Notes: a model not told the origin generated them from the sequence alone. A stretch of DNA of 64,000 nt from Candidatus Saccharimonadales bacterium (GCA_049521895.1 JBEKOJ010000001.1:98717-162716); one strand, 5' to 3'. Positions 1 to 64,000 are shown, counted from the first letter of the stretch. A program made the numbers and translations.

Positions 1-444
1 GACCTGCCCGACCAAAGGAGTATTTTTCATAATTGCTTTAGCTGTGTTCAAAGGATTGCCGAAACGGTTGACTTTATCATTCTGGGCTACCGTCTTGGCG
101 CGCAAAGTTTGACTAGGTCTTAGTTTGGTACTGCGCGCTTTAGGCCGCGGGTTATCGTTGGAGGCTAGTACTTGGGTGTAACGAGCTACTGCTCGGCGCA
201 TTAGAGTTTGTGATTTTTGCGGTTGACGCTGGATGTTCTGGACATGGCGTTGCTGGGGGGCTGATCTTATGGTCTGATTGGTAGTCTTTCGGCCAGAGGG
301 CCTGCGCACGAAGCCGTCGATAACTCCAACGGCCGGTTTAACCTGGCGCGCTACCCTTTTTACCGCCCCGATTAGCTGGCCGGTGACGGCATCATATCTT
401 TTACCGTTGATTTCGATTATGCTTGTGCTGGAGTTTTTACTCAC
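1..444 (-). CDS. hypothetical protein, N-terminal part only (ORF runs off the left edge)
   Basis: Own translation of the minus strand. The frame is open from GTG at 444 down to position 1, with an in-frame TGA just upstream at 451-453. It is absent from the ORF track because it is truncated. No domain recognised. Confidence 0.4.
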   Translation of the reverse strand, partial: MSKNSSTSIIEINGKRYDAVTGQLIGAVKRVARQVKPAVGVIDGFVRRPSGRKTTNQTIRSAPQQRHVQNIQRQPQKSQTLMRRAVARYTQVLASNDNPRPKARSTKLRPSQTLRAKTVAQNDKVNRFGNPLNTAKAIMKNTPLVGQV

Positions 445-587
445 TACAGATCAGCTTGCCCCTTTTGATACGTCACCCATATTACCACCCGACCACCAAC
501 CATTGCAAGTATTGTAAGGAGCACCCTAGCCCTTGAGCTCTTATCTTATTTGTGCGACAATGCGGAAGAGCTACCAGTAAATAAATA

Positions 588-2090
588 ATGGATTTTCTTG
601 ACCCCCGTAAACGGCGCAACTATCAGATCCGATTAATAATTGGCTATGTCTTAGTAACTATAGCTATTGCTTTGGCGACAATAGTTCTGGTTTACGGCGC
701 ATATGGCTACAGCATTAATACTAAAACCGGCAACGTAGTGCAAAACGGCCTATTATTTGTCGGTTCCAAGCCCAGCGGGGCAGAAATTTACCTCAATGGC
801 TCCTCGCTCCATACCACTACCTCAGCACGCTTGGTGCTGGCCGCCGGTAACTATACGCTTAAACTGACAAGGTCTGGTTACCGCGATTGGCAGCGCGCCA
901 TCACCTTGAACGCGCAAACTATAGACCGTTTTGTCTATCCCTTTCTGTTCCCTCAAAAACCACGGGTTGCCAATATGAAAACCTATTCAGCTGAACCAAG
1001 CCTAATAACTCAAACACCAGATCGGCATTGGCTATTGGTGCAAATGCCCAGTACTGATCCGGCTACAGTAAGCTTTGATCAGTTTGATACTACTAAATTG
1101 TCTCAAGCTCCTCAAACCATCGCCCTGCCTAGTAATTTATTGACCAATGCCGACCAGCCTGGCAGCATCCTTACAGAAGTGGCTTGGTCTACCGATAACG
1201 TGCACTTGCTGCTCAAGCACGACTATCAAGGCGGCAGTGAATACATTGTCTTTAACCGGACTTCGCCCGGCGACTCCTTTAACGTTAATAAACTACTGGA
1301 TATTAACCCGTCAGAGGTAGAATTGCGCAATGAATCAATCAGCCAGTTGTATGTTTATGACGCTAGTGCCCAAACTTTAAGCGTGGCTGACACCAGCAAA
1401 AGCGTAGTTGACCCGCCGTTCTTGAGCCACGTGCTAGCCTTCAAGGGCTATGGGACTTCCCTTTTGACTTATGTCACCGATAATAAAATGCCTGCCGGCC
1501 AGGCCCAGGCCCGCATATGGAATAATGGCCAGACTTACGCGCTAGATACCTTCTCGGCAAGCACAAACTATCTTATAGATGCCGCCCAGTATCAGGGCGA
1601 TTGGTACTATGCTGCCGGTAGCGGCGCCAGTGACCACGTCAACCTTTATAAAAATCCTCTCAACAGCCTACAGAATACCGCCAATAGCAAGGCCTTGTCG
1701 TTTATTAGCCTCAGGGTTGCCGGTGCCACTAAAATCAGCTTTTCTACCAACGCCCGTTTCATAGCAGCGGAAGCCGGACAACAATTTGGGGCTTATGATT
1801 TTGAGACCCAAACGCGCTATCAATATACTCTGCAGGCTCCTTTGGCGGGCGTAATGTCCTGGATGGATGGTAACCGGCTGATTGGCGACAGTAACGGCCA
1901 GGCGTACGTGATGGACGGCGATGGCACCAACAAGCAATCGCTGATACCTACAGATTTTGTCCAAGGTGGTTTTTTCAGCAATGACTATAACCATCTGTTG
2001 ACTACGGCACCAGCCAGCGACGGTATCTCAGCGGTCTTGGAAAATGTCGATATGCGCGCCGGCACTGACTTGCCGGTAAGCACACAGTAG
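588..2090 (+). CDS. membrane-anchored PEGA-domain protein with large extracytoplasmic domain
   Basis: N-terminal TM helix (LIIGYVLVTIAIALATIVLVYGAY) followed by a PEGA-like segment (GSKPSGAEIYLNG...GNYTLKLTRSGYRDWQRAITL). The rest is a beta-rich, repeat-like region. Confidence 0.6.
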   Translation: MDFLDPRKRRNYQIRLIIGYVLVTIAIALATIVLVYGAYGYSINTKTGNVVQNGLLFVGSKPSGAEIYLNGSSLHTTTSARLVLAAGNYTLKLTRSGYRDWQRAITLNAQTIDRFVYPFLFPQKPRVANMKTYSAEPSLITQTPDRHWLLVQMPSTDPATVSFDQFDTTKLSQAPQTIALPSNLLTNADQPGSILTEVAWSTDNVHLLLKHDYQGGSEYIVFNRTSPGDSFNVNKLLDINPSEVELRNESISQLYVYDASAQTLSVADTSKSVVDPPFLSHVLAFKGYGTSLLTYVTDNKMPAGQAQARIWNNGQTYALDTFSASTNYLIDAAQYQGDWYYAAGSGASDHVNLYKNPLNSLQNTANSKALSFISLRVAGATKISFSTNARFIAAEAGQQFGAYDFETQTRYQYTLQAPLAGVMSWMDGNRLIGDSNGQAYVMDGDGTNKQSLIPTDFVQGGFFSNDYNHLLTTAPASDGISAVLENVDMRAGTDLPVSTQ

Positions 2091-2100
2091 CTTGCAGATT

Positions 2101-3303
2101 TTAATGCTCTAAGAATTTTAATAACCTCGACCACAAACTAGGCGAGTTACCCGGGATGATAGCCGCCTTGGTCGCTAAGGTGTTGTTTTGGCTATTAGCG
2201 GCAATATTGGTACTAGGGTCCGGGCTGATTTGTTGACCAATAACCACCAAACGATTAGTACTGGTGCCCGGCGGGTCACAGGTGATCAAGCTGAAAGTTG
2301 CCAGCTTGTCGGTTAGCCCGAGCACGCCCACATCCGTCGGCTTAACAATTTCTCTCTCATAAACCTGATAGGTATAGCGTTTACCGTCTTTTTGTAGGTA
2401 AAACGTATCCCCCACCGCTAGCCGGTTTAGCAGCACAAATGCAAACTTATAATGACCCGGGTTCAAGATGTTATTAGATGAGTGCCCGACTATCACGCCG
2501 TTGCCATCTTGGCCAGGCAAGGCCGTATCAGCAAAGTGGACCACGCCCTGTTGTAGGGCGTCCTGTACAGCTTGTTCGTTAATCGAATCCACGTTGTAAA
2601 TCACCGGTATCTCGACGTTAATTTTGGGGATGATGATTTCCGAAGCTAGACTAATGGCGCCGCTGTCAGCAATAATTGGCGTGTTGGTGACGTTACGGCT
2701 GGGCTGGATAAAGGGGGCGATAAACTGCTGATTAAAGAAGCTAAACAAAAATACGAGCAACACTATACAACCGACACCTAGGCCAAAAATCAACGACCGT
2801 ACGTGCTGAGGCGGATTGATCGCTTCCGTGCGCCTGGACACCGATCCCTTATGCTGGCCTGCTGGCCGCATACGGCTTTTGGTCGCTGGCTTGCTAGAAC
2901 TTTCTGCGACCCGAGTCGCCACAGGCAAACTGGTGCCCTGTGCGGCGTAGAATTCCTGCCAAACCTGGTGTTTTTCGGCATCTGTCAGGCCAGCATAATA
3001 TTCGTGCCAGGCGGTTTGGATTTCGTGCATCGGCCGGCCGGACTTGGTCAGCTCCAGTACGTATTTTTGGTGCCTTGATAATTTGGCGTGGGCTTCTGGA
3101 TTAAGGACCTCTTCGACTTCCTCGCTAACGTTCGGGGCGTCACCATAAGCCGCTTGCACCCTTCGCCTGATCGCGTCAGTTATAGCATCACGTTGATGGC
3201 GCTGCTGGTCTTTATTATCTGTTGCCTGATTAGCGCCAGAATCCCCAGGTAGCGGCAGCGAGGCATCAAAATGATCAGAGTGCTTATGTTCGTCAGGTTT
3301 CAT
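2101..3303 (-). CDS. sortase-family transpeptidase with long N-terminal extension
   Basis: TM helix, then catalytic-type motifs VIVGHSS (His), LITCDP (TLxTC-like Cys) and NRLVV (Arg). Confidence 0.75.
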   Translation of the reverse strand: MKPDEHKHSDHFDASLPLPGDSGANQATDNKDQQRHQRDAITDAIRRRVQAAYGDAPNVSEEVEEVLNPEAHAKLSRHQKYVLELTKSGRPMHEIQTAWHEYYAGLTDAEKHQVWQEFYAAQGTSLPVATRVAESSSKPATKSRMRPAGQHKGSVSRRTEAINPPQHVRSLIFGLGVGCIVLLVFLFSFFNQQFIAPFIQPSRNVTNTPIIADSGAISLASEIIIPKINVEIPVIYNVDSINEQAVQDALQQGVVHFADTALPGQDGNGVIVGHSSNNILNPGHYKFAFVLLNRLAVGDTFYLQKDGKRYTYQVYEREIVKPTDVGVLGLTDKLATFSLITCDPPGTSTNRLVVIGQQISPDPSTNIAANSQNNTLATKAAIIPGNSPSLWSRLLKFLEH

Positions 3304-3489
3304 AATTTAAAAAAGCTTAACTTCATTGTACAATAAACACCGTAAAGCCTCCTTGAGCTGTGGTCTTAACCCAATTTTGCGAAGCGGGGCGCTAGCGGCC
3401 GTTTGCAAAATTGAGAGGAGGAGCATAGGCTTGGGGCGAAGCTTTTGTCGTAGGTAGACAAAACGAGCTAAAGCCGTAGGCTCCGACGA

Positions 3490-3576
3490 GGGCGGATGGC
3501 GGAATTGGTAGACGCGCTGGACTCAAAATCCAGTATCCGCAAGGATATGAGGGTTCGACTCCCTCTCTGCCCACCA
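3490..3576 (+). tRNA. tRNA-Leu (anticodon CAA), long variable arm, encoded CCA
   Basis: Hand-folded cloverleaf. Acceptor GGGCGGA/TCTGCCC (one G-T pair), anticodon stem CTGGA/TCCAG with loop CTCAAAA, T arm GAGGG-TTCGACT-CCCTC, then ACCA. Confidence 0.95.
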
Positions 3577-3734
3577 CGTCAGAACTAATATCAACTCCGC
3601 TAAATTTTCTGGCAATCAAGTGACCAAAAAATAGCGGGGTCTTTTATTGTTCTTCCTTTCCGTTTTACGCAGCTCCGCGTAAAGAGGGGCAGCCCGTGGA
3701 AAATACTGCTAGCTACTTTTTACTTGATTTTCAA

Positions 3735-4655
3735 TCACTTTACTCTCAACGCGGTAATGTAATAGCCTAATAGTCCTTCGCTAACCACCTCAGGCATTAG
3801 AAGGCCAGTGATTGCATTATATGTAAATTTCTTTGACACAAATTTGTTAATTGTTCTCGCGGCTCTGGGATGATTAAAATATCTAATCGCGTACCTTTCA
3901 AATCTTTCAAGAGTGGGGAGTGTGTACTTAGAAGCATTCTCACTAAAAAGAACGGAGAAACCATTCTTTTTAGCCTTGTGCATTGTGCTTTCGTAGTCCT
4001 CGAATACGCTTAGAGCCACACCCTTTTCTGCGAGCTTGCACGCCAGCAACTCATTCTCGGTCATCTTAGAACGGTCTTTTGTCGTGTAGCCGTCAAGGAT
4101 GATAAGTACGCCACCTTTCTTCAATACTCTTCTCACTTCAGCAAAAACCCGCGATTTATCCGTGCTGTAACAAAGAGCCTCGATCACAAAAACTATATCT
4201 ATACTATTATCAGCGTACCGGCTTAAATCATGATAATCACCCGCAACAGGTATGTAGTTTGGCAGTTCTTTCGCCTTCTTCTTTGCCAATCCGAGTTGTG
4301 TTGGCGACAATTCTATTCCGTCGAATCTGATGTCGGGATAATTCCCGGCTAAGTAAGTAGATGTCGCCCCCCGCCCTGTGGCCAGCTCCAAAATATTATG
4401 AACACCCGGTCTCTTAATATATTTCTCAACAGTTCTTGCAGCTTCTAACAAATCGTCTTCTTTATAGACTCCATCCCTGCTGATACCCATGTACATTCTG
4501 TCTGACGAGACATAGAACAGAGAGTATCCTATCCTGCTGGCTCTGTAGTATTTTTGAATGTACTTTTGGTCTGGCTCTAGATCCAGCAGACTGCCCAGAT
4601 CAAACACCTTTTTTATTTGATTTAACTTATTTTGTAGTTTATCGTCTCGTTTCAT
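3735..4655 (-). CDS. class I SAM-dependent methyltransferase
   Basis: Motif I ILELATGRGATSTYLA, post-I IELS, motif III-like VLKKGGVLIILD. GC is lower than the backbone. It resembles small-molecule or lipid methyltransferases rather than DNA methyltransferases. Confidence 0.8.
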   Translation of the reverse strand: MKRDDKLQNKLNQIKKVFDLGSLLDLEPDQKYIQKYYRASRIGYSLFYVSSDRMYMGISRDGVYKEDDLLEAARTVEKYIKRPGVHNILELATGRGATSTYLAGNYPDIRFDGIELSPTQLGLAKKKAKELPNYIPVAGDYHDLSRYADNSIDIVFVIEALCYSTDKSRVFAEVRRVLKKGGVLIILDGYTTKDRSKMTENELLACKLAEKGVALSVFEDYESTMHKAKKNGFSVLFSENASKYTLPTLERFERYAIRYFNHPRAARTINKFVSKKFTYNAITGLLMPEVVSEGLLGYYITALRVK

Positions 4656-4764
4656 TCAATAGCGATGATTATAACTCATTAGCGACCATCAGCTTTCCAT
4701 TGTTAGCGTAGAATCAGTCAAACGAGGATATTGAGATGGATTTGTGAGGAAATACCCGCCGCTA

Positions 4765-4869
4765 TTATAAATAATCAATAATTGACGAGGATAGGGCCTC
4801 GAAGGTTTTTTCCGGCTGCTGCATCAACCAGACGTTAGCGTAAGCCGCCAGCTCTGTGCAAAACGGTGG
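4765..4869 (-). pseudogene. displaced, diverged 3' end of the YjeF_C-like gene (paralogous to 6309-6415)
   Basis: Minus-strand translation gives ..FCTELAAYANVWLMQQPEKTFEALSSSIIDYL*. The intact gene C-terminus is ..WQTVLAAYASVWLLQQPQKPFETLSTATCAYAMK*. About half the residues are identical, and no upstream coding body exists. Confidence 0.55.
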
Positions 4870-4994
4870 ACAAAAAAGAAGGAAGATGTGCTCATTGCTT
4901 TTTTATCATACTTATGTTAAAATACACACCAGTCCTTTATCAAGGCGAAGGTTTCCAGCAACTTCCATCTCAAGAGAGTTAGGAGGCAGTACTG

Positions 4995-5957
4995 ATGCGC
5001 CAAGCCCTTGCGGACATTCCCAATTTGCTACGCGTTGGCACTCGCGTGATGCGCGGTAAGCCGATCGGCTTCAGTTTCAACGTTGCTGACCGCTGCCCGG
5101 TCAATTGCAAGTGCTATTGGCGGGCGATGGAGAGAGTTTCTGAACTTTCTCCGGACGAAATGGTCGCTTTCTTCGAACAGAAGGCGCGCGAGGGCTACAT
5201 CCACGTCAACATGGTGGGTGGTGAGCCGTACGTGCATCTGAAGAGCGACTTGCTCGAACGCCTTGCGGCGACGATGCCCTCGGTCTGGATTACGACTTCG
5301 GGCGTCACTCCGCTGAAGCACATCCCGAACGTTCTTCACTTCATCTCCATCGACGGAGCTGATGCGGAGACTCACGACCGGGTGAGGGGCTTCCCCGGTC
5401 TCTACGACCGCATCGTCGGACACCTGTCTGACGCTCGGGCGAAGGGACCTTTCCCGGCGTGCTTGCACGTCACGCTCAACAGCCAGAACTACCGTCAGGT
5501 ACGCCAGGTCCTAGAAGTCTGGCGTGTCAACGGTCTGGTCGACGGCGTGGCCTTCAGTACGCATACCCCCATCCACGGTGCGGACGACGATTGGCTCCGT
5601 CTTTTTGACGAACAGTCCGAGAGTCTCGTCGAGGATCTTCTCCAGTGCAAACAGGAGTTTGGGGGCTTCCTCCTCAACACTCCTGCAATGATCCATCGTC
5701 TACTTCCGGAGAATATGCGGAAACAGACGCCGGACAACTGCCCGACGGCGCGCTTCGTGGATTCGTTTCACGCAGACGGGTCGAAGATCGAGCAGTGCAT
5801 CTTCACGGAAAAGGGCGACTGCTCGGGCTGTGGGTGCGCGGTGAACACCGCGCTGGAAAGCATTCCACTCGGCTGGGGGTTCGACCTTCAGTCAGCCAAG
5901 ATGCTTCGCAAGATCCTGCCGCCGTACGAGCAGTCTCGCTTCCTGCAACAGTCGTGA
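4995..5957 (+). CDS. radical SAM / SPASM-like protein with atypical Cys spacing
   Basis: Contains the GGEP motif (NMVGGEPYV), ISIDGADAETHDRVRG, and a C-terminal Cys cluster CIFTEKGDCSGCGCAV (SPASM/twitch-like). The N-terminal cluster reads CPVNCKC (CX3CXC, not CX3CX2C). About 60% GC. RBS AGGAGG lies 7 nt upstream. Confidence 0.7.
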   Translation: MRQALADIPNLLRVGTRVMRGKPIGFSFNVADRCPVNCKCYWRAMERVSELSPDEMVAFFEQKAREGYIHVNMVGGEPYVHLKSDLLERLAATMPSVWITTSGVTPLKHIPNVLHFISIDGADAETHDRVRGFPGLYDRIVGHLSDARAKGPFPACLHVTLNSQNYRQVRQVLEVWRVNGLVDGVAFSTHTPIHGADDDWLRLFDEQSESLVEDLLQCKQEFGGFLLNTPAMIHRLLPENMRKQTPDNCPTARFVDSFHADGSKIEQCIFTEKGDCSGCGCAVNTALESIPLGWGFDLQSAKMLRKILPPYEQSRFLQQS

Positions 5958-5979
5958 GCTGAGAAAAAGGAAAGGAATC

Positions 5980-6258
5980 ATGACGACCAGAGGACGAAAC
6001 TACGTTCGCTACTGGGTCAACAGCGAACTATGGGGCAGTCTGCTCATCTGGGTGGTGATCGTCTGCGGGCTAGGCGGGCTTTCGATTGCCGCCAGCGTCA
6101 GGTGCTTGATGGATGGTGTGTGGTACGTCGTCCCGATCATCCTGGCCGTGATCGTCTTTGAGATCACGTTGCTCTGGTGGATGGATCGAGAGGGCGGTGG
6201 CATCTTCCATCAACGGAAGCTCATGCGCCGAGCCATCAAGAGCTTTGGCCAGCTCTAG
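5980..6258 (+). CDS. small two-TM membrane protein
   Basis: Two hydrophobic helices (LLIWVVIVCGLGGLSIAA; VVPIILAVIVFEITLLWW). Same high GC as the radical SAM gene, 22 nt downstream of it, with RBS AAGGAAAGGA. Confidence 0.5.
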   Translation: MTTRGRNYVRYWVNSELWGSLLIWVVIVCGLGGLSIAASVRCLMDGVWYVVPIILAVIVFEITLLWWMDREGGGIFHQRKLMRRAIKSFGQL

Positions 6259-6272
6259 TTGCAATACAGGGA

Positions 6273-6314
6273 AAGGGTCGGGGCTCCTTCGGGAGTCCTG
6301 GCCCTTTGTTATTT
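6273..6314 (+). terminator. rho-independent terminator of the GC-rich two-gene insert
   Basis: AAGGGTCGGGGCTCC-TTCG-GGAGTCCTGGCCCTT forms a stem of about 15 bp (with G-T pairs), followed by TGTTATTT. It abuts the stop codon of the convergent gene. Confidence 0.6.
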
Positions 6315-7106
6315 CATAGCGTAAGCACAAGTAGCGGTAGAGAGAGTTTCGAATGGTTTTTGGGGCTGTTGGAGGAGCCAGACGCTAGCGTAGGCGGCTA
6401 GAACTGTTTGCCAGTTAGATTCGGCTCGCTCGGGGGTGGTGCTTACCTTCCCGCCAGAGGCCACAACCAGATTATCGGCGTGTTTTGTGATGAAGGTTGC
6501 CGGGCAGCTGTTGGTCCAATCGGCTAAGACTGTTACCAGTTCATACAAGTTCATGCTATGCAAAACCGGCGTACTCGGCCGGTTATTTTTAGCCAGTTTC
6601 TGCAATTTACCCAAATTGATAACTAATACAGTGTTAGGCCGGTTCACGAGTTTGCTGCTTGGGCCTAAGAAGTAATCAAGTCCATCTTGGGCCACAGTCA
6701 CCTGCCCGCTGTATTTATCCAAGAATGAATCAAGCAAGATCGCTGTCTCGGAATTACGGCCAAAATCGCCTGCCAGCAGCACACCCTCAGCCCACTCGGC
6801 ATTCTCTAGCAGTTCTGCAGAGGCCTGGCGGCTAAAACTGCCACTGGGCGTACTCGGGGCAAATATTGCCTCGGCAAAACTTGTTCCCAATATTTTTCTG
6901 GTAGAGTCAGGCAGCAAAACACGGGCTGTACCTATACCGGCTTTAGCCGCAGCTACAAAAGCCGTTGCTGGCGTGGCAAATCCATGCGAGCTACCACCAA
7001 CAATCAACAACTTGCCCGCTTGGCGTTTATTTTCCGGCCGGCTCCAGAGCAGGTCCGGAAATAGCGGCTTATCCGGCGTTTGTTTTAACCAATTGGTATT
7101 TTCCAT
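6309..7106 (-). CDS. YjeF C-terminal / carbohydrate-kinase-like protein (NAD(P)HX dehydratase-like, degenerate)
   Basis: The N-terminal region KRQAGKLLIVGGSSHGFATPATAFVAAAKAGIGTARVLLP matches the family pattern. The usual GxGD motif near the C-terminus is not evident. Confidence 0.55.
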   Translation of the reverse strand: MENTNWLKQTPDKPLFPDLLWSRPENKRQAGKLLIVGGSSHGFATPATAFVAAAKAGIGTARVLLPDSTRKILGTSFAEAIFAPSTPSGSFSRQASAELLENAEWAEGVLLAGDFGRNSETAILLDSFLDKYSGQVTVAQDGLDYFLGPSSKLVNRPNTVLVINLGKLQKLAKNNRPSTPVLHSMNLYELVTVLADWTNSCPATFITKHADNLVVASGGKVSTTPERAESNWQTVLAAYASVWLLQQPQKPFETLSTATCAYAMK

Positions 7107-7881
7107 CTCTCTTTTCCAGTTCGTAAACCAAGTTCTTGCGTTCCACGACTATTTTCCAGCCTTTTCTGGTTGCATAGTCAAAAAGTTCGCGCTCTGGGTT
7201 GAAAGCTATAGGCTGTTCTACTAGGTTAAGCATTGTCGCGTCACTGCGGCTGTCTCCTACCCCAACACTACCCGTGAAGACAACGCTATGCTGCTTTACC
7301 AACTTTTTCAATGCCCTGTCTTTATAATGCGCTGGTACCATTTTAGCGCCGGAAAAACCGTTCTTGGAGCGTTTGTACTCTGTCGCTATAAAATCATCAA
7401 AACCATAATAGTCTGCCACTTTAGCGACAATCTCTGTTTGTGAACCGGAGATCGCGAACAGCAAGTAGCCCTGCTTCTTATATTTTGCGATTAAATCGCG
7501 AGTATAGGTGTAAATCTGATCTTTATATTCATCAAAGACGCTGTTAATTGCCCTGTCCAGTTGTTCGAAAGTAATATTTTTTAGCGCCGCTTCATATATG
7601 ACTACAACCTTGGACTCGTAGTCTTTAAATGATGAGCTAGAGCGTCTTTTCCAAGCCATGCGGGCATCGCGCATCGTCTGATATAGCTTTGGGTCGATAT
7701 TACCCTGGCGGGCCAGCGTATCAGTTACTGAGTGGTACAGCTGCCACCGAATCAGTGTCCCATCTATATCAAAAACCGCGAACGGCTTGCGTGCCGCGGC
7801 GGCCTGCCTTCTGGCGGAGCCAGAAGCACCGCCACCGGCTCTTGGCGAACCGCTGCGTTGCTGGCTGCGATACTCTTTCAC
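7069..7881 (-). CDS. HAD-superfamily hydrolase (SerB-like subfamily IB)
   Basis: DxDGT motif in FAVFDIDGTLIRW, later ISGS and GVGDSRSD motifs. Confidence 0.75.
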   Translation of the reverse strand: MKEYRSQQRSGSPRAGGGASGSARRQAAAARKPFAVFDIDGTLIRWQLYHSVTDTLARQGNIDPKLYQTMRDARMAWKRRSSSSFKDYESKVVVIYEAALKNITFEQLDRAINSVFDEYKDQIYTYTRDLIAKYKKQGYLLFAISGSQTEIVAKVADYYGFDDFIATEYKRSKNGFSGAKMVPAHYKDRALKKLVKQHSVVFTGSVGVGDSRSDATMLNLVEQPIAFNPERELFDYATRKGWKIVVERKNLVYELEKRDGKYQLVKTNAG

Positions 7882-7974
7882 CGTACCCTCCTGTACGGCT
7901 CAGTCCGTTTCTCGCCAGCGCCTTGCGCCTCATCCAAGCACGCAACCCGTCTTCTCTGTGCAGTCATTACTCAA

Positions 7975-8547
7975 TTATAGTTCTTTGAGCAGCAAATCGA
8001 TATAAGGCTGCGGATTCGTACAGTAATCGTCATGTACGCCCGGCAGCTCAATGAACTTTACGTGAGTACCTTTGAGTTTGTACTTTAATTCTGGACTGGT
8101 GAAAGGATCGTCACGGTTGCGGACTATTATCGTTTTTCTACCAGCTTGACCCACGAGTTTTTTTAGACGCCCAAGCCGATTGTTATTTATGATGCCAAGC
8201 CACATGTAGATATGCCGTCGGAAAAAATAGTAAATCTCCAACAGCTTTTTCCAGATGTAATACCACCAACCAAAGTTCTCCACGTGATAGCGCTTGGTTG
8301 AACGGGTGTGCGCAGCTATCCGCTTGATTAAAGGCCTGCCCGGCCAATAAGTCGGGCCAATTAACATTAAAAGCTTGGCCTGAGCCACTGCCGGTATCCC
8401 ATAGATCCCGGCCGAGTGCGCCACTATTATATCGGCCTTTTTGCGGTTCTTGACTAACCTAAAGCCTGTATTAGATAGAGCCTTTCTAAATTGTCTGGTA
8501 TGCATAGGCCCGCCGGCGAAGCCTTCAATTACAGCTACGGTTTTCAT
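7975..8547 (-). CDS. alpha/beta-hydrolase-like protein
   Basis: Possible nucleophile elbow IVAHSAG, and late Asp/His candidates (NRDDPF, GVHDDY). The assignment is weak. Confidence 0.45.
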   Translation of the reverse strand: MKTVAVIEGFAGGPMHTRQFRKALSNTGFRLVKNRKKADIIVAHSAGIYGIPAVAQAKLLMLIGPTYWPGRPLIKRIAAHTRSTKRYHVENFGWWYYIWKKLLEIYYFFRRHIYMWLGIINNNRLGRLKKLVGQAGRKTIIVRNRDDPFTSPELKYKLKGTHVKFIELPGVHDDYCTNPQPYIDLLLKEL

Positions 8548-9374
8548 AAATCGATTTCAAGGCTGATCGGGCAGTGGTCAGAGCCCATGACGTCTGGGTG
8601 GATTTCGGCAGCTTTAATCTTGGCTCTTAAGCTGGCTGAGACTAAGAAGTAATCAATCCGCCACCCGACATTTCGGGCGCGGGCATTGGCCCAATGCGTC
8701 CACCAGGTGTAAAAACTGTTACCTTTGTGAAATAGCCGGAAACTATCTATAAAACCGGCGTCAATATAGTTCTGGAACCCCTCGCGCTCTTCGTTGGTAA
8801 AACCGCGCTTGCCGACGTTCTCTTTGGGACGGGCCAAATCATCTTCGGTGTGGGCGACATTCAAATCACCGCAAAATATCACCGGTTTTTTCTTCTCTAA
8901 CTCCTTGACGTAGGCCAAGAACGCCGGGTCCCAGTGCTTATGCCTAAGCTCTACCCGGCTTAGGTCATCAACGGCGTTTACGGTGTAAACATCGACCAGC
9001 CAGAATGCGTCAAATTCGGCAGCGATTACCCTGCCCTCGTTGGCGGCGTTGCGGTTTCGATTGTCCGCGAAATTGTATTTTTTGACTAGCTCTGCCGGCA
9101 GGTCGTTGATAACTCGTCTGGGCTCAGTCTTGGTAAAAATAGCTGTGCCGGAATAACCAAGCTTATGCGCCGAATTCCAGTGTTCTTTGTAACCCTCAAA
9201 CTCAATCTCGACCTGGCCCCGCTGGGCCTTGGTCTCCTGCAAGCACAAGATGTCGGGTTGGTACTTGGCCATGAATTCCTGCAGCGCCCCTTTGCGCACC
9301 GCTGCCCTTATGCCATTGACGTTCCAAGAATAAATCTTCATTAGATTCATTGTACCAAGTTTAAGCGAGTCCAA
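8544..9374 (-). CDS. xth: exodeoxyribonuclease III (AP endonuclease)
   Basis: MKIYSWNVNGIRA, LCLQETK and GSDHCPISLE motifs. The true start is probably the internal MKIYSW Met near 9341. Confidence 0.9.
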   Translation of the reverse strand: MDSLKLGTMNLMKIYSWNVNGIRAAVRKGALQEFMAKYQPDILCLQETKAQRGQVEIEFEGYKEHWNSAHKLGYSGTAIFTKTEPRRVINDLPAELVKKYNFADNRNRNAANEGRVIAAEFDAFWLVDVYTVNAVDDLSRVELRHKHWDPAFLAYVKELEKKKPVIFCGDLNVAHTEDDLARPKENVGKRGFTNEEREGFQNYIDAGFIDSFRLFHKGNSFYTWWTHWANARARNVGWRIDYFLVSASLRAKIKAAEIHPDVMGSDHCPISLEIDL

Positions 9375-9465
9375 AGCCTCTAAACAAACTTACCCTTACC
9401 CTAAGTGGAGCCGGGCCGGTAGGCTGTGGAGATGCGATAATTGCGCTAGCCGCAGCTCAGACAGA

Positions 9466-9945
9466 CTACCGTCCGCGCGTGAACGGTTTATTTGGCAGGC
9501 TTTGGCGAGCGATGTCGCGCTCTTGCTGCCGGCGTTTAAGACTTTCACGCTTATCATAGAGCTTCTTGCCTTTGCCTACAGCAATACGCAGTTTGATGTA
9601 ACGGCCTTTCGTAAGTATTTCCAGCGGAACAATTGTGCGGCCGCTCTGTTTTTCGGCAACCAGCTTTTCAATCTCGTTTTTTTTGGCAAGCAGCTTGCGG
9701 CTACGGATTTGGACATCCTCGGCAATCGGCACCCCCTGCAAGCTATTTACCTGTGAGTTTACCAACCATAGCTCACTATCTTTAACTGTCACGTAAGCGC
9801 CTTGTAGCTGGCCGTGGCCCATGCGCAGGGCTTTGGTCTCGGCGCCGGTTAGTTGCAGGCCCACCACCAAAGAATCACCCAGCTCGTAATCAAAGCGCGC
9901 TCGGCGGTTGGTAATGCGGCCAACAGAAGTATTTTTCTTCTTCAT
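9466..9945 (-). CDS. smpB: SsrA-binding protein SmpB
   Basis: NRRARFDYEL...GLQLTGAETKALR...KLLAKKNEI pattern. The start is taken at MKKKNTS, the second Met of the ORF. Confidence 0.9.
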   Translation of the reverse strand: MKKKNTSVGRITNRRARFDYELGDSLVVGLQLTGAETKALRMGHGQLQGAYVTVKDSELWLVNSQVNSLQGVPIAEDVQIRSRKLLAKKNEIEKLVAEKQSGRTIVPLEILTKGRYIKLRIAVGKGKKLYDKRESLKRRQQERDIARQSLPNKPFTRGR

Positions 9946-10063
9946 GACAATATTATAATCTTCTGTCGGCCGCATTTATCATTTTACATTATTCACTTAG
10001 CATTTATTTTTCATTGATCAATGATCATTGTTAAATTATTGAAAATTGCTAAATGTAAAATCG

Positions 10064-11215
10064 CTAATTACGAGCCAGTTTTTCATTGGCGAGCTGGGCT
10101 TGTTGCACAGCCTGTTTGACCACGTTCCACACGCTTGAATCATGCTTATCGACTTTCAGCCAGTACCACCACTCAGCACCCCACAGATCAATAGTGCGCA
10201 TGCCGGTATTTTCACCGTACTTGATGCGTGCGGCCAGACGCTTGGCATCCATCGACTTAAACTGCTCCGACAATGGCGTATCTGTTATTTCCTGGCCTTT
10301 GGGCGGCCAGGGTTCAGCCTGCAACTCGTGGATAATCATATTTTTCCCAGATAGTAATTCCTCGCTGCCAGCCAGTGCGGCGTAAAACCATGGCGGCAAC
10401 GGGTATTCGAAATATCGGTGCGTAAGATTGGCGTCCCAAACACGCTTGTAAACCGAGATGGCAAATTCGTCGGGTGTCGGCTTGCCGATCGGAATACCGA
10501 CCCAGTTGTCGCTGCGGCTGACAATCACCGTATGCTTTGAGTCGAGCTTTTTCACCATGTTGAACTCGCTAATCAGACGATTGCGGTCGAAGTTGGTGCA
10601 AGTACCAAAAACTTTCATGAAAAATTCATTCTCCAGCTCATAATCGCCCAGCGCCGGGTTGTCTTTGTACCTGTTAATTACCGCTTGCATGAAGCTGTAT
10701 AACTGTGGCTCCCAGACACTTGTGGACTCGCCGTTGACCCAGCTGGGCTCATGACACTCCGGCCATCTGGGTTGACGTAAACCTATAGCTAGACTTACCT
10801 TAGCATCATATTTTTGGGCTAAAGCAAATTCCCAGTCTAGCATGGAAAAATCATAGACCCCAGGCTGCGGCTCGATATCTTCCCAATAGCTGACCAGCCG
10901 AATCTGTTTAAGGCCTAGATCACTTAACATCGCTGTCAGCGTAGCCTTGGGATCCAAGCCAAAACTTTCAGCATAGTCCGGGATAAAACTAGCGCCCAGC
11001 GTCAACGGTTCATCGGCGTGTTTGTGGATATACCACTCGGCAACGCCATACATCGACCCCAAAAGTACCAGGACTACCATGGCCAGACAAACCAGGGTCT
11101 TGCGGAAAATTGACCCTCGCCAAATATATTTGCCAACTGACTTCAGCCAATATCCAGGCTTCTTAAGTATCCTAGCTGTGACTCTAGCCTGCCCAGATTG
11201 CGGTTTTTTTGGCAC
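10064..11215 (-). CDS. membrane-anchored glycoside-hydrolase-like TIM-barrel protein (GH5/GH42-like)
   Basis: N-terminal TM helix. YELENEFF (acid/base NE-type motif) and a later HELQAEPW. Family assignment is tentative. Confidence 0.45.
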   Translation of the reverse strand: MPKKPQSGQARVTARILKKPGYWLKSVGKYIWRGSIFRKTLVCLAMVVLVLLGSMYGVAEWYIHKHADEPLTLGASFIPDYAESFGLDPKATLTAMLSDLGLKQIRLVSYWEDIEPQPGVYDFSMLDWEFALAQKYDAKVSLAIGLRQPRWPECHEPSWVNGESTSVWEPQLYSFMQAVINRYKDNPALGDYELENEFFMKVFGTCTNFDRNRLISEFNMVKKLDSKHTVIVSRSDNWVGIPIGKPTPDEFAISVYKRVWDANLTHRYFEYPLPPWFYAALAGSEELLSGKNMIIHELQAEPWPPKGQEITDTPLSEQFKSMDAKRLAARIKYGENTGMRTIDLWGAEWWYWLKVDKHDSSVWNVVKQAVQQAQLANEKLARN

Positions 11216-11244
11216 TATTCTGCTATCCTAAGAATGTATCGCTT

Positions 11245-12099
11245 ATGACAAATAATAAAAAGCTAACGCTAAGTATAGTTATACCAGTTTACAACGAACA
11301 ACGCTATTTGAAAGCGTGCCTTGATTCTATTGCCTCTCAAATCGTTGCTCCAGATGAGGTAATCGTAGTGGATAATAATTCTACCGACAACACCGTTAAA
11401 ATAGCCAAGTCTTACAGCTTTGTTCGTGTATTACATGAGTCGCGCCAGCACCAGTCCTTTGCACAGGCTACAGGCTTCAATGCCGCCGGCTCAGACATTA
11501 TTGGTCGGATAGATGCTGATAGTATCCTGCCTATTGATTGGGTCAGAAACGTTAAAAACTATTTTGCTGTCCAACCGGACTTGGTCGGTATCACCGGAGG
11601 TACCCTGCCCTACGACATGGCAGTTAAAAGGGGTAGCAGCCGGGTCTTTAAGTTCTATAACGTTTGCGCCAGTCGATTGGCTGGCACACGGATGTTATGG
11701 GGCGCTAATTGCGCCATTCGTCGAAGTACTTGGCAGCATATAAGAGGCAAAGTACTGCAACGGCCGGACATCTGGGAAGACTATGATATTTCTTTCTTGC
11801 TAGGGACATTAGGACAGCTTCAATTCGTCAATAACATAGACGCGGAATCATCCTTTCGTGCCGTACATCAATCCTTGCTGACCCAGACCGACTATCAGTT
11901 CCGGGCGGTCCGAACGTTTTATATCCGAGCTGGTATGTTTAAAGCTACCATTTTATTTTGCATCTGGATTACAATGTACTTCATGTATTTACTGGTTCTG
12001 CTGGATAGATTTATCCTGGCGCCGGTTTATAAAATTTTGGGTTCGTCAAAAAAACAACCAGAAATTTCTAGAGAGGTTGTGCCTCTAGAGTACGAATAG
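11245..12099 (+). CDS. family 2 glycosyltransferase with C-terminal TM segment
   Basis: LSIVIPVYNEQRYLKACLDSIASQ, VVDNNSTDNT and RIDADS (DxD-like) motifs. The start is taken at the internal Met; the longer ORF begins at 11209. Confidence 0.8.
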   Translation: MTNNKKLTLSIVIPVYNEQRYLKACLDSIASQIVAPDEVIVVDNNSTDNTVKIAKSYSFVRVLHESRQHQSFAQATGFNAAGSDIIGRIDADSILPIDWVRNVKNYFAVQPDLVGITGGTLPYDMAVKRGSSRVFKFYNVCASRLAGTRMLWGANCAIRRSTWQHIRGKVLQRPDIWEDYDISFLLGTLGQLQFVNNIDAESSFRAVHQSLLTQTDYQFRAVRTFYIRAGMFKATILFCIWITMYFMYLLVLLDRFILAPVYKILGSSKKQPEISREVVPLEYE

Positions 12100-12111
12100 T
12101 ACTCTTAAAGC

Positions 12112-12858
12112 ATGGCTAAGCCACCTATCGTTTCAGTTGTCATCCCGGCATATAACGAGGCGACCTATATCGATCGCTTGCTTGAAGCCCTGGCAAGGCA
12201 GAATTTCAAAGATTTTGAGATGATTGTCTCTGATGCCCAGTCCAATGACGGCACCGAAGAAGTAGTCGATTCATTCAAGGATAAACTGGACATAAAATTT
12301 ACCGAGGCGCCACCCAAAGGCCCGGGCCATGGCCGGAACGTAGGAGCCAAGCTGGCCCGCGGTGGGTGGCTGCTGTTTTTAGATGCCGATGATGACATCG
12401 ACGACCCGAATTTCATCGAGACGCTCCTGTCGGAGACTAAAAAACACGGCTGGAGTACTTCCTCTGCCAGAATGAGAGTCAAAGCCAATTTTGTAGCGCG
12501 TCTTGGAACAGCAAATCTCTATCATTACCAAAAACTTCTGGCCCATACCAGGCATCCAATCGCTCAAGGCTACTGTATCTTCACCAAGAGAGATGTATTT
12601 GAAGATAACAATGGCTTCAATGAAAAGATTCACTACGGTGAAGATAATGACTATGTGTCAAGAGCCGCGAAGCATGGCTTCGGTTTTGTAGATAACACGT
12701 ACTACTATGTTGATTTACGGCGCAACCAGCAAGAAGGTATTATTCGTTTTGCCCTGAAAAATATTGCCCATGAGGTCTATCGCCTTACTCACCTAGACGA
12801 CTTGGAAGGCCAGCCGTTTAGGTATGAATTTGGAAAGCATAAAAAACGTGGCAATTAA
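12112..12858 (+). CDS. family 2 glycosyltransferase
   Basis: VSVVIPAYNEATYIDRLLEALARQ and FLDADDD (DxD) motifs. Confidence 0.8.
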   Translation: MAKPPIVSVVIPAYNEATYIDRLLEALARQNFKDFEMIVSDAQSNDGTEEVVDSFKDKLDIKFTEAPPKGPGHGRNVGAKLARGGWLLFLDADDDIDDPNFIETLLSETKKHGWSTSSARMRVKANFVARLGTANLYHYQKLLAHTRHPIAQGYCIFTKRDVFEDNNGFNEKIHYGEDNDYVSRAAKHGFGFVDNTYYYVDLRRNQQEGIIRFALKNIAHEVYRLTHLDDLEGQPFRYEFGKHKKRGN

Positions 12859-13279
12859 ACAAGCTACAACCGGTTGGCGGCAGCATAAGCTGTTGATTCA
12901 GTTCGCCGAATATATGGTTGGCGGCGGCGTATATTTCTGGGGCGGACTGGCCATCTTCGCGCTATGCTTTGATGTTTTTCACTGGTTCTGGTTTGTAGCC
13001 AAAGTCTTGGCTGATATTTTCGGCTGGTCGGCTAACTACGCCATCCAGCGCTACTGGGCTTTTTATGATTCACGGCTTAAGGGTCAAGACAAGCGTGTAA
13101 TATTCCGCTATGTTTTGATTAACGGCATCGATTTGATTTTTGATTACGCCATCGTAGCCGCATTTATCTATAACGGCATAACACCGTACGCCGGGTTCTT
13201 CGTCTCGGCCGGATTCACTACAGTCTGGGACTACTTATGGTACCGCTTCTGGGTTTTTAAACCTGCTCAAAACGATTAG
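12824..13279 (+). CDS. GtrA-family membrane protein
   Basis: Four predicted TM helices, with size and position after GT2 genes typical of the GtrA-like family. Overlaps the upstream gene by 35 nt. Confidence 0.55.
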   Translation: MNLESIKNVAIKQATTGWRQHKLLIQFAEYMVGGGVYFWGGLAIFALCFDVFHWFWFVAKVLADIFGWSANYAIQRYWAFYDSRLKGQDKRVIFRYVLINGIDLIFDYAIVAAFIYNGITPYAGFFVSAGFTTVWDYLWYRFWVFKPAQND

Positions 13280-13860
13280 GCCGGGTTGGAGGTGTAGCCG
13301 CCGTACTGATTAACTAACGGATGACAGTTTCCCCAAAGGCCTAACTTAGCCTGCTGAGCTGCCGCCTGGTCGGCGGCGAACTGGTCGGATTTAGTAAACG
13401 GAAAGCTAAGATATGCAAAGCCATAGCCTTTTTGGATTAATTTCTCGTCCAACAGCGTCCCACCGGGAGTGTATACATACCTTAAAAGTCGTCCATAGAC
13501 ATCGCGGTTAGTATCCAGCGGGTCGGCTTCCAGACGGACTCTACCGTACTTGCGTATCTGTGCTTGCGTGAAACTGGCAGCTTCCGGGCCGTAACACTGC
13601 ACCGGCGTGTTGGGTCTGTGGGTTTCGGGCGTGTCCACGCCTATCATGCGCACACTCTCCACATTGCCGTTCATGTTCACGGCAATCGTGTCGCCATCTA
13701 TGAAGTGATCAATTGAGTATAGTCCCGGCTGGTTCATCTCGGCGGTCTTAGCGCCTTTGCCGAGCCAACCCGACTGCGTAGCTACAACCGCCAGCAGGAT
13801 AAACATAAAAATTAACAGATGGATTAGTTTCCATCTCCGCCGCCCGAAACTCCTCATCAA
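13276..13860 (-). CDS. secreted thermonuclease (SNase-like)
   Basis: Signal/TM segment, then IDGDTI...VRMIGVDTPE...YGRLLRY motifs of micrococcal nuclease homologues. Confidence 0.8.
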   Translation of the reverse strand: MMRSFGRRRWKLIHLLIFMFILLAVVATQSGWLGKGAKTAEMNQPGLYSIDHFIDGDTIAVNMNGNVESVRMIGVDTPETHRPNTPVQCYGPEAASFTQAQIRKYGRVRLEADPLDTNRDVYGRLLRYVYTPGGTLLDEKLIQKGYGFAYLSFPFTKSDQFAADQAAAQQAKLGLWGNCHPLVNQYGGYTSNPA

Positions 13861-13925
13861 CGGTAATTATATAGCATTGGCAGCGAGGTGGCAGAAATGG
13901 CCAGCTTCACTGCCTGCATCTCTGT

Positions 13926-14282
13926 TTACGCAGTTACCTTTTCTCTGTCTTTAGCCTTGGACTCTTCTTTGAGCAGCGAGTCTTCGAACTCTTTTTGGGC
14001 TGTCTTAAGATCCCAGCCGATTGAATTGGCGAGTTCGCCATCCACGTAGTGTTTGATTTGCGCCCATTGCAGCGGGGCATAAAGCCTTAGCTTTTGCATG
14101 TAACTTTCGCCCTCGGTGTTGGGCTTGGGCCCGAATTTAGAAAATTCGATATACTCCCTGCCCTCACTGGTTTTGCCGTGGCGGGCATAGAACTTATTGG
14201 CTGATTTTTTGTGCAGCGGGATCTCTAGATAGATTTCCTCTCCCCACGGCAGCGTGCGGACTATTTTAGTTGTTTGGCTCAT
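13926..14282 (-). CDS. hypothetical protein
   Basis: ORF with RBS AAGGAGAAAA 5 nt upstream of the ATG. No domain recognised. Confidence 0.6.
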   Translation of the reverse strand: MSQTTKIVRTLPWGEEIYLEIPLHKKSANKFYARHGKTSEGREYIEFSKFGPKPNTEGESYMQKLRLYAPLQWAQIKHYVDGELANSIGWDLKTAQKEFEDSLLKEESKAKDREKVTA

Positions 14283-14318
14283 GATTTTCTCCTTGAACTT
14301 ACTTAAATTTGCTCGAAC

Positions 14319-14342
14319 AAAAAAATCCGCCCAAGGCGGATC
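14319..14342 (-). terminator. rho-independent terminator / possible attenuator
   Basis: Minus strand reads GATCCGCC-TTG-GGCGGAT followed by TTTTTTT. It lies 36 nt upstream of the 13926-14282 start and overlaps the stop codon of a 6-codon mini-ORF. Confidence 0.7.
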
Positions 14343-14479
14343 TAAAAGTCATATAATTTCATGAGCCTCCTTTTTGCGGCTTTCACGGGGTGGCAGTCGT
14401 GCCGCAAATTTAAATACAATTCTCAATATATACTCAGCTGGACAAACATGCAAATTTAAATAATGCTTATGCTTTAAAT

Positions 14480-14740
14480 CTGTGGAAAAGTATTAGGAAT
14501 CAGCTGCTATAGGGCACGACCCTATAGCAAGAACTGTAGCTGATGGACCTGGGCATAAGGAGCCAACCTGATATTATTTCGGGCATCTGGCGAGACCTGA
14601 GTGGATGATGTGAAAAAGGAGCGTACTTGGTTGCTAAAGCATGTTCGACGAAGTGAATATGCTGGGAGCATATTCACGAGGAGTTCTTTAGCAAGCCCTC
14701 TTTTTGACATCAGACACATCAAGTCGAGACAACCGCCCGA
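14480..14740 (-). ncRNA. candidate structured RNA (copy Z of the 78-nt-core element family)
   Basis: Core at 14621-14698 shares two perfect blocks with the island copies: GCTAAAGAACTCCTCG and CTTCGTCGAACATGCTTTAGC. They flank a hairpin (14654-14676, TGAATATGCT-CCC-AGCATATTCA) whose stem differs from the island copies by compensated changes. Further homology lies downstream (GCTCCTTATGCCCAGGTCC; CAGGTCTCGCCAGATGCCCGAA). The extent is uncertain. Confidence 0.5.
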
Positions 14741-14802
14741 GAGCTTTTGCATACTTTTGGCGGATCAAAAGTATGAGACATTTGCTTCTTTGAAAAAGAA
14801 CC

Positions 14803-15372
14803 TTAAAAATCGATACCTTTGTTGGCCAAATACTTGTCGTCAAAATGGTGGCGGATTTTAGTCATATTGGTAGCGATATCTACCAGCGGCAAAAACTCCT
14901 CCGGAAAGTCCCTGCCCGTGAGGCACAGGCTGGTTTTAGGAGCTTTGGTTTTGATGAGTCTTTTTAGATCGGTTTTTGTAATCAATCTGTGATGTACGGC
15001 ATTATTAATCTCGTCGCAGATTACAATGTCAAATTTGCCGCTAGTAGTGGCTTTGAGGGCTACATTATAGGTGTCACGGGCAGCCTGCTTGTGCTCTTTT
15101 GCTGAAACGTTTTTGGCTGATAGATTGCCGGCGTTATAAAAACCTTTACCACCCTTGTAAAACAGCAACTTCTTACCAAAAACTGGCTCAATTTTCTGTA
15201 TAAAATCGTGCTCGCCGACATTCCAGTGCTTGATGAATTGGATGTAGGCCACGCGCCAACCGTTACCTAATGCCCGAGCCATCAAGCCAACACTGGCGCT
15301 GGTTTTACCCTTGCCCTCACCGGTATAAATGACGACCACCGAATCCTTAGTTTTATAATCCTCAAACGCCAT
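14803..15372 (-). CDS. cob(I)yrinic acid a,c-diamide / cob(I)alamin adenosyltransferase (CobA/CobO/BtuR type)
   Basis: VVIYTGEGKGKTSASVGLMARALGNGWRVAYIQFIK (P-loop) and CDEINNA motifs typical of the family. Confidence 0.8.
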   Translation of the reverse strand: MAFEDYKTKDSVVVIYTGEGKGKTSASVGLMARALGNGWRVAYIQFIKHWNVGEHDFIQKIEPVFGKKLLFYKGGKGFYNAGNLSAKNVSAKEHKQAARDTYNVALKATTSGKFDIVICDEINNAVHHRLITKTDLKRLIKTKAPKTSLCLTGRDFPEEFLPLVDIATNMTKIRHHFDDKYLANKGIDF

Positions 15373-15891
15373 CTAGTTACTACGACCCTCTTGTTGTATG
15401 TATAGATATCTTACTATTGCGTCAATGAATCTTGACACATCTCTTTTTGACAATGGCTTGAACTTGAATCTTTCTTTTTCTTCTGTTCGTGGCTGATCAA
15501 TTGTACTTTGATCAAGAAGGTATCTGGCAGCCAGTACTACCGGAAGGGTTTCAAGATCTAAATCCCAAGCTTCCTGCTTCAAATCACCATTTCTCTGTGC
15601 GAACGAATAACCTTCGCAAACCGCAGCCACACCTTCAATAGATTCTTGCATTCGCTTTTCTGAAGCATCATCAGGAAAAAGTTCAGGGCTACACTCTCTT
15701 AGAGCATCAAGCACTGCCTGAGATGCCAGGGTTTTGGCCCTAGGGACATCCGCTAAGAAACGGGCCCAATCGTCGTCCAGATTTTCCATTTCCTCTGGAG
15801 TCAATCTGGTAGTGTCCGGATCAAAATGGCCAGCAGTAATTGACCACCCTATATTTATTTCAGCTGCTTCAGGAACTAATTCGCCTTCCAT
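15373..15891 (-). CDS. hypothetical acidic protein
   Basis: ORF abutting the downstream gene (its stop is adjacent to that start). No domain recognised. Confidence 0.55.
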   Translation of the reverse strand: MEGELVPEAAEINIGWSITAGHFDPDTTRLTPEEMENLDDDWARFLADVPRAKTLASQAVLDALRECSPELFPDDASEKRMQESIEGVAAVCEGYSFAQRNGDLKQEAWDLDLETLPVVLAARYLLDQSTIDQPRTEEKERFKFKPLSKRDVSRFIDAIVRYLYIQQEGRSN

Positions 15892-15953
15892 GCGTTAATT
15901 ATGCACTATATATAGCGTTATTCATAATGCTTATGACGCTAAATGGCTAATAC

Positions 15954-16214
15954 TTAAACCAGTTTGTAGTGTCGTAGCGCTAAATCTATTTTTGGGCGGT
16001 CAAAGCCGATAATAGTCTCATCGCCGATCTCTATTACCGGAATGCCGGCTTGGCCGGTTTTTTGCATCAAAGCTTGGGCGGCAGCTGCGTCTTTCTCAAC
16101 ATCAATATCTTTGTACGGTACCTTTTTACCATCTAGGTATTGTTTGGCCATGTGGCAAAAAGCGCACCAGGAGGCACTATAAATTGTAACCGCAGCTTTG
16201 TTACTATCGCTCAT
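15954..16214 (-). CDS. glutaredoxin-like protein (NrdH/Grx family)
   Basis: VTIYSASWCAFCHMAKQYL (CxxC) and GIPVIEIGDETIIGF motifs. The start is taken at MSDSNK. Confidence 0.8.
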   Translation of the reverse strand: MSDSNKAAVTIYSASWCAFCHMAKQYLDGKKVPYKDIDVEKDAAAAQALMQKTGQAGIPVIEIGDETIIGFDRPKIDLALRHYKLV

Positions 16215-16312
16215 CTGATGTAAGTATAGCAAACCGACCCTTAATTTGGCATTTGGCAAGAATAGTAATATAGTGGGCATTAGGATTAACCAAAGGGAGG
16301 TCTAAGGTAGAT

Positions 16313-16951
16313 ATGTTTGATTACAAATTTAATAAGGCCATGACAGCAAAGCTTGGCGCGGAGTTTATTGGCACGGGTATTTTAGCCATGGTGATCTTGG
16401 TGATGGCAAACACTACTGCTGTGTCGTACTTTATCGCCACTAGTGCGGCTGTGACTCTGGCCGCTATCGTAATGGTCTTTGCTCCGCTTTCTGGGGCACA
16501 CGTCAACCCGGCGGTTACTTTCGGTATGTGGACCGCCCGCCGCATCGGCACCGTTAAGGCTGTAGCTTACATCGTGGCGCAGGTTTTGGGAGGTTTAGGA
16601 GCTTGGCAACTTTACCAGTATTTCACCAACCATACTTTGCCAGCAAAGACGATCAGCTTTGACGCACGTTTGTTTATAGCTGAGGCTGTTGGTGCAGCCA
16701 TCTGGGCTTTTGCCTTCGCCAGCTTGGTCAGCAAAGCTGTCCAGACTATGGCCTCAGCCATCGCCCTAGGCACGGTTGTTTTTGCGGCCATCATGATTGC
16801 CGCAACGGCATCGTTGGGCTATATCAATCCAGCTGTTGCATTAGCGGCTCGCAGCTCTAGCGTGGTCTATCTTGTGGGTCCGTTGGTCGGTGGTTTGGTC
16901 GGCTATAACCTATACACCTTGCTTTTCGAGGGCAATAAAAAAGCGGTTTAA
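16313..16951 (+). CDS. MIP-family channel (aquaporin/glycerol facilitator)
   Basis: Two NPA boxes (HVNPAVTFG and INPAVALA) and six hydrophobic segments. Confidence 0.9.
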   Translation: MFDYKFNKAMTAKLGAEFIGTGILAMVILVMANTTAVSYFIATSAAVTLAAIVMVFAPLSGAHVNPAVTFGMWTARRIGTVKAVAYIVAQVLGGLGAWQLYQYFTNHTLPAKTISFDARLFIAEAVGAAIWAFAFASLVSKAVQTMASAIALGTVVFAAIMIAATASLGYINPAVALAARSSSVVYLVGPLVGGLVGYNLYTLLFEGNKKAV

Positions 16952-17009
16952 AAGAGACAAAAAACTTTCGGATTGTATAAAAACGCCCGGTCACAACGCC
17001 GGGTGTTTT

Positions 17010-20000
17010 TTATTTGAGCAGGTCTTGCTCAAAAGCCTTAATGCCAGCTATATCTTGTGTATAGGCCGAAACATCAGGCAGCTCCAGATTGATTATCATG
17101 GGCCAGACAGCTTCTATTAACAGGCGTAATCGTTTCATATCTTCGTTGGTAGGGATGTAAGATCTGATCAAATTTTTTTCGTTTTCAGCTTCGACATATA
17201 CCATCTGGCCCTCCACCGCATCAGACTTCCCTCCTAGGAGCAGAGCATAAAATATAAGTTGGAGCTTATGTTTATAGGCTTTAAGCGCCCTGGATCTATC
17301 CCTAGTGTCAAAACTCACCAGAGGCCGGCCAGTTTTATAATCTATAATTCTAGTTTTGCCGTCGAGACTATCTACTCTGTCGAGCTTGCCGCTTATTCGT
17401 GCCCGGCCGACTATGATATCTTTAAATTTTTGCTCGCTGTAACTACCCTTGGGCAGCCGGTATTTAAAGTCTTTAAATAATCGCGATAAGGTTCGCTGTC
17501 CTTGAGTTAGGTATCTTTGATATTGGACATTAGGCAACTGTTCAGTTAACAAAGTCGTCTTAAAGATATCGACTATCTGTTTGAAACTAAAGTTTTGACG
17601 GTTGGCCAGTTTTTGAGCCCCGTCCATGGCGGCGTGAATCGCTGTGCCGTAGGACAAAGAGGCCGATTTAATTTCCGGTAAGTTCAATAAATTTCTTTCT
17701 TTGAAGTATTGCGGGCCACCCTTTGTGAGATCCATGAAATTAAGGAGATGGGTAACGTTTAAATTGTAAGTTTCCAGTCGCGCTTTTAACATGGCTTTTT
17801 CCTGGCCGCCACGCAACTGGGGCCAACGTAAATTCTCTTCCAGAATAGTCACAAGCTCCTGTCTATTCGTCTCTTTGATTTTCTTGACCGGCAGCGCGTT
17901 TAAAATAATTGAGCTAGTGGCTATATCTTTGCCGCTGTGATCCTGCGAGTAAGCAGTAAGCGTTAACGATGATCTGGCACGCGTGGTAGCCACGTACATC
18001 AGGCGGATATAATCGTCGAAATCATCACCCACAGGTTGCAGGGGCAAGTTGGCCGGTGGTCGGCGCCGATCTTTTCGGGGCTGCCAGTTATCTTCTGTGG
18101 CATCGATTATGTAAACGTGGTCAAACTCTAGGCCTTTGGCTTTATGTACCGTTAAAAGTTGCACAGCATGCGGGCCGGTTATGAAGGGAGATTCATCCGG
18201 TACAATTCTGGAATTATCTTTATTTATCTCTATAAAACGGACCAGCTCTTTCAAAGATGGCTCATTGGCTGTCGAGAATTCATGCGTTAGTGCACGCAAC
18301 AGCTGAATTGCCGAAAGGCCGTGAAAGTAAACATTGGTATTATCGGCGGCATCGTTCATAAAGTACTCTCTGATGGGCGAAGTATATTGATTGCTAGTCC
18401 GTAGACCAATTATTTGTTCAATGGTAACAGCCAGTGGCTGGTTGTCCGTCTGGCGGGCCAGCCAAATAAACCAATCGCCTATAGCCTTGAGACCTTTCGA
18501 GTGGCTACTGATGAGCGAGTCTAGCCAATCCTTATTAGGGTAGTTGCCAGCTGCCAGCTTCCATAATTCCTTTGGATCAATGCCCCACGCCTGCCAACGG
18601 ATAATCTGATGAATTATGGAGTTGGTCACATCGCGCTCTCCGGCTTGTATTGCTAGGAGTAATTTAGCTATCAAGTAGACCTGGTTTACTATTTCATGGT
18701 CTAGGATGTTGGCCTGCTGTTCGTAACGCACCGGCACTTTGAGCTGTTGCAATAAACCGGCCATTTTTATCAAACTCTCGTGCCCGCGAGCCAATATAGC
18801 TATGCTCTTATCCGGGCGGTGGTTGCGTTTAATTGATTGTGCTATCTCGCTTAGCTGGAGTTCACGCGACGAATACACCGTGGCTAGAATTTCACCCTTG
18901 TCCTCTGGTGGTGCTGCTGCCAGCAATCTCTTAGTCAGGGTCTTATCCCTGTTGACCAATCGCGTCTCGGCTTGCTCGATTATTTTCTGGGCCGTGTCTA
19001 AAATGGCTTGCGAGGAACGGTAATTTTTGGTCAACAAGATAATTTTGGCCTTAGGATACGCCCGTCGAAACCCGAGCATATTATTCATCTCGGCGCCGTT
19101 GAATTTAAAAATTGATTGATCGTCGTCGCCGACAGCCATCAAATTTGGATTCCCCTCGGCGCTATAATGGTCGGCCACAAGATGCGCCAGACGCATTTGC
19201 GCCGGATTGGTATCTTGGAACTCGTCAATCATTACATAGTTAAATCGCTCTTGGACGTCAGCTAGTATTTCCGAATTTTGCTCTAGCTGCGCCAGGACCT
19301 CTACAAGCATGTCAGCGTAATCGTAATAGCCTCTTTGGTGAAGTCTCTCGCGATACTGTTCATAAACATCAGCTAAATTAAGCCACCAGGTGTTTTTATT
19401 GCGCTCTGCGAACATGCCTTTTCTACCATCTATTGTTTGCACCCACCGGCTCTTCCATCTACTGGTATTGGTTGTTCTATTGCTTGCACTATCGTCGTTA
19501 ATTGCGTTGATCAGGCTTTCGTTGATCACGGTAGACAAAGAGGTCAAAGGGTAAACATATTGATCAATATCTTGCCGGGGCAAAGCCTCAATTTTCCGTA
19601 GCAAAGAGTCTAGGTTTTTTGGCGACAACTTCTGACTCAAAATTTCCACTAGAGGGCTCTCGATCTCGTCAATGTACGCCATGTTGACTTCTATGAGCGC
19701 GCGGAGTTTATCGGCTGTCAACCCAGCTTCTTTCGACAACTGTATTGACCTTTGGATATCGTTCAATAATGTATATTGGCCGGCAAACTTTAAGGCCAGT
19801 GGATTATTAAGCGGTAACTCGCTAACAATTGACTCAATTATGTCCATCTGGGTAGATTCTGTGGCTACAGATAGTTTTGCGGCATTCCAAAAATAATCAG
19901 GGTAGATATTCATAACATCTGCCGCAAAGCTATGGAAAGTGCTGGCATTAACTCTGCTGCCAGCTTGTCCAGCTAGCAAGATAATTCGTTCTTTCATGTT

Positions 20001-20210
20001 CACTGCGGCTTTATTGGTAAAAGCCAGGCACAAGATGTTACTTGGCGGTGTGTCGGTGGTGTTTAAGATATGTGCCACGCGCGTGCTCAGCAACTGGGTT
20101 TTACCTGTGCCGGGGCCGGCAATAACCAAAACCGGGCCATCAATTTGTTCAACGGCTTGGCGCTGCTCAGCATTGAGCAGTTTGAATGATCTCTCGAACT
20201 CTTTACTCAC
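17010..20210 (-). CDS. UvrD/PcrA-type SF1 helicase fused to C-terminal PD-(D/E)xK (AddA/AddB-like) nuclease domain
   Basis: Walker A AGPGTGKTQ, motif II MIDEFQDTN, TVHKAKGLEFDHVYI, and a C-terminal GKLDRVD...IIDYKTG nuclease motif. Confidence 0.85.
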   Translation of the reverse strand: MSKEFERSFKLLNAEQRQAVEQIDGPVLVIAGPGTGKTQLLSTRVAHILNTTDTPPSNILCLAFTNKAAVNMKERIILLAGQAGSRVNASTFHSFAADVMNIYPDYFWNAAKLSVATESTQMDIIESIVSELPLNNPLALKFAGQYTLLNDIQRSIQLSKEAGLTADKLRALIEVNMAYIDEIESPLVEILSQKLSPKNLDSLLRKIEALPRQDIDQYVYPLTSLSTVINESLINAINDDSASNRTTNTSRWKSRWVQTIDGRKGMFAERNKNTWWLNLADVYEQYRERLHQRGYYDYADMLVEVLAQLEQNSEILADVQERFNYVMIDEFQDTNPAQMRLAHLVADHYSAEGNPNLMAVGDDDQSIFKFNGAEMNNMLGFRRAYPKAKIILLTKNYRSSQAILDTAQKIIEQAETRLVNRDKTLTKRLLAAAPPEDKGEILATVYSSRELQLSEIAQSIKRNHRPDKSIAILARGHESLIKMAGLLQQLKVPVRYEQQANILDHEIVNQVYLIAKLLLAIQAGERDVTNSIIHQIIRWQAWGIDPKELWKLAAGNYPNKDWLDSLISSHSKGLKAIGDWFIWLARQTDNQPLAVTIEQIIGLRTSNQYTSPIREYFMNDAADNTNVYFHGLSAIQLLRALTHEFSTANEPSLKELVRFIEINKDNSRIVPDESPFITGPHAVQLLTVHKAKGLEFDHVYIIDATEDNWQPRKDRRRPPANLPLQPVGDDFDDYIRLMYVATTRARSSLTLTAYSQDHSGKDIATSSIILNALPVKKIKETNRQELVTILEENLRWPQLRGGQEKAMLKARLETYNLNVTHLLNFMDLTKGGPQYFKERNLLNLPEIKSASLSYGTAIHAAMDGAQKLANRQNFSFKQIVDIFKTTLLTEQLPNVQYQRYLTQGQRTLSRLFKDFKYRLPKGSYSEQKFKDIIVGRARISGKLDRVDSLDGKTRIIDYKTGRPLVSFDTRDRSRALKAYKHKLQLIFYALLLGGKSDAVEGQMVYVEAENEKNLIRSYIPTNEDMKRLRLLIEAVWPMIINLELPDVSAYTQDIAGIKAFEQDLLK

Positions 20211-20280
20211 CCCTATATTATCGCACGTCCGTTCGGTGGATTTGTCGAGTAAATGCGACCATTTGTCAGTCTTATGCTAG

Positions 20281-20763
20281 CTAGCGCTTACGTTCTAAAA
20301 CCACAAATTCATAGGCGTACGGATTTTTGTCATCTGATGGGTGTTTTTCAGACGAGATTTTCCGCCACTGCGTCGGATTATATTTGAAATATTTATCACC
20401 GGCTATGTCAGCATCTACCTTGGTCAGAAAAATGCGCTGGACTTCAGATAAAGCTTGCTCGTATATGCTTTGACCGCCGATAATATAACTGTCTTTCCCT
20501 TGGGCGGCGTCGATGGCCTTTTGCAATGAATTAACCACCATGCATCCTTCAGCCAAGTAATTTTTATCGTGAGTGATAACAATATTCTGCCGTCCCGGCA
20601 GCACCCGTCCAATAGATTCATGGGTTTTGCGCCCCATGATTATTGGGTGCCCTAGGGTAACCCGCTTAAAATGAGCCAGATCTGCCGGTAAATACCAGGG
20701 TATACCGCCCTCCTTGCCGATAACCCCCTTGTTGTCTACAGCTACAATCGCCGACAGCACCAT
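20281..20763 (-). CDS. folA: dihydrofolate reductase
   Basis: IVAVDNKGVIGKEGGIPWYLPADLAHFKRVTLGHPIIMGRKTHESIG. Confidence 0.9.
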   Translation of the reverse strand: MVLSAIVAVDNKGVIGKEGGIPWYLPADLAHFKRVTLGHPIIMGRKTHESIGRVLPGRQNIVITHDKNYLAEGCMVVNSLQKAIDAAQGKDSYIIGGQSIYEQALSEVQRIFLTKVDADIAGDKYFKYNPTQWRKISSEKHPSDDKNPYAYEFVVLERKR

Positions 20764-20773
20764 AGGTTGGATC

Positions 20774-21691
20774 CTAAACGGCTATCGGCGCCCAAATAGC
20801 TGGGTGAGGATTATAGCCGATCAGCTCGAAGTCATCTATTTTGAAATCAGAGATATTTTTGACCTTAGGATTAATCTTCATTTTGGGCAACGGCCGTGGA
20901 GCACGCGACAGCTGTAGGTCAACCTGCTCTAAATGATTCAGATACAAATGCGTGTCTCCAAAAGTATGCACAAAATCGCCAGGTTTCAGGCCTGTGACTT
21001 GGGCGATTATCATGGTTAGCAGAGAGTAGCTGGCAATGTTGAATGGCACGCCCAGGAAGGTATCAGCACTGCGCTGGTACATCTGGCAACTGAGCTTTCC
21101 GTTGGCGACATAAAACTGGAACAGCAAATGGCACGGTGGAATGCCAGCCTTTGCCATTTCGTCAATATCAGCGACATTCCAGGCCGAGACTATCATCCGG
21201 CGCGAGTTAGGGTTAGTTTTTATAGTCTCGATAACATTCTTTATCTGGTCGATATGTTTACCCCCCGGTGTTGGCCAATTACGCCATTGGTAGCCGTAGA
21301 CCGGTCCCAGCTCCCCCCATTTCTTAGCGAATGTTGCGTTGGTTTTTACTTTCTCTGTAAATTCCTTAATGCCATCCTTCCACTGTTCGCTGCCAGAATC
21401 GGGAACTACTTTGCACTGCTCCATCAGATAGTGGCGGTAGGGCCACTCGTCCCAAATATGGACGTCGTTATCAACCAGATACTTGATATTGGTTGATCCT
21501 TGTAAAAACCAAATCAACTCATGGATGATGCCGCGCATAAACAGTTTTTTGGTAGTCACGGCTGGAAAACCTTTGGAAAGGTCAAAGCGCAGCTGACGGC
21601 CAAACACTGTAAGCTGGTCAATGCCTGTACGATTGGCCTTTTTGACGCCGTTTTTCTTTATATCCTCAAGCAACTCCAGATACTGCTTCAT
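20774..21691 (-). CDS. thyA: thymidylate synthase (ThyA)
   Basis: [15 protein letters not shown]-like [19 protein letters not shown] and [13 protein letters not shown] motifs. Confidence 0.95.
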
Positions 21692-21791
21692 GGTTCTATA
21701 ATACCAGCCGCGGGCAACCTATGTGATATTGCGCTTAGACTTTTTATAGACTATGCTGAGAAACATAAGTCATTAAGGAGGGTTCAGACGA

Positions 21792-22307
21792 ATGGATACG
21801 CTCAACAAACTTGAAAATTGGCTGGCCAGTGTTTATAAGGGTACGCCCAAGCTCCGCAGCGAATCCAAAAAATCGATTGTTAACTTATGGCCGGTTGTGG
21901 CTTTGGTACTGGGCGCCCTACAGCTGATTGCTGCCTATGAGTTATGGCACTGGGGGCACCGCGTCAATCAGGTGGCAAATCTAGTAAATTCTATTACCCA
22001 GTATTACGGAGGCAGCAACCTTGGCGTGCACCTAAATGCCTTTTATTGGGCTAGCTTGGTGGCCGTATTGATCGATGGCGTGATTCTACTGGCGGCTTAT
22101 TCCGGTCTTAAGAAGCGCCAAAAATCCGGCTGGAACCTGCTGTTTTACGGAACTTTACTTAACCTTGTGTACGGTGTATTCTCGGCCTTCAATAATTACG
22201 GCGGAGTCGGCTCCTTGATCCTGCAGATCATAGTCAGCGCCATCGTATTTTATTTCCTGTTCCAGATTCGCGATCAGTACACTGGCGCCAAACCCCAGTC
22301 TGCTTAA
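21792..22307 (+). CDS. membrane protein (4 TM)
   Basis: Hydrophobic helices only. No family recognised. Confidence 0.55.
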   Translation: MDTLNKLENWLASVYKGTPKLRSESKKSIVNLWPVVALVLGALQLIAAYELWHWGHRVNQVANLVNSITQYYGGSNLGVHLNAFYWASLVAVLIDGVILLAAYSGLKKRQKSGWNLLFYGTLLNLVYGVFSAFNNYGGVGSLILQIIVSAIVFYFLFQIRDQYTGAKPQSA

Positions 22308-22356
22308 AAAGCTTACGCTTGCACTGCTGCCCCTTGAGCCGTTAAGCTTAAGGGCG

Positions 22357-24012
22357 ATGGATGATTTTTTACGTGTCTTGAGAGAAAAAGCCTTTGAAGG
22401 TGATATTGACAGCACCGAAGAAGCCCGCCAAGCCTATAGTCATGACGCTTCCTTGTTCGAGCTTGTACCGCAGCTGGTCGTTTATCCTAAGAACCAGCAA
22501 GATCTACAGCGCTTGGTAGAGTCTGTCAGCCAGTGCCGTGAGAAATTGCCCGGTCTGTCGCTCACCGCCCGCGGTGCTGCCACTGATATGTCCGGCGGCG
22601 CCATCAACGATTCTGTATTAGTCGATTTTGGGCGTTACTTTACCAATATTACAGAAGTGGCAGACCAATCGGCGCATGTCCAACCGGGAGTACTTTACCG
22701 CGATTTAGAAAAACAGACGCTAGCCCACAATAATGCCTTGCTACCCAGTTTTCCAGCTAGCCGCGAGTTGGCCTCTGTCGGTGGCATGGTGGCCAATAAC
22801 GCCGGTGGTGAAAAAAGCCTGGAGTTTGGCAAAACCGAGAATTTTGTCACCGAGCTCAGCGTGGTACTAGTCGATGGCAAAGCCTACGCTCTCAAAGCTC
22901 TAACTAAGGCCGAATTGGACGTCAAGCGTAAACAGGCCAATTTTGAAGGCGAGATTTATCGCGAAATGTTTAACCTGCTGGACAGTAACTACGATGAAAT
23001 TAAACTGGCTAAGCCACAGGTTAGTAAAAACTCTACCGGCTACAACTTGTGGGACGTCTGGAACCGCACTAGCGGCACTTTTGACCTGACTAAGCTATTT
23101 GTAGGCTCACAAGGTACGTTGGGACTGGTCAGCGACATCCGCTTCCGCCTTATCCACGACAAGCCGCATTCAGGCGTACTGGTGGTGTTCATGAAAAGTC
23201 TGGATCAACTGGGCGAGATTATCAATGCGGTGGCAGCCACCCATCCGGCCAGCTTTGAGGCCTTTGATAACTACACACTAGAACTGTCCATCAAGTTCTT
23301 TCCTTACTTTCGCAAAACTTTAGGCTGGGGCGGCCTGTTCAAGTTGGGCTTACAGCTACTACCGGACGCCTTCCTGCTCTTCCGTGGTATCCCCAAGATG
23401 GTACTTTTAGTGGAATATACCGGTGAGACCCCCGAAGAAGTCAAAGCCAAAGTTCATGCCATGCACAAAGGCTTAGAAGCATTCAAACTGGAAGCTATGG
23501 AAGAAGACTCAACCGAGGCCAAAGCCTGGAAATTCCGTATCATGCGCCGCGAAAGCTTCAATCTGCTTAGAAAGAAAGTCAAAGATAAGCACACCGCACC
23601 GTTTATAGACGACTTGGTAGTTCCGCCGGCTCACTTGGTAGAATTTTTACCGCAACTTAGGGCCATCATCAAAAAATACAACCTGATGGCCACCATCGCC
23701 GGTCATATGGGCGATGGTAATTTCCACGTCATTCCGCTGATGAAGATTGAGGAGCCATCCGAGCGGGCCAAGCTGGAGCCGGCGATGAAAGAAGTCAATG
23801 ACCTGGTGCTTAGCTACAAAGGTTCACTTTCCGGCGAGCACAACGACGGTATGATCCGCGGTCCGTGGCTGGAGGCTATGTACGGCAAATCGGTGTTTGA
23901 TTTATTCATCCGGACGAAAGGGATTTTTGATCCAAACAATATTTTTAATCCGCACAAAAAGACCGATGCCACCTGGGACTTCAGCATGTCCCATATTCGT
24001 GAGAAGTTTTAG
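22357..24012 (+). CDS. FAD-linked oxidase (GlcD / D-lactate dehydrogenase-like)
   Basis: FAD-binding PCMH-type region (ARGAATDMSGGAIN, GGMVANNAGGEKS) and C-terminal GSLSGEHNDGMIRG. Confidence 0.75.
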   Translation: MDDFLRVLREKAFEGDIDSTEEARQAYSHDASLFELVPQLVVYPKNQQDLQRLVESVSQCREKLPGLSLTARGAATDMSGGAINDSVLVDFGRYFTNITEVADQSAHVQPGVLYRDLEKQTLAHNNALLPSFPASRELASVGGMVANNAGGEKSLEFGKTENFVTELSVVLVDGKAYALKALTKAELDVKRKQANFEGEIYREMFNLLDSNYDEIKLAKPQVSKNSTGYNLWDVWNRTSGTFDLTKLFVGSQGTLGLVSDIRFRLIHDKPHSGVLVVFMKSLDQLGEIINAVAATHPASFEAFDNYTLELSIKFFPYFRKTLGWGGLFKLGLQLLPDAFLLFRGIPKMVLLVEYTGETPEEVKAKVHAMHKGLEAFKLEAMEEDSTEAKAWKFRIMRRESFNLLRKKVKDKHTAPFIDDLVVPPAHLVEFLPQLRAIIKKYNLMATIAGHMGDGNFHVIPLMKIEEPSERAKLEPAMKEVNDLVLSYKGSLSGEHNDGMIRGPWLEAMYGKSVFDLFIRTKGIFDPNNIFNPHKKTDATWDFSMSHIREKF

Positions 24013-24014
24013 AG

Positions 24015-24554
24015 TTATTTCAAAAAGGGCAAGGATCTTGCTAGAGAAGTTTTATTCCAACGGGAGCGGCAACCCCAGACCTGGCTGTCGTCAACCAAAG
24101 CTATGCCAAAAAGCGCCAAGGCGTAAATTATGTGCTCGTCTACCCCTGGGGCGTCGGCCGGCCATAGTAGCGCGCTCCACATCAAAAGCAACATCACAAT
24201 TCCGACTAAGGCAGCAAACCTAACGTATATTCCAAACAACAAGCCCACGCCTACGACCAGCAGGCCTAACATAAACAGCCAGTCAACCAGCGCGTGGCCA
24301 GCCAGGTGATGGTAAAAGCCAGCAAACGGTCCTGTTGTGGCATGACCTAAAAAGCCGGCGGTTGGCGAGCCGCCGTGTATCCAAGCCTGGGAGCAACCGA
24401 CGTGAATGGCGCCGCTAACGCTATTTTTACAAGTGGAAAAGCCCAACCCGAAAAGTTTGTCAAAAAATGCCCATAAAAAGATGTAGCCTAGAACCATTCT
24501 AAGTAGTGCCCAGGCATACATACTGGCATTTACCGTGTGTTTTGTTATTGCCAT
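24015..24554 (-). CDS. DoxX-family membrane protein
   Basis: Four TM helices and the typical LRMVLGYIFLWAFFDKLFG start. Confidence 0.6.
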   Translation of the reverse strand: MAITKHTVNASMYAWALLRMVLGYIFLWAFFDKLFGLGFSTCKNSVSGAIHVGCSQAWIHGGSPTAGFLGHATTGPFAGFYHHLAGHALVDWLFMLGLLVVGVGLLFGIYVRFAALVGIVMLLLMWSALLWPADAPGVDEHIIYALALFGIALVDDSQVWGCRSRWNKTSLARSLPFLK

Positions 24555-24919
24555 TATTCTCCCCTCCTTAATTGCTTACCCCGTAGTGAGCTTTCGAGAT
24601 TATTCGCTTGGCGAATATTTAATCTGCTTTGCAGATAGACTCGAAAGTCTACTACAAGGCTTATGCTTGCATGGTAGAGCTTTTTACAACTGTTTGCAAG
24701 TGCGGACAGTAACCTGGGCCAACCATCCACACCTTTTGGCTGGCGGCTTGACTCTCGCCTAGGCGTTTGGCGCCCAAGTTTTTACTTCTACATTTTTGAT
24801 TACTATAGCCGTGCTGTTGTCTTTTCTGGCGCTGGTGGACATCTGTTCCTAGAACTGTTCGGCGACTATTCTCAAAATGTCTAAGGTTTCTCTAAGTATT
24901 ACGGGTTTAAACTGGCAAC

Positions 24920-26362
24920 ATGAACACATTTACCCGGGGTGTCCGCAACGCTTTCAGAAACCAGGTCCGCACCTTTTCCATCGTTGTCATACTAGGGCTT
25001 AGCATAGGCTTGGCCTTAGCTATGTTGCTGGCCCACCAAGCGGTAGAGCAAAAAATTACTTCGGTCAAAAGCTCTGTTGGTAACACCATCACCATCGCGC
25101 CGGCCGGCTTCAGCGCCTTTTCTCAGGCCAATAACGCTTTGACTACCAACAGTTTGAGCAAAGTCGGTTCGCTGGCGCACGTCACCAAGCTTACTGAGAC
25201 TTTGACTGACCGGCTGACGACTATCGGTTCGGCGCAACCTTCGTTCAGTTTCGGCAGCAACTCCACTTCCAGTAACAGTAATAATCAAACCAGCCTTACC
25301 TCTCCGGTGACTCTTAACTCCGGTAGCAGCGGATCGGCTGGCGGTGCCGGTCCTCGTCTTTTTGTCAGCGGCGGCGGTTCTCTGCCGAGCAATTTTAGTC
25401 CGCCGATTACCATACTCGGCACCAACGATCCGACTGCTGTAGAAGGCAACGCCATCACCATCAGCAGCGGTAAGACAATCAGCGGCAGCAACGATACAAA
25501 CAACGCCCTAGTCAGCACCAACATGGCCAGTAAGAATAGCCTCAAGGTCGGCTCGACCTTTAGTGCTTATGGCACTAATTTGACTGTGGCTGGAATTTTT
25601 AAAGCCAGCACCGAGGGCGCCAATAACGATATCGTAGTGTCGCTGCCGACTGAGCAGCGCCTGAGCGGCCAAAGCGGCGACGTCACTAACGCTGTCGCGA
25701 CCGTCGATTCCCTGGATAATTTATCAGCGACGACCACGGCCGTAAAAAACTTGCTTGGTTCGAGCGCCGATGTCGAAAGCGCCCAGGACCAGGCGAACGC
25801 CACGGTCCAGCCGCTGCAGAGTATAAAAAGTGTTTCGCTCTACAGCTTGATAGGCGCGGTAATTGCCGGTGCGGTGATAATCCTACTGACGATGATTATG
25901 ATAGTGCGCGAGCGCCGCCGTGAGATTGGAGTTATCAAGGCCATCGGCTCCAGCAACCTCAAGGTCGTACTGCAGTTCATGACCGAAGCTGTGACGCTTA
26001 CTGTACTGGGCACCGTCATCGGCATCGTCTTGGGAGTCGTGGCGGCCGATCCGATTACCCGTACGTTAGTAAATAATAGTACCAGCAGTTCGACATCGGT
26101 TCCGGCTGGCGCCGTCCTCCAAACGGGTGGTGGACAAGCCATCCAGCGTTTTGCTGGTGCCGGTGGCAGCACCAACTTCGTGACCCGCGGCCGTGGCTTA
26201 GGCGTATTTCGCTCTAACATATCTAATATCCATGCCGCCGTCGGCTGGAGTATCATTCTCTATGGTCTGGCGGCAGCCATCGCTATCGCCATACTGGGCA
26301 GCGTGGTGGCTTCGTGGTTTATTGCCAAAGTCAGACCGGCGGAAGTAATGAGGGCCGAATGA
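24920..26362 (+). CDS. ABC transporter permease, MacB/FtsX-like
   Basis: N-terminal TM helix, a large S/T/N-rich extracytoplasmic domain, and a C-terminal FtsX-type TM bundle (IGVIKAIGSSN...). Confidence 0.7.
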   Translation: MNTFTRGVRNAFRNQVRTFSIVVILGLSIGLALAMLLAHQAVEQKITSVKSSVGNTITIAPAGFSAFSQANNALTTNSLSKVGSLAHVTKLTETLTDRLTTIGSAQPSFSFGSNSTSSNSNNQTSLTSPVTLNSGSSGSAGGAGPRLFVSGGGSLPSNFSPPITILGTNDPTAVEGNAITISSGKTISGSNDTNNALVSTNMASKNSLKVGSTFSAYGTNLTVAGIFKASTEGANNDIVVSLPTEQRLSGQSGDVTNAVATVDSLDNLSATTTAVKNLLGSSADVESAQDQANATVQPLQSIKSVSLYSLIGAVIAGAVIILLTMIMIVRERRREIGVIKAIGSSNLKVVLQFMTEAVTLTVLGTVIGIVLGVVAADPITRTLVNNSTSSSTSVPAGAVLQTGGGQAIQRFAGAGGSTNFVTRGRGLGVFRSNISNIHAAVGWSIILYGLAAAIAIAILGSVVASWFIAKVRPAEVMRAE

Positions 26363-26555
26363 CGCACCCCGCAACGCACTTTGACCAAGCCGGGCAAAGC
26401 CCGCCTTTGCCCAAAGTGCTCTTGGCGCATTGCTGCGTTGCCGACTCCAGTGCTCCTTCAATGTATTTTAATACGCCTCAGTCCGCGCTTCGTTGGCGCC
26501 TTGCACAGCATCCAAGTGCGGGGGCGTCAAGAAGAGTTAAAAGGGAGAAATTGCT

Positions 26556-27230
26556 ATGTTAAGAGTTAGGAACTTATCTAAGATGTTCAAATCAGGCGAT
26601 ACGCTTGTTAAAGCGGTCGATAACATATCATTTGAGGTGCCAGACGGCCAATTTGTTTCTGTCGTCGGTCGCTCTGGCAGCGGCAAAAGTACTCTGCTTT
26701 CCTTGCTGGGCGCTCTGGATAAGCCTACAACTGGCACTGTCGAAGTTGACAGCCAAGATATAGCCAAGCTACGCGACCACGCTCTGACTGGTTACCGTTG
26801 CAAAAAAATTGGCTTTGTCTTCCAGAACTATAACCTGGTTCCAAATCTCACGGCAGCCGAGAACGTCATGCTGCCTATGGAGTTTGCTGGTATTAGTAAA
26901 AATGAACGCCGGCAGCGAGCCAAAAAATTACTAGACCAAGTCGGCATAACTGATGACAAGCAACTTCGTAAGCCCGGCCGGCTATCCGGCGGCGAGCAAC
27001 AGCGTGTAGCCATTGCCAGGGCGTTGGCCAATAAACCCAACCTCATCCTGGCTGACGAACCCACCGGTAACCTAGACAGCCAAAATGGTAAGATGATCTT
27101 TGACTTGCTGCACAGCCTGGTTAAAAGCGAGAGCACTACTATTGTAGTGGCTACGCATGATCTGTCGATTGCCGGTAGAACTGACAAGACGTTTCAGCTG
27201 CAAGACGGCAAATTAGCGGCTGCCAAATAA
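26556..27230 (+). CDS. ABC transporter ATP-binding protein (MacB/LolD-like)
   Basis: Walker A GRSGSGKST, signature LSGGEQQRVAIARAL, Walker B LILADEPTGNLD. Confidence 0.9.
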   Translation: MLRVRNLSKMFKSGDTLVKAVDNISFEVPDGQFVSVVGRSGSGKSTLLSLLGALDKPTTGTVEVDSQDIAKLRDHALTGYRCKKIGFVFQNYNLVPNLTAAENVMLPMEFAGISKNERRQRAKKLLDQVGITDDKQLRKPGRLSGGEQQRVAIARALANKPNLILADEPTGNLDSQNGKMIFDLLHSLVKSESTTIVVATHDLSIAGRTDKTFQLQDGKLAAAK

Positions 27231-27235
27231 CTTCG

Positions 27236-27715
27236 ATGGACAAGTCAAAAAGCGCCAGTAATTTGATATATAAATTCTTTTTGGGCTTTGTGGCTCTGAT
27301 AGTACTATGCGGCCTAAGCTTTTACGGCGGCATCCACTATCAAAAGGGTAAACAAGGCGCAACCACCTCCGCCCCAGCAGGCACCTCGAGTACTCAAAAC
27401 GGTTTCGCTGGCGGTTTTGGTGGTCGTTTTGGTGGCCAGCGGCCAAATATTGGCCGCGTAACAGCGATTTCATCCACTAGCATTACCATCCAAGACACCT
27501 TTGACAACGCCAGCAAGACCTTTAGCATAGATAGCTCTACCCAAGTTACCAACGGCGGTCAAAGCGCCTCGCTAAGCGATATCCAAACTGGCGACAACGT
27601 ACTTATCCGCACCAGCAGTTCGACATCAACTACCGCCAGCCAGATTTTGATTAACCCAAACTTCGGTTCTGGCAACGGCGGATCCTTTAATAGCGGTGTC
27701 CCCGGCTCGACTTAA
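27236..27715 (+). CDS. secreted/anchored protein, DUF5666-like
   Basis: TM anchor, a Gly-rich linker, then ITIQD...STQVTNGG...GDNVLIR pattern. Confidence 0.5.
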   Translation: MDKSKSASNLIYKFFLGFVALIVLCGLSFYGGIHYQKGKQGATTSAPAGTSSTQNGFAGGFGGRFGGQRPNIGRVTAISSTSITIQDTFDNASKTFSIDSSTQVTNGGQSASLSDIQTGDNVLIRTSSSTSTTASQILINPNFGSGNGGSFNSGVPGST

Positions 27716-27932
27716 GCCGATTTTTCAGGAATATCACCATTCGGTCTTAGCCTGGTAAAATAATCGGGTTTACAAACATCAAGTACCCAGACCACCAGCC
27801 AGATACCGATGATTATCATTTGTATCTCCTGAATCAAGCCTGAGGTGCGAATGCTGAAAGACCGCGGGGTTGGTCAACAGCGCTAAACTCGCTGACCGAA
27901 CCATTGGCCGTTATAATACCATATAGAAATAT

Positions 27933-29636
27933 ATGAAACAGCCCTTTCCCAATCCGCTCGGGTCCGTAGAAGATTCGTGGAAACTGAACGCAGTAGCTAT
28001 CTTGGTAGCACTTAGCGGTATCATTACCATCAGCAGCTTGCTATTTGCATTACTACACATTGGGCATACGCATATCGTTAGTGCCGACGCCCATCTGACA
28101 GCTCTAGCAGGTTTGAGTCTGATCTATCTGGCTACTTTGCTCAACCGCGGCAAATACACTGCCTGGCTGGTGTCCTTGCCGATTTATATCTATCTGGTGC
28201 TGCGCAACGTGCAGCACTTTATTTTTGATATGCCCCACGGCGTGCATTTTCTGCCGGCAATCTTAAACCTGCTAGTCCCAATAGCTACCCTGCTGCTACT
28301 GCTTTACAGCCGCCAGCTGTTCACTGTACGCAGCGAGATGCGCAGCTTTACTACGGCGCTCAGACTGTCTTTGATTATCCTGCTAGTGGCCTTCGTATAC
28401 GGCGTGGTGGGCTTCTCGCTGATGGATGAGCATGATTTTCACCAGGAGATAGCTCCGCTTACAGCCGCACACTATACAGTTGACCAATTTGACCTGACGA
28501 CTAATAAGCAAACCGTCGCCTACACCAAGCGGGCGCGTATATTCGTGGATTCCCTGGCGGTCATTAGTGTTGGCGCCGTCTTTTATAGTGTCTTGGCGCT
28601 ATTTTCACCGATCCGTTTCCGGTTGAGCAATCACCGTCAGGACTACGAGGATATCCGTCGCCTGCTGGCACGGTATGCCACCACCTCCGAGGATTTCTTT
28701 AAGCTTTGGCCGCCGGATAAAGCCTACTATTTTAATGGTTTGCGCTCCGCCGCCATCACTTACAAGGCGGCGCATGGCGTGGCGCTGATGGTGGGTGATC
28801 CGCTTGGACCCAAAGACGAACTTGGGGATCTACTTAGCCAATTTATAGGTTTTTGCCGCATTAACGACTGGCAGCCGGCGTTTATTCACACCGAGGAAAC
28901 CAACCTGAAGCTTTACGAGGATTTGGGTTTTGAGGCGCAAAAAATCGGTGAAGAAGCCATTATCAGCACTGATAATTTTGTTGATAAGGTGGCCATCACC
29001 AAAGACTTCCGGCACATTAAAAACAAGTTTGAAAAATCAGGGTTTATTTGCGAGGCGCTAGAACCGCCGCACGCCGAGCAGACGCTACGCCGTCTGCAGG
29101 CTATATCTAACGACTGGCTAAGGAGCCCGGGACGGGCCGAGCGGGGTTTTATGCTGGGTTACTTCAGCACTGGCTATCTGCAGCAATGCAAAATCATGGT
29201 GGCAAAAGACAGCAAGGGCGAAATCCAAGCCTTTATCAACCAGGTTCCCAGCCCTACGCCCCGTGAAGCGAATTTTGATTTTTTGCGCCACAGCTACGGC
29301 AGTCCGGGCAATATCAATGACTATTTGATGCTTAACTTCATAAGTTCCCTGCGTGCCCAGGGTATCCCCAGGCTCAACATGGGCTTATCAGCACTATCCG
29401 GTTTGGAAACAGCCGATGATAGCGCTAGCCACCTGCTGAACGGCTTTTTAAACTTCGCCTATGCCAACGGTAACCGGTTTTTTTCCTTCCAGGGGCTAAA
29501 GCGCTTTAAAGCCAAATACGAACCAGACTGGGAAAGCCGCTATATAGTCTACCGTGGCGGCCTGCGCGGCTTTACCAAGACATTAAATTCATTGATGTTC
29601 GCCATGCGTGTACGCTTGCCACGCCGCCCGCGCTAA
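27933..29636 (+). CDS. MprF-like protein (membrane domain + lysyl-phosphatidylglycerol synthase C-terminal domain, DUF2156)
   Basis: Multi-TM N-terminus and a C-terminal region (SEDFFKLWPPDKAYYF ... RFKAKYEPDWESRYIVY) typical of the LPG_synthase_C domain. Confidence 0.7.
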   Translation: MKQPFPNPLGSVEDSWKLNAVAILVALSGIITISSLLFALLHIGHTHIVSADAHLTALAGLSLIYLATLLNRGKYTAWLVSLPIYIYLVLRNVQHFIFDMPHGVHFLPAILNLLVPIATLLLLLYSRQLFTVRSEMRSFTTALRLSLIILLVAFVYGVVGFSLMDEHDFHQEIAPLTAAHYTVDQFDLTTNKQTVAYTKRARIFVDSLAVISVGAVFYSVLALFSPIRFRLSNHRQDYEDIRRLLARYATTSEDFFKLWPPDKAYYFNGLRSAAITYKAAHGVALMVGDPLGPKDELGDLLSQFIGFCRINDWQPAFIHTEETNLKLYEDLGFEAQKIGEEAIISTDNFVDKVAITKDFRHIKNKFEKSGFICEALEPPHAEQTLRRLQAISNDWLRSPGRAERGFMLGYFSTGYLQQCKIMVAKDSKGEIQAFINQVPSPTPREANFDFLRHSYGSPGNINDYLMLNFISSLRAQGIPRLNMGLSALSGLETADDSASHLLNGFLNFAYANGNRFFSFQGLKRFKAKYEPDWESRYIVYRGGLRGFTKTLNSLMFAMRVRLPRRPR

Positions 29637-29637
29637 A

Positions 29638-29658
29638 ATACTTAACATTGTTAAGTAT
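29638..29658. terminator. bidirectional hairpin between convergent mprF-like and metK genes (member of ATACTTAAC palindrome family)
   Basis: ATACTTAAC-ATT-GTTAAGTAT, flanked by A-run and T-run (AAAA...CTTTT). Confidence 0.6.
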
Positions 29659-29693
29659 CTTTTACTCAAACAAGCCTGGCTAGATATTTCGCT

Positions 29694-30653
29694 CTAGCTA
29701 TCCCAAGTAAAACCGTTACCAAAGTGGCCGTAGCGGGCGGTTTGTTCGTACTGGGGCCGGCGTAAATCCAGGTATTCAATAATGCCCTTAGGCGTGAGGT
29801 CGTAGCCCTCCACCGGGTAAACTTTGCCGTCTACCCTAGTTATAGCCTCTACCGGTTCAGCAACGCCGATGGAGTAAGCTAGATAGCAATAAACTTCTTG
29901 GGCTTTGTGCTTTTTAAGATAATCCACGGCAATACGCCGGGCCATATAGGCGGCCGAGCGGTCTACTTTGGTGGCGTCTTTGCCAGAAAAAGCACCGCCG
30001 CCCACCGGAATCTGCGGGCCGTAATTGTCGATTACCAATTTGCGGCCGGTCAGGCCGGTGTCAGCATCAAAACCTCCTTGGTCCCAATCCCCGGTGGGGT
30101 TGGTATAGATAATAGTGTTCTTGGCGTGACTCTTGTTCTTTAGCCAATCACGAATGGTGGCCTGCAGCTCGCTACCTTTAGAGTGTTGAAAACTAGCAAC
30201 TACAGCCACGATTTTGCCGTCCTGTAGGGTCACCTGGGTTTTACCGTCGTGCGGCCACTTCTTAAACAGATCCTGATTCAACTGCCTGGCTAACATCACC
30301 TCCAGCGGCAACATTTCGGGTGTTTCAGCAGTAGCATAGCCCACCATAATGCCCTGGTCGCCGGCGCCGCCCGGGTCTACCCCCGCAGCAATCTCTGAAC
30401 TTTGGTGCACAATCTTGATCCGTAGTTTTACATCGCCCGCCAGCCGCTTAACTATTGGCGTAATCTCAATTTTGGCTTTGGCTGTCACTTCACCAACCAC
30501 AAAAACGTGGCCATGACCGCCAACGACCTCAACCGCCACCCGGGCTTTGGGATCAATGGCCAAGTAAGCATCCAATACGGCGTCAGATATCTGGTCGCAC
30601 AGTTTATCAGGATGTTTAGGTGATACGCTCTCGGCTGTTCGGTAACTTGACAT
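29694..30653 (-). CDS. metK: S-adenosylmethionine synthetase (short form, 319 aa)
   Basis: ESVSPKHPDKLCDQISDAVLDAYL, GAGDQGIMVGYAT and KVDRSAAYMARRIA motifs. The start is set at MSSYRTAES because the longer ORF (to 30725) would read through the riboswitch. Confidence 0.9.
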   Translation of the reverse strand: MSSYRTAESVSPKHPDKLCDQISDAVLDAYLAIDPKARVAVEVVGGHGHVFVVGEVTAKAKIEITPIVKRLAGDVKLRIKIVHQSSEIAAGVDPGGAGDQGIMVGYATAETPEMLPLEVMLARQLNQDLFKKWPHDGKTQVTLQDGKIVAVVASFQHSKGSELQATIRDWLKNKSHAKNTIIYTNPTGDWDQGGFDADTGLTGRKLVIDNYGPQIPVGGGAFSGKDATKVDRSAAYMARRIAVDYLKKHKAQEVYCYLAYSIGVAEPVEAITRVDGKVYPVEGYDLTPKGIIEYLDLRRPQYEQTARYGHFGNGFTWDS

Positions 30654-30654
30654 T

Positions 30655-30786
30655 AAAAAAATCCTTTCTGGCAAGAGAAAGGATATGATTTTATATATCT
30701 TTCCCTTACGGGCTAGATTTGGCACCCGCCCTAAGCGGGTTGTCGGCAGATTAACGGGCTAGTTCCCTGTCTGCACTCTTGATATT
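30655..30786 (-). promoter_or_regulatory. SAM-I (S-box) riboswitch with terminator expression platform
   Basis: Minus strand reads ATATCAAGAGTGCAGACAGGGAACTAGCCCGTTAATCTGCCGACAACC...GGGTGCCAAATCTAGCCCGTAAGGGAAAGATATAT. This matches the SAM-I consensus blocks (AUCAAGAG, GGGA-CUGGCCCG, GCAACC, GGUGCCAAUUC, GAAAGAU). It is followed by the hairpin TCCTTTCT-CTTGCC-AGAAAGGA plus TTTTTTT, directly before the metK ATG. Confidence 0.85.
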
Positions 30787-30847
30787 TAATTGTTAACGAG
30801 ATCTATTCTATCACATCATATGCGGCCCAGGCATGCATTGTGAATGG

Positions 30848-31225
30848 TTACTGGATGGTTATGATAAGTTTTCGCTCACGGGGGCCGTCGAGCTCGACTA
30901 AAATTATTCTTTGCCAAGTTCCCAGCACCAGCTGGCCATCTTTAACGGGTACGGCAACATCGGGGCCGATTATACTGCTGGCCAGATGGGCCGGCACATG
31001 CGCCGGGTTGTGCGGGTGGCGGTATTTTAGCTTGGGTATCATCTCCCAAACGGCGTCGAGCAAATCCAGGTCCGTGCCGGGATCTAAATCAGCTGTGGTT
31101 ACAGCACAAGTAGTGTGGGCTATAAAAACTGTCACCAGCTTGCTGTCCGGACCGACATATTTTTGTACCTCATCGGTGATATCTATGACTTCGCGGTTTT
31201 TCTGAGTGTTGATGGCTAGCTCCAT
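30848..31225 (-). CDS. YjbQ/UPF0047 family protein (secondary thiamine-phosphate synthase)
   Basis: IAHTTCAVTTADLDPGTDLDLLDA...HVPAHLASSIIG...GTWQRIILVELDGPRERK. Confidence 0.8.
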   Translation of the reverse strand: MELAINTQKNREVIDITDEVQKYVGPDSKLVTVFIAHTTCAVTTADLDPGTDLDLLDAVWEMIPKLKYRHPHNPAHVPAHLASSIIGPDVAVPVKDGQLVLGTWQRIILVELDGPRERKLIITIQ

Positions 31226-31501
31226 TTAGCTTTCCTTCCCAAAGGCTTTGCGCAGCTCGCTTTTGGCTTGCTGCAGGGTGTTATTTTGATTTGTGGGTAA
31301 GTTTTTGCCGGCGCGGTTAATGTAAAAGTTTAGCATGCTCATGGCTGATTGGTACGACGTACCCTTTCGTCGAGTACTGGCTTCGGCGGATCTTTTCAAC
31401 GAAGCCGCGATTTTGCTCGGGTCGTTCCAGGCAAAAACGCCCTTCTCCAAGTCCAGCGCGTTGCTGCGATCGGTAACCACTTGAGACCATTTTCTAACCA
31501 T
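31226..31501 (-). CDS. DUF3175-like protein
   Basis: Pattern DPSKIAASLKRSAEAS.RRKGTSYQSAMSMLNFYINRAGKNL. Confidence 0.6.
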   Translation of the reverse strand: MVRKWSQVVTDRSNALDLEKGVFAWNDPSKIAASLKRSAEASTRRKGTSYQSAMSMLNFYINRAGKNLPTNQNNTLQQAKSELRKAFGKES

Positions 31502-31628
31502 ACCTTTATTTTACGCCGGTCTGAAGGATGGAAGCCGCAACACTGCAAAAAGTCAGACTAAACGATCCCGGCAAAACCATAACAAAAAGTGTATACTTGG
31601 TTTAAATTTCTAACATAAGCGAATAACT

Positions 31629-33008
31629 ATGACGGACAAAAAACCACTCCGCAGCGCCTTATCCAATATCATGATCCGGGAAGTGCCGGCCTACGCTAAC
31701 CGCTTATTCTATTCGCTGGGCTTTTTATCGATGACCTGTTTTATGGTACTGATTGTCACCGGCGTGGTGATGGCTGCTTATGGTCCTGATTGGTGGCTGA
31801 CCAACTCGACCGGCCAGTATTTCCGTAGCCTGCACCTGTGGGCTACCCAGGCCTTCGTGTTATTCATCATCTTACACCTGTTGGTGGTCTTCTTTAGCTC
31901 TGGTTTCAAAAAGCCCCGGCGGCTTACCTGGGTTTTCGGGGTCTTGATGTTCTTTTTTGTGATGGCCGAGGCCGAGTTCGGTTACGTGCTGCGCGGTGAT
32001 TTTTCCAGCCAGTGGCGAAGCTTGCAGGGTGCCGATTTGTACAATGGCACCGGTGTTGGCGCCTGGCTCAATAATCTTAACTATCGCCAAATTTACGGCA
32101 TCCACATAGTGGTCGTACCGCTGCTTATCCTGGGCTTGCTGTTTTTGCACTATTTACTGGTGCGCACCCAGGGCATCGCCAAACCTTACAAAACAGGCGT
32201 AGAAGTGCCAACGGTCAAAGCTAACCACACCCGGCTATTTATCCGCGGCGGCGTACTGGTCGGCTTGATTCTGCTACTGGCAGCAGTATTTCCCTCGCCG
32301 TTCATCAAGCCCGATACTATCCAAAGCGTGGCCGCGGCTGACCCTAAACTGGCCGGCCAAACGTTCATGAGCGAATATAATCACACGTCCGATACCGCTA
32401 GCTATTTAGACAACATCGACCCCTATAAATACGACACCCGGGCAATTTATATAGAACAGCCCTATGCCCAACTGTCAGCCTTTCAGCACACGGCCAATCT
32501 GATGCAAAAATTTAACGCCGAGCCCGCGGCGCAGCAGACTGCCCAAGCCAAAGCCGCTGAAAGTTATTTCAATAACACTTATCCCGCCAAAGACAGCTCA
32601 AATAACCCCTTGATCTCGGTCGTTAGCACATTGACCAGCGCAGCCCGCACCGGGCTTTACCAGCCGGCGCTTAACAGCGATAATCCCAACGGCGACCAAA
32701 CAACTTATGCCATCCGTTTCTTGTCCGACACCGGCGTGCTGGACAACCAGGCCCAAGTGCTGGGCATCACCACCGACCAGTACGGCATGCTGCGCGAAGA
32801 AAAAGGCCACCTGCCGCTAGGGGCCTGGTGGCTGGCGCCGATAGGCCTTATGAACCACACTATTTTGGCGCACGATAATAACGGCGATCGCGACGGTGCC
32901 ATAATCTTAGGGTTGTTTTTGCTGCTTCTTATAGCTTTCCCTTTCATCCCCGGCCTTAACCAGCTGCCGGATAAACTCAAAGTCTACAAACTCATCTGGC
33001 ACTACTAA
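31629..33008 (+). CDS. cytochrome b N-terminal-domain protein with long C-terminal extension
   Basis: YFRSLHLWATQAFVLFIILHLLVVF and GIHIVVVPLLILGLLFLHYLLVRTQG give paired His on TM helices, as in cytochrome b/b6. No Rieske or cytochrome c partner lies nearby. Confidence 0.6.
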   Translation: MTDKKPLRSALSNIMIREVPAYANRLFYSLGFLSMTCFMVLIVTGVVMAAYGPDWWLTNSTGQYFRSLHLWATQAFVLFIILHLLVVFFSSGFKKPRRLTWVFGVLMFFFVMAEAEFGYVLRGDFSSQWRSLQGADLYNGTGVGAWLNNLNYRQIYGIHIVVVPLLILGLLFLHYLLVRTQGIAKPYKTGVEVPTVKANHTRLFIRGGVLVGLILLLAAVFPSPFIKPDTIQSVAAADPKLAGQTFMSEYNHTSDTASYLDNIDPYKYDTRAIYIEQPYAQLSAFQHTANLMQKFNAEPAAQQTAQAKAAESYFNNTYPAKDSSNNPLISVVSTLTSAARTGLYQPALNSDNPNGDQTTYAIRFLSDTGVLDNQAQVLGITTDQYGMLREEKGHLPLGAWWLAPIGLMNHTILAHDNNGDRDGAIILGLFLLLLIAFPFIPGLNQLPDKLKVYKLIWHY

Positions 33009-33066
33009 GCGCCTGTTTCCATAATCCCAAAGTTACTTTAATTTTTGAAATCCAGGGTTATAGGTA

Positions 33067-34347
33067 CTATACTGCTTCCGCAAATTCGTCGGCCATGGCC
33101 AATTCAGGCCTTTTCCAGTTTTTGATTATTTCACGCGGATCCAAGACAGCTTTATCGGTGCGGCCATCGCCCGGACTCGGATATGCATCTATTCGCACAA
33201 GGTTGCCGTCTTCATCGCGGTACGGTATCCCGCCGACAACATAGAGCGCGTCTCTTCCCGGATGGCGTTGAACTACATCTTCGAATAGGGCTAAAGTCAG
33301 TAAGGGGTCCTCATCTATATTGTCTATCGATAGCACGCCGTTTTCATCCTTGAACAACCTGGCGGAAGCGATAGAATATTCGTACTTCTCATCCACTATG
33401 GAACTTCCATGGATCAGCATAAAAGCTTCCCGCTTAGTTTTATCAGTCCATTCAGGGGACATACAGGTGCCTATTGCCCACTGAGCCCACTTTTTATCCT
33501 TGGGGAGATTTATATCATAGCGATGCGTGACTGAACCGTCCACAATGTCAAACACCCGAAATAGATGGCGATTTTCCGGGCCCTGCGGCCTATACATGAA
33601 AGTCTGTTCATCAATCACTGTGACGTTTTTCCCAGCCGTACTGCTGCCGATTTCGCCCAGAGGGGTTGTCTGATCGCCACCTCCAAGGGCTTTAATAATT
33701 TGCGGTTCTATTGGCGTTCCGTCATTTAACTTTTCGGTAGTAGTAACTAACATTGCGGGGTATGGTATGCCGTCCTCGACGGCGGTAAGCCCAAAAATAA
33801 GCCTGCCGTCGTCCAACATGAGCGCTCTGAAATCTTCGAACGAAGGCTTCCCGACTTCGGGTCGCCAAACTTCTCTAGTAAGGCCGGGTATGATTTTGCC
33901 ATCTGGGCCTAGAACCTTACGCACTAAAGGACCGACATCAGGCTCCACTGGCACAATGGGCTCTCCGTTATTGGTACGGGGCTGTTCCTTGTCAGAAGCC
34001 GGGCCTTCGCCGGCCATCTCGATAAAACGACCCAATAAATAAGTTTTGTCACCGACCCTCCAGGCAGCCGGATTATAAAATCCCTCCGTGCCTGCAATTT
34101 TTTCGGGTTTTCCAACGACTACTCTAGTGGCTATTCTGCCTAATTCTAAAGAGGTGTGTTCTATTTCGCCTGCGGGAGTTAGGGCTTCTACCTCACCTTT
34201 TTCAGCAGGCTGGTCTGAAGTAAGACTATCTACCATGGCAATTCCTCCTAATCTTAATCGAATTATTGGTAAATCTTCTTCTGCTTCTGCGCGCGGGACC
34301 CGGTTAGGATCCCTAGAGGCTAGTTCTGCTGGTGTAGCATTTGTCAT
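33067..34347 (-). CDS. hypothetical protein (possibly beta-propeller glycosidase-like)
   Basis: Long ORF. There is only weak resemblance to DUF1861/GH-like beta-propellers (FYNPAAW..GDKTYLLGR; MLIHGSS). Confidence 0.5.
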   Translation of the reverse strand: MTNATPAELASRDPNRVPRAEAEEDLPIIRLRLGGIAMVDSLTSDQPAEKGEVEALTPAGEIEHTSLELGRIATRVVVGKPEKIAGTEGFYNPAAWRVGDKTYLLGRFIEMAGEGPASDKEQPRTNNGEPIVPVEPDVGPLVRKVLGPDGKIIPGLTREVWRPEVGKPSFEDFRALMLDDGRLIFGLTAVEDGIPYPAMLVTTTEKLNDGTPIEPQIIKALGGGDQTTPLGEIGSSTAGKNVTVIDEQTFMYRPQGPENRHLFRVFDIVDGSVTHRYDINLPKDKKWAQWAIGTCMSPEWTDKTKREAFMLIHGSSIVDEKYEYSIASARLFKDENGVLSIDNIDEDPLLTLALFEDVVQRHPGRDALYVVGGIPYRDEDGNLVRIDAYPSPGDGRTDKAVLDPREIIKNWKRPELAMADEFAEAV

Positions 34348-34453
34348 AATGTGTGTGTATTTTGGTTTGACTTATCGCACCAATATAAGCGTAACTATAG
34401 TACTATTATTTATAAATACAATACCCCCTACCCCTCATAAGATTACGCCCTAA

Positions 34454-34470
34454 TTTTTAGGGGTCGATCC
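34454..34470 (+). repeat. junction motif copy a (TTTTTAGGGGTCGATCC)
   Basis: Member of the TTTTTGGGRTTCGAT family. The extended similarity to copy e continues (..GGC.A..CT.AGGA.A..TGAGRA.AA). Confidence 0.7.
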
Positions 34471-34508
34471 GGGCGACGAGGCTTAGGATAAATGAGGAAA
34501 AAATATCT

Positions 34509-34706
34509 TTATTTTGGCTTTTGGTCTTGGTCGCTGCGCCAGTCCTGGCTAGAGCGGACTTTTCGCCAGGCTCTGGCAACCCGGTCACGATGGGCGCTTT
34601 TGCCGACAGATTTAAGATTGGCGAACTTGCCAAAGCGCTCGCGAATAGCAAACACGGCTTTGCCGTCAATGCTCAACCGGGTTCTAATTTTTCCCTTGTG
34701 GGCCAT
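34509..34706 (-). CDS. small basic hypothetical protein
   Basis: 65-aa ORF with a possible RBS AAGGAA upstream of the ATG. No similarity recognised. Confidence 0.35.
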   Translation of the reverse strand: MAHKGKIRTRLSIDGKAVFAIRERFGKFANLKSVGKSAHRDRVARAWRKVRSSQDWRSDQDQKPK

Positions 34707-34829
34707 GGTGATTCCTTGCCATCCCTACAATTCAACATTAACACAAAAACCACGCCGACTTGTTTAAAAATCAGCTTACGCCCCGGTTTCTTTAAAGGTC
34801 TATAATGTAGGATGAAGCAGGAGGGCTTT

Positions 34830-35195
34830 ATGGGGCAAATCAAAAACATCTTACAGCGCGCAAAAGATAATACCTATTTCCGCCAGGTTCTGGAAACCGG
34901 TAAAAACGTCCAGGTAGTAATAATGAGCATCCCGCCGGGCGGCGAAATCGGTGAGGAAGTCCACCCGGATAACGACCAAGTGCTTTATCTGGTAGACGGG
35001 GCCGGCCAAGTGGTTTTAGAGGGCCAGCCAGCCGATTTTAACGCCGGCGACCTAGTGCTAGTGCCGGCTGGGACTAAACATAACTTTATTAGCAAAAGCG
35101 ATGCGGCCATGAAAATCATCACCACTTATTCGCCACCGCACCACCCGGACGGCACGGTCCACAAAACCAAAGCCGAGGCCGACGCTGCTGGCTAA
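34830..35195 (+). CDS. cupin-domain protein
   Basis: GEEVHPDNDQVLYLVDG...GDLVLVPAGTKHNF (cupin motifs 1 and 2). RBS AGGAGG precedes the second Met, and TATAAT is at about 34802. Confidence 0.7.
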   Translation: MGQIKNILQRAKDNTYFRQVLETGKNVQVVIMSIPPGGEIGEEVHPDNDQVLYLVDGAGQVVLEGQPADFNAGDLVLVPAGTKHNFISKSDAAMKIITTYSPPHHPDGTVHKTKAEADAAG

Positions 35196-35199
35196 AATC

Positions 35200-36696
35200 C
35201 TAAGCGCTGGATTCGCTATGCGGGGCGGGGTAATTCTCTACAGCTAAGCGGATTTTTTGGATTTCGTCGTAGTCTAAGGCTTGGCCTATCTGGCGGGCAA
35301 TTTCTGGATTTTCTAGTAAGCCCCCCAGTTTTATAAATGCCGCATCTAGATCAAATTCGTAGAGCTCTTTCATCACATCTGGGCGAGTTCTTGCTATGGT
35401 TTGCACTTCTTCGTCCGACGACCCCTTAACGCGCCGAATCGTTTTGATAAAAGATTCAAGCTGGCCTACCAAAGTGGCTACAATTATACCTCTTTCATCA
35501 GGCTCTAAAAGGCGCTGGTTCTCCTCATCCGTAAGAGAGTGGAGCAAATCTATTTTTTCGGACAGTTGTTGCTTATCCCTTCTGCCTTCGGTGAGCCTTG
35601 CACCACCGCGTAATACGTCTTTAGCTACGGTAATCTGACGGCTGAGACCGGCGGACCTGGCTTGCCTATCAGCTTCCAGTTTGGCCCGTTCAGCGGCGGT
35701 AAGGTTTGTCGACGCTAATTGATTGACGACTCTGGCAAACTCCGGGTTGTCCAATTCTTTAGCTCCTACTCGTTTTAATATGTCGCGTGCCAGCCGGGCC
35801 TTTTCTGCGATATAAGCCTCCGATTTAGCTGCTGGCGCCAAAGCAGGGTCTGACTCAAAAACACCGCTTAAGTGAACCTTGGCTTCACTTGCTAGCTGCA
35901 GGATTTGTTTGGCGAAGATTTTTTGCTCGACCGGTATGATTTCTTCTTTGATGCGGTCTATACGTCTAGTGGCGCGTACCGCTAGCCTGTCCCTCAATTC
36001 CCCTACAGGAGCGATATCCTTTTCAAGCCAATTCTTCTTAAGGGCTACCCTTGCACTTTTCTGCGGCAGAATAAAGCCGACATTGATTGCTCTATAAATG
36101 TGCCTTGCGGTGCTTGCTTCGTATGCCACTAATTCAACTTCAAGATTGCCGAGGGCTATAAGAGATTCAATTGTTGCTTTGGCAGGAGCTAATTTAGCAA
36201 CTTCAGCCATACTGCCAAGAATTTGTTGAACACCACCTGACTCTAATAGGGTTCCGCCCTCTGGAAGCTCTGCTAGTGTGGCTTTAAAAATATCACCCTC
36301 TTCGTCGTATAAATCTATAGCGGCATCAAGCCGCGTACTTAAGCTTTTTGGGTACCTGCGAAAAATTCGTTGGATGGCTTTTCTCTGTGGCCGGAAGAGC
36401 TTATATTTTTCTCTCGCTGGCTTCTCGTGCCCGTTCTGGTCTTTGGGCTGCAAAACTAACAGCTGTTCGCGACTAAGGAATGATAGGTCTAGCTCGCTGG
36501 GGCGTATGTCGTATGCAAAAGGGTTCGGCTGCCTAATCAGCTCGTCCAGTCCGGCTATATTGTCGCAGGCATACTCGATCCCCAGTACCGCTGGTGCGCC
36601 TAGGGTGTCTACTACGCCGCCATCTACTCTTGCGAGGATCTGCTGCTCGTCCTCAGTCAGGTCCGAAGATGTCTCGGAAAATTCATAATCTGCCAT
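35200..36696 (-). CDS. hypothetical protein (498 aa, largely helical)
   Basis: Long uninterrupted ORF. No domain recognised. Confidence 0.6.
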   Translation of the reverse strand: MADYEFSETSSDLTEDEQQILARVDGGVVDTLGAPAVLGIEYACDNIAGLDELIRQPNPFAYDIRPSELDLSFLSREQLLVLQPKDQNGHEKPAREKYKLFRPQRKAIQRIFRRYPKSLSTRLDAAIDLYDEEGDIFKATLAELPEGGTLLESGGVQQILGSMAEVAKLAPAKATIESLIALGNLEVELVAYEASTARHIYRAINVGFILPQKSARVALKKNWLEKDIAPVGELRDRLAVRATRRIDRIKEEIIPVEQKIFAKQILQLASEAKVHLSGVFESDPALAPAAKSEAYIAEKARLARDILKRVGAKELDNPEFARVVNQLASTNLTAAERAKLEADRQARSAGLSRQITVAKDVLRGGARLTEGRRDKQQLSEKIDLLHSLTDEENQRLLEPDERGIIVATLVGQLESFIKTIRRVKGSSDEEVQTIARTRPDVMKELYEFDLDAAFIKLGGLLENPEIARQIGQALDYDEIQKIRLAVENYPAPHSESSA

Positions 36697-36920
36697 AACT
36701 GGTCTACTATATACTAATAAGACTAATAGTCAATAATTTATTCACGCCGCCGGCAAAAACTTCAGGGTCATAAAAACAAAAGGGAGCTTATTTAAGCCCC
36801 TTTTGCCGTAGCTTCCCCGCCGAAACAGTTTGCTGCTGGCCACCTCACGTGGCTATTTTTATTATAGCACGAGCATTTTTCTTGCCCGCAAGCTTATATG
36901 GAAACCTAAATTTTCAGGGG

Positions 36921-37322
36921 TTAGCCGTACTGGTTCCATGCTATGTAGGCTAATCGCTTAATCTCGGGGTCTGTGTCCAATAAAAGCGTCATTCCCAGCT
37001 GCTGTGCACCCCCTGGATCCAAGGATCGTAGTTTGTCCAGGTGGTCAAGTACCGCTTTTCTTACCGCCGGGTCTGAGCTTGCCGCCATTGCGCTGTATAG
37101 CTTCGCAGCATCTTCGGGCGGACCCTCAAAAATCCTTGATTCTACATAGTTTACAAGAGTCGCTCTACCGCCTTCACCCTCATGGTCTTGCCTAAACTGA
37201 AGTTCTTGTGAATACCGAGCCGCAATTACGGGCGCCCAATCTGTTCCAGATGACTCAGGTGACAACTCACTCATATTCTTTATGATGCAATAGATTAATG
37301 AAAGGATCAACTCATAAATCAA
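36921..37322 (-). CDS. hypothetical protein, HEAT/ARM-like repeats
   Basis: ORF with a TTG start. Contains short helical repeats (SSDPAVRKAVLDHL..., DTDPEIKRLAYIAW). Confidence 0.45.
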   Translation of the reverse strand: MIYELILSLIYCIIKNMSELSPESSGTDWAPVIAARYSQELQFRQDHEGEGGRATLVNYVESRIFEGPPEDAAKLYSAMAASSDPAVRKAVLDHLDKLRSLDPGGAQQLGMTLLLDTDPEIKRLAYIAWNQYG

Positions 37323-37345
37323 ATTTCAAGGTCTAGACAATTTTA

Positions 37346-37650
37346 TTTCGGGGGATTCGATGAGAGAAATAATTTTGCTACCCGGAGTGGCCGGGTAGCG
37401 CCTGCCACCGGGCGCGTCGCCGGCTCGATGTATCTGTTGTTTAAAACAGGCTCGCTAAAGAACTCCTCGCTGAGCAGTCCCCGACTACTCAACTTCGTCG
37501 AACATGCTTTAGCGCCCAAGGACGCCTCTTTGAAACAACATCTGCTCGGGCCAGCTCCTTATGCCCGGACCTGTTAGCTTCATCTGTTTTGAGCTGATGC
37601 CCGCCGTGTAGCGAACCGCGTTCTACTACTGCGGCCCGGACCCATTTTAT
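37346..37650 (+). repeat. structured element copy A (junction motif b + 78-nt core at 37449-37526)
   Basis: Starts TTTCGGGGGATTCGATGAGAGAAATAATTTTGCTA. Hairpins are CTACCCGG-AGTGG-CCGGGTAG and CTGTT..AACAG, and the core hairpin at 37471-37491 is TGAGCAGTC-CCC-GACTACTCA. Ends GCGGCCCGGACCCATTTTAT. Positions 37371-37526 are nearly identical to 44241-44396. Confidence 0.85.
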
Positions 37651-38356
37651 GTCTAAGTTTTCTTAAACCCGAACCGATACAAAAAAGCACAGCTATGTTA
37701 AAGCTGTGCTTTGAAACAAACGGTAAGTCTTTTTACGATTTACGACCCAGGCTAAAGTGTGCCTATATATGGGATCTGTAAACGCTCGCTCGTAAGCAGA
37801 AAGATGTAGCGTTTCAAGCGGACTCAGATTTTGCTGTCAAAGAGAATACGTCTGTACATTAATAATATCACACTTTTTTATTTTGTCCAGATATCTTCTG
37901 CAACCTTTGGATAGCAAAGGTTGCGCCAAATCCTTCTGGTTTTTGAGGGCCCAAAGCTAGTCCCAGTCGGGGGCGTAGTGTCAGGATTCGGTACGGGTTG
38001 GGATAACCTTAAACAGCAGTGTGTTGTCGGTGATGTAGCTGAATTATAGTTCATAGCCATATTTGATATTTGTATTTCAAAAGGTTTTATAGGCTTATTA
38101 CCCTAATAGGCTCACTATAATACTAATGCTTAAAAAATCAATACCTCTATATGGCGGGCTTTAGCTAGACTAAGCTTGCGTTAAGCTCTACGCCCAGAAG
38201 ATCAGATTGGCAACCAGCTTGACATTTTGGAATTTTAATATTGATAAAAGTTTATCTTTATGCTTTAATGATGTTACTTCGGAGTACTTCGTTTGGTGCG
38301 TTGGCTGTTCCGAAGACTCAGCCTTAATCGTACTCCTACAAAAAGAGAGGGTTTTC

Positions 38357-39271
38357 ATGACCAGAAGGTTATGGATTCTCGCAGGCGCGATCTTCGCGGC
38401 TGTGGTGCTCGGCGTCGGTTTTGCAACTGGCGCGCAGAACTACATCATCTCCAGCCCCAACCAGATCGCTAACAACATCATCCCGGCCTGGAAGCTCACG
38501 CCGGCTGCCCGGCAGTCGCTCCAGGGCGACCGCGGCCCGCAAGGACTGCATGGCCAACGCGGAGCGCAGGGTCCTGCAGGCCAATCAATCATCGGCCCGC
38601 AGGGCCCCGCCGGAGCACCCGGGGCGTCCATCACGGGACCCAAGGGTGACACCGGTAATACGGGTCCGGCGGGAGCCGACTCAACGGTGCCCGGTCCGAA
38701 GGGCGACAAGGGTGACACCGGTAATACGGGTCCGGCGGGAGCCGACTCAACGGTGCCCGGTCCGAAGGGTGACAAGGGTGACACCGGAGCAGCCGGTCCG
38801 CAGGGGCCGCAGGGCGGCAGCCTGTTCGTGTTCGGGCCGTACGCCGGGTCGTCGACGGACTCGTCTGTCTGCGGACCCGACTGGGCAAACGACACCTACA
38901 CCAGGACGTTCGCCGTCGTACCTCAAGCCGACGGCTCGTTCCTGCTCTACGAGTACGCGTCGGGGACCTTCACGACGTTGGCCGGTAACTCGCCCGAGGA
39001 CTGCAACGTGCAGATCCCGGCGGGAATCACCGGAACTCTCTACGGCGACGAAGCGTTCACCATCCCGGCCGGGTCGGACTTCGACCCGACGGCCAGCTTC
39101 AGCTCGCCCGCCGGGCAGCACAACTCGGACGCGGTAAGCGCGTTCATCGCCGCGTTCTTCCCCGGCCAGACGCTGCCGGACAACTACGCCTGGCAGTTCC
39201 ACTACCGGACCGCAAGCAACGGCTCGTGGGACGACACGGACCACGGCGACACGGGGAACATCACCCCGTAA
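38357..39271 (+). CDS. collagen-like (Gly-X-Y) repeat protein with signal/TM anchor and globular C-terminal domain
   Basis: MTRRLWILAGAIFAAVVLGVGFA, then about 100 aa of GXY triplets (GDRGPQGLHGQRGAQGPAG...). GC is high from the start codon onward. RBS GAGAGGG. The longer track ORF (from 38207) begins in AT-rich non-coding-looking sequence. Confidence 0.8.
   Translation: MTRRLWILAGAIFAAVVLGVGFATGAQNYIISSPNQIANNIIPAWKLTPAARQSLQGDRGPQGLHGQRGAQGPAGQSIIGPQGPAGAPGASITGPKGDTGNTGPAGADSTVPGPKGDKGDTGNTGPAGADSTVPGPKGDKGDTGAAGPQGPQGGSLFVFGPYAGSSTDSSVCGPDWANDTYTRTFAVVPQADGSFLLYEYASGTFTTLAGNSPEDCNVQIPAGITGTLYGDEAFTIPAGSDFDPTASFSSPAGQHNSDAVSAFIAAFFPGQTLPDNYAWQFHYRTASNGSWDDTDHGDTGNITP
38645..38776 (+). repeat. 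perfect or near-perfect 66-nt tandem duplication inside the collagen-like gene
   Basis: GGTGACACCGGTAATACGGGTCCGGCGGGAGCCGACTCAACGGTGCCCGGTCCGAAGGG.GACAAG occurs twice, encoding GDTGNTGPAGADSTVPGPKGDK twice. Confidence 0.9.
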
Positions 39272-39375
39272 GCGTCAAGCCGGGTAAAACCGGCACTCGG
39301 CTCGCATACGCGATGCCGCCGCATGGCTCAGTCTGAGTCATGGTCACGGCAGCTTCGCCAAAACGGGCAAAACCT

Positions 39376-39419
39376 GGGCCCGGTGACTGTGAAGTCACCG
39401 GGCCCTCTCTTTATGTTTT
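39376..39419 (+). terminator. GC-rich terminator ending the collagen-like block
   Basis: GGGCCCGGTGAC-TGTGAA-GTCACCGGGCCC (12-bp stem) followed by TCTCTTTATGTTTT. Confidence 0.7.
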
Positions 39420-39451
39420 CGCAATCATCATATGCTTTTTAAATAGCTTTA

Positions 39452-39730
39452 TTTTGGGGTATGATGAAAAATAATTTTGCTAGCCTGAATGGCAGCAGTC
39501 ATCTTCTTTTCCAAAGAAGCAAATAATTTTGTCACCTTTTACCGAAAAGGTGACACCAAACTCTCGGCTGCTTCCTCACCGTGACTTGATTGTTGGTAAA
39601 AATCAAGGCTCGCTAAAGAACTCCTCGCTGAACAGTCCTCGACTACTCAACTTCGTCGAACATGCTTTAGCGCCCAAGGACGCCTGATTTCCACAACATC
39701 AAATCAGGGCTCGAAAGATGCCGAACTTGC
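39452..39730 (+). repeat. structured element copy B (junction motif c + core at 39607-39684)
   Basis: Starts TTTTGGGGTATGATGAAAAATAATTTTGCTA. Its hairpins differ from copy A at equivalent positions (GTCACCTTTT-ACCG-AAAAGGTGAC; CTTGATT..AATCAAG), followed by the same core. The 3' hairpin is CCTGATTT..AAATCAGG. Confidence 0.85.
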
Positions 39731-39748
39731 TAAATCCAGTTACATACA

Positions 39749-40411
39749 TCAATCAGCGCGAAGTTGCTCGTGATACTGACTAACCCACTCAAACTCTTGA
39801 GCCCCAATACGACCCGCCTCTTCTAGCATATTCATAGCAGAGGCAAGGCCATTAATGGCTACCATGTCATACCCCGCATCACTAACTACTTCGGCGCCAC
39901 CTTCTTCTCTGTCAAACATAATTACAAAACCTTGGGTGCTAAGCATCACCTCACCCAATGAAGCGACAGCCTCAAGTTTTGAAGCGGCGTTTGTAATGAC
40001 ATCATCTAGATCAACTACGGTATCTCCTTCAACGAAGTCGCCTTCTATAGGTGTATGTACTCCATATTCTTGGTCCCCAACTCTGCCCCAAAGTATTGAA
40101 TCACCCCTTAACTGTGCGACCATGCCTCCCAACGGGGTCATGGATTGGGGTATACCGTATAAATGTTCATAGGGTTTACCGAGGTCATCGATCCCAATTG
40201 AATAAGCTTCCACAGCTAGGTCGCGGATTCGACGCTGATTATCTAGTGAAAGTCTGCTATTTTTTGCGAAAGAAGTAATCCCGCGCTGATTGTAGTAAAG
40301 AGGAGATCTTCGCCCTGACTTTAGTGTCCATGTAAAGTCACTAAACATTAATGCTCCGCGGTCATATAGACCTATGGTCAATTCTTCAAGTTTCGACTGC
40401 TCTAGGGCCAT
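39749..40411 (-). CDS. type I phosphoribosyltransferase, orotate PRTase-like
   Basis: LYDRGALMFSDFTWTLKSGRRSPLYYNQR (PyrE-like N-terminus) and a PRPP-binding loop TVVDLDDVITNAAS. Confidence 0.7.
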   Translation of the reverse strand: MALEQSKLEELTIGLYDRGALMFSDFTWTLKSGRRSPLYYNQRGITSFAKNSRLSLDNQRRIRDLAVEAYSIGIDDLGKPYEHLYGIPQSMTPLGGMVAQLRGDSILWGRVGDQEYGVHTPIEGDFVEGDTVVDLDDVITNAASKLEAVASLGEVMLSTQGFVIMFDREEGGAEVVSDAGYDMVAINGLASAMNMLEEAGRIGAQEFEWVSQYHEQLRAD

Positions 40412-40526
40412 TACAAAGATTATTCAGCTATTTCTATTTTGACGCAAGCATAAGCAAAATACTTAACGTGCGCGCCCCGTAGGATCTGAAAGATTCCTTC
40501 TGGGGTTAAGTATTCCCTACTCCTCA

Positions 40527-40552
40527 TTTTTGGGGTTCGATGGGAAAGATTT
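40527..40552 (+). repeat. junction motif copy d (TTTTTGGGGTTCGATGGGAAAGATTT)
   Basis: The minus-strand reading gives ..IFPIEPQK-TGA, mimicking the gloA C-terminus IELIESQK-TAA. Confidence 0.75.
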
Positions 40553-40996
40553 GTGACGGGGTTTGCAAGCCAATATTTCGATGGTATAGTTTACTCTATG
40601 ACGGGAGAAATAGGGCCGCCAATATCGCCCGAAGATTTATCACGGGCCTACGTGGAAAATAATAGCCGCCGGATAGACGAAATTATTGCTCAAGAAAGCT
40701 CGGTTTGGCAAGAAGCCATTGACGCTGGCGACGGGTTCTCCCCCTATCACGAGGCTCAGCTGGCGCTGTTGGCGGGTTTAGGCGACCGCGTAAAGACCCT
40801 TGCAAGGCTTTATAGAGTAGAAGAACAGGTAGACAGAGAGTTTTTCTACGATTTGTTGGGCTTCATAAGGGCGACGGATTACGACCCGTCTGACCCTAAT
40901 TCCATACCGCCAACTCGTAAGATTGAGACCGAGCACATAGTTGAAGCCGTGCTTAGCTTACGTGAGCGTAATGCGGGCTTGCAAGAAGCCGCCTAG
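40553..40996 (+). CDS. hypothetical protein
   Basis: 147-aa ORF with a GTG start that exactly fills the space between junction motif copies d and i. No domain recognised. Confidence 0.5.
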   Translation: MTGFASQYFDGIVYSMTGEIGPPISPEDLSRAYVENNSRRIDEIIAQESSVWQEAIDAGDGFSPYHEAQLALLAGLGDRVKTLARLYRVEEQVDREFFYDLLGFIRATDYDPSDPNSIPPTRKIETEHIVEAVLSLRERNAGLQEAA

Positions 40997-41006
40997 CTAC
41001 AGTATG

Positions 41007-41384
41007 TTATTTTTGGGATTCGATAAGTTCGATGCGGTAGCCGTCGGGGTCGCGCACAAAGCAAATCAGGCCGCCGCCGGCACGGACGCTGTATGGCGGT
41101 TTTTCGGGTTCAATGCCCTGTTTGGCCAGCTTAGCCAGAGTATCGGTCAAATTATCAACTCTTAGGGCAATGTGGCCGTAGCCGCTACCGATTTCATATT
41201 TATCAACGCCAAAGTTGTAGGTCAGCTCCAGTTCCGGTTGGGGTTTGTCGGGCACACCGTAAAAATAATTGACCGCCTCGTCGCGGATTGGCAGTTCGCG
41301 GCGCTTTTCCAGCCCTAGCGCCGTATAAAACGCCTCGGACTTCTTAGGATCGGTAATCCGGTAACACGTATGGACTAGCTGCAT
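41007..41384 (-). CDS. gloA: lactoylglutathione lyase (glyoxalase I, VOC family)
   Basis: ELTYNFGVDKYEIGSGYGHIALRVDN and FVRDPDGYRIELIE closely follow the GloA pattern. TATAAT is upstream at about 41393. The last codons (41008-41027) are junction motif copy i. Confidence 0.9.
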   Translation of the reverse strand: MQLVHTCYRITDPKKSEAFYTALGLEKRRELPIRDEAVNYFYGVPDKPQPELELTYNFGVDKYEIGSGYGHIALRVDNLTDTLAKLAKQGIEPEKPPYSVRAGGGLICFVRDPDGYRIELIESQK

Positions 41385-41419
41385 AATCTAATTATAGCTT
41401 GGTCCAGTCTTAGATTTTA

Positions 41420-41446
41420 GGTAGCCGTTGTATATTCGAATTGGAA
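41420..41446 (+). repeat. 27-nt direct repeat, left copy (GGTAGCCGTTGTATATTCGAATTGGAA)
   Basis: 25 of 27 nt are identical to 43426-43452. The two copies bracket the GC-rich three-gene block. Confidence 0.85.
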
Positions 41447-41758
41447 TACTATCTTGGCTGAGCTATCTCGGTGGAAGAGCCTATCTAGAGATGGTAATCT
41501 GTTAGCTTGCTCTACTGGGTAGGAGTGGAACTTGGCCCTCGCTGCTCAACGAGGCTAGAACTCTAATTGCAATTAACGATTATTGGGGTTAATCTCGCTT
41601 TCGTCCTTTTGGACTCGTCAGTATGAACAAACATTCATATAGCGATTCAGGAAAGGGTAGATTCGGAGCAAAAATGCTCGAAACGAAATCTACCCGACCT
41701 GCTGGCGGGGACAGTAATGTCCCCGCCATCCTGCGCAGGTCTGCTCTGGTGCCGCCTT

Positions 41759-42394
41759 CTACCTCGTGAACTTGAACGACGGAGGTCCGGTGATCTGGAT
41801 CTGGCCCGTGGCGTCGTTCCACGTTGCCGCCGCGAAGGTGGAAGCCACGTAGCCCTCCCAGTAGAAGGGGGTGACCGCACCGCCCTTGCCGATGCAGAGG
41901 ACGTACGTTCCCGTGCCGCCGCCCTGGTAGATCCCGTTCGGATCCATGTTCTTGATCGTGATGTTGCCGCCGCCGTTGTTCAGCGGTTGGGAGTTGTCGC
42001 GCTCCGGCTGATCCGGATTGCTGAGCTGGTCTTCGACCTGGATCGGCGCGCCGATCGACGGGCACTGGTACATCGGCGGGCTGGCCTTGGTGCAGCCCAT
42101 CGGCGGGCAGAAGAACGACGTCGACTGGGCACCCACGACCTCGGCGTTCTCGATCTCGATCAGGTTCTGCCGGATCTGGCTCTTGCCGGAGAAGGCCGGC
42201 AGCGGCTGAACCTGCAGGTAGTGGTTCGAGATGACGTCCTGCTGCCGCTGTTCGGTGTCGATCGGGTTGCTGCCCGACGCCAGCGCTGCGCCGGTCGAGA
42301 CCAGCAGAGCGAAGACGATGGCGAACGCAACGCGTCCACGGGTGATCTTGATCGTCAGCGGTTCCGTCCGGCGGTATCTCGGGAACTTCTTCAT
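41759..42394 (-). CDS. secreted Cys-containing hypothetical protein (GC-rich block)
   Basis: Signal/TM segment (VAFAIVFALLVSTGAALA). RBS GAGGAG. A GC-rich hairpin GGCGGGGA-CAGTAATG-TCCCCGCC (41704-41727) lies downstream of the stop. Confidence 0.65.
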   Translation of the reverse strand: MKKFPRYRRTEPLTIKITRGRVAFAIVFALLVSTGAALASGSNPIDTEQRQQDVISNHYLQVQPLPAFSGKSQIRQNLIEIENAEVVGAQSTSFFCPPMGCTKASPPMYQCPSIGAPIQVEDQLSNPDQPERDNSQPLNNGGGNITIKNMDPNGIYQGGGTGTYVLCIGKGGAVTPFYWEGYVASTFAAATWNDATGQIQITGPPSFKFTR

Positions 42395-42407
42395 GTCGTC
42401 AGTCTCC

Positions 42408-42872
42408 TCAGTGGGGGTTGGGTTCCGTCGGGTACGTCTCGTAAGGAGACGCTGGATTCGCTACGTCGCCGTTGCAGTTGGCCTTGATGAAGGCCGCCGA
42501 CGGCAGCGGGCCCTGTGAGGGGTCTACCGTCGAGGCGTCGCTGCAAAGGGTCATGAGCGTATTGAGCCGCTGGTTCCCCAGGGCCTGCTTCTCCTCTTCC
42601 GTCTGGCCGACCATCTGAGCGCCGATCTGGCTGATCTCCTGCATGTCGGCGGTCACCGCCTGGCGCTGGGCCTGCTGGTAGCCGTAGTTGTGCACGTAGT
42701 TGTGCGCCTGGATCTGGTTGATCGTTCCTTGCCGCTTGGCATTCTGGACCTGGAACCAGCCGCCGACGGCCCAGCCGACGACGAGAATCACGACGACCAG
42801 GGCTGCGGCAATCGCTGCGAGGGCCATTCCTGACAGCCCAGCGATGACTCCCTCGCGGGTGTCGTCATTCAT
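42408..42872 (-). CDS. single-TM hypothetical protein (GC-rich block)
   Basis: TM helix LSGMALAAIAAALVVVILVVGWAVGGW. The start overlaps the upstream stop (ATGAATGA coupling). Confidence 0.65.
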   Translation of the reverse strand: MNDDTREGVIAGLSGMALAAIAAALVVVILVVGWAVGGWFQVQNAKRQGTINQIQAHNYVHNYGYQQAQRQAVTADMQEISQIGAQMVGQTEEEKQALGNQRLNTLMTLCSDASTVDPSQGPLPSAAFIKANCNGDVANPASPYETYPTEPNPH

Positions 42873-43107
42873 GAAGTCTCCTCCTTAGCCGTTTCGTTTC
42901 GGCTTCTCGGTCTAGTGAGATCTTACGAACCGCGTACTCATTTGCGGTTATCTTGTCCATCATCACGGCCTCTTCTAGCGCCTTCTGTCGCGTCTCGATC
43001 GACGGGTGTTTCTGCTTGTATCCCTGTCGCAGCAACACCCCGACCACACCTAGAAGGAGGATCGCGATTAGAACGAGTACTCCAACTACTAAGAGTGGGT
43101 TAATCAT
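42865..43107 (-). CDS. small TM protein with SHOCT-like C-terminal helix (GC-rich block)
   Basis: TM helix LLVVGVLVLIAILLLGVVGVLL, then KITANEYAVRKISL resembling the SHOCT motif. RBS GGAGAG. Confidence 0.6.
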   Translation of the reverse strand: MINPLLVVGVLVLIAILLLGVVGVLLRQGYKQKHPSIETRQKALEEAVMMDKITANEYAVRKISLDREAETKRLRRRLHE

Positions 43108-43153
43108 TTCTTGCTACTGCTCTCCTTTCGGATATGGAGCGGGGTGTCAATTT

Positions 43154-43208
43154 CCCTGTTCAGGGTTATCACGCTCATTATTATCAAAGCGCAAAAACCC
43201 TGAACAGG
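43154..43208. promoter_or_regulatory. pair of palindromic 12-mers upstream of the GC-rich operon (candidate operator)
   Basis: CCCTGTTCAGGG (43154-43165) and CCCTGAACAGGT (43198-43209) are about 44 nt apart, 47-100 nt upstream of the first gene start. Confidence 0.4.
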
Positions 43209-43348
43209 TTAACTAGAGCATGTTGTTAAAGTACCTTCGATGTGTTACCACCTCAAAGAAACTGGATTATAATACCACAAATATAATAAACGGTCAATAC
43301 TCGATACTCGTTGCTTAACGAATTAGAATATCAAAAGCACCGGGTAAG

Positions 43349-43452
43349 ACTGGAACCTAAATAACAGAGGTAGTATAAAAATGAGGATTGACTAACTTGC
43401 CAATCCGGATCTGTTATTCAAACTTGGTAGCCGTTGTTCATTCGAATTGGAA
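43349..43452 (+). repeat. duplicated gene-end + hairpin + tRNA-3'-like segment (copy 1), including right copy of the 27-nt repeat
   Basis: ACTGGAACCTAAATAACAG... repeats the last codons, stop and downstream hairpin of the 43513-44100 gene (about 75% identity to 44085-44165 by eye). It ends in CTTGGTAGCCGTTGTTCATTCGAATTGGAA. Confidence 0.8.
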
Positions 43453-43512
43453 CGACCTTAGACCAGAGTTAGCGAGATGGAAGTCTTTGCTAGCAAGTGC
43501 TAACCTAGTCAT

Positions 43513-44100
43513 ATGACAGAACAAACAACAAAAAGCAGCGAATTACTAAATAGTCCGAGATTTGAACTGACTGAACTTGATGGTGATGACGGTATCCCCA
43601 CTCATCTGCACGGCTTTAGGCTGCTATATCAAGCTGATGAAGGCTACGCCTATTCTAAATGTTTTGAAGGCTATCATTTGGGAGTAAACGATGATGATAC
43701 AGAAGAAGTTGACCCTGATTTTTTTAGCATTGAATTAGTAGAGAACAAAACAGGTGAGCCAGGAATTGCTTCTAAACTCATAAGAGCTTCCATAAAAGAG
43801 GCTATAAAAAGAGGTTTTAGCCAAGGCAGAGCTAGGATTTTCAATCCAAAAATCTTGACGATACTCGAGAAAATGCAGAGCGAGGGCCTTGTGTCAGATA
43901 TTGACTGCTACCTTGGAGATGAGAGTACACCCATCCATTTTCCATCAAGCGAATTAGCTGCAAAATATACACCTGTTACTCCAGAAGCAGCTAAACAGCA
44001 TTTAGAGATGTATCCTCATACAGACGACAGGTTGAATGAGGATGCTATAGCTGAAACGGTTTTTAAAATCAATAACCAAGAAGGACTGGAACCTAAATAA
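43513..44100 (+). CDS. hypothetical protein (possibly GNAT-like fold)
   Basis: 195-aa low-GC ORF. There is only weak resemblance of FFSIELVENKTGEPGIASKLIRASIKEAIKRGF to an acetyltransferase motif A region. Confidence 0.55.
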   Translation: MTEQTTKSSELLNSPRFELTELDGDDGIPTHLHGFRLLYQADEGYAYSKCFEGYHLGVNDDDTEEVDPDFFSIELVENKTGEPGIASKLIRASIKEAIKRGFSQGRARIFNPKILTILEKMQSEGLVSDIDCYLGDESTPIHFPSSELAAKYTPVTPEAAKQHLEMYPHTDDRLNEDAIAETVFKINNQEGLEPK

Positions 44101-44183
44101 CAGGGGTAGGAATAAAAAAAGATTAGCCCGTTTGCTAATCTCTATCTGTTACTTAAGCTTGGTAGACCAAACGAGACTCGAAC
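44085..44183 (+). repeat. gene-end + hairpin + tRNA-3'-end-like fragment (copy 2)
   Basis: Hairpin GATTAGC-CCGTTT-GCTAATC, with a T7 run on the minus strand. Positions 44158-44183, read on the minus strand, give GTTCGAGTCTCGTTTGGTCTACCAAG. That is T-loop, T-stem 3' half, 7-nt acceptor, A and CCA, with no 5' half. Confidence 0.75.
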
Positions 44184-44190
44184 TTTAGAG

Positions 44191-44500
44191 TATTTTTGGG
44201 ATTCGATCCTTCGGCCAGCTCAGGACAGGTGAGAAGAATAATTTTTGCTACCCGGAGTGGCCGGGTAGCGCCTGCCACCGGGCGCGTCGCCGGCTCGATG
44301 TATCTGTTGTTTAAAACAGGCTCGCTAAAGAACTCCTCGCTGAGCAGTCCCCGGCTACTCAACTTCGTTAAACATGCTTTAGCGCCCAAGGACGCCTGAT
44401 TTTTACAACGTCAAATCAGGGCTCGAAAGATGCCGAACTTAAGAAGCCGATACCTGTCCAGCACTTATCGCGATAAGTGCTGCGGCCCGGACCCATTTTA
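44191..44500 (+). repeat. structured element copy C (junction motif e + core at 44319-44396)
   Basis: TATTTTTGGGATTCGAT (44191-44207) is 17/17 identical to gloA 41008-41024. A 32-nt insertion follows relative to copy A, then sequence nearly identical to copy A through the core. The 3' hairpin is CAGCACTTATCG/CGATAAGTGCTG, and it ends GCGGCCCGGACCCATTTTA. Confidence 0.85.
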
Positions 44501-44520
44501 TCTTTGGGATTCAACAAGAG
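44496..44520 (+). repeat. junction motif copy f (TTTTATCTTTGGGATTCAACAAGAG)
   Basis: The minus-strand reading gives VESQR-TAA, again mimicking the gloA end. Confidence 0.65.
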
Positions 44521-44525
44521 AAATT

Positions 44526-44723
44526 TTGGTGCAGCAAGTAGGAAAATCTTTACACCTCATCAGGGATGAGATAGCCCGTTGGAGAACTATGCTAGAAATC
44601 CCTTATCGGGAGTATCTAAGTTCTATAATGCAATTAAGTGACACAAGGGATTTATACATGTTAGTAGATAGAATAGATGAGGCGCAGCTTAAAGACACTT
44701 TCGGGCTAGAGCTTACTGACTAG
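44526..44723 (+). CDS. possible small hypothetical protein (start uncertain)
   Basis: This is the 3' part of track ORF 44430-44723. The 5' part overlaps the non-coding repeat, so only TTG/GTG starts at 44526/44529 are plausible. There is no clear RBS. Confidence 0.3.
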   Translation: MVQQVGKSLHLIRDEIARWRTMLEIPYREYLSSIMQLSDTRDLYMLVDRIDEAQLKDTFGLELTD

Positions 44724-46517
44724 GTTAGTGATCAGACTTTTAATACTTGCCTGAGTTGTCGATCTCAAATCCGTCAGCTTTAATTTACTGTCTTTTACTT
44801 TTTTATAAAACTTTATAGCAGAAATTAGCTTTGGCAGATTATTGTCGAGCAGGTACTTAGAATTAGTTGTCGTGTATCTTACGCTACTATTCCCAATAAC
44901 ATGCTTCTTAAAATCGCCCTTAGTAAAAATATCTTCGATTCCATCAACCCCTACCCCAATTAACTTGTTACTAGAGAGTGTTGGGTCACCACCGAACACA
45001 TCCCGTTTGATTTCTCTCCTGACACTCTTACCAGCTGGATCGTCATCAGTAAGCACTACAAAATCTAGATCCCATCCCAAGAATAAATTAACTAAGAGCG
45101 GGATATTTGTGACTCCTGTAGCAGGCAGAAAGTTAGTTTCATGCGTTTCGCCGATTAGTTTTTTAAAGGCTTTAAGATAATAGAACGCACTTGGCTCTTC
45201 AAGAATAATATTATTTTTATTCTTTATGGCCTTTTGGTGGTCAAGACTTACGCCAATGAGAGTATATACAGGAAATAGGGTGTCTCTGTTGGCTGCACCA
45301 AGTTTATGTATGTCAAAGACATTTGTTTCACTATTCTCATCATCCACATCTGATCTCTGAACTGCCAGTAAGCGGTAGAGTGATTCAGGCTCAATTAAGT
45401 AAGGTGAGTGAGTTGTATAAAAGATCTGAAGATTCTTCCTAATGTCTTCGAATACTTTTAATACATCTTTCTGCGCCTTAGCATGTAATGAAGCACCAGG
45501 TTCATCGATGAGCAGTATATCGTTATTATTTTCGACTTTTGCCATTGCGTTTAACTGTAAGAAAAAGGACAAAAACCACTGCACCCCCTTACTGCGCTGA
45601 TCAGGGCGCAAAAGCTCTTGAGAATCCTTAACCCAAAACGAAAGGTAGGGCTTACCCGCTAACTCAGGATCTTTGTCATCATGATTTTTAAGCTCTACCT
45701 CTATTTCTATTTTGCTGCTCTTACCTATATATTGTCTCCAGAACTCCTGAAATTGATGCGTAAGAGCTAGGTTAGCCCTTCTAACTTTTTTACCCAAAGT
45801 CCGTGCGTGAGTTTGTGCTAGATCTGATGAATTTAGATCAACAATTCTAAGAAAATTGCGTGCACCTTTTATGCCAGGAGCTTGTGACGAGGTATTGTCT
45901 ATCTCGCTCAAGTCAATAGTCGCAGGCAGTAGACTACCCAAATCTTCGAAAAATTCAATGCTGGGAGTATGAGAATAGATCTGTTCTACTAAATCGGTAT
46001 AGTCCAAAGCCTTTGGCAGTGCTTTTGTTTCCGTAGCCGCAGGTTCTGCTTCGTTTTCTGCTGGTGCTTCTTCCGCTCCAGGTTCTTCCGCGGGGGGTTC
46101 AGGCGCAGGCTGGCTAGTAGAAACAGACTCAATAATCTCCCTCAGATCATCGTTCTCAATATCTAGGGTCGATGTTTCTTTGTCCAAGCCAGTCCAGGTT
46201 CGCTTAAGTATAATAATGTTCCCATTCTTATGGAAATAGTCAGTTACGGGTTTAGCCCCATCGTATTCTATAAGTATTTCTGCAAGTTCTTCCTCACTAA
46301 ATGCATATGTGCAGGTCACTTCAGGGTATAGGTCAGCATCCTTTAAGTAATCTTCCTTGAGCTCCCCTTGATCAAAGCAGTACAATGCCTCTAGCACTGC
46401 GGTCTTTCCAGCTTCATTCTGACCGATTAGAGCTGTAATGTTGTCAGAAGATGTTTGGCACAGTCCAGTGTCGATAATTGATTTAAAGTCCTTGATTCTA
46501 AAAGCTGTTAACTTCAC
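44706..46517 (-). CDS. OLD-family nuclease (ABC-type ATPase + Toprim)
   Basis: Walker A GQNEAGKT, Walker B ILLIDEPGASLH, Toprim Glu (IILEEPSAFYY) and DxD (VVLTDDDPAGKS). Low GC, GTG start. Confidence 0.8.
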   Translation of the reverse strand: MKLTAFRIKDFKSIIDTGLCQTSSDNITALIGQNEAGKTAVLEALYCFDQGELKEDYLKDADLYPEVTCTYAFSEEELAEILIEYDGAKPVTDYFHKNGNIIILKRTWTGLDKETSTLDIENDDLREIIESVSTSQPAPEPPAEEPGAEEAPAENEAEPAATETKALPKALDYTDLVEQIYSHTPSIEFFEDLGSLLPATIDLSEIDNTSSQAPGIKGARNFLRIVDLNSSDLAQTHARTLGKKVRRANLALTHQFQEFWRQYIGKSSKIEIEVELKNHDDKDPELAGKPYLSFWVKDSQELLRPDQRSKGVQWFLSFFLQLNAMAKVENNNDILLIDEPGASLHAKAQKDVLKVFEDIRKNLQIFYTTHSPYLIEPESLYRLLAVQRSDVDDENSETNVFDIHKLGAANRDTLFPVYTLIGVSLDHQKAIKNKNNIILEEPSAFYYLKAFKKLIGETHETNFLPATGVTNIPLLVNLFLGWDLDFVVLTDDDPAGKSVRREIKRDVFGGDPTLSSNKLIGVGVDGIEDIFTKGDFKKHVIGNSSVRYTTTNSKYLLDNNLPKLISAIKFYKKVKDSKLKLTDLRSTTQASIKSLITNLVSKL

Positions 46518-46654
46518 CTGACCCTCTTTTGCGTAATTATGCTAATTATCCTCTATGCCTTCTAGTAAGTAAATACTACATAATGCTTATGCTTATATCG
46601 CAAGAATTAATAGATGTCGAACGATAAGTATTGGACACTTACGGTATAGGTCTG

Positions 46655-46680
46655 TTTTTGGGGCTCGACGAGAGAGATTT
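46655..46680 (+). repeat. junction motif copy g (TTTTTGGGGCTCGACGAGAGAGATTT)
   Basis: Immediately abuts the stop codon of the SRA-HNH gene. The minus-strand reading contains VEPQK. Confidence 0.75.
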
Positions 46681-47508
46681 CTAGTTATTGAAGAATTTTT
46701 CGTTGTGGTATTTGAGAAATTCTAAATTAATATGATGCTTTGGAGATATCACTATCCTACCCTTCAAAGGCCCGACAAGCTGTAGTCTAGGATCGATTGA
46801 GAAGGCATAATTATCGAACATAACATGGTGATTGGGGCATAGACAAAGTATATTCTCAATTATATCTGGCCCGTCGTGTGGCCTGCCTAATGGCTTTATG
46901 TGCGCTGCTTCAGCATATCTCTGTCCAAGTGGAAGTTCGATAGCCATACCACAAACCTGGCATCTATAGTCATATATCTCCTTCAGCTTTCTAGATTGTT
47001 TTGTGTCACGCACAATTCTTAACGATTGATATTCCCGGCGCTCTGAAGGGAGCACTTCACCTTTGGGCCGACTGGTTTGTTGATAGCTGCCTTCAAGCCT
47101 AAAGCGAATAACGATATGCCCGCTCTTACCAACCTCGCGCCAATATTCAGTTACATAAAAATCCCCAGCATACGTATATCCTCTTTTTGGAGAAAATTTT
47201 GACTCATGATTAGAGTCCCTTATTACATGTATGGGAGCATTTCTTTCCTTACTTATAGCTAAGGCTAGATTACCTTTTGTCAGTTGCTGGTCTGATATTT
47301 GCTTACCACTTCTTGGATCGCGCCCTCCCTCACCGGTGTAAATGACTATGTTGCCATAATCCTCATCATCTTCATAACCACCAGACAAGACTATTGAATA
47401 AGCTCCCGTCGCCGGGTTTCCGGCTATACCAGCCATAAGCGGTCCATGAAGACCTGCTGCTGCAACTTCTCGCCTATTTTGAAAGTTTGTGCCCGGTTTG
47501 ACCATCAT
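46681..47508 (-). CDS. SRA(YDG)-HNH endonuclease, type IV (modification-dependent) restriction enzyme-like
   Basis: SRA pattern AGLHGPLMAGI...GAYSIVLSGGYEDDEDYGNIVIYTGEGG. The C-terminal HNH is CQVCG...AAHIKP...NILCLCPNHHVMFD. Confidence 0.85.
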   Translation of the reverse strand: MMVKPGTNFQNRREVAAAGLHGPLMAGIAGNPATGAYSIVLSGGYEDDEDYGNIVIYTGEGGRDPRSGKQISDQQLTKGNLALAISKERNAPIHVIRDSNHESKFSPKRGYTYAGDFYVTEYWREVGKSGHIVIRFRLEGSYQQTSRPKGEVLPSERREYQSLRIVRDTKQSRKLKEIYDYRCQVCGMAIELPLGQRYAEAAHIKPLGRPHDGPDIIENILCLCPNHHVMFDNYAFSIDPRLQLVGPLKGRIVISPKHHINLEFLKYHNEKFFNN

Positions 47509-47530
47509 TACTTAAGCCTGTGGTTTTCTG

Positions 47531-49387
47531 TCATGAACGAAGACCTTCTCTAAAATAGCCTTCAGTCTCTTTGTCCATAAAGTAAACGTAGACACCTTTA
47601 TGCGCTCGGCTCAGGAGGACTCTATAGACATTCTTGAGGTGGTTAGCAAATTGAGCGTTACCGCGTTTGGCGGCCGAGTCATATGAAAATTCCGGCTGGG
47701 CTATCCAGCTGCCAGCATTTTTTTGATAAACCAAATCCTTGCCAAAAATTACGCCTATGTAGTCAAATTCAAAGCCTTGGGCAGTGTAGACTGTACCGAT
47801 CTGCTCCATACCGCTATCATCTGTTGCCCATTTCCAAAATTCATTTTTCTTTTCCCACGGCATCTCAAAACTGCCGATCTTGACGTCTTTGACTAACGAT
47901 CCATCAGAATTTGGCTCGCTCCACGGCCAACAAAAGCCAGCAGCAATTCTGGCTGAATTTTTCTTCTCAGAATTCTTCTGGCGAATTTTTAGTAGCATGT
48001 CGTGAGGATCATCGAAAATTCTGAACTCCATTTTTGGATCGAAATGTGCTAGATCTGATGGTCTAATATCAAGTAAATTATCAAGCCACTGTAGATAGGC
48101 GTCAGATCCGGAGCAGCGGAACTGAGTCGTAAGCTCAAATTCTCCAATATCTTCTGGTCCAATACCAATCCTTTCAGCAGCATTTTTAATCAACTTAACA
48201 CTACCGATCTCGTTAGGGCGCACTACCTGGTATTCATCAATAAAGAAAATTGAAAGTTTGGCCACGCTTAATAACTCATCGATTTGTGGCATATTGGAGC
48301 GCTGAGTTTTTGAGGTATACATATTGTTGCTGGTTTCACGTATTCGGTGAGCTTCATCACAGACTAGAACATCAATTGAATTGGACTCAGCGTTCGTAAA
48401 GCTATTGAAGAACTTAAAAAGGTTTTTGGCTCGTACCCCCACGATTTTTCGAAGAGTATTGGTAAAAGCAGATGAACCGGTGGCATGAAAAACTACCTGC
48501 CCCCGCCGCATCAATTCACCCATAACTTCCAGGGCAATCACCGATTTACCGGTTCCCGGTCCACCCTTTACGATAATGACCGATTTGGTTGATTGCACGC
48601 TGAGTTTCTTAGCCCGACCGATAATAGAGTTATATGCTGTAATCTGATCATCAATCAGAGTAAAAATTTGTTGTTTGTGAATCATATCGCCAGTGTGATC
48701 CAGCAGCTTCTTCGACGGCCGGACAGGACTATTAGTGAACCGGTTAAGGACCTCGACACCCTGGCCGGCCGATATACGTTTTTGCAGATATTCTCCGAGG
48801 GCTTTTACATCCTCTTTGCCAAATACGGGGAATTTTTGTAGAGCTACATCGAATGATCTGTCAAGTAATGTTTGCTCACCGGACTCTTTTGAATAGTTGT
48901 GACAGTAGACGCACGAATCTAGTTTCATCGGCTCGCTTTGATCTGTAAAAACCTCGACAAAATCAATTATGCCGTAGTGATAACCTTCGGCTTGTAGAGA
49001 CGGATGGACTTGTTCTTTAACGAATCTGCCGTACTCGACGACGACGTTCCCCTCGCTCTCGCACTTATGAACCTTATCGTTAGACCATTGCTTGAGTTCA
49101 ATTAACACAGCATAGTCACTCGCTCCGTCGTTTTTGCCAAATATCAGTGTGTCAATGCGACGCGAAGTAAATGGTAGTTCGTATTCAATAATGATGCTTG
49201 ATTCAGGCACTTCGGCGTATCGGATAGCGTTATTTAGGTAGTTAAGCGATTCGCGCCATGCACGAGTTTCAGAAGGTCCCGGCGCGCGGCGATAGTATTC
49301 GCTAAAATTATTCTCGAGGATGTCCGCAATTGTATTCGTTGTGACCAGTTCATCAAATTGCCTAATTGTCCCTTCGAAAAGCCTCAT
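47531..49387 (-). CDS. DUF2075-family SF1 helicase-like ATPase with N-terminal PD-(D/E)xK-like module
   Basis: Walker A KGGPGTGKSV, Walker B VLVCDEAHRI, FFIDEYQVVRP, YTAQGFEFDYIGVIFG and VLLSRAHKGVYVY. The N-terminal RRIDTLIFG...VLIELKQW fits D...ExK. Confidence 0.8.
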   Translation of the reverse strand: MRLFEGTIRQFDELVTTNTIADILENNFSEYYRRAPGPSETRAWRESLNYLNNAIRYAEVPESSIIIEYELPFTSRRIDTLIFGKNDGASDYAVLIELKQWSNDKVHKCESEGNVVVEYGRFVKEQVHPSLQAEGYHYGIIDFVEVFTDQSEPMKLDSCVYCHNYSKESGEQTLLDRSFDVALQKFPVFGKEDVKALGEYLQKRISAGQGVEVLNRFTNSPVRPSKKLLDHTGDMIHKQQIFTLIDDQITAYNSIIGRAKKLSVQSTKSVIIVKGGPGTGKSVIALEVMGELMRRGQVVFHATGSSAFTNTLRKIVGVRAKNLFKFFNSFTNAESNSIDVLVCDEAHRIRETSNNMYTSKTQRSNMPQIDELLSVAKLSIFFIDEYQVVRPNEIGSVKLIKNAAERIGIGPEDIGEFELTTQFRCSGSDAYLQWLDNLLDIRPSDLAHFDPKMEFRIFDDPHDMLLKIRQKNSEKKNSARIAAGFCWPWSEPNSDGSLVKDVKIGSFEMPWEKKNEFWKWATDDSGMEQIGTVYTAQGFEFDYIGVIFGKDLVYQKNAGSWIAQPEFSYDSAAKRGNAQFANHLKNVYRVLLSRAHKGVYVYFMDKETEGYFREGLRS

Positions 49388-49731
49388 AGTTCGGTATATT
49401 TCTTGTGGCTGTTTTTGGCTTTCGTAACTGGGTATTTTTTCTCGTTTTTCTTCATTTTGCGCTCAAATTCCTTCGGTAAATTTATATCTAGATCATGCGC
49501 TATCAAAAGTACCCAGTACAAAACATCCACTAGTTCATCGCTTACTTCTTCACGATTCTTTTTTAGATGTTTTTTAATTTCTTTGGCTGACTTCCATTGA
49601 AAGTGCTCCAAAAATTCGGCGGCTTCAAGCGCCAAAGAAATGGCTAAGTCTTTAGGATTATGAAACTGTTCCCAGTTTCGCTTGTCCCGATAGTTAATAA
49701 TCCTTTTTTGCAAATCCTCAAGATCAGACAT
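49384..49731 (-). CDS. MazG-like nucleotide pyrophosphohydrolase (dCTPase/DR2231-type small MazG)
   Basis: RDKRNWEQFHNPKDLAISLALEAAEFLEHFQWK and EEVSDELVDVLYWVLLIAHDL (EExxE/D metal motifs). The stop overlaps the DUF2075 start by 4 nt (ATGA). ATG at 49731 has a GGAG RBS. Confidence 0.8.
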   Translation of the reverse strand: MSDLEDLQKRIINYRDKRNWEQFHNPKDLAISLALEAAEFLEHFQWKSAKEIKKHLKKNREEVSDELVDVLYWVLLIAHDLDINLPKEFERKMKKNEKKYPVTKAKNSHKKYTEL

Positions 49732-49751
49732 CAAAGCTCCAATTCCAGCTA

Positions 49752-49757
49752 ATTATA
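49752..49757 (-). promoter_or_regulatory. putative -10 box (GGGTATAAT) of the MazG-DUF2075-SRA/HNH operon
   Basis: TATAAT lies about 20 nt upstream of the ATG. The same GGTATAAT-type box precedes several neighbouring small genes (about 50210, 50735, 52290 on the minus strand). Confidence 0.35.
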
Positions 49758-49824
49758 CCCCTGTTTGGGGTGCTGGCGCTAGCCAGTTTGTAGTTAAGCG
49801 GGTCCAAGCCGCCGCGAGCCTGGT

Positions 49825-50178
49825 TTAGTAAACGGGGAGCTGTTCCATCAAGTTAGCTTCATCTTGGAGTTCGCTGACTAGCTGGCGTTTGCGGCCGGCC
49901 CTAATTTTGTATTTTTGTCGGCGTAGAAACTGTACGACCGTACCGATGGCAAGCACAGTGAATAAAGCGGTGGCTTCTTCTTTTTCATACGCCCACTGTT
50001 CGGGCACATAGTTCAGAGCTATTGTCGCCCCGCCTGACAGCAGAGCCATTGCTCCAAAAGACTGGGCGCTGTCTTTAATATCCGCCGCGGTATCTTCTAG
50101 ATCTTCTGCCTGCATATCCAGACCGTCTATGATAATTCCCAACTCTTCTTGCTCGGTTGTTTTTAGATCTTCAATCAT
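49825..50178 (-). CDS. hypothetical membrane protein (acidic N-terminus, 2 TM)
   Basis: ORF with its own TATAAT-like box upstream. No domain recognised. Confidence 0.5.
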   Translation of the reverse strand: MIEDLKTTEQEELGIIIDGLDMQAEDLEDTAADIKDSAQSFGAMALLSGGATIALNYVPEQWAYEKEEATALFTVLAIGTVVQFLRRQKYKIRAGRKRQLVSELQDEANLMEQLPVY

Positions 50179-50235
50179 GTTTTAGTAAATCTTACAAGTT
50201 AACCAAAAAATTATACCCCCGTTCCGGCAAAATCT

Positions 50236-50703
50236 CTAATCGGGTCGGGATTGTTGTGAAAAAGATTTTTGATGCAATAGAAGTTCGTCGTCTGTTTTGT
50301 AAATTGGTATCCAAAGTTCCTCTCCGGGTGGCGCAGGGCGCCATTCGCTAGAAAGTTCCGAAACATCGCGCATAACCAAGTACATGACATACAGCTCAGA
50401 CCATTCCGGGACCATACGGGCAGCGACTACCTCACCATCAAAGACTGCCCCAGTGTCGGTGAACTTTGGAGGAACATTTTTCCAGTCGAACGACTTTCCA
50501 TCACGCTGTGGTTGACATCTAAACCCATGCCGTTGCTGCCGATAGCCCCAAGCCACTGTAACCGCTCTAAGACCCTTAGCGCCATAAGCCTCTGCAAACA
50601 GGGCGCACCAGTCGTCGTCCACCTCACGCGGCAAAGGCACGACAATAATATTAATATTCTGGTTCTCCCACGGCTCGTGAGAATGGGCTTCAAAAGATGA
50701 CAT
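50236..50703 (-). CDS. hypothetical protein
   Basis: The start is taken at MSSFEAH. The longer GTG-start ORF would read through a TATAAT box. Confidence 0.5.
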   Translation of the reverse strand: MSSFEAHSHEPWENQNINIIVVPLPREVDDDWCALFAEAYGAKGLRAVTVAWGYRQQRHGFRCQPQRDGKSFDWKNVPPKFTDTGAVFDGEVVAARMVPEWSELYVMYLVMRDVSELSSEWRPAPPGEELWIPIYKTDDELLLHQKSFSQQSRPD

Positions 50704-50771
50704 ATTTATAAAAAATTTGTGTAAAAGATTATACCTTTGTTGATGGGAATTGTACACTTAGATTATTTGAA

Positions 50772-50793
50772 AATACTTAACAAGTTAAGTATT
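50772..50793. terminator. perfect palindrome AATACTTAAC-AA-GTTAAGTATT (family member)
   Basis: 10-bp arms lying between two tandem minus-strand genes. On the minus strand it is followed by TTTCAAAT. Confidence 0.5.
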
Positions 50794-50807
50794 CCCCGCC
50801 TGCTAGT

Positions 50808-51233
50808 CTAGGTGGCTTCTCGCTCTATAGGAGAGCTGATGGCATCATAAACAGCAGCTAATCTTCCCAGATCACTTATTGTCATAGCCTCTACCGTTGT
50901 CAGCATATAGTTGGAGCCGTCCTCTACCCTGTGGTGCAAATAGGCATTTTCATCATCGACTACGATTTCGTAAGAACCTTCTGTAGGCTGTAGAATGCCA
51001 ACCATACCCTCCCGAGCTGCAGTTTCATGCCAGGATCTGATTACAAAAATTCCCTCGTCTTCTATAGTCATAGGGGCAATTTGTATATCAGTCGGACTTA
51101 CTACGTGTTCTTTACCGTATCGTTCACCAGCTACATGCTTGGCAATTCTCGTTACTTTATCCGCGAGAGTACCTAGTTCGGCCTCCGCTCCATCATATTC
51201 AGGACCAACTATTTTAATTTCTGGGGTTGCCAT
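50808..51233 (-). CDS. hypothetical protein
   Basis: 141-aa ORF. No domain recognised. Confidence 0.5.
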   Translation of the reverse strand: MATPEIKIVGPEYDGAEAELGTLADKVTRIAKHVAGERYGKEHVVSPTDIQIAPMTIEDEGIFVIRSWHETAAREGMVGILQPTEGSYEIVVDDENAYLHHRVEDGSNYMLTTVEAMTISDLGRLAAVYDAISSPIEREAT

Positions 51234-51287
51234 TTTGAAGATTATAAACCTGTTTTTGGAAAGAAGACAGATTAATCTGTTTTAGCG

Positions 51288-51815
51288 GTGGTTTTGGTTC
51301 TTGCTTTGGCCTTGATAGGAGTTCATCATAAAAGCGGAGGAAAAAGTATGCAAAACAACACTGTTGGTGCCAGTGGAATGATAATTTCTAGCCCGGCATT
51401 CAAAGACAGCCAACCTATACCGGAGCAATATAGCTGCAAGGGGCAAAATACCTCCCCGCCGCTGAGTTTCTCCAGCCCGCCGGCGTCGGCCAAAAGTTTG
51501 GCGCTGATTGTGCACGACCCGGACGCCCCATCTGGTGATTATGCACATTGGGTGATGTGGAATATCGCCCCGTCAACTACGGAGATTGCGGCCAACAGCG
51601 TGCCGACCGGCGCTATGCAGGGGCCGAACACCGGCGGTAGAAACACTTACATGGGTCCGTGCCCGCCATCTGGGACTCATCACTACATTTTTGAGCTTTA
51701 TGCGCTTGATGGGGTGCTGGATCTGCCACCGCAAACCAGCCGCGACCAGCTTCTTGCTGCCATCAACGGCCACACTTTGGCAAAAGCTACCCTTACAGGC
51801 CTATTCAGCCACTAA
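51288..51815 (+). CDS. YbhB/YbcL-family PEBP (Raf-kinase-inhibitor-like) protein
   Basis: LALIVHDPDAPSGDYAHWVMWNI and GPCPPSGTHHYIFELYALD motifs. The true start may be the internal MQNN or MIISSP Met. Confidence 0.85.
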   Translation: MVLVLALALIGVHHKSGGKSMQNNTVGASGMIISSPAFKDSQPIPEQYSCKGQNTSPPLSFSSPPASAKSLALIVHDPDAPSGDYAHWVMWNIAPSTTEIAANSVPTGAMQGPNTGGRNTYMGPCPPSGTHHYIFELYALDGVLDLPPQTSRDQLLAAINGHTLAKATLTGLFSH

Positions 51816-51849
51816 TAAAGCATATGCACCAGGCCTGAGCATTGGCTTT

Positions 51850-52278
51850 TTAAAATTCCAGTGCTGGATTAGTAGCGCCACTTAAAACCCGTATGTCGTC
51901 GGTACCTTCTGTCTGAATTTCAGGTGGTTTTGATCTTATTGCTTTTTTGGCCAAGTAGCGAATGGTTAACGTGTAATCTTGGCTACCGCCATCGGTAACT
52001 CTTCGCTCATAAGGAGGAGTGGTCTGATCAATAGTAGTTTTTTTGAGCGGTTTGCGGTAGGCGTAGCGGGGTATGTCTACGGAACTGGAGTTTTCGTATT
52101 CCGTGAAATCCCCGAGATCATAAATAGATAACTCCGTGTCATTGATATTAATAAAGGATAGTAAATTTCGCTTGCCACCTTTAAAATCAGTGAATTTCCA
52201 CCGCTCGCCCGGACCAATCGTAACTTTAGGCTCATGATCTGTAGGATGCGGCGGTTTTAGAATAGCTTCGAAAGGCAT
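51850..52278 (-). CDS. hypothetical protein
   Basis: The start is taken at MPFEAILK, 7 nt downstream of a TATAAT box (possible leaderless mRNA). Confidence 0.45.
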   Translation of the reverse strand: MPFEAILKPPHPTDHEPKVTIGPGERWKFTDFKGGKRNLLSFININDTELSIYDLGDFTEYENSSSVDIPRYAYRKPLKKTTIDQTTPPYERRVTDGGSQDYTLTIRYLAKKAIRSKPPEIQTEGTDDIRVLSGATNPALEF

Positions 52279-52357
52279 AACTAAATTATACCTTTGTCTT
52301 GAACGCAAAACTATAGAGAAGCTACCTGTTTTCAAAAAGAGTATAGGATTTGACGGT

Positions 52358-52810
52358 TTAATTGAACTCGACTGAAAACGGGTATTCGTTGTAGGCCAGC
52401 ATTTTTCCGGCTTTTGATAAGACCTCTACCCGCAGCGTGTAGTCGCCCTGATCAACAACCGGCAGACCCTGGGCATTAAAGTTCATGTTTGCCTTGTTGA
52501 TGCCGGCGGGCAGCATATTTTCCTGGTCCATGGTGGTTAGATTAGCGCCTGAAGGACTGATGATATGCGCTTTGAAAGTGATAAAGGTGTCTTTTTTTAG
52601 CTTTTCGTCAAACAGCCAAGACGTGGCGATGGAATACGCTGCCGGCAGGTTGATCTGCTGCTTGCCCAGTTGCACATTGTCGCGCCCGAGTTGCTCGCGG
52701 TTAAGATTAAAAGTAAATCTATCAATAATTTTTATTACTGATGTCATGTTATCCGAAGCATCAGTAACAACCTCGCGAGCCATAAGAAGGTATAAATTTT
52801 TGACGGTCAT
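52358..52810 (-). CDS. hypothetical protein
   Basis: The start is taken at MTVKNLYLL, which removes the overlap with the upstream gene. No domain recognised. Confidence 0.45.
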   Translation of the reverse strand: MTVKNLYLLMAREVVTDASDNMTSVIKIIDRFTFNLNREQLGRDNVQLGKQQINLPAAYSIATSWLFDEKLKKDTFITFKAHIISPSGANLTTMDQENMLPAGINKANMNFNAQGLPVVDQGDYTLRVEVLSKAGKMLAYNEYPFSVEFN

Positions 52811-52817
52811 GCAGAAA

Positions 52818-53078
52818 TTATTCTTTTTCGCTATAGACTTGGTCGCCTTCACGAACCTTCTGCTCGACCTTTAGACCAAAATCGTCACCGGCTTTGACTT
52901 GCTCGACGCTTTGATGCTCCACCTCCAGCGAGCCCACCACCTGATCAAAATCGGTAGCATGGCCCTTAAAATGCACGTGGTCACCCTTTTGCACCGTTGC
53001 GCCCGGGTTTAGCTTTACCACCGCTACGCCGAGTTTATCGAAGTAGTGGGTGACTTTGCCCAATGTATCAGATGCCAT
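52818..53078 (-). CDS. small EF-Tu-domain-2-like beta-barrel protein (translation elongation factor-like)
   Basis: GKVTHYFDKLGVAVVKL...GDHVHFKG...VGSLEVEHQSV..AGDDFGLKV pattern. The start is taken at MASDTLGK. Confidence 0.5.
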   Translation of the reverse strand: MASDTLGKVTHYFDKLGVAVVKLNPGATVQKGDHVHFKGHATDFDQVVGSLEVEHQSVEQVKAGDDFGLKVEQKVREGDQVYSEKE

Positions 53079-53242
53079 AAACTTTTTGCCTCCTTTATGT
53101 TTTTGATTGTACGCCGGCGGGTCCAAAAAAGCGACGGTGAATCGCCGAATCAAAATGAAAAATACCACAACTCATTCAAGGCTTGACAAAACCATAATGC
53201 TATTGCTTGACATGTAAATAATCTTGTTGTACTGTTTGTGTC

Positions 53243-53506
53243 GTGAGTTTGAGAGACGATTTAATTTATATGCCCGAGAATGAGCTGGTTTTTGATTTTT
53301 TGGCTTCCTTGGACGAGCATAAAATCAACCTGTCGGATTACCCTGCTCTTGATAGGCTTATAAACCACTTGGTCAGGCTTAAAATTGCACGTTATACGCC
53401 GGCTGAGCTACGCGCCTATAAAAAAGGTTTAACCGACGTGGCGCTAGCTCTAGCACAGCACGCCGAGCTGGAAAACCGCGTATCTGAGACGGTACTGTCG
53501 GATTAA
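53243..53506 (+). CDS. hypothetical protein
   Basis: 87-aa ORF with a GTG start, downstream of two TTGACA boxes. Confidence 0.4.
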   Translation: MSLRDDLIYMPENELVFDFLASLDEHKINLSDYPALDRLINHLVRLKIARYTPAELRAYKKGLTDVALALAQHAELENRVSETVLSD

Positions 53507-53570
53507 GATCTCTCACTACAAAACAAGCAAAAGGTTTATTTAGCGCTAAAATGGCCTATCATATAAGGAT

Positions 53571-54143
53571 ATGACGCTGCCCAAAAATCCATTTGTTCGT
53601 TATCTGGCCTATAGTCAGGCGGTATTTTTCGCAGCGGTGCTCCTCTGCATTGCTATTGCGCCGGCCAGTCTGGCAGCGAACACCGGGCTCAGCTATTTTG
53701 GTGTACGCGAAAAGACCGTATTGATATACGGCATCGGGCTAATACTATCGGCCTATTTTATCCTTAAGGCGTTGCGTTTCGCGCCTAAAGTACCCGGAAT
53801 GTGGCCGGTGACCCGCGGCTTGAGACTGCTGCCGCCACTGATGGCGGGCGTGGCTATAACACCTTACAGTATCGATAATTGGTTTGATTGGATCCACCAC
53901 GCTCTGGGCATCACGCTTTTTTCGCTGCAGCTGTTGATAGCAATTTGGCTGGTGGCCAGAAGTTTCCGCGACTGGCTGAATTGGTTATTACTGGCCGCCC
54001 AGTTTGCCGGCGGCATCATCTCGTTAATCTATCTGGCTCCGTCCCACGGCTTATTAATACAAGGGCAACTGATTTTCCAGGCAGCTTTTGGCATTCTGCT
54101 ATTTAGGAATTTATTAAGGTTAAAGCACTATGAACGAGGTTGA
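53571..54143 (+). CDS. membrane protein (5-6 TM)
   Basis: Hydrophobic profile only. Confidence 0.5.
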   Translation: MTLPKNPFVRYLAYSQAVFFAAVLLCIAIAPASLAANTGLSYFGVREKTVLIYGIGLILSAYFILKALRFAPKVPGMWPVTRGLRLLPPLMAGVAITPYSIDNWFDWIHHALGITLFSLQLLIAIWLVARSFRDWLNWLLLAAQFAGGIISLIYLAPSHGLLIQGQLIFQAAFGILLFRNLLRLKHYERG

Positions 54144-54702
54144 AAAAGCCTTTGAGCGGACGCCGCGGGCTAACTTTGTACTAGAAGAATATGCCGGGCG
54201 GGTTGATATTGATGCTCCGTTGCCTATTGGCTTTGGCCAGACCATTAGCCAGCCAACTACCGTTAGGTTGATGTTGGAATGGCTGGAAGTAGAACCCGGT
54301 AATAAGGTTTTAGATGTTGGCTCTGGCTCTGGCTGGACAAGCGCTCTACTGTCACGCCTAGCTGGGCCGGCTGGTAAAGTTTACGCCGTAGAGATCATAC
54401 CCGAACTGGTAGAATTTGGCCGTTTAAACAACCGGAGGCTTGGTATAAAAAACGTCAGCTTCTTCCAAGCTGGCAAACACTACGGCTTGCCGCGCTACGC
54501 GCCGTATGACCGGATTTTGGTCAGCGCCACAGCCCGCTCTTTACCGCGGGAGTTACTAGATCAGTTGAAACCCGGCGGCAAAATGGTAATACCGGTCTAT
54601 AACGACATCTTGGAAATCGAAAGGCCACAAAAAGGCCAGCCGGAAGTTAATATCCATCCCGGGTTTGTTTTTGTGCCACTGCTGCCACCCGCCAGCCGCT
54701 GA
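54130..54702 (+). CDS. pcm: protein-L-isoaspartate O-methyltransferase
   Basis: GFGQTISQPTTVRLMLEWL and VLDVGSGSGWTSALLSRL motifs. Confidence 0.85.
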   Translation: MNEVEKAFERTPRANFVLEEYAGRVDIDAPLPIGFGQTISQPTTVRLMLEWLEVEPGNKVLDVGSGSGWTSALLSRLAGPAGKVYAVEIIPELVEFGRLNNRRLGIKNVSFFQAGKHYGLPRYAPYDRILVSATARSLPRELLDQLKPGGKMVIPVYNDILEIERPQKGQPEVNIHPGFVFVPLLPPASR

Positions 54703-54708
54703 ATATGG

Positions 54709-55713
54709 CTAGGCTTGGGGCAGATGGACGCTGAAGGTTGAGCCTTTACCGGCGGCGCTTTTGACTTCTATGGAGCCACTGTGCAAATCAGCAATCTTTT
54801 TGGCGATGGCCAAACCCAGGCCATAGCCATTGGCGCCGGATTTACTGCGCGAACCGTCAGTACGGAAAAACCTGTCGAAAATGTGCGGCAAATCGGCAGC
54901 AACAATACCTTGCCCTTGGTCACTAACAATAATCACGCCCATTTTATCTTTGACGGCGGTTTTGACGGTGACCTGGCTGCCACGCGGACTGTACTTGATG
55001 GCGTTATCCAGCAAAATTGCTGTTAGGTCTACCAGGTGCTGGTGGTTGCCGCGCACAGCCACATCCCTAAGTTCGGTGATAACTTTAATTTGTTTGGCAG
55101 TCGCTACTTTATCCAGGCGCTCGATGGCTTGCTCGGCCACGTCTTTTAATGAGACCGCTTGGTCGAGATCATCTATACCTTCGGTACTGGAAAGATTGAG
55201 CAATCCCTCTGACAGGGCTTTGAGCTTTGCAACTTCCTCCAGGTTGCTCTGCAATAGGTCAACAGCCCCGGCTTTAGTGAGTGATGGATTGCGCAGGGCG
55301 ACCTCTATCTCTGTTTGCATGGCCGCTAACGGTGTGCGCAACTCGTGGCTGGCATCGCCGGCGAAGCGTTTTTGTGATTCGTGCGATTGCTCTATCGGCC
55401 TGAGCGTGCGCCGCGCCAAAGCGTAACTGGCACCACCGCCAAAGACTAGAACTGCCAAATTAAACAGTACTAAGTTACCCCTAAGGTGATCTAAATCCTG
55501 CTGCAGTTGGTTATGTCTGAGCTGGGCAAAGGTGTCAAAATCGCCTGGCGCCAGGTAGTTATTAAAAAAACCCACCTGCCGGTTGACGCCGTGCTGCAGG
55601 TCAGTGCTGGAAACGTGATACAGCGCCAAGCTGGTGCCGATGGATAGCAACATGATAATAATCAGATACCAACCGGTCAGCTTAAGGGCCGCCGAATGGA
55701 ACATATCTTTCAT
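54709..55713 (-). CDS. sensor histidine kinase
   Basis: Two TM helices, H-box SHELRTPLAAM, N box LLDNAIKYS, G boxes DQGQGI and GYGLGLAI. Confidence 0.85.
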   Translation of the reverse strand: MKDMFHSAALKLTGWYLIIIMLLSIGTSLALYHVSSTDLQHGVNRQVGFFNNYLAPGDFDTFAQLRHNQLQQDLDHLRGNLVLFNLAVLVFGGGASYALARRTLRPIEQSHESQKRFAGDASHELRTPLAAMQTEIEVALRNPSLTKAGAVDLLQSNLEEVAKLKALSEGLLNLSSTEGIDDLDQAVSLKDVAEQAIERLDKVATAKQIKVITELRDVAVRGNHQHLVDLTAILLDNAIKYSPRGSQVTVKTAVKDKMGVIIVSDQGQGIVAADLPHIFDRFFRTDGSRSKSGANGYGLGLAIAKKIADLHSGSIEVKSAAGKGSTFSVHLPQA

Positions 55714-55720
55714 GGGAGGT

Positions 55721-56401
55721 TTATTTATCTTCTAGTTTATAACCGAAGCCGCGCAAGGTATGGATGAGCTGGGGGTTTTTCTTGAAGGGTTTATCGATCT
55801 TATTGCGCAGGTAGCCGATGTAGACTTCTACAGTATTGGGCAGGATGTCGGCGTCAAAATCCCAAACATGGGCGATGATGTTGTCTTTATTGAGTACCCG
55901 GCCGGTATTGCGCATTAAATATTCCAGCAAAGCGAACTCTTTGGTACTAAGACGGATTGATTTGCCGGCACGCTTAACTTCGTAGCTGATGGTGTCGAGG
56001 CTAAGGTCGCCGACACCGAGGACTGTGCCGGTGGATTCTTGCGGCCGGCGCAGCAGCGCCCGGATACGGGCCAATAGTTCTTCGAAAGAAAATGGTTTAA
56101 CGAGATAATCATCAGCCCCGGCGTTTAGGCCGCCAACACGGTCGCGGATCTGGTCTTTGGCGGTCAAAAAAATGACAGGCGTGTGGATGCCCTTGGCGCG
56201 TACCTCGCGGCAGATGTCCAAGCCTTCCACAGAACCAGGCAACATACGGTCAATAATCATCAGGTCGTAAGGCTCACCTAAAGCTGCACCCAGCCCGCCG
56301 TCGCCGTCATATTCGACGTCCACGGCAAATTTTTCTTGGGTCAACCCTTGTTTGATGGCGTTGGCAATTTTATGCTCGTCCTCTATCAGCAAAATTCTCA
56401 T
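55721..56401 (-). CDS. OmpR/PhoB-family response regulator
   Basis: MRILLIEDE, a receiver Asp (LMIIDRMLPG), and a winged-helix C-terminus (TVEVYIGYLRNKI...TLRGFGYKL). Confidence 0.9.
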   Translation of the reverse strand: MRILLIEDEHKIANAIKQGLTQEKFAVDVEYDGDGGLGAALGEPYDLMIIDRMLPGSVEGLDICREVRAKGIHTPVIFLTAKDQIRDRVGGLNAGADDYLVKPFSFEELLARIRALLRRPQESTGTVLGVGDLSLDTISYEVKRAGKSIRLSTKEFALLEYLMRNTGRVLNKDNIIAHVWDFDADILPNTVEVYIGYLRNKIDKPFKKNPQLIHTLRGFGYKLEDK

Positions 56402-56460
56402 ATCGATTACATTATACTAAAAACACTGAGAAGTGGCTGAGACCACAGGGGTGCGTTCGT

Positions 56461-57399
56461 ATGGATGGTATACAATGTAATTTAGTGCCAAAAATCAAAG
56501 AACGTATTTTGCAGATCATTGGCGTCGCCGGCACATTGGCCTGCCTGGTTATCTTTATCCGCGAGCCCAGTTTTCCTACCCCTGATAAACTACTGGTTTT
56601 TTTAATCTTTGTATTTATGATTTTCGAGCAGGCGCTGCAGATGTTAAAACGACTGCTGCCATTTATCGGCTTGATATTAGTCTACGAGTCATTTCGCTCA
56701 GTAGCCGATAGTCTTAATAGCCACGTTAACTACAGCTTGGGGCCGCACGTAGATAAATTCTTATTCGGCAAGCTGCCAACAGTCGAACTGCAAAATTGGC
56801 TATGGAAAGGGCACGTGCAGTGGTATGATTTCGTTTTCTACGCTCCATACCTGCTGTTTTTTGCTATTCCCATAGCCTTGGCGCTGCTAGTCTGGAAAAC
56901 CCGCGAACAGCACTATTGGGAAGTCGTTACCATCTACCTAACAGTCTTTTTTGCGGCTTTTGTAACCTTTTTAGCCTTTCCAACTGCCCCGCCCTGGCTA
57001 GCTAGCCAAAACCACTACATCCAACCAATTGTGCGGACTTCTAGTTATGTTTGGGGCGCCCTAGGCATACATAACTTCCCCTCACTATATAACCACTTGG
57101 CAGCTAATCCGGTGGCAGCCTTGCCTAGCCTACACGCCGCCGCCGCCACTCTGCTGGCGCTGATTATCTTTAAGCTCTATGGCAAGCGTTGGGGGCTAGT
57201 CTCGCTAATTTATCCGGCACTAATTTATGTTGGCGTAGTTTATGAAGGCGAGCACTATGCCGCTGACGTACTGGCCGGTATCATTTACGGTTTTGGCGGT
57301 TACTACGCCGGACCACATGTGTTGCGCTATATCGAACATTGGGGTAAAAAGAGCCAAAAGTATCTTAAAGGGTTTGCCAATAGTACCAAAAACGCTTGA
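56461..57399 (+). CDS. PAP2-superfamily membrane phosphatase / phosphotransferase
   Basis: Multi-TM protein with PSLHAAAA and EGEHYAADVLAG (PAP2 C2/C3-type motifs). Confidence 0.7.
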   Translation: MDGIQCNLVPKIKERILQIIGVAGTLACLVIFIREPSFPTPDKLLVFLIFVFMIFEQALQMLKRLLPFIGLILVYESFRSVADSLNSHVNYSLGPHVDKFLFGKLPTVELQNWLWKGHVQWYDFVFYAPYLLFFAIPIALALLVWKTREQHYWEVVTIYLTVFFAAFVTFLAFPTAPPWLASQNHYIQPIVRTSSYVWGALGIHNFPSLYNHLAANPVAALPSLHAAAATLLALIIFKLYGKRWGLVSLIYPALIYVGVVYEGEHYAADVLAGIIYGFGGYYAGPHVLRYIEHWGKKSQKYLKGFANSTKNA

Positions 57400-57979
57400 T
57401 TATCAAAGCAATAATGATCAAAAACCATAAAGCGACTATCTCCAGATGGTATTTTTGGGCAAAGCCGACTACTTTTTTTAACTGCGTGGGTGTTTTAATG
57501 TTACCGGCACGCAGATTGTAAAGCGTGGTGTACCAGAACATTGGTATACTGGCGGCCCAGACTACTATGCAGAACAAACATAGGGCGCCGATGCGATAAA
57601 TAGTCTCAAACTGCAGCCAAGTTAGAAAGGCTATGGCGAAGGTCAATCCGGTTTGCAGGAGCTGCCAAAACCAACGCTTGAGCTTATCGGCCGCTAAAAT
57701 AGCAACGCCCATAACCGCTACAACAGCGTAACCACCGACGCCAATGAAGTAGTTAGGAAAACCAAACAGGTGCGACTGCTGGCTATCGGCTACACTGGTA
57801 CAGCTTAGTATCGGATTAAGATTGCAGATTGGGACATAGTGCGGATTTTCCAATCTGTTGAATACCTCAATGGTCAGCAGTAGCGAGGCGACCATCGCTA
57901 CCAGTCCGCCAATTATCAAAAGCCAGGGCAGTACCCTCTGCAGTGTCCAGGTCTTATCTATGGGCCGGAATTTAACCAT
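57365..57979 (-). CDS. vitamin K epoxide reductase (VKOR) family protein
   Basis: Loop cysteines CNLNPILSC and the active-site CLFC in a TM helix. Confidence 0.75.
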   Translation of the reverse strand: MVKFRPIDKTWTLQRVLPWLLIIGGLVAMVASLLLTIEVFNRLENPHYVPICNLNPILSCTSVADSQQSHLFGFPNYFIGVGGYAVVAVMGVAILAADKLKRWFWQLLQTGLTFAIAFLTWLQFETIYRIGALCLFCIVVWAASIPMFWYTTLYNLRAGNIKTPTQLKKVVGFAQKYHLEIVALWFLIIIALIIKRFWYYWQTL

Positions 57980-58023
57980 GTGGTCTATTTTAGCAATTCA
58001 AGTAGATCTTGCAAAAAAGCCTT

Positions 58024-59142
58024 TTAATCACCGTCGGCTACTGCAGTTTGATCACGTTTGAACACTGGCAGCAAATAGAAGTCCGAAAATGGCTTTTGGT
58101 TGAATTCGCCATTACGCACCGCCCGGGCTGTCATAACAGCTGACAGCGCCACTAGCGCCGAGGCGGTTATCAGAAAATTTTGCCAGATAGAAGTCTGGGC
58201 CGGTATAAACAGTTTAAAGGCAAAGACGATAAAAGAATGGGCAATGTAGACAAAAAGGCTGTTCTGCCCCAGCAGCAGCAGCCAGTCGCGGCTGTATTTG
58301 CCGATAGCCGCTTGGTGTTTTTCCACCAGAAGGTATAGGGCCGTGAACCATAATAGGAAGAAAGCTATACGGCCCGGTCCGAGTGTAAATTTGTCGCAAT
58401 AGCGCCAAATAATCTGGTCAAAATTGTTCCAGCTCCACGTGGCGTGGTTGAGCCATTGCGGCAGGTGTCCAGCCACGTTTTGCAAATAAGACATTAGATA
58501 CAGGCTTAGATAGCTAAAACCAAAAGTTACGCCGGCGCCGACCATCACAGCTCGGCGTAGGCGGCTCTGGAGAGCTGGCTTAAGGTTGGTAATGCGCTGC
58601 GTGATCTGGTTCCAGTAATATCCAGTCACCATGGCCATGCTAAAAATAAGCTGCCAGGCCATGATAAAATTATTTCCCCGAAAGTGCCAAACCGCCAAGC
58701 TGGCTAAGACCAGCAACCACCATTTACCCTTGCTGAGCAAGTAAATGCCAATTGGCGCCAAAAAGGTCAGGATGGCAAAACGCGACAAAAAATCTGCCCA
58801 GCCGAAAGTGTAGTGCAATATAGTTGCGTTATAGAGCAAATGCTGCCAGTGGGTATCTGCCGATAAACCGTATTTTATGGCCGTATGGCCGGTTATCAGT
58901 GCGGCGTACGTGAATAGTAGCGTTAATCCAACCGCAATGACGTAAAGCTCCAGTGCGCGGCGCCACAGTCGCTTGAAGATAAATTTCATACCAAGAGCTA
59001 ATCGCCGGCGGTAAACCATGCCGACCACGGTGCCCGATAAGAAAAAGAAGCCTTCAGCCGCCGAGGCATATAGCCGCCCGCGGCCGGTGAAAAAATCAAA
59101 CAAGTTAGGATAAAGCTCTATGTGATTGATTAAAATTACCAC
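58024..59142 (-). CDS. OpgC/acyltransferase-3-like integral membrane protein
   Basis: About 10 TM helices. The N-terminal FFTGRGRLYASAAEGFFFLSG resembles OpgC/acyltransferase families. Confidence 0.5.
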   Translation of the reverse strand: MVILINHIELYPNLFDFFTGRGRLYASAAEGFFFLSGTVVGMVYRRRLALGMKFIFKRLWRRALELYVIAVGLTLLFTYAALITGHTAIKYGLSADTHWQHLLYNATILHYTFGWADFLSRFAILTFLAPIGIYLLSKGKWWLLVLASLAVWHFRGNNFIMAWQLIFSMAMVTGYYWNQITQRITNLKPALQSRLRRAVMVGAGVTFGFSYLSLYLMSYLQNVAGHLPQWLNHATWSWNNFDQIIWRYCDKFTLGPGRIAFFLLWFTALYLLVEKHQAAIGKYSRDWLLLLGQNSLFVYIAHSFIVFAFKLFIPAQTSIWQNFLITASALVALSAVMTARAVRNGEFNQKPFSDFYLLPVFKRDQTAVADGD

Positions 59143-59209
59143 TAAGAAGAAACCACGGATAATATCGAGGCTTATAACCCTATTGCTACCAGTTGCTACC
59201 GGCGCTTTT

Positions 59210-60691
59210 TTAATGACTACCTCCTGCGGTTACAAAATGTTCCTCTAGCATAGCATTTAGAGCTGACAGGCGGGTCTTGCCACTGCGCGTACGGGGCATG
59301 GAATCTAGCAAGATAATTCTGTCCGGGCGCCAGGCATAAGGCAGGTTAGCCTTACAGTAGTCGCGTATTTGCTCAATAGTGGCTCGGCCGTCTATAAAGT
59401 AAACAAGTTCGTCGTTGGGCTGTTGGGCCCGCTGGCGGCCCATAACATGTACGGCTTTGATTTTAGGAAATTTCAGCAGCGCCCATTCAATATCACGCGG
59501 CGATAAACTGTAGCCAAAGCGGCGGATTTTTTCCTGTATCCGGCCTTTCAGGAATAAGCGCCGGCCTTTAAGTTCGCCAATATCGCCGGTGTGCCACCAG
59601 CCGTCAGTATCGAGGTTGGCTGCTGTGGCTTCCGGGTTGTGATAATAGCCGGGAAAAACGCCAGAAGATTTTACCAGAACTTCTCCGGTCGAACTCAATT
59701 TAAGCTTGACATCATCTAGCAGCAGGCCGGCCGAGCCCGGCAGATGATCACCGGCCGTATTGGCGGCTATCCGGCCGCTTTCAGATGTGCCGTAGGTTTC
59801 AAGGATTTCTGCGCCGAAACGCTTTTTAAACTGCTCATTTAAAGCCGGCGCCAATGGCGCGCCACCGGATATCATCACTCTGACTTTAGTCAGGTCGTAG
59901 GACTTTGTATCGGCAACCCCAAGCATCTGCTCGTAAGCTAATGGAAAGTGTTGAAAGAAAGAGATGTTGCCGCTTGCCAGCTGTTCTAACGTTTTTTCTG
60001 GGTCGAACCATTCATCTATGTACACGGTATTTCCATGGTATAAAGCACCCGATATCCCCATCGTCAGCGCGTACCAATGGCTTTGCGGTAACGACAGCAG
60101 CAGCGTGTCATCAGCTCCCCAGCTCCACGCGTCGGAACAAACCTCTATATTCCAGATATGATTAGCGTGGGTATAAGGTGCCAGTTTGGGTTTACCGGTA
60201 GTGCCGGAGGTAAAGGTCAAACTGGCTATCTGCTGCGCTGGATCCAAACGTAGGGTTTTAATTTTGCCAGAAGTTTTTGCCAGTAGTTCGTCGAGTAAGT
60301 AGATATTTTTGTAGCTAATCTTGCTGCCGTAAATACTATTTGTAATAACCAGTTCCGGCCTGACCTGCCTGGTAATAGCGTCTAGCTCCAGCTCTTTATA
60401 AGTCGGGTCCAGCGGCAAGACGATGTGGCCGGTCTGCAGTATGGCCAGATAAGCTACCACGTATTCCCAGGTGTTTGGGAACAATAACCCAACGACTTGC
60501 TGTTTATCCGAGCCGAGGTGCTTGCTAAGGGCATCAGCGGCCCGCCCAACTTCACGGGCCAGCTCGCTCCAGCTTAGAGTCCGTCCGGTGCAGATTATGG
60601 CCGGCTTAGTGCCAATTTGCGCAGCGTTTCGTGCCAAATAATCGCTCAGGTGCTTAGTCTTACTCATGCATAATTGTCCCTTATTGCTCAA
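59210..60691 (-). CDS. AMP-binding enzyme (acyl-CoA synthetase / adenylate-forming ligase)
   Basis: AMP motif TFTSGTTGKPKLAPYTH, YGTSE, GWWHTGDIG and RTRSGK. Confidence 0.85.
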   Translation of the reverse strand: MSNKGQLCMSKTKHLSDYLARNAAQIGTKPAIICTGRTLSWSELAREVGRAADALSKHLGSDKQQVVGLLFPNTWEYVVAYLAILQTGHIVLPLDPTYKELELDAITRQVRPELVITNSIYGSKISYKNIYLLDELLAKTSGKIKTLRLDPAQQIASLTFTSGTTGKPKLAPYTHANHIWNIEVCSDAWSWGADDTLLLSLPQSHWYALTMGISGALYHGNTVYIDEWFDPEKTLEQLASGNISFFQHFPLAYEQMLGVADTKSYDLTKVRVMISGGAPLAPALNEQFKKRFGAEILETYGTSESGRIAANTAGDHLPGSAGLLLDDVKLKLSSTGEVLVKSSGVFPGYYHNPEATAANLDTDGWWHTGDIGELKGRRLFLKGRIQEKIRRFGYSLSPRDIEWALLKFPKIKAVHVMGRQRAQQPNDELVYFIDGRATIEQIRDYCKANLPYAWRPDRIILLDSMPRTRSGKTRLSALNAMLEEHFVTAGGSH

Positions 60692-60803
60692 GTTTACAGA
60701 CGAATTCTGAGAACCTTCTTAGAACTAATAATATTACCCCGTCTTTGGTGACATTATAGTCTATAAATAGAAAACAGCCCTGATACTTCTATTAATTTCA
60801 ACG

Positions 60804-60823
60804 CTTGGCTGGGACGGTAGGAT
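60804..60823 (+). repeat. 20-nt direct repeat of the tRNA-Gln 3' end
   Basis: CTTGGCTGGGACGGTAGGAT is identical to 60975-60994, which covers the 18 3'-terminal nt of tRNA-Gln plus 2 flanking nt. Confidence 0.9.
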
Positions 60824-60976
60824 GGTTGCTATCGCAACACGCAGTCGTCGTGCTCTGAGCAAGCTCATGCGTGCGGCTCCTTGGCGTCCGAACCTCCGCT
60901 CGCTAATACTCGCTTTTGGTTCGCATCCTCTCTCAATCAAGTTCTGACATATGACCTTTGGCCACATTTCAGAACT

Positions 60977-61051
60977 TGGCTGGGACGGTAGGATTCGAAC
61001 CTACGAATGCCAGGACCAAAACCTGGTGCCTTACCGCTTGGCCACGTCCCA
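60977..61051 (-). tRNA. tRNA-Gln (anticodon UUG), encoded CCA
   Basis: Minus strand reads TGGGACG TG GCCAAGCGGTAAGGC A CCAGG-TTTTGGT-CCTGG CATTC GTAGG-TTCGAAT-CCTAC CGTCCCA G CCA. Confidence 0.95.
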
Positions 61052-61271
61052 TCGAAAAATGTGAGCGCTGATTCTGAAACCCAATCGGATGGTTGAGTTC
61101 CAGAATTTTTTTACTCAATTTTTCTCCTTAAGTTTGCCGTTCAGTCACATTCAGTTCCCTAGACCGGCAAAATTGATTAGCACCTTTAAAAGCACACGTA
61201 TCATAGCAAAAATACCTATGCTTTTCTAGGCTACAGGGGTTTTACAAGAGACAGGTTTTATCATATAATTT

Positions 61272-62213
61272 GTGATTGAGATGCCCAAAACTGCCAAAAA
61301 TCCGGCAGACTACATTCTGCCGCTTTATATGAATGGACTTTCTGGCCGCATGTTACGCATGCTTCCTCCTAAAGGCAAAAAATTAGAAATTTTATTTATA
61401 TACGGCCACCATGCCAGTTTAGAGCGCTACTTCGGCGTGGCCGAGCTGATGAATAAATACGGCGGCGTTACCGTGCCAGACTTGCCAGGTTTTGGCGGAA
61501 TGGAACCGTTTTATAAAATTGGCGAAAAGCCTAACATTGACAACTTCGCTGACTATCTGGCGGCGTTTGTGAAACTACGCTTCCGCGGCAAAAGATTCGT
61601 GATCGCTGGTTATAGTCTGGGCACCCCCATAATTACTAGGATGCTACAAAAATATCCTGAGCTCACTGAAAGAATTAATATGATCGTTAGCATCGCCGGT
61701 TTTACCAGTAGCAAGGACTTCGCATTTTCTCAAAAACGTTATTGGATTTACCGCCTAGGCACAGCTGTTTTCTCGCGCAGACTGCCCGCCGCCTTTTATA
61801 AGCACTTGATTTTGCGCCCGATCTATATTAGATACATCTATCGACATATGTTTAATGCCAAACAAAAATTTAGCGACGTAAAGACTGATGAGTTGAAACG
61901 GGCGATCGAAATGGAGGTTGGTTTGTGGCGCAATAACGACCCGAGGACCTACATGGCTACAGGTAATATGATGTTCACGTTGTCGCTTCCGGGCAAGGGG
62001 CATATTGATTTGCCGATCTACCACGGCGGAGTGGTCAATGACCATTATTTTAATAACCTGCGGGTCGAACAACATATGCGCATGATTTACTCAGATTTTA
62101 TATATGCCAAGATCAAAACGCCGACCCACGCCTATTCAACTATTGGTACTGCTAAAGATGCGGCACCTTTCGTCCCGAAAGAGTTTATTCGCGTTATGAA
62201 CAAGATAAGCTAA
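61272..62213 (+). CDS. alpha/beta hydrolase
   Basis: Nucleophile elbow IAGYSLGT and a preceding HG-type oxyanion region (IYGHHASL). Confidence 0.6.
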   Translation: MIEMPKTAKNPADYILPLYMNGLSGRMLRMLPPKGKKLEILFIYGHHASLERYFGVAELMNKYGGVTVPDLPGFGGMEPFYKIGEKPNIDNFADYLAAFVKLRFRGKRFVIAGYSLGTPIITRMLQKYPELTERINMIVSIAGFTSSKDFAFSQKRYWIYRLGTAVFSRRLPAAFYKHLILRPIYIRYIYRHMFNAKQKFSDVKTDELKRAIEMEVGLWRNNDPRTYMATGNMMFTLSLPGKGHIDLPIYHGGVVNDHYFNNLRVEQHMRMIYSDFIYAKIKTPTHAYSTIGTAKDAAPFVPKEFIRVMNKIS

Positions 62214-62228
62214 ACTGAGTATAATCGT

Positions 62229-63479
62229 ATGAAAATTGCTTTAGTCTGTCCCTACAATATGTTAAATAGACCGGGCGGTGTCCCCCAAGTGGTCATACAT
62301 CTACACGAGGGTTTAAAGAAAAAGGGCCATACAGTAAAAGTTATAACTCAGCGACCTTCTGGCTTTAAGGGAACTGTGCCGGAAGATTACATATTGCTGG
62401 GGATTACAAGAACTTTTAAAGTAAGTGGTTTCGGCACAGAAGGTAGTTGGGGGATGCCCACTAACGGCGAAGAGATTGCCAAGATACTCAACGAAGAAAA
62501 GTTTGATGTTATTAATTTCCATGAGCCGTGGCTGCCGATGTTAGCTTGGCAGATGCTAAAGCACTCGAATGCCGCCCACGTAGGCACTTTCCACGCTAAC
62601 CTTGTAGATACCGCCGCTGGCAAATCTTGGACGAGTACTATTTTTACACCTTATGGTAGGCCGCTTCTTAAGCAAATGGATGTTTTTACTGTGACTTCGC
62701 CGGCATCAGCAGGAATGTTGATTAGTCGGGCGAATATGCATTCCTCGCGAGAAAGGGGTCTGATTGAGAATCTTAAATACATCCCATGTGGTGTAGAGTT
62801 GAGCGTCTATAAACCACTGAAAAAGAGACAGCCTCTAAGCGGTCCGAATACTAAAACCATTGTCTATATCGGCCGGCTGGAAAAGCGCAAGGGAGCCGAC
62901 TGGTTACTTTTGGCATTTAACGAGTTGGTCAAGGAGATGCCGAAAACTCATTTAATAATTGCTGGGTCAGGCCTACTAGCTAACAGGTTGCGACGATTCG
63001 TCGAGGCTGAAGAAATTAATAATGTATCTTTTCCAGGCTATGTCTCTGATGAGGAAAAACGTCACTTGTTGACCAATGCCGACTTGGCTTGCTTCCCTTC
63101 ACCATATGGCGAGGGATTCGGCATTGTGCTGCTAGAAGCCATGGCTACGGGAACACCCTTAGTAGCTGGTAATAATTTGGGTTATGCCAGTGTCATGACC
63201 GGCCACGGGCGTATCGGCTTGGTTGATCCACAGTCAACCAAAGACTTTGCTAACCGACTAGCAATTCTTCTATCGGACAACGAGCAAAGAAAGCTGATAA
63301 CAGCCTGGGCCTTGAATGAAGTTAAAAAATACGATTACCCAAAAATTGTCGGCCAGTACGAAGCCGCTTATAAAGAGGCTATAGTTCTGAAGAATAAATC
63401 AAGGCCAGTTGAGGAAAAGAGTAATGGTCAAAAACGGCGCCGGGTTATCGGTCGGCTTTTTATTCGACGACACGCTTGA
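62229..63479 (+). CDS. GT4-family (GT-B) glycosyltransferase
   Basis: MKIALVCPY...GGVPQVV N-terminus and C-terminal EGFGIVLLEAMATGTPLVA (EX7E motif). Confidence 0.8.
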   Translation: MKIALVCPYNMLNRPGGVPQVVIHLHEGLKKKGHTVKVITQRPSGFKGTVPEDYILLGITRTFKVSGFGTEGSWGMPTNGEEIAKILNEEKFDVINFHEPWLPMLAWQMLKHSNAAHVGTFHANLVDTAAGKSWTSTIFTPYGRPLLKQMDVFTVTSPASAGMLISRANMHSSRERGLIENLKYIPCGVELSVYKPLKKRQPLSGPNTKTIVYIGRLEKRKGADWLLLAFNELVKEMPKTHLIIAGSGLLANRLRRFVEAEEINNVSFPGYVSDEEKRHLLTNADLACFPSPYGEGFGIVLLEAMATGTPLVAGNNLGYASVMTGHGRIGLVDPQSTKDFANRLAILLSDNEQRKLITAWALNEVKKYDYPKIVGQYEAAYKEAIVLKNKSRPVEEKSNGQKRRRVIGRLFIRRHA

Positions 63480-64000
63480 TAGTAATGACGGCGTAGCACA
63501 ATACGTCAAAACGCTGGGTGCGTGGTTAAGCAGTCAGGGCTACGCTGTAGCCTATTTAGTTGGTGAAACTAAACTCAGGCAGTGGGCTGGTGGCCGAGTT
63601 TATAGTATGTCTAAGAACCAAAAGGTAGTTTTTAACGGCAATCGCCTGTCAATCCCCTTGCTTGCCTCCAGGAAAAAGATAAAGCAAGTGCTAGCAGATA
63701 ACAACTTCGACGTTTTACATGTACAAGTTCCCTATTCACCTTTTATGGCCCAGCTGGTGATCAACGCCGCTAGCCCCAAAACCGCGGTAGTGGGCACATT
63801 TCATATCCTGCCAGCTAATAAGTTAGCTCAAGCTGGCTCGCGTGTCCTGAGAGTACTCTATGGCCGTAGCTTGGCAAGGTTTGACAACATTGTAAGTGTC
63901 AGCGCACCGGCTGCTGCATTCGCCAAAAAAGCTTACGGCATAGACAGCACAGTATTGCCAAACGTTGTAAACATTAAAAGGTTTGCTACAACCAAGCTCC
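63424..64000 (+). CDS. GT4-family glycosyltransferase, N-terminal part (runs off the right edge)
   Basis: Own translation from ATG at 63424 gives MVKNGAGLSVGFLFDDTLDSNDGVAQYVKTLGAWLSSQGY...FDVLHVQVPYSP, with no stop to the window end. It overlaps the upstream gene by 56 nt in another frame. Confidence 0.7.
   Translation, partial: MVKNGAGLSVGFLFDDTLDSNDGVAQYVKTLGAWLSSQGYAVAYLVGETKLRQWAGGRVYSMSKNQKVVFNGNRLSIPLLASRKKIKQVLADNNFDVLHVQVPYSPFMAQLVINAASPKTAVVGTFHILPANKLAQAGSRVLRVLYGRSLARFDNIVSVSAPAAAFAKKAYGIDSTVLPNVVNIKRFATTKL

Follow-up and report, generated by a model that had tools for sequence, protein, structure and literature searches.

Downstream of a cobO-like gene, the 64,000-nt stretch of Candidatus Saccharimonadales DNA analyzed here (the window) carries on its minus strand a structured non-coding unit, copy Z, which is related to three copies, A, B and C, located in an island of the same stretch. 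The reading that we favor, and to which we give about even confidence, is that Z belongs to a family of hairpin-forming repeats, mobile but non-autonomous, which are dispersed over intergenic sites in peat and soil Saccharimonadales, are MITE/ERIC-like and measure ~250–310 nt. The copies have a common anatomy centered on an extended hairpin (the rod), whose pairs covary; they lack coding capacity, are present or absent at one and the same site, form chimeras, show an orientation bias and lose similarity sharply 3′ of the rod, a loss that might mean no more than that the repeat stops there.

The ends of Z were set by comparison with an empty site. In a related contig (L054; handles of this kind denote other loci), the cobO stop codon is directly followed by CACTTTTCCACAG, and in the alignment with the window homology picks up again at 14491 (ACTTTTCCACAG), so that Z is a discrete 311-nt unit, 14492–14802. 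It is flanked by the cobO-like gene (14803–15372), whose protein shares 100% identity with an NCBI entry assigned to a Candidatus Saccharimonadales MAG (on contigs of up to 0.77 Mb), and a gene for a 118-aa protein (13926–14282). The initial annotation, made from the window sequence, had placed the element within 14480–14740, with the core match at 14621–14698; homology is indeed found there, but it extends ~60 nt further 5′ than that range, adding the hairpins H0 and H1, and both RNAalifold and the alignment of the four window copies put its start at this more upstream position, H1 included. The parts of Z are as follows:

14492–14802, minus strand: copy Z as a whole, a 311-nt non-coding insertion reaching from the cobO stop codon (14803–14805) to the leader of the 118-aa gene
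14786–14800, minus strand: H0, a small hairpin TTCTTT-TTC-AAAGAA directly after the cobO stop codon
between H0 and H1, minus strand: AAAT-rich linker
14750–14775, minus strand: H1, hairpin CATACTTTTG-ATCCGC-CAAAAGTATG
14576–14743, minus strand: the rod, a 168-nt extended hairpin with the closing clamp CTCTCGGGC / GCCCGAAAT
14677–14692, minus strand: conserved block 1, GCTAAAGAACTCCTCG, comprising a stem half and the unpaired motif AGAACTCCT
14654–14676, minus strand: hypervariable terminal hairpin TGAATATGCT-CCC-AGCATATTCA, a perfect 10-bp stem in Z
14633–14653, minus strand: conserved block 2, CTTCGTCGAACATGCTTTAGC, comprising an unpaired motif and the other stem half
14623–14630, minus strand: asymmetric bulge CCAAGTAC on the 3′ arm, unpaired in the folds, with CCAAG conserved across copies
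14545–14571, minus strand: leftover second 3′-arm terminus TCAGGTTGGCTCCTTATGCCCAGGTCC, of the A/L046c subtype, matching the 3′ ends of the rods in A, L045 and L046c
14500–14543, minus strand: H3 domain, with an outer stem TCAGCT/AGCTGA around GCTATAGGG-TCGTG-CCCTATAGC

Within the rod of Z, unpaired AGAACUCCU lies opposite CUUCGUCGAACAUG, and the structure further includes the 8-nt bulge CCAAGUAC and the terminal hairpin. The island copies are:

37361–37647, plus strand: copy A, with an intact rod and a tail; covariance-model match 37366–37580, 219.5 bits
39503–39737, plus strand: copy B, with H0, H1 and an intact rod and without a tail; covariance-model match 39521–39737
44230–44502, plus strand: copy C, chimeric, the 5′ arm being of A type and the 3′ arm of B type, followed by a tail of its own; strain breakpoint at 44446/44447

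The two blocks by which Z had been recognized stand up far above the shuffled controls. The window contains four exact copies of GCTAAAGAACTCCTCG, at 14677–14692 on the minus strand and at 37454, 39612 and 44324 on the plus strand (0.01 matches in shuffles); Z, A and B carry CTTCGTCGAACATGCTTTAGC without mismatch, and C carries it with two mismatches (0 matches in shuffles). The hairpin between the blocks had been called fully compensated, which holds for Z with its perfect 10 bp, but not for the island versions, TGAGCAGTC-CCC-GACTACTCA, which contain one C.A mismatch. Z also contains both downstream blocks, CAGGTCTCGCCAGATGCCCGAA and, at 14545–14571, GCTCCTTATGCCCAGGTCC, as well as the final hairpin GCTATAGGG-TCGTG-CCCTATAGC (14506–14528), exactly as described; hairpins of other sequence occupy the equivalent 3′ position in L052, A, C and C′. 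The joint presence of both blocks in Z had been taken to suggest that Z may be ancestral. The second block is, instead, a leftover 3′-arm terminus of another subtype, and thus gives no sign that Z is ancestral.

The predicted structure is supported by folding energies and by covariation. The RNA fold of Z reaches −103 kcal/mol (z = −6.95 versus shuffled controls), the best of the four window copies; Z is a genuine, diverged and structurally intact copy. A and B have z values of −3.98 and −5.04, and C, in which no rod forms, −1.41. The corresponding values outside the window are −7.29 for L052 and −5.39 for L028, and intact copies as a whole have predicted folds of −66 to −132 kcal/mol with z from −4 to −7.3. 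For 15 distinct copies, taken either from the window or from peat metagenomes, in an alignment fitted to the model and therefore somewhat favoring the structure, we found 88.9% of cells paired, compared with 78.1 ± 0.8% in shuffles and 30–45% when the partner was slid, and changes on both sides in 34 of 57 pairs, a value reached by 0 of 500 shuffles. The significance of the compensated changes, on which the initial annotation had made its case depend, thus survives the addition of sequences. An independent MAFFT/RNAalifold run gave both-side changes in 12 of 23 outer pairs; a MAFFT-only alignment scrambles the hypervariable tip, and RNAalifold then drops the tip helix.

Both-side changes are found in 4 of 5 pairs of H1 (helix 1), whose sequence differs yet stays complementary in Z, A/C, B, L028 and the L046 copies, and in 7 of 8 pairs of the terminal hairpin (helix 10), for which ~13 copies display ~11 different stem sequences, always of 10–12 bp. 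The rod clamp covaries as well (UCGGGC/GCCCGA versus CCGGGC/GCCCGG). Hairpins of the H0 type, NNN-CTTTT-N-CAAAG-NNN, are also present in B, L052, L028, L045 and L046b. By comparison, the unpaired motifs AGAACTCCT, AAACA(T/G) and CCAAG are constant across copies, and AGAACTCCT is retained in all 15 distinct copies even where the adjoining stem GCTAAAG is replaced: L046a has CCTGCAG/CTGCAGG in place of GCTAAAG/CTTTAGC, and L046b has GCTCGAG with a partly complementary CTCTCGC. An extended-rod subfamily (L049, L044a and L044b) carries the terminal CCCCTRWCTTTTT / AAAAAGWYAGGGG. We conclude that the compensated fold of this repeat is under selection, and its multi-domain layout, asymmetric bulge and conserved unpaired motifs, which are more elaborate than is usual for MITEs, hint at a specific partner, either a protein or an RNA. 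Neither G.U pairs nor sense-versus-antisense energies showed any strand asymmetry, both strands folding equally well, and scans for promoters and terminators gave inconsistent results, so that these data fit either strand, and either RNA or single-stranded DNA, as the active form.

To delimit the family, we built a covariance model from the four window copies, a search already proposed in the initial annotation. In the window it found these four and no others; beyond it, it recovered Z in conspecific contigs and, weakly, L028, which keeps the architecture (H0, H1, clamp and rod) around an unrelated rod interior. A metagenome scan with the core pattern gave ten loci with divergent copies scoring 72–154 bits, versus ~220 bits for window copies, on contigs that resemble Saccharimonadales. 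The 20-kb loci of relatives mostly contain no copy. An nhmmer profile of 15 copies added no members, the pattern AACTCCTCG N{15,35} CTTCGTNNAACATG returned only chance matches, none of them with the closing stem, in a collection with one genome for each species and in viral contigs, and a pattern from the 5′ part of the element only chance matches in viral contigs. At gathering thresholds, the Rfam matches across the whole window were limited to a SAM riboswitch and two tRNAs, and Rfam 15 scans of Z and A at E ≤ 10, covering 6S, SRP, RNase P, tmRNA, HEARO/IS605 RNAs and ribozymes among others, gave nothing relevant. Given that annotated phage and plasmid collections contained no match to the element either, and that literature searches returned no report of a structured repeat family in Saccharibacteria or other CPR bacteria, the family appears to be undescribed.

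We then considered where the copies lie. In a manual tally, 11 of the 13 copies with a known upstream neighbor are oriented like that neighbor and start 0–240 nt after its stop codon (one-sided binomial ~0.01, or ~0.02 with the two orthologous cobO copies counted as one). The neighbors are cobO (twice), groEL, ileS, rplT, two ABC permeases, an APH-like kinase, a collagen-like gene, a 195-aa gene and a 116-aa gene. This position just 3′ of a stop codon, in the same orientation, suggests that the element is probably transcribed as part of the 3′ UTR, an idea that is weakened for B and C by the terminator-like hairpins separating these two copies from the upstream gene.

The slot between cobO and the SNase gene provides the clearest view of presence and absence:

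L022–24 (cobO 74.2% nt / 82% aa identical to the window): a 23-bp gap, with neither element nor gene
L054–56, the closest relative found (cobO 78.9% nt / 85.8% aa): the same cobO / 115-aa gene / SNase locus as in the window, with a 200-nt leader and no element
L052 (cobO 75.3% nt / 79.5% aa): element only (H0, H1, rod and H3; z = −7.29)
the window: both the element and the 118-aa gene

Other genes occupy this slot in L025–27, and in L028–30 cobO is followed by >10 kb of other genes, with no SNase gene in the DNA retrieved. Judged by cobO identity, neither the window nor L052 has the other as its closest relative, and since both L025, the nearest relative of L052, and L054 are without the element, there have been two or more gains or losses of it at this one position. 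The succession cobO–element–118-aa gene is therefore not conserved in relatives. Because the locus is not conserved, and equally intact copies are found at unrelated loci, we do not retain the proposal that Z is the ancestral or functional gene from which the island copies derive. The alternative raised with it, that the element may target this locus, fits its position right after the cobO stop in the lineages of both the window and L052. The 118-aa gene belongs to a family with 269 homologues, of which all those with a named source come from Saccharimonadales, and it has its own conserved promoter-like site, a mini-ORF leader (MKLYDF) and a terminator. Given that this leader and terminator are present where the element is absent, the terminator at 14319–14342, which had been put forward for testing as a transcription stop, belongs to this separate, conserved leader and does not end the element.

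Comparison of copies and strains points to frequent recombination. Copy C is 96.4% identical to A in its 5′ part and 91.3% identical to B in its 3′ part, with arms that do not match and are mis-paired; by sequence, it is an A/B chimera with a crossover inside the conserved core. Three conspecific contigs (L033, L034 and L050; 99.5–99.8% identical) match the window up to 44446, just past the clamp GATGCCGAAC of C. Beyond this point they have a different tail followed by G5/DUF3761, DUF3644, a 72%-identical MazG-like gene and an HNH gene, where the window has genes for an OLD-type ATPase, an SRA-HNH protein, a Schlafen-type helicase and a MazG-like protein. In L050, another copy, in inverted orientation, borders the alternative segment and the contig stops there, and the L037 contig ends inside copy A; a search for the right-hand junction of the alternative island returned only strains of the window type. 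The elements thus coincide with points at which strain cargo differs, including a defense-gene cluster. The tip GAAAGACTGCC is common to different arm types (L052 and L048 versus L046c), leftover 3′-arm fragments are found in Z and A, a 5′ fragment of another element follows C, and B has no tail past its clamp. Taken together, these sequence relationships indicate that copies exchange frequently with each other. In all three available comparisons, C versus C′ (strains), Z versus L052 (species) and B versus C (paralogous copies), similarity stops at the 3′ clamp of the rod or a few bases from it; given that similarity necessarily ends where the repeat ends, this is compatible with both homologous and site-specific exchange.

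Several other explanations have to be weighed against a mobile repeat. That Z is a protein-coding sequence, or a chance similarity, is refuted and retains a negligible probability: a 76-aa ORF (minus strand) and an 86-aa ORF (plus strand) overlap Z, as had been pointed out, but neither has a Pfam match even at E ≤ 1, the 76-aa ORF is broken by stops in the orthologous L052 copy, no frame is open across copies, and shuffles gave 0–0.01 block matches versus the four observed. A cis-regulatory leader of the downstream gene, similar to a riboswitch or an attenuator, is very improbable. A same-strand gene does follow Z, A, L028, L046a and C′, but a convergent gene faces B and C (in the window), L044a, L044b, L045 and L050_x, and the downstream genes are unrelated to each other and often convergent, which argues against leader function; these mixed contexts already largely refute it. 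Moreover, the 118-aa gene keeps its own promoter, leader and terminator without the element, and the hypervariable tip is not aptamer-like. A more serious contender, though an unlikely one, is a family of stand-alone structured small RNA (sRNA) genes, each with its own promoter and acting in trans via the unpaired motifs, which might bind a protein or, with CUCCU, sequester Shine-Dalgarno-like sequences. Functional RNAs are classically recognized by strong covariation combined with conserved loops and bulges, an AAATAAT/TATAAT-like box lies 5–7 nt before H1 in most copies, and a small hairpin and a T tract come after several of them (L049, L044b); lacking an Rfam match, such an RNA would form a new class. 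Yet no consistent −35/−10 promoter or terminator was detected at the four window copies, and the nearest copies start 0–27 nt past the upstream stop, which leaves no room for a promoter outside the gene. A trans-acting RNA that the cell needs would not usually be so patchy between close relatives, copies that are chimeric, mis-paired or truncated have been kept, and sense and antisense fold equally well. Of known RNAs, 6S RNA resembles the element as an irregular double-stranded rod of ~170–200 nt with conserved internal loops; it differs in that the element has no Rfam match at E ≤ 10, is multi-copy and patchy, abuts upstream stops and occurs in chimeric and truncated forms.

The exchange of cargo raises the possibility, which we hold to be rather doubtful, that the element is an attC-like recombination site, folded as single-stranded DNA, a landing pad at which a recombinase would insert or exchange cargo at the base of the rod. 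Like attC, it directly follows an ORF, keeping one orientation relative to it, and is a folded rod with unpaired bases and a variable end, conserved in structure more than in sequence, with the cargo junction at its base. The three comparisons in which similarity stops at the GCCCGR clamp, the 118-aa gene module found 3′ of Z in the window when L052 has the element alone, the different defense-type cargo behind C in different strains, and the hybrid C, a product expected from site-specific exchange between two sites, are all consistent with this. The core sites of attC, R″ and R′, read RYYYAAC ... GTTRRRY at the base of the hairpin; all copies of the element have rod bases YCGGGC ... GCCCGR instead. 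Its ~165-nt rod, to which extra hairpins are added, exceeds the attC size range, and by Pfam neither the 64-kb window nor the other loci contain IntI, a tyrosine recombinase or any other integrase or recombinase gene beside a copy. The upstream genes are housekeeping genes rather than cassettes, the island genes have mixed orientations and form no uniform cassette array, the crossover in C is inside the conserved core, as homologous exchange predicts, and similarity would in any case end at the end of a repeat. A bolder version of this idea, which we regard as speculative and improbable, is that the rods are landing-pad modules of CPR bacteria whose unpaired motifs are read by a recombinase or an RNA-guided enzyme that swaps cargo, including defense genes, at the GCCCGR clamp directly behind resident genes, with the tip as a specificity module. 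A search for the tip as a guide gave one 10-mer match across ~20 hairpin-arm sequences, which is about chance by our own estimate. If true, this would represent a new integron-like or bridge-RNA-like gene-capture system.

Returning to the mobile repeat that we favor, its best-supported relatives in kind are the hairpin-forming miniature elements. Prokaryotic MITEs are non-coding, shorter than 500 bp and multi-copy, are found in intergenic regions or 3′ UTRs, and form very stable stem-loops in transcripts; hairpin-forming MITEs take part in mRNA processing and rearrangements, and examples include QMITE2 of Coxiella (often in 3′ UTRs), enterobacterial ERIC, Correia/NEMIS of Neisseria and RPE of Rickettsia (PMC10969869). 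The present family is closest to QMITE2, ERIC and Correia. As in MITEs, Z is 311 nt long without a conserved ORF, copies are multiple and intergenic (four in 64 kb, at unrelated loci), and insertions are polymorphic between relatives, with filled and empty cobO sites; the predicted transcript stem-loop is very stable, and an involvement in rearrangements would also fit.

The family differs from MITEs in several respects. No parent IS or transposase is recognizable, and Pfam annotation of the 64-kb window and of the genes beside all copies revealed no transposase, integrase or reverse transcriptase. A Y1_Tnp gene (IS200/RAYT-type) in L046, one gene away from two copies, was considered as the mobilizer and rejected: it has its own unrelated flanking palindromes GCAGAGGTCTGACCTTTGCA, which are absent from the window and all other loci, and tblastn found no homologue of the gene. 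No terminal inverted repeats are recognizable at the ends of the 311-nt unit (GGTTCTTT... and ...GATTCCTAAT), but the rod arms and clamp are inverted repeats, with H0 and H1 outside them, and the extended-rod subfamily does have a terminal pair. There is no clear target-site duplication: TAA is found at both junctions of Z, and the flank after the insertion, ACTTTTCCACAG, is similar to the 5′ half of H0, but no repeat is consistent across copies. The layout H0–H1–rod–H3 is composite and asymmetric, with conserved unpaired motifs, a bulge and a modular hypervariable tip, and the family is not AT-rich (GC of the element 46–56%) and resides in an ultra-small CPR genome. Another point of comparison is provided by REP/BIME and REPIN elements (associated with RAYT, a Y1 HUH protein), which are extragenic hairpins behind genes, REPIN doublets staying paired by compensatory change. 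The rod exceeds a REP 4–6 times in length and does not have the form of a simple doublet, and neither the Y1 gene of L046, the only one seen, nor its palindromes occur in the window.

Based on these comparisons, we propose the following model. The unit consists of H0, a AAATAATTTT linker, H1, a ~165-nt rod of inverted-repeat arms and, often, a 3′ hairpin. The rod is closed by the clamp YCGGGC/GCCCGR and displays unpaired AGAACUCCU, YUUCGUYRAACAUG and the CCAAG bulge below a hypervariable, always paired tip. Units come and go as a block, usually immediately 3′ of a stop codon and in the orientation of the gene. Each copy would probably be transcribed within the 3′ UTR of the upstream gene, its rod forming a long double-stranded RNA which, by analogy with ERIC, Correia and QMITE2, could serve as an RNase target, a stabilizer or a transcription barrier; both this transcription and an action of the fold at the RNA level are inferred. 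Copies recombine through the conserved core, giving rise to chimeras, swapped tips and leftover arm fragments, so that the elements become junctions at which flanking cargo, including the defense-gene cluster, differs between strains. A mobilizing enzyme would move the units, and exchange between copies may be either homologous or site-specific.

The genomes of Saccharibacteria and other CPR bacteria are tiny and streamlined, and the family represents a compact element with covariation support, whose gain and loss take place at precise sites and whose recombination is modular. It accounts for at least one assembly break (L037), and possibly for others, and it warns that a sequence which looks like an sRNA gene, even one with excellent covariation, can be a mobile repeat. 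The family is also a candidate structured-RNA or single-stranded-DNA ligand of a protein, and it constitutes a marker, and possibly a driver, of genome plasticity in these epibionts.

The 118-aa gene downstream of element copy Z is preceded by a conserved leader, recognized by reading the sequence and by comparison with L054, the closest relative, which has a 115-aa homologue.

Window 14314-14454, minus strand: conserved leader, 5′ of the 118-aa gene
Window 14342-14362, minus strand: 6-codon mini-ORF MKLYDF in this leader

The leader harbors a promoter-like TTTGCA-18-TATATT, a GCGGC...GCCGC hairpin and a Shine-Dalgarno site (AAGGAGG), and the stop of the mini-ORF shares bases with an intrinsic terminator, which consists of 14323-14343 and a T run. 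The layout is the same in L054, where the mini-ORF reads MNLEEF. Judged by its sequence, the leader looks like a peptide-leader attenuator. Elsewhere in the window, a SAM riboswitch lies immediately 5′ of the S-adenosylmethionine synthetase gene.

Window 30692-30788, minus strand: SAM riboswitch (Rfam RF00162, 48.7 bits)

Genes encoding RRM_1 RNA-binding proteins were found in relatives at related positions, which may be a coincidence.

L025:10621-10887: RRM_1 gene filling the cobO-SNase slot of this relative
L057:5324-5614: RRM_1 gene adjoining the 118-aa homologue in this relative

In L052, another comparison locus, the full element copy is followed downstream by a “collapsed” mini-element that retains the 5′ clamp, the start of the 5′ arm and the 3′ clamp without the interior, and that may have been left behind by a deletion or by recombination.

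L052:3636-3663: mini-element, CTTCGGGTTCACCGTGCATGCCCGAAAC

L046, a metagenome contig probably derived from a Saccharimonadales relative, carries, at 88-3962, two direct element copies flanking ileS and a third, inverted and back-to-back, just before rplU. It also encodes a transposase-family protein. This gene has its own REP-like palindrome, GCAGAGGTCTGACCTTTGCA, in three flanking copies, which is a RAYT/REP-type arrangement.

L046:4432-5235: Y1_Tnp (IS200/RAYT-like) gene, 220 aa

Within the island, the following genes adjoin the element copies.

Window 38207-39271, plus strand: collagen-like repeat protein gene, between copies A and B
Window 44706-49734, minus strand: defence-type cluster 3′ of copy C (counterpart in another strain, L050:187-4642)

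The called product of the collagen-like gene is 282, 304 or 326 aa among otherwise near-identical strains, and two contigs terminate within this gene. The defence-type cluster comprises an OLD/AAA_15-AAA_21 ATPase, SRA+HNH, a Schlafen group-3 helicase and a MazG-like gene; L050 has in its place HNH, a MazG-like gene (72% identical), DUF3644 and a G5/DUF3761 protein. Between copies B and C, positions 42000-43000 form a 63% GC patch, with long ORFs open on both strands in several frames. Because this patch stands out compositionally from a genome of ~48% GC, the B-C region would appear to be a mosaic of foreign DNA.

Follow-up and report, generated by a model that had tools for sequence, protein, structure and literature searches.

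What is the short motif that recurs, always in one orientation, around the gloA gene in a 64,000-nucleotide stretch of a Candidatus Saccharimonadales genome (GCA_049521895.1 JBEKOJ010000001.1:98717-162716; hereafter the window)? An earlier note, made from the sequence alone, had placed eight copies at 34454, 37346, 39452, 40527, 41008, 44191, 44496 and 46655 on the plus strand, and had read them on the minus strand as protein ends (IESQK-stop, IEPQK-stop, VESQR-stop, VEPQK and IDP-stop). Both the positions and the translations were correct. The eight copies are real, non-random and located on one strand. gloA is encoded on the minus strand, and the copies are listed below as minus-strand features, together with the two genes whose ends they overlap.

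46653 to 46684, minus strand: full copy, CTAG-AAATCTCTCTCG-TCGAGCCCC-AAAAA (PWM score 33.4; nhmmer E=0.0015)
46681 to 47508: ORF of the SRA-HNH gene, whose stop TAG (46681-46683) is the TAG of the 46653 motif copy
44500 to 44527, minus strand: copy at the 44496 site, AAATTTCTCTTG-TTGAATCCC-AAAGAT
44191 to 44207, minus strand: core-only copy, the 17-mer TATTTTTGGGATTCGAT
41008 to 41024, minus strand: core-only copy, encoding the last codons and stop of gloA (IESQK-stop)
41007 to 41384, minus strand: gloA (VOC/glyoxalase I, 125 aa; Pfam)
40527 to 40554, minus strand: full copy, AAATCTTTCCC-ATCGAACCCC-AAAAAT, closing the 132/147-aa ORF block on its distal side
39451 to 39477, minus strand: degenerate copy, GCTGCCATTCAGGCTAGC-AAAATTATTTTTC-ATCATACCCC, after an RNA 3′ hairpin and tail remnant
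37346 to 37374, minus strand: full copy, directly 3′ of the terminator-like hairpin of the 37-kb RNA copy
34454 to 34468, minus strand: degenerate core-only copy, ATCGACCCCTAAAAA, in a divergent intergenic region

Read in the sense of gloA, the full element is about (C)TAG-AAATTTCTCTC-ATCGAAYCCC-AAAAAT. This unit of about 27-31 nt is longer than first described and extends on the plus strand into GAGAGAAATTTCTA; it is linear, asymmetric and unstructured and, as read off the sequence, C-rich and G-poor. When the window was searched with TTTTTGGGRTTCGAT allowing up to 3 mismatches, there were 14 matches, compared with 4.0 expected, and all 100 shuffles gave fewer. Nine of these matches lie on the plus strand between 34454 and 46669; the ninth match, a look-alike at 41100 inside gloA (IEPEK), is ordinary coding sequence. 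PWM matches averaged ~0.2 in shuffled windows. Chance or coding convergence, through A/T- and C-rich low complexity or independent LIESQK-like C-termini, would account for the 41100 match and for 18-mer matches in viral contigs, which are likewise ordinary coding sequence. However, this explanation is effectively refuted by the enrichment over shuffles, the restriction to a single strand, the conservation of non-coding copies between lineages, and an 11-nt left arm that is common to the copies and lies outside any ORF.

The distribution of the motif was examined by PWM and nhmmer in ~290 kb of sequence from roughly 30 Saccharibacteria loci. The motif was restricted to gloA-linked variable islands, and was present in the window and in loci L003/L027, L038, L041, L044, L045/46, L047 and L060, which represent at least 7 lineages. 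In every lineage carrying it, its orientation was that of gloA. Within the window, both methods showed the motif to be absent from all non-island gene 3′ ends.

Where it occurs, the motif usually begins at the stop codon, in most cases TAG, of the co-oriented gene lying upstream; failing that, it comes after the terminator hairpin of a structured RNA that is present in several copies. It was found at the stops of genes encoding SRA-HNH (window 46681), NmeDI_C (L038 3394), GIY-YIG (L045 626) and DUF1861 (L047 1330) proteins, as well as those of gloA (L041 8162), an 83-aa ORF (L045 2233) and a 363-aa ORF (L003 4545). TAG accounted for 6/7 of the motif-linked stops, compared with 18/60 stops in the window. 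At L046 7555-7585 the motif is read in frame as the EEISLIESQK-stop tail of an MmeI-like restriction-modification protein unrelated to gloA. The copy at 44500-44527 is located 180 nt past the stop of an OLD/AriA-like ATPase gene, immediately upstream of a TAAAAT box and the 5′ end of the 44-kb RNA copy. Copies directly after RNA 3′ hairpins were found at 37346, 39452 and 44191 in the window, at L038 6027 and at L041 6021. Four of 13 copies face a convergent gene. The 363-aa proteins that precede the motif in L003 and L038 were considered as one cassette, and this was rejected; their only significant local match had 24% identity over 83 aa.

That the motif goes with the 3′ end of the gene or RNA preceding it in the same orientation, and not with the gene that follows, is what the main rival to the reading that we prefer below would predict. 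According to this rival, which we consider somewhat unlikely, the motif is a functional 3′-end or intergenic signal of each transcription unit, a protein or RNA binding site for termination, processing, stability or silencing that is conserved for this reason, while the modules are shuffled by ordinary recombination. The left part of the motif, AAAUUAUUUCUCUC, extends the U-rich tail that follows the RNA terminator hairpins, and its C-rich, G-poor sequence is like a Rho loading site. However, a consensus scan for intrinsic terminators flagged no solo copy, and no hairpin was found at these copies; the scan flagged the RNA 3′ hairpins (37399-37377 and 39555-39530) and a collagen-gene terminator. 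No sigma-70-type promoter-like site was detected on the minus strand at any motif copy, and a TATAAT box 19 nt after the core was found only upstream of gloA in L045 and L047, being elsewhere absent or 38-100 nt off. With neither consensus nor fold, promoter and terminator were both rejected as the role of solo copies. Moreover, neither the non-island 3′ ends in the window nor the 14.6-kb RNA copy carry the motif, so it does not serve as a terminator in general. A 3′-end signal would also leave unexplained the stop codon within the motif and the in-frame ORF fusions.

Copies of the gene for the structured RNA in the window are as follows.

44228 to 44502, minus strand: RNA gene copy (44-kb copy)
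39500 to 39730, minus strand: RNA gene copy, 5′-shortened variant
37361 to 37650, minus strand: RNA gene copy, full length (37-kb copy)
14480 to 14800, plus strand: RNA gene copy outside the island (14.6-kb copy), convergent with the BtuR/CobO gene

The family is supported by covariation and is absent from Rfam; searches at gathering and permissive thresholds returned no family for either the structured element or the motif. SRP, RNase P and guide RNA were each rejected as identities for the element, none having an Rfam match. Local likeness to SRP helix 8 was seen in one RNA subtype only, no conserved RNA loop was complementary to the motif, and in distant species the RNA is present where the motif is not. 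ARAGORN found only two normal tRNAs, far from the region, and a tRNA or tmRNA remnant was rejected; the T-arm-like TTCGA had no pairing stems. A reverse-transcriptase link was also discarded: the RT adjoining gloA in L060 is a UG13a-type defense RT, and it has no RNA element nearby.

That three motif copies (37346, 39452 and 44191) adjoin this same structured element was confirmed. In the 37-kb copy, the 3′ hairpin spans 37377-37399 and has the tail AAAATTATTT, while a 23-nt insert (44208-44230) separates the 44191 core from the tail of the 44-kb copy. The 44-kb copy lies between two motif copies (44191 and 44496), whereas the 37-kb copy does not. An alternative is that the RNA 3′ end was the primary target of insertion, comparable to a tRNA or tmRNA attB, with the motif as RNA trailer and solo copies as partial scars. 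In its favor, RNA 3′ hairpins directly precede five copies, a partial hairpin with tail and motif lies just beyond an intact RNA copy (39451-39500), and motif copies in L038, L041 and L044 have degenerate RNA fragments beside them. Moreover, the order RNA-motif-gloA is found again in L038 and, in a degenerate version, L044, and in L041 an RNA-like copy with its motif lies upstream of the NAD_binding_10-gloA module. Nevertheless, we regard this alternative as quite unlikely: RNA copies in distant species and the 14.6-kb copy, whose position is syntenic in another Saccharibacteria MAG, have no motif after them; full RNA paralogues are repeated, not only 3′ fragments; most solo copies begin at the stop codon of a protein gene and show no remnant of a hairpin; and no integrase was found.

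The earlier note had instead proposed that successive integration events at the gloA 3′ end left the motif copies as scars. Comparison of homologue tails, together with the L041 and L060 junctions, indicated that, in the window, the gloA tail past the conserved IELIE comes from the motif core. CTCATCGAA (L-I-E) is native gloA coding sequence, and the motif core resembles it, a likeness expected if the gloA 3′ end were a chromosomal attB into which elements were repeatedly inserted, leaving a stack of att scars by tandem accretion. An identical core at both ends of the gloA module, one overlapping the gloA 3′ end (41008/44191), is also typical of att scars, and the full agreement of these two copies (17/17 positions) was verified. 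Downstream of gloA in the window, four successive blocks end in motif copies (40527, 39452, 37346 and 34454). In L045 the array, between gloA and a cytochrome b gene, is shorter; L044, where gloA is directly followed by DUF3175, resembles an empty site; and in L060 a tandem direct repeat is made up of the end of gloA and a full motif copy after gloA's own stop.

However, the integration claim did not hold. Copies are not limited to the 3′ side of a single target gene: they also lie upstream of gloA (44191, 44496 and 46655 in the window; L038, L045/46 and L047) and behind the stops of unrelated genes, and gloA is itself bracketed by two copies in five lineages whose module content differs. In L041 a full copy comes after a gloA tail that is intact and native-like (RSGN-stop), and the most distal copy (34454) is without the expected arm. 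Tandem accretion as in the CIMEs left by ICESt1/ICESt3 at fda, or in tycheposons at tRNA genes, similarly has short core direct repeats bounding successive blocks, one repeat overlapping the 3′ end of a gene (here gloA) or RNA gene, and blocks without recombination genes; here, in contrast, the repeats occur on both sides of gloA and cap single genes, not kb-scale elements. The statement that the window encodes no integrase, transposase or IntI-like gene was borne out over all 64 kb: domain searches there detected none of these and neither a tyrosine nor a serine recombinase, and the same classes were missing from about 10 related island loci, which together span roughly 150 kb. This absence from some 10 related loci weakens the classical integrase-accretion model, and we regard the gloA attB as quite unlikely. 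gloA is not clearly the source of the motif.

The boundaries of the blocks that vary between lineages were then compared with the positions of the motif. Three blocks of the window are central to this comparison.

41025 to 44190: 3.2-kb module with a perfect 17-bp direct repeat at both ends, containing gloA, GC-rich ORFs (41.6-42.9 kb) and a 195-aa gene
40541 to 41007: 0.47-kb presence/absence block between copies 40527 and 41008, containing an orphan 132/147-aa ORF (plus strand)
44446 to 50204: strain-variable 5.8-kb block containing OLD-like ATPase, SRA-HNH, Schlafen-type helicase and MazG-like genes

Related genomes were found to vary block-wise in this region. L038 is without the block at 40541-41007, and its gloA runs at ATCGAATCCC into the sequence that precedes a 220-aa gene. 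One L038 junction of this block lies inside the ATCGAATCCC core (41008-41024); the other lies beyond the 40527 copy, where clear homology resumes near 40457, ~70 nt downstream, with weak similarity between, which counts against an exact match of the L038 junction to a single motif copy. In the window, 9.5 kb separate gloA from DUF3175, compared with the direct junction in L044. Homology blocks between lineages also end in the motif: gloA blocks at 41015, 41019 and 41008, the block of the 39-kb RNA shared with L038 at 39444, and an RNA-tail block at 37352. Consistent with the earlier note, the motif coincides with the edges of gene blocks and the ends of homology, but its proposed coincidence with changes in composition applied to one of four large GC jumps (about 38.3, 39.3, 41.7 and 43.0 kb), that at ~39.3-39.45 kb. 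The island cargo is heterogeneous, with defense genes and blocks of 64-68% GC, and some genes within modules are on the opposite strand. The 132-aa ORF is an orphan with no homologues, and its mobility as a cassette was rejected on this ground. Use of a 141-aa gene as a second anchor protein yielded no additional locus variants.

These breakpoints bear on how the modules were exchanged. Under the 3′-end signal explanation, exchange would proceed by homologous, short-homology or homology-facilitated illegitimate recombination after natural transformation, with the RNA genes and the motif as mere homology patches and no dedicated recombinase, in keeping with the lack of a recombinase in any locus. 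In L003/L004, other genes take the place of block 44446-50204; one swap breakpoint lies inside the 44-kb RNA copy and the other in a promoter region, a pattern that plain homologous recombination would be expected to give. The RNA copy in which the L003 swap breaks is ~95% identical to its paralogues, and the RNA copies are mosaics of one another. However, the perfect 17-bp repeats around the 3.2-kb gloA module have no homology in their flanks, which this explanation does not account for, and a motif of 27-31 bp is short for RecA-dependent exchange.

Among the options offered by the earlier note, a cassette array exchanging at a fixed site fits best. The motif probably marks where modules are joined, and we tentatively favor the reading that it is a module-end recombination junction, functionally like attC, with its recombinase encoded elsewhere. 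We infer both the action of a site-specific recombinase on the motif and the place of strand exchange. On this reading, the motif would be a conserved end-piece of modules in the gloA-linked defense and cargo island of this Saccharimonadales lineage, starting at and often supplying the stop codon of the upstream gene, or else following an RNA terminator hairpin. Modules would consist of promoter, gene(s) and motif, and recombination would add, remove and swap them, the crossovers falling within the ATCGAAYCCC core or at its right edge. gloA would be one such module, its IESQK-stop tail being the motif joined to the native IELIE end, and the whole would be an analogue of attC sites in an integrase-less cassette cluster. 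Evidence against this reading includes the lack of a recombinase in the window and the related loci, the absence of a clear dyad or an attC-like fold, the inexact L038 junction, the breakpoints of the 44446-50204 swap, the opposite-strand genes within modules, and the GC jumps that lie away from motif copies.

The likeness to integron cassette arrays and CALINs concerns arrangement. In both, a conserved, co-oriented site lies after or overlaps the stop of each cargo gene, the cargo is unrelated, often small or orphan, and includes defense and detoxification genes, content varies between close relatives, and no integrase lies next to the array. attC sites are imperfect inverted repeats (R″-L″...L′-R′) of about 55-140 nt that fold into a single-stranded hairpin and carry a GTTRRRY core. 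In contrast, the motif is a linear site of ~30 bp without the R″/L″/L′/R′ palindrome, and no GTTRRRY core was visible in its sequence. In 120-nt windows around 14 solo copies, an attC-like fold was no better than in shuffles (mean z 0.13 and 0.38 on the two strands), and the motif itself was unpaired or inconsistently paired. Further differences are that IntI, attI and Pc were not found beside the array, nor a Phage_integrase domain in the window or related loci; that modules here may hold several genes, some on the opposite strand, with their own TATAAT promoters; and that the host is a Saccharibacterium (CPR).

Other systems of short repeats resemble the array in part. pdif (XerC/XerD) modules of Acinetobacter plasmids likewise have many ~28-bp unstructured sites delimiting small cargo modules and a recombinase encoded elsewhere, which for the motif is a proposal. 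An Xer/dif site comprises two roughly 11-bp arms, inverted around a 6-8 bp spacer. pdif sites have two such 11-bp inverted arms and alternate in direction, whereas the motif points one way and has only weak outer symmetry; by eye, only the outer ATTT..AAAT is symmetric, the inner CTC and CCC are not, and there is no clear dyad. The likeness to pdif is one of arrangement and does not extend to established similarity with the dif sequence. Neisseria dRS3/NIME arrays, minimal mobile elements and REP/BIME share short conserved intergenic repeats, RNA-like units, and regions where transformation or recombination exchanges cargo, but dRS3 and REP are palindromic and genome-wide, while the motif is asymmetric, island-local, strictly co-oriented and includes a stop codon. 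Regarding a MITE or IS, no inverted partner of the motif was found in the window, nor a transposase; motif copies 44191 and 44496 around the 44-kb RNA copy could mimic a target-site duplication. A phage or plasmid attP was rejected after IMG/VR motif-pattern scans gave only chance coding matches. In the Escherichia coli microcin H47 island, as described (PMC3191183, PMC5426353), modules are bounded by short direct repeats, the island has no recombinase of its own, and deletion between repeats is plausible; that is one island with one repeat pair, in contrast to a motif that is multi-copy, cross-species and tied to stop codons. A literature search for Saccharibacteria with integrons, ncRNA or island repeats yielded no relevant work.

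Saccharibacteria live as ultra-small epibionts and have reduced genomes, and to our knowledge little has been established about how they gain and turn over defense and host-derived genes. A conserved element at the module junctions of their main variable island would provide a concrete, testable handle on gene flux. The site could be searched for in genomes and used to delimit cargo, gloA marks the edge of a defense-island hotspot across the group, and the motif site might offer a landing pad in those few strains that can be manipulated genetically. gloA is about 80% identical to actinobacterial proteins. A more far-reaching possibility, which we consider unlikely, is that Saccharibacteria possess an unrecognized gene-capture platform, in which an unstructured site of ~30 bp with its own stop codons caps captured genes, and a recombinase encoded elsewhere, possibly with the multicopy RNA, stacks and swaps modules next to gloA, including genes from actinobacterial hosts. 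If true, such a platform would be functionally an integron without attC hairpins or IntI.

When the window was searched with TTTTTGGGRTTCGAT at up to three mismatches, 14 matches were recovered, compared with 4.0 ± 1.7 in shuffled sequence, and no shuffle reached 14. Nine of the 14 fell on the + strand in the interval 34454-46669. The eight + strand sites named in an earlier note, which a model had made from the sequence alone, were all found again, and its minus-strand translations of the copies were correct, but the unit extended further than the note had given. On the + strand, GAGAGAAAT(T)T was common to the copies at 37346, 40527, 44496 and 46655 and weakly present at 39452; on the minus strand, which is the coding direction for gloA and most genes of the island, it reads (C)TAG-AAATTTCTCTC-ATCGAAYCCC-AAAAAT. 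The 17-mers at 41008-41024 and 44191-44207 were identical, with unrelated flanks. Scans with a PWM and with a 15-seed nhmmer profile scored no window position outside 34-47 kb. Across ~290 kb of non-redundant Saccharibacteria loci, the matches from these scans were confined to variable regions linked to gloA (those of the window, of its strain variant L003/L027, and of lineages L038, L041, L044, L045/46, L047 and L060), and all matches with E < 0.2 lay on the gloA strand; the lineages compared share ancestry, and motif copy counts are not counts of independent events. Shuffled windows yielded ~0.2 PWM matches. A weak motif-like string, TTTCCATAATCCCAAAG, was also observed at 33018-33036 (+), directly 3′ of the stop of a + strand cytochrome b gene; if this string is real, motif orientation follows the capped gene.

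The window lies on a 770-kb contig (Ga0427942_000004), and the source names attached to the identical gloA protein place the organism in Saccharimonadales; its population occurs in peat metagenomes (for example 3300038418, 3300018013 and the ERZ2724xxxx/ERZ2725xxxx assemblies). The genes at 33-50 kb were mutually unrelated and of mixed orientation.

Gene content of the island
426-aa, cupin, 498-aa and 117-aa genes
38357-39271 (+), collagen-like gene, 68% GC
220-aa gene and orphan 132/147-aa ORF, then gloA
GC-rich ORFs (64% GC) and 195-aa gene
OLD/AriA/GajA-like ATPase; SRA-HNH nuclease; Schlafen-type helicase (AbiO/Nhi-like); MazG-like protein

The earlier claim that motifs sit at composition boundaries held for one large GC jump, which falls at a copy, but not for the other three. 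Recombinase and transposase domains were absent across the whole 64 kb, in agreement with the note.

Several further features of the region were recorded. The collagen-like gene is built of 66-nt tandem units (repeats at 38641-38772), the number of which is strain-dependent, giving products of 282, 304 or 326 aa on otherwise identical contigs. The block at 41600-42900 (64% GC) contains overlapping long ORFs on both strands, on which gene callers were split (154 + 211 aa minus versus 256 aa plus); its ORFs had no Pfam matches, and it is probably foreign DNA within the 17-mer-flanked module. A 43-nt direct repeat, 81% identical (43339-43381 and 44075-44117), lies on either side of the 195-aa gene, contains the strings GACTGGA(A)CC and CCTAAA(A)T, which also occur upstream of gloA, and may represent another module boundary. 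A conserved cytochrome b-like membrane protein is encoded near gloA in two lineages (window 31629-33008 (+); L045 3963-5345), and one island has a heliorhodopsin gene at its far end (L046 167-928); neither would be expected in a reduced CPR genome. A SAM riboswitch (30692-30788 (-), 48.7 bits) was located upstream of the S-adenosylmethionine synthetase gene.

The island also carries repeated copies of a structured RNA element, for which no matching family was found in Rfam.

Copies of the structured RNA
37361-37650 (-), structured RNA of ~280 nt, repeat copy
39500-39730 (-), repeat copy
44228-44502 (-), repeat copy
14480-14800 (+), repeat copy outside the island, orientation opposite to the island copies
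L038 5745-6015, copy in a related locus; also present in L010-L030

In an alignment of 19 copies, compensatory changes were seen in 23 of the 44 consensus pairs; the hairpins are variable and the core (GCUAAAGC...GAGGAGUUCUUUAGC) is conserved. A scan with the core pattern detected the RNA in a single further GTDB species of Saccharibacteria and in 18 stretches of metagenome sequence, and the family, multicopy in the window genome, is known so far from Saccharibacteria only. In the three island copies, hairpin mismatches can be read as G·U pairs on the minus strand of the window but not on the plus strand, which indicates that the RNA is transcribed in the gloA sense, as read from pairing. Each island copy has a TAAAAT box before its start and, at its 3′ end, a terminator-like hairpin whose tail is AAAAUUAUUU. 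The 14.6-kb copy and a BtuR/CobO gene are convergent, and the copy occupies the same position in another species. Because the junction motif was not found after this copy or after copies in more distant species, RNA and motif are separable.

In several species, a AATACTTAAC-type half-site or a full palindrome (AATACTTAAC..GTTAAGTATT) was noted upstream of the 5′ ends of RNA copies, and a AATACTTAAC-type site also lies 20-35 nt downstream of two window motif copies (sites at window 40505-40517 and 46625-46640, L003 ~1420-1460, L015 ~7935-7990 and L024 ~3995-4050). In L041 (6802-6910) and L047 (133-240), ~110 nt after the motif core (CCCCCAT.AAAT...GGGGATYTAACGGGGCAA.GCAA.AATAAC...TTCGRCATCTG) are conserved between two species with different genes downstream; this stretch may be a leader common to both or the decayed 5′ region of an RNA copy.

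Comparison between genomes placed homology breaks and indels at the motif. The 3′ ends of blocks shared across lineages fell inside it (window 41008, 41015, 41019, 39444 and 37352), and their 5′ ends coincided with gene starts. In the sister lineage L038, whose gloA DNA is 85% identical, block 40541-41007 is lacking, so that gloA adjoins, at ATCGAATCCC, the upstream region of the 220-aa gene. The module made of the 39-kb RNA copy plus motif lies upstream of gloA in L038 and downstream of the 220-aa gene in the window, and its homology stops right after the motif. Contigs with an identical gloA protein comprised two strain types: in L003/L004, 5.8 kb of other genes replace window 44446-50204, with one breakpoint inside the 44-kb RNA copy and another in the promoter region that follows a conserved 155-aa gene. 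DUF3175 comes directly after gloA in L044, compared with a distance of 9.5 kb in the window, and in L045 ~3 kb of other genes lie between gloA and the cytochrome b gene. Upstream of gloA, all lineages examined have a defence-gene hotspot, the defence genes of which differ in every one, and no recombinase is encoded at any of the loci compared.

Defence cargo upstream of gloA
Restriction-modification systems, OLD-like ATPase, toxin-antitoxin genes
L058, GmrSD-domain HNH nuclease
L060 2198-4021, UG13a-type defence reverse transcriptase, 28 nt upstream of gloA

In seven cases the motif begins at a stop codon, and the abutting genes are all upstream of the motif and co-oriented with it.

Genes at whose stop codon a motif begins
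Window 46681, SRA-HNH gene
L038 3394, NmeDI_C-domain gene
L045 626, GIY-YIG gene
L047 1330, DUF1861 gene
L041 8162, gloA
L045 2233, 83-aa ORF
L003 4545, 363-aa ORF

In three further cases the stop-to-motif distance was 7-60 nt. TAG was used by six of the seven abutting stops but makes up only 18 of the 60 window stops, so the TAG seems to be part of the motif. In L046, the motif is translated in frame over its whole length (...EEISLIESQK*) as the C-terminal end of an MmeI-like restriction-modification protein. RNA 3′ hairpins precede five copies, and an upstream co-oriented unit is missing only at window copies 40527 and 34454. The link to downstream genes was weak: a convergent gene faces four of 13 copies, and TATAAT boxes lie at varying distances. 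Solo copies gave no fold signal and no promoter-like or terminator-like calls.

The end of gloA itself bears on the origin of the motif. The window gloA product (gene 41007-41384) shares ~77-80% protein identity with VOC/glyoxalase proteins from Actinomycetota, among them Gaiella. Given that Actinomycetota are typical hosts of Saccharibacteria, this similarity suggests host-epibiont gene transfer. The actinobacterial VOC proteins, to which gloA homologues are ~80% identical, end in ..IELIERSDY, and the Saccharibacteria tails after IELIE vary (SQK, SKK, AKK, FRK, KK, S, SPHRNSL and RSGN). A full motif lies immediately 3′ of a native-like tail (RSGN*) in L041; in L060 a full motif lies 14 nt from the gloA end (CTCATCGAATCC...), the two forming a direct repeat; and at the window gloA end the motif is represented by its right 17 nt alone, joined at ATCGAA. 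From these sequence comparisons we infer that the window IESQK* tail consists of motif sequence attached to gloA through the ATCGAA that both contain. The motif core (CTCATCGAA) resembles the native gloA L-I-E codons, so the motif may have come from gloA or from another source.

In five lineages, gloA modules of differing content have a motif copy at each end, both in the same orientation.

Motif copies bracketing gloA modules
Window 44191 and 41008
L038 6041 and 6754
L041 6802 and 8179
L045 639 and 1037
L047 1346 and 1744

The earlier note had proposed serial integration into the gloA 3′ end. That model accounts for the array downstream of gloA and for the "empty site" in L044, but leaves unexplained the copies upstream of gloA, those behind unrelated genes, and the bracketing of gloA by two copies.

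Taken together, these data firmly identify the motif as a conserved, oriented, unstructured element of ~30 bp that marks module 3′ ends in a gloA-linked variable island. As to mechanism, three points speak against a recombination junction: no recombinase gene was found in ~150 kb of islands, the site lacks clear recombinase-type symmetry, and at least one swap resembles plain homologous recombination between RNA copies. The main rival explanation is that the motif is a functional 3′-end signal and that modules are shuffled by general recombination after transformation. We nevertheless favour a junction, because the site includes the stop codon, in-frame fusions of ORFs with the motif occur, a perfect 17-mer surrounds a module without flanking homology, and the motif is kept across lineages despite having no regulatory signature. 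A recombinase encoded elsewhere would then act on the motif junctions, which would be functionally like the attC sites of CALIN, integron attC clusters without an integron integrase.

Follow-up and report, generated by a model that had tools for sequence, protein, structure and literature searches.

A modular, non-coding intergenic repeat of Saccharimonadales with a covarying rod fold and a nearly invariant apex

Four copies in a 64-kb window

The window (the whole 64-kb stretch of Saccharimonadales DNA analysed) contains four copies of a structured element, of which A, B and C lie on the plus strand in a variable defence island and Z on the minus strand behind cobO. All coordinates and sequences quoted for A, B and C in the earlier note were present. 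The common 78-nt core reported there was confirmed at 73-76/78 identical positions (A-B 76/78, A-C 75/78, B-C 73/78), and the near-identity of A and C was borne out by 166 of 178 identical positions in an ungapped comparison with an uninterrupted common block of 111 nt. The 18-nt 3' end GGCCCGGACCCATTTTAT occurred twice against 0.06 expected occurrences. A chance origin of the copies is excluded.

Copy A is preceded by the junction motif TCGGGGGATTCGATGAGAGAAAT (37348..37370, +). The heptamer ATTTTAT stands just upstream of this motif and again at the 3' end of A, a 7-nt direct repeat that flanks this copy. The 5' module hairpin GCTACCCGG-AGTGG-CCGGGTAGC follows after AATAATTTTG (37377..37399, +), the 5' hairpin arms in A and C being CTACCCGG..CCGGGTAG. 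The rod of A (37420..37555, +) reached 147.9 bits with the covariance model, with the core at 37449-37526 as its apex. Its 3' modules (37554..37650, +) consist of GCTCCTTATGCCCGG, which is common to Z and locus L009, a variable hairpin at 37608-37626 and a terminal CTGCGGCCCGGACCCATTTTAT common to C. Ahead of B, the junction motif reads TTTTGGGGTATGATGAAAAATAA (39452..39474, +). A small AU hairpin, CTTCTTTTCCAAAGAAG, precedes the 5' module hairpin TGTCACCTTTT-ACCG-AAAAGGTGACA (39530..39555, +; arms GTCACCTTTT..AAAAGGTGAC), which occupies the same position as the A/C hairpin in its stead. The rod of B (39576..39713, +; 143.6 bits; core 39607-39684) is followed by the 3' end GATGCCGAACT at about 39722.

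The earlier note had each copy open with the junction motif. In A and B this is directly the case, with AATAATTTTGCTA following at once, but in C the motif (44194..44216, +) is separated by a 23-nt insertion from the following AATAATTTTTGCTA. The 5' module hairpin of C (44247..44269, +) is identical to that of A, and its rod spans 44290..44425 (+; 133 bits; core 44319-44396). C had been taken for an independent variant; it is a recombinant mosaic of an A-type 5' arm (44243-44353) and a B-type 3' arm (44371-44440), and its outer rod therefore pairs less well. The 3' module of C (44446..44524, +) combines a hairpin of its own (44460-44481) with the A-type terminal (44480-44501) and closes with a second junction motif (44502-44524, +).

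The rod of Z (14591..14727, -; 149.9 bits) has the inner hairpin GTGAATATGCT-CCC-AGCATATTCAC, in which every change from A, B and C is compensated while the loops are the same. Its 5' module (14728..14802, -) starts 2 nt past the cobO stop codon with a small AU hairpin, TTCTTTTTCAAAGAA, followed by a hairpin with a CCGCC loop (14750-14775). The 3' modules (14323..14590, -) include GCTCCTTATGCCCAG at 14549-14563 and the hairpin CTATAGGG..CCCTATAG, and are bounded by a canonical intrinsic terminator on the same strand as Z (14323-14343, -). Terminator-like hairpins on the opposite strand follow the rods of A and B.

Fold, covariation and coding potential

The covariance model gave 16 matches (49-150 bits, E 1e-10 to 1e-39) from the window, loci of Saccharimonadales metagenomes and one MAG, a small sample of about 10 independent copies. 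Of the checks proposed in the earlier note, the search of related genomes returned homologues in metagenome loci and the MAG, and covariation exceeded the shuffled and slid controls. Over the 16 copies 91% of the pairing cells were paired, compared to 73% after shuffling and 30-44% with slid partners. Both sides had changed at 29 of 37 pairs, a number reached by 0 of 500 shuffles, and the covariation score was 0.483 (0.169 shuffled; at most 0.112 with slid partners). The compensatory changes were helix-specific. For example, the outer helix GCUAAAG/CUUUAGC is replaced by GCUUGAAG/CUUCAAGC in L009 and L010, by GGUCUUGGC/GCCAAUGCC in L001-2 and by GCCUUCA/UGAAGG in L018. Together with the Rfam, ARAGORN and reading-frame results given below, these data strongly uphold the claim that it is the helices that are conserved, not the sequence or the frame, and that the element is therefore a structured single-stranded nucleic acid outside the known families.

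The main fold is a single long imperfect rod (about 140 to 250 nt) that one strand forms by itself, the core sitting at the apex; it replaces the series of local hairpins first described. Modular swapping is real and concerns three hairpins, one 5', one apical and one 3'. Among the swapped elements originally named, the 5' hairpins stood; CTGTT..AACAG and CTTGATT..AATCAAG, however, are better taken as strands of a long-range helix that joins the 5' and 3' arms; in homologues, conservation and covariation were seen for that pairing alone. At the apex three unpaired segments hardly vary (AACUCCUY, (C)UUCGUYRRAYAUG and a CCAAG bulge), and the invariant apical loop is asymmetric. These segments border an apical hairpin (about 11 bp), the sequence of which differs in almost every lineage and which is free of mismatches in most of them. 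Optional hairpin modules are attached 5' and 3' of the rod via short conserved linkers. The loops stay nearly invariant between genomes with CobO proteins that are 13-18% different.

Folding z-scores of the rod were -3 to -6 with RNA and DNA parameters alike, and with DNA parameters both strands folded well. On the strand read by the earlier note G-U pairs made up very few of the cells at paired columns (10/586), and the stems were Watson-Crick almost throughout, the apical ones mostly perfect. The plus strand polarity assumed at first is not established.

The absence of a conserved reading frame was corroborated by a six-frame comparison of 10 copies, in which every frame was closed in some copy. 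A six-frame protein query against 5.8 billion proteins gave no match, and no viral contig carried a copy. Likewise, no known RNA family was assigned: the rods were unmatched when the whole window was compared with Rfam 15 at the gathering score, and also at E<=10 in the regions 37000-45000 and 14100-15000, the 6S models included; tmRNA, SRP, RNase P, riboswitches, ribozymes, HEARO, OLE, ROOL and GOLLD are among the families covered. Weak overlaps touched flanking parts only, namely the start of B (RalA, 16 bits against a gathering score of 170) and, on the opposite strand, the 3' modules of Z (Thermales-rpoB, 19.5 bits; ssNA-helicase, 17.1 bits). ARAGORN detected a tRNA-Leu and a tRNA-Gln elsewhere in the window and no tRNA or tmRNA at the copies. 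The element is non-coding. Its reading as a piece of protein-coding sequence, decayed or evolving fast, or as the remnant of a known RNA gene such as tmRNA from island integration, is extremely improbable. Open frames of 50-90 codons do span the core in several copies, smpB is located within the window and the junction motif is loosely T-loop-like (TCGAATCCC on the complementary strand). However, T-arm pairing is absent from the motif, no frame is common to the copies, the spacer across the inner hairpin (24, 26 or 27 nt) is not kept to multiples of three, and together with the missing protein homologues, the ARAGORN and Rfam results and the helix-specific compensation this essentially refutes a coding or tmRNA-fragment identity.

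Genomic distribution and strain breakpoints

The element had been regarded as confined to the island, but other genomes carry it after groEL, inside the rpsJ-rplC spacer, after ABC-2 and FtsX type permease genes of ABC transporters and after cobO; glyoxalase is a further one of its unrelated neighbours. Copies are intergenic and occur in both orientations. Four of them were found in the window, three in L012 and two each in L001 and L005, and zero in 87 kb of the other relatives L036-L042. At the cobO-SNase junction the window has Z and a 118-aa ORF, L018, L020 and L036 have different content, and the junction is empty in the relatives L022/23, L039/40 and L041/42, where the gap is only 23-95 nt. 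The element is thus a dispersed, multi-copy and patchy repeat with an empty orthologous site. A strain breakpoint is located at a rod as well: over 38647-44446 the window and L012 share 99.5% identity, and homology ends at 44446, just 3' of the rod of the mosaic copy C.

Between 34.4 and 46.7 kb the rods A, B and C and eight co-oriented junction motifs delimit segments with unrelated genes on either strand, and the junction motif was seen again in L009 and L010 as well as in strain-specific sequence of L012. This arrangement, the breakpoint and the cobO-SNase hot spot with its alternative contents would fit a folded ssDNA site for site-specific cassette exchange, comparable to attC or the hairpin sites of HUH endonucleases, with rods and junction motifs as cassette boundaries in the variable defence island and the apex read by a recombinase encoded elsewhere. 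Stems that are nearly purely Watson-Crick, the good folding of both strands and the sequence GYYCAAC, which terminates four of five complete L011-type copies, are in line with such a site. We nevertheless judge it improbable. The 64-kb window is without an integrase or recombinase, the single copies after groEL and in the rpsJ-rplC spacer are not cassette arrays, and junction motifs occur without rods and rods without junction motifs. Moreover, the conserved sequence is apical, whereas the crossover boxes of attC lie at the base, and the complementary RYYYAAC/GTTRRRY pair is absent.

Four copies, independent cases, start 0-2 nt past the stop codon of a co-oriented gene, and several copies are followed by an AT-rich palindrome and a T-run or by a canonical terminator, as Z is on its own strand. 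These positions, together with the opposite-strand hairpins past A and B, are consistent with transcription of the rod, at the end of the upstream mRNA or under a promoter of its own, and it is possible, if somewhat unlikely, that the copies are true non-coding RNA genes or cis-acting 3'-UTR RNAs. Their unpaired C/U-rich segments (ACUCCUC, GCUCCUUAUGCCC, and the CCC and CCGCC loops) would then serve as anti-Shine-Dalgarno-like or protein-binding sites regulating translation or stability; alternatively, the apex might be a catalytic core. The multiple copies would be paralogues. Strong covariation with invariant unpaired loops is the usual signature of a functional RNA, and a hammerhead-like ribozyme candidate is found in the same island. 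On the other hand, the scarcity of G-U pairs in mostly perfect apical stems is unusual for selection at the RNA level, the orientation of the copies to genes varies (antisense or divergent for L001-2, L018 and A), a conserved promoter was not found, presence differs among close relatives and mosaic copies exist.

A repeat proposed to be recognized as a folded single strand, and known systems

All four copies in the window genuinely belong to a hitherto undescribed repeat family of Saccharibacteria; the literature searched gave no account of such an element for this group. With about even confidence we regard them as lineage-specific, multi-copy, modular, non-coding intergenic repeats of Saccharimonadales of the REP/ERIC/BOX kind, and the best reading is that the repeat is recognized as a folded single strand, be it RNA or ssDNA. 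The invariant apex would be the docking site of a putative trans-acting factor, probably a protein. The helices, which would need only to exist, could then drift freely in sequence by compensatory or templated changes. Copies may be gained and lost between genes, typically right after a stop codon, where their hairpins would become part of the upstream transcript at its 3' end. Recombination between copies via the identical core would shuffle the arms and the flanking gene cassettes of variable and defence regions.

Several observations do not favor a repeat of this kind. Copy ends differ between architectural types, neither terminal inverted repeats nor a consistent target-site duplication were found to define them, the ATTTTAT repeat of A being the only direct repeat found, no parent IS is present in the window and the loci, and a Pfam scan of 40 ORFs of the 64-kb window revealed no transposase, integrase or recombinase. 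At the one empty site Z is not missing by itself but together with a gene. The near-invariant loops are explained by a cellular function no less well than by a selfish repeat.

Non-coding DNA is scant in the very small genomes of Saccharibacteria and other CPR bacteria, so that a multi-copy element of 140-300 nt whose core is almost invariant is unlikely to be neutral. The copies mark sites of genome reshuffling, and the element can be used as a marker of gene gain and loss sites in these genomes, a defence island included. It also provides a well-supported new structural motif usable as query for CPR genomes, and the rod is a concrete candidate for a protein-nucleic acid recognition system. 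A bolder and clearly unlikely proposal is that the invariant apex is a functional core, perhaps a ribozyme or a site guiding a recombinase or nuclease, which drives or targets the exchange of cassettes, defence genes included, in Saccharibacteria. If true, rod and junction motif would constitute a structure-directed recombination system without known counterpart, and the rod a new class of large structured nucleic acid.

Like integron attC sites, the rod conserves structure over sequence, folds as a single strand with variable terminal structure and is found at gene-cassette boundaries. In attC, however, the base (R''/R' boxes) is conserved and the apex varies, whereas the rod shows the reverse, is two to four times longer, has copies outside arrays and no IntI gene nearby. 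An integron attC was rejected: GYYCAAC stands only at the 3' end of the L011-type copies mentioned above, but the complementary 5' box is absent. The length of 140-250 nt and a conserved internal bubble between helices resemble 6S RNA and ssDNA promoter or origin hairpins (Frpo, sso); unlike these, the rod is multi-copy, varies in presence among relatives and has no recognizable -35/-10 mimic.

REP elements are 20-40-nt palindromes that have a conserved GTAG foot and are accompanied by a cognate RAYT gene in the genome, and their hairpins are presumed to be recognized as single strands by a trans-acting Y1/HUH enzyme. REP, BIME and REPIN share with the rod hairpin repeats just past stop codons, structure kept across copies and a possible role as 3'-end stabilizers or terminators. 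No GTAG-foot unit is evident in the rod copies, no RAYT-like gene was identified for them, and their conserved determinant is at the apex, that of REP at the foot. Exchangeable modules, stable predicted secondary structure, and intergenic, multi-copy occurrence liken the rod to the BOX elements of Streptococcus pneumoniae (also Correia/NEMIS, RUP and bcr1), which affect neighbouring gene expression. The module sequences differ, the invariance of the unpaired apex is unusual, none of the terminal inverted repeats or target duplications of Correia and RUP was found in the rod copies, and in contrast to transposase-driven MITEs the rod conserves its apex and not its termini.

ERIC/IRU sequences of enterobacterial and vibrio hosts (127-bp consensus) are imperfect palindromes that fold into a rod with a conserved central core; they are intergenic, often within transcription units, and occur in either orientation with indel size variants and patchy copy numbers among relatives. 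The rod resembles ERIC in its fold, conserved core, intergenic position, often within transcription units, both orientations, indel size variants and patchy copies. This likeness is architectural only; the host Saccharimonadales belong to a different phylum and a sequence relationship is not expected. Compared to ERIC/IRU, the Saccharimonadales rod is longer (140-250 nt), has an asymmetric centre with a non-palindromic loop and bulge beside a hypervariable apical stem, and carries additional 5' and 3' hairpin modules.

Copies in the window and their common fold

The sequences and positions reported in the earlier note for copies A, B and C, which lie on the + strand in a variable island, were recovered without exception. 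A repeat finder returned these three copies together with an inverted match at 14582-14697, copy Z on the - strand. The 78-nt core was identical at 76/78 positions between A and B, 75/78 between A and C and 73/78 between B and C, and A and C have an uninterrupted block of 111 nt in common. A, B and C each have the motif TTTTGGGRTTCGAYGAGAGAAAT upstream, then AATAATTTTG and a hairpin; a 23-nt insertion separates TTTTGGGRTTCGAYGAGAGAAAT from AATAATTTTG in copy C. The 18-nt 3' end occurred 2 times, versus 0.06 expected. The repetition of A, B and C is thus confirmed and lies far above chance expectation.

All copies adopt a single fold, a long imperfect hairpin with the core at its apex, hereafter the rod. 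In a model-based alignment of 16 copies, standard pairs made up 91% of the cells, compared with 73% in column shuffles and 30-44% with slid partners, and changes on both sides were found in 29 of 37 pairs; the observed pairing and covariation values were reached by 0/500 shuffles. Almost every lineage has its own apical hairpin sequence, free of mismatches in most of them (GTGAATATGCT/AGCATATTCAC, CAAAGTTGCC/GGCAACTTTG, AGAAGAACTGCC/GGCAGTTCTTCT and ATTAAACAGCT/AGCTGTTTAAT, for example), and the outer helix GCTAAAG/CTTTAGC is replaced in homologues by GCTTGAAG/CTTCAAGC, GGTCTTGGC/GCCAATGCC or GCCTTCA/TGAAGG. Inverted repeats can acquire matched changes by templated (quasi-palindrome) mutation in DNA likewise, so the covariation is proof of a pairing constraint and not of RNA nature. 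The earlier note was correct that whole hairpins are swapped, as 5', apical and 3' hairpin modules differ among copies. Its second hairpin pair, CTGTT..AACAG and CTTGATT..AATCAAG, is possible as an alternative local pairing, whereas the conserved fold pairs these segments across the rod and homologues retain only this long-range pairing. Three unpaired segments are near-constant: AACTCCTY, (C)TTCGTYRRAYATG and a CCAAG bulge, the last being invariant in 16/16 copies.

A coding sequence or a tmRNA remnant is essentially excluded as an explanation. The six-frame comparison of ten copies revealed no shared frame, in line with the earlier note, each frame being closed in at least one copy, and the spacer across the apical hairpin measures 24, 26 or 27 nt; a coding sequence or small toxin peptide was rejected because frames are not conserved. 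On the complementary strand, a short ORF ('MFDE...') has no ribosome-binding site, and its AUG is lost in two copies. A concatenated six-frame query, used also as a route to copies in mis-called ORFs, gave zero matches among 5.8 billion proteins. The sequence GGGATTCGA and the nearby smpB had raised the idea of a tmRNA or tRNA remnant; ARAGORN predicted neither at the rods and the Rfam 15 check proposed in the earlier note returned no match, both at the gathering score and at E<=10, and on these results such a remnant and a known RNA family were rejected. A phage or plasmid origin was also rejected, since blastn against a phage collection gave zero matches and, of four pattern scans of viral contigs, two gave nothing (one of them with a pattern off by one base) and one gave 7 matches, 0/7 of which were confirmed by the covariance model.

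Homologues and modular architecture

A pattern scan of GTDB species representatives identified one Saccharibacteria MAG (L001), and a scan of JGI metagenomes yielded nine true and five false loci. The covariance model, built from seven distinct rods, recovered 16 copies in the window and the comparison loci, including Z, A, B and C and two convergent rods in the 790-nt rpsJ-rplC spacer of L001. Locus L005 carries two inverted rods 4 kb apart, one directly 3' of groEL and the other directly 3' of an FtsX-type permease gene, and L011 carries one 3' of an ABC-2 permease gene. L009 and L010 have one rod apiece. L012, closely related to the window strain, has three, and the single rod of L014 corresponds to the A locus (94% identity). 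In L018, cobO is followed by a divergent, inverted rod (49 bits). Loci L005-L014 derive from peat and rhizosphere samples, and protein searches assign the organism to Saccharimonadales. L001 is a groundwater MAG, in which the two rods widen the spacer (L001:2831-3621); ATGTGA, a string containing the rpsJ stop codon, recurs directly 5' of the first rod.

Three architectures occur among the copies. In Z, B, L010 and L018, a small AU hairpin is followed by a hairpin with a CCGCC-like loop, the linker CAAAGCTCTCGGGC and the rod. Copies A and C start with the junction motif, continue with AATAATTTTG, a GC-rich hairpin and the rod, and end in 3' modules, namely a further exchangeable hairpin and a terminal CTGCGGCCCGGACCCATTTTAT. 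The third type (L011, L005, L001) is a rod of ~245 nt from CCGCTCGCCCC to GGGGYTCGCYCAAC, often with the palindrome ATACTTAACnnGTTAAGTAT and a T-run on its 3' side. The make-up of copy C is mosaic: 44243 to 44353 is A-type, 44371-44440 is a B-type 3' arm, and a 3' hairpin of its own precedes an A-type end at 44480-44501. The mosaic is direct evidence that copies have recombined via the shared core.

A perfect palindrome, TACTTAACAAGTTAAGTA, is present at 50774-50791 between two - strand ORFs and also 3' of rods in L011, L005, L001, L010 and L012; it could be a small repeat distinct from the rods or else a terminator module.

Genomic placement and neighbouring features

The distribution is patchy, with four copies in the 64-kb window versus none in 87 kb of other relatives (L036-L042). 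Between cobO and the SNase gene, just 23-95 nt are found in three other lineages (L022:10570-10594, L040, L041), compared with ~950 nt in the window (13860-14803), where Z and a 118-aa ORF are located. Elsewhere this junction holds two rod-type elements and small ORFs (L018), a HAD hydrolase (L036) or several genes (L020), which marks it as an insertion hot spot. For copy A no empty site was found among close strains, all of which carry A. L012 matches the window at 99.5% identity over 38647-44446, and the relationship ends just 3' of copy C's rod; past this breakpoint L012 contains different defence-type genes and, at the end, a third, inverted rod. No integrase or transposase was found among 40 window ORFs. 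A composite transposon between convergent rods (L001, L005, L012, L018) was not retained, because rods placed after convergent genes explain the arrangement equally well.

The defence region differs between the strains: 44446-50200 encodes an OLD-like AAA ATPase, an SRA-HNH protein, a Schlafen-type helicase and MazG, and L012:1-4760 carries a different set of ORFs, among them one that is HNH-like judging from its sequence motifs and one for a MazG-like protein similar to that of the window. The 23-nt junction motif TTTTGGGATTCGATGAGAGAAAT occurs on the + strand at 34455, 37348, 39452, 40528, 41011, 44194, 44502 and 46656, thus in a single orientation at island gene boundaries regardless of gene orientation. 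It is also present at L009:506(+), L010:6410(-) and L012:4022(-) and 2389(-), in related genomes with and without an adjoining rod, and may on its own act as a site of recombination or as a boundary. A collagen-like (Gly-X-Y) gene at 38207-39271 (+) contains 66-nt tandem repeats at 38641-38805; the called product measures 282, 304 or 326 aa among strains that are nearly identical elsewhere (L024-L026), so that the repeat number varies. A candidate type III hammerhead at 41593-41647 (-), ~110 nt 3' of the ORF 41759-42394 in the variable island, scored 31.9 bits versus a gathering score of 48.5 (E=8e-4 in an 8-kb search); its core nucleotides are intact (CUGACGAG, stem II GUCC/GGAC, CGAAA), with the cleavage triplet CUA. 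A SAM-I riboswitch at 30692-30788 (-), exceeding the gathering score with 48.7 bits, lies directly 5' of the S-adenosylmethionine synthetase gene 29694-30725.

Strand, nature of the element and relation to known repeats

Rod orientation relative to adjacent genes is not uniform. In four independent cases (cobO, groEL, ABC-2 permease and FtsX permease) a copy starts 0-2 nt 3' of the stop codon of a co-oriented gene, and a canonical terminator follows Z on the same strand; this context favours the orientation given in the earlier note. Wobble statistics lean weakly to the complementary strand: paired columns contain 32 A-C/C-A versus 10 G-U/U-G cells as a raw count, only about 13 to 8.5 when counted as independent events. 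The minimum free energy was lower on the complement for 8/8 rods; fold z-scores differed little between the strands, whether RNA or DNA parameters were used. No convincing conserved promoter was found in either orientation.

In RNA letters the apex loop segments read ACUCCUC, UCGUCGAACAU and CCAAG. A genuine ncRNA or 3'-UTR RNA family, whose unpaired C/U-rich motifs resemble anti-Shine-Dalgarno sequences, is in our view a somewhat unlikely but serious reading. The scarcity of G-U pairs and the mostly pure Watson-Crick apical stems are seen more typically in DNA hairpins than in RNA. They are consistent with a single-stranded DNA recombination site that, together with the junction motif, marks cassette limits, an explanation we hold to be distinctly improbable. 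With middling confidence, we favour a new family of intergenic repeats, modular and rod-forming, whose behaviour resembles that of REP, ERIC or BOX elements. The invariant apex of such repeats would probably be a docking site for a protein partner, copies would be gained and lost at intergenic positions, and recombination via the core could reshuffle flanking cassettes. The readings overlap. Elements of the ERIC-like and REP-like kind, too, are transcribed and influence mRNA fate.

Mechanism aside, the rod is a well-supported new motif, and such an element was not found described in the literature on Saccharibacteria and CPR. Structured intergenic repeats are an already known kind of element; unusual here are the conserved asymmetric loop at the apex, the hypervariable apical stem, free of mismatches in most lineages, and the exchangeable modules within a streamlined genome.
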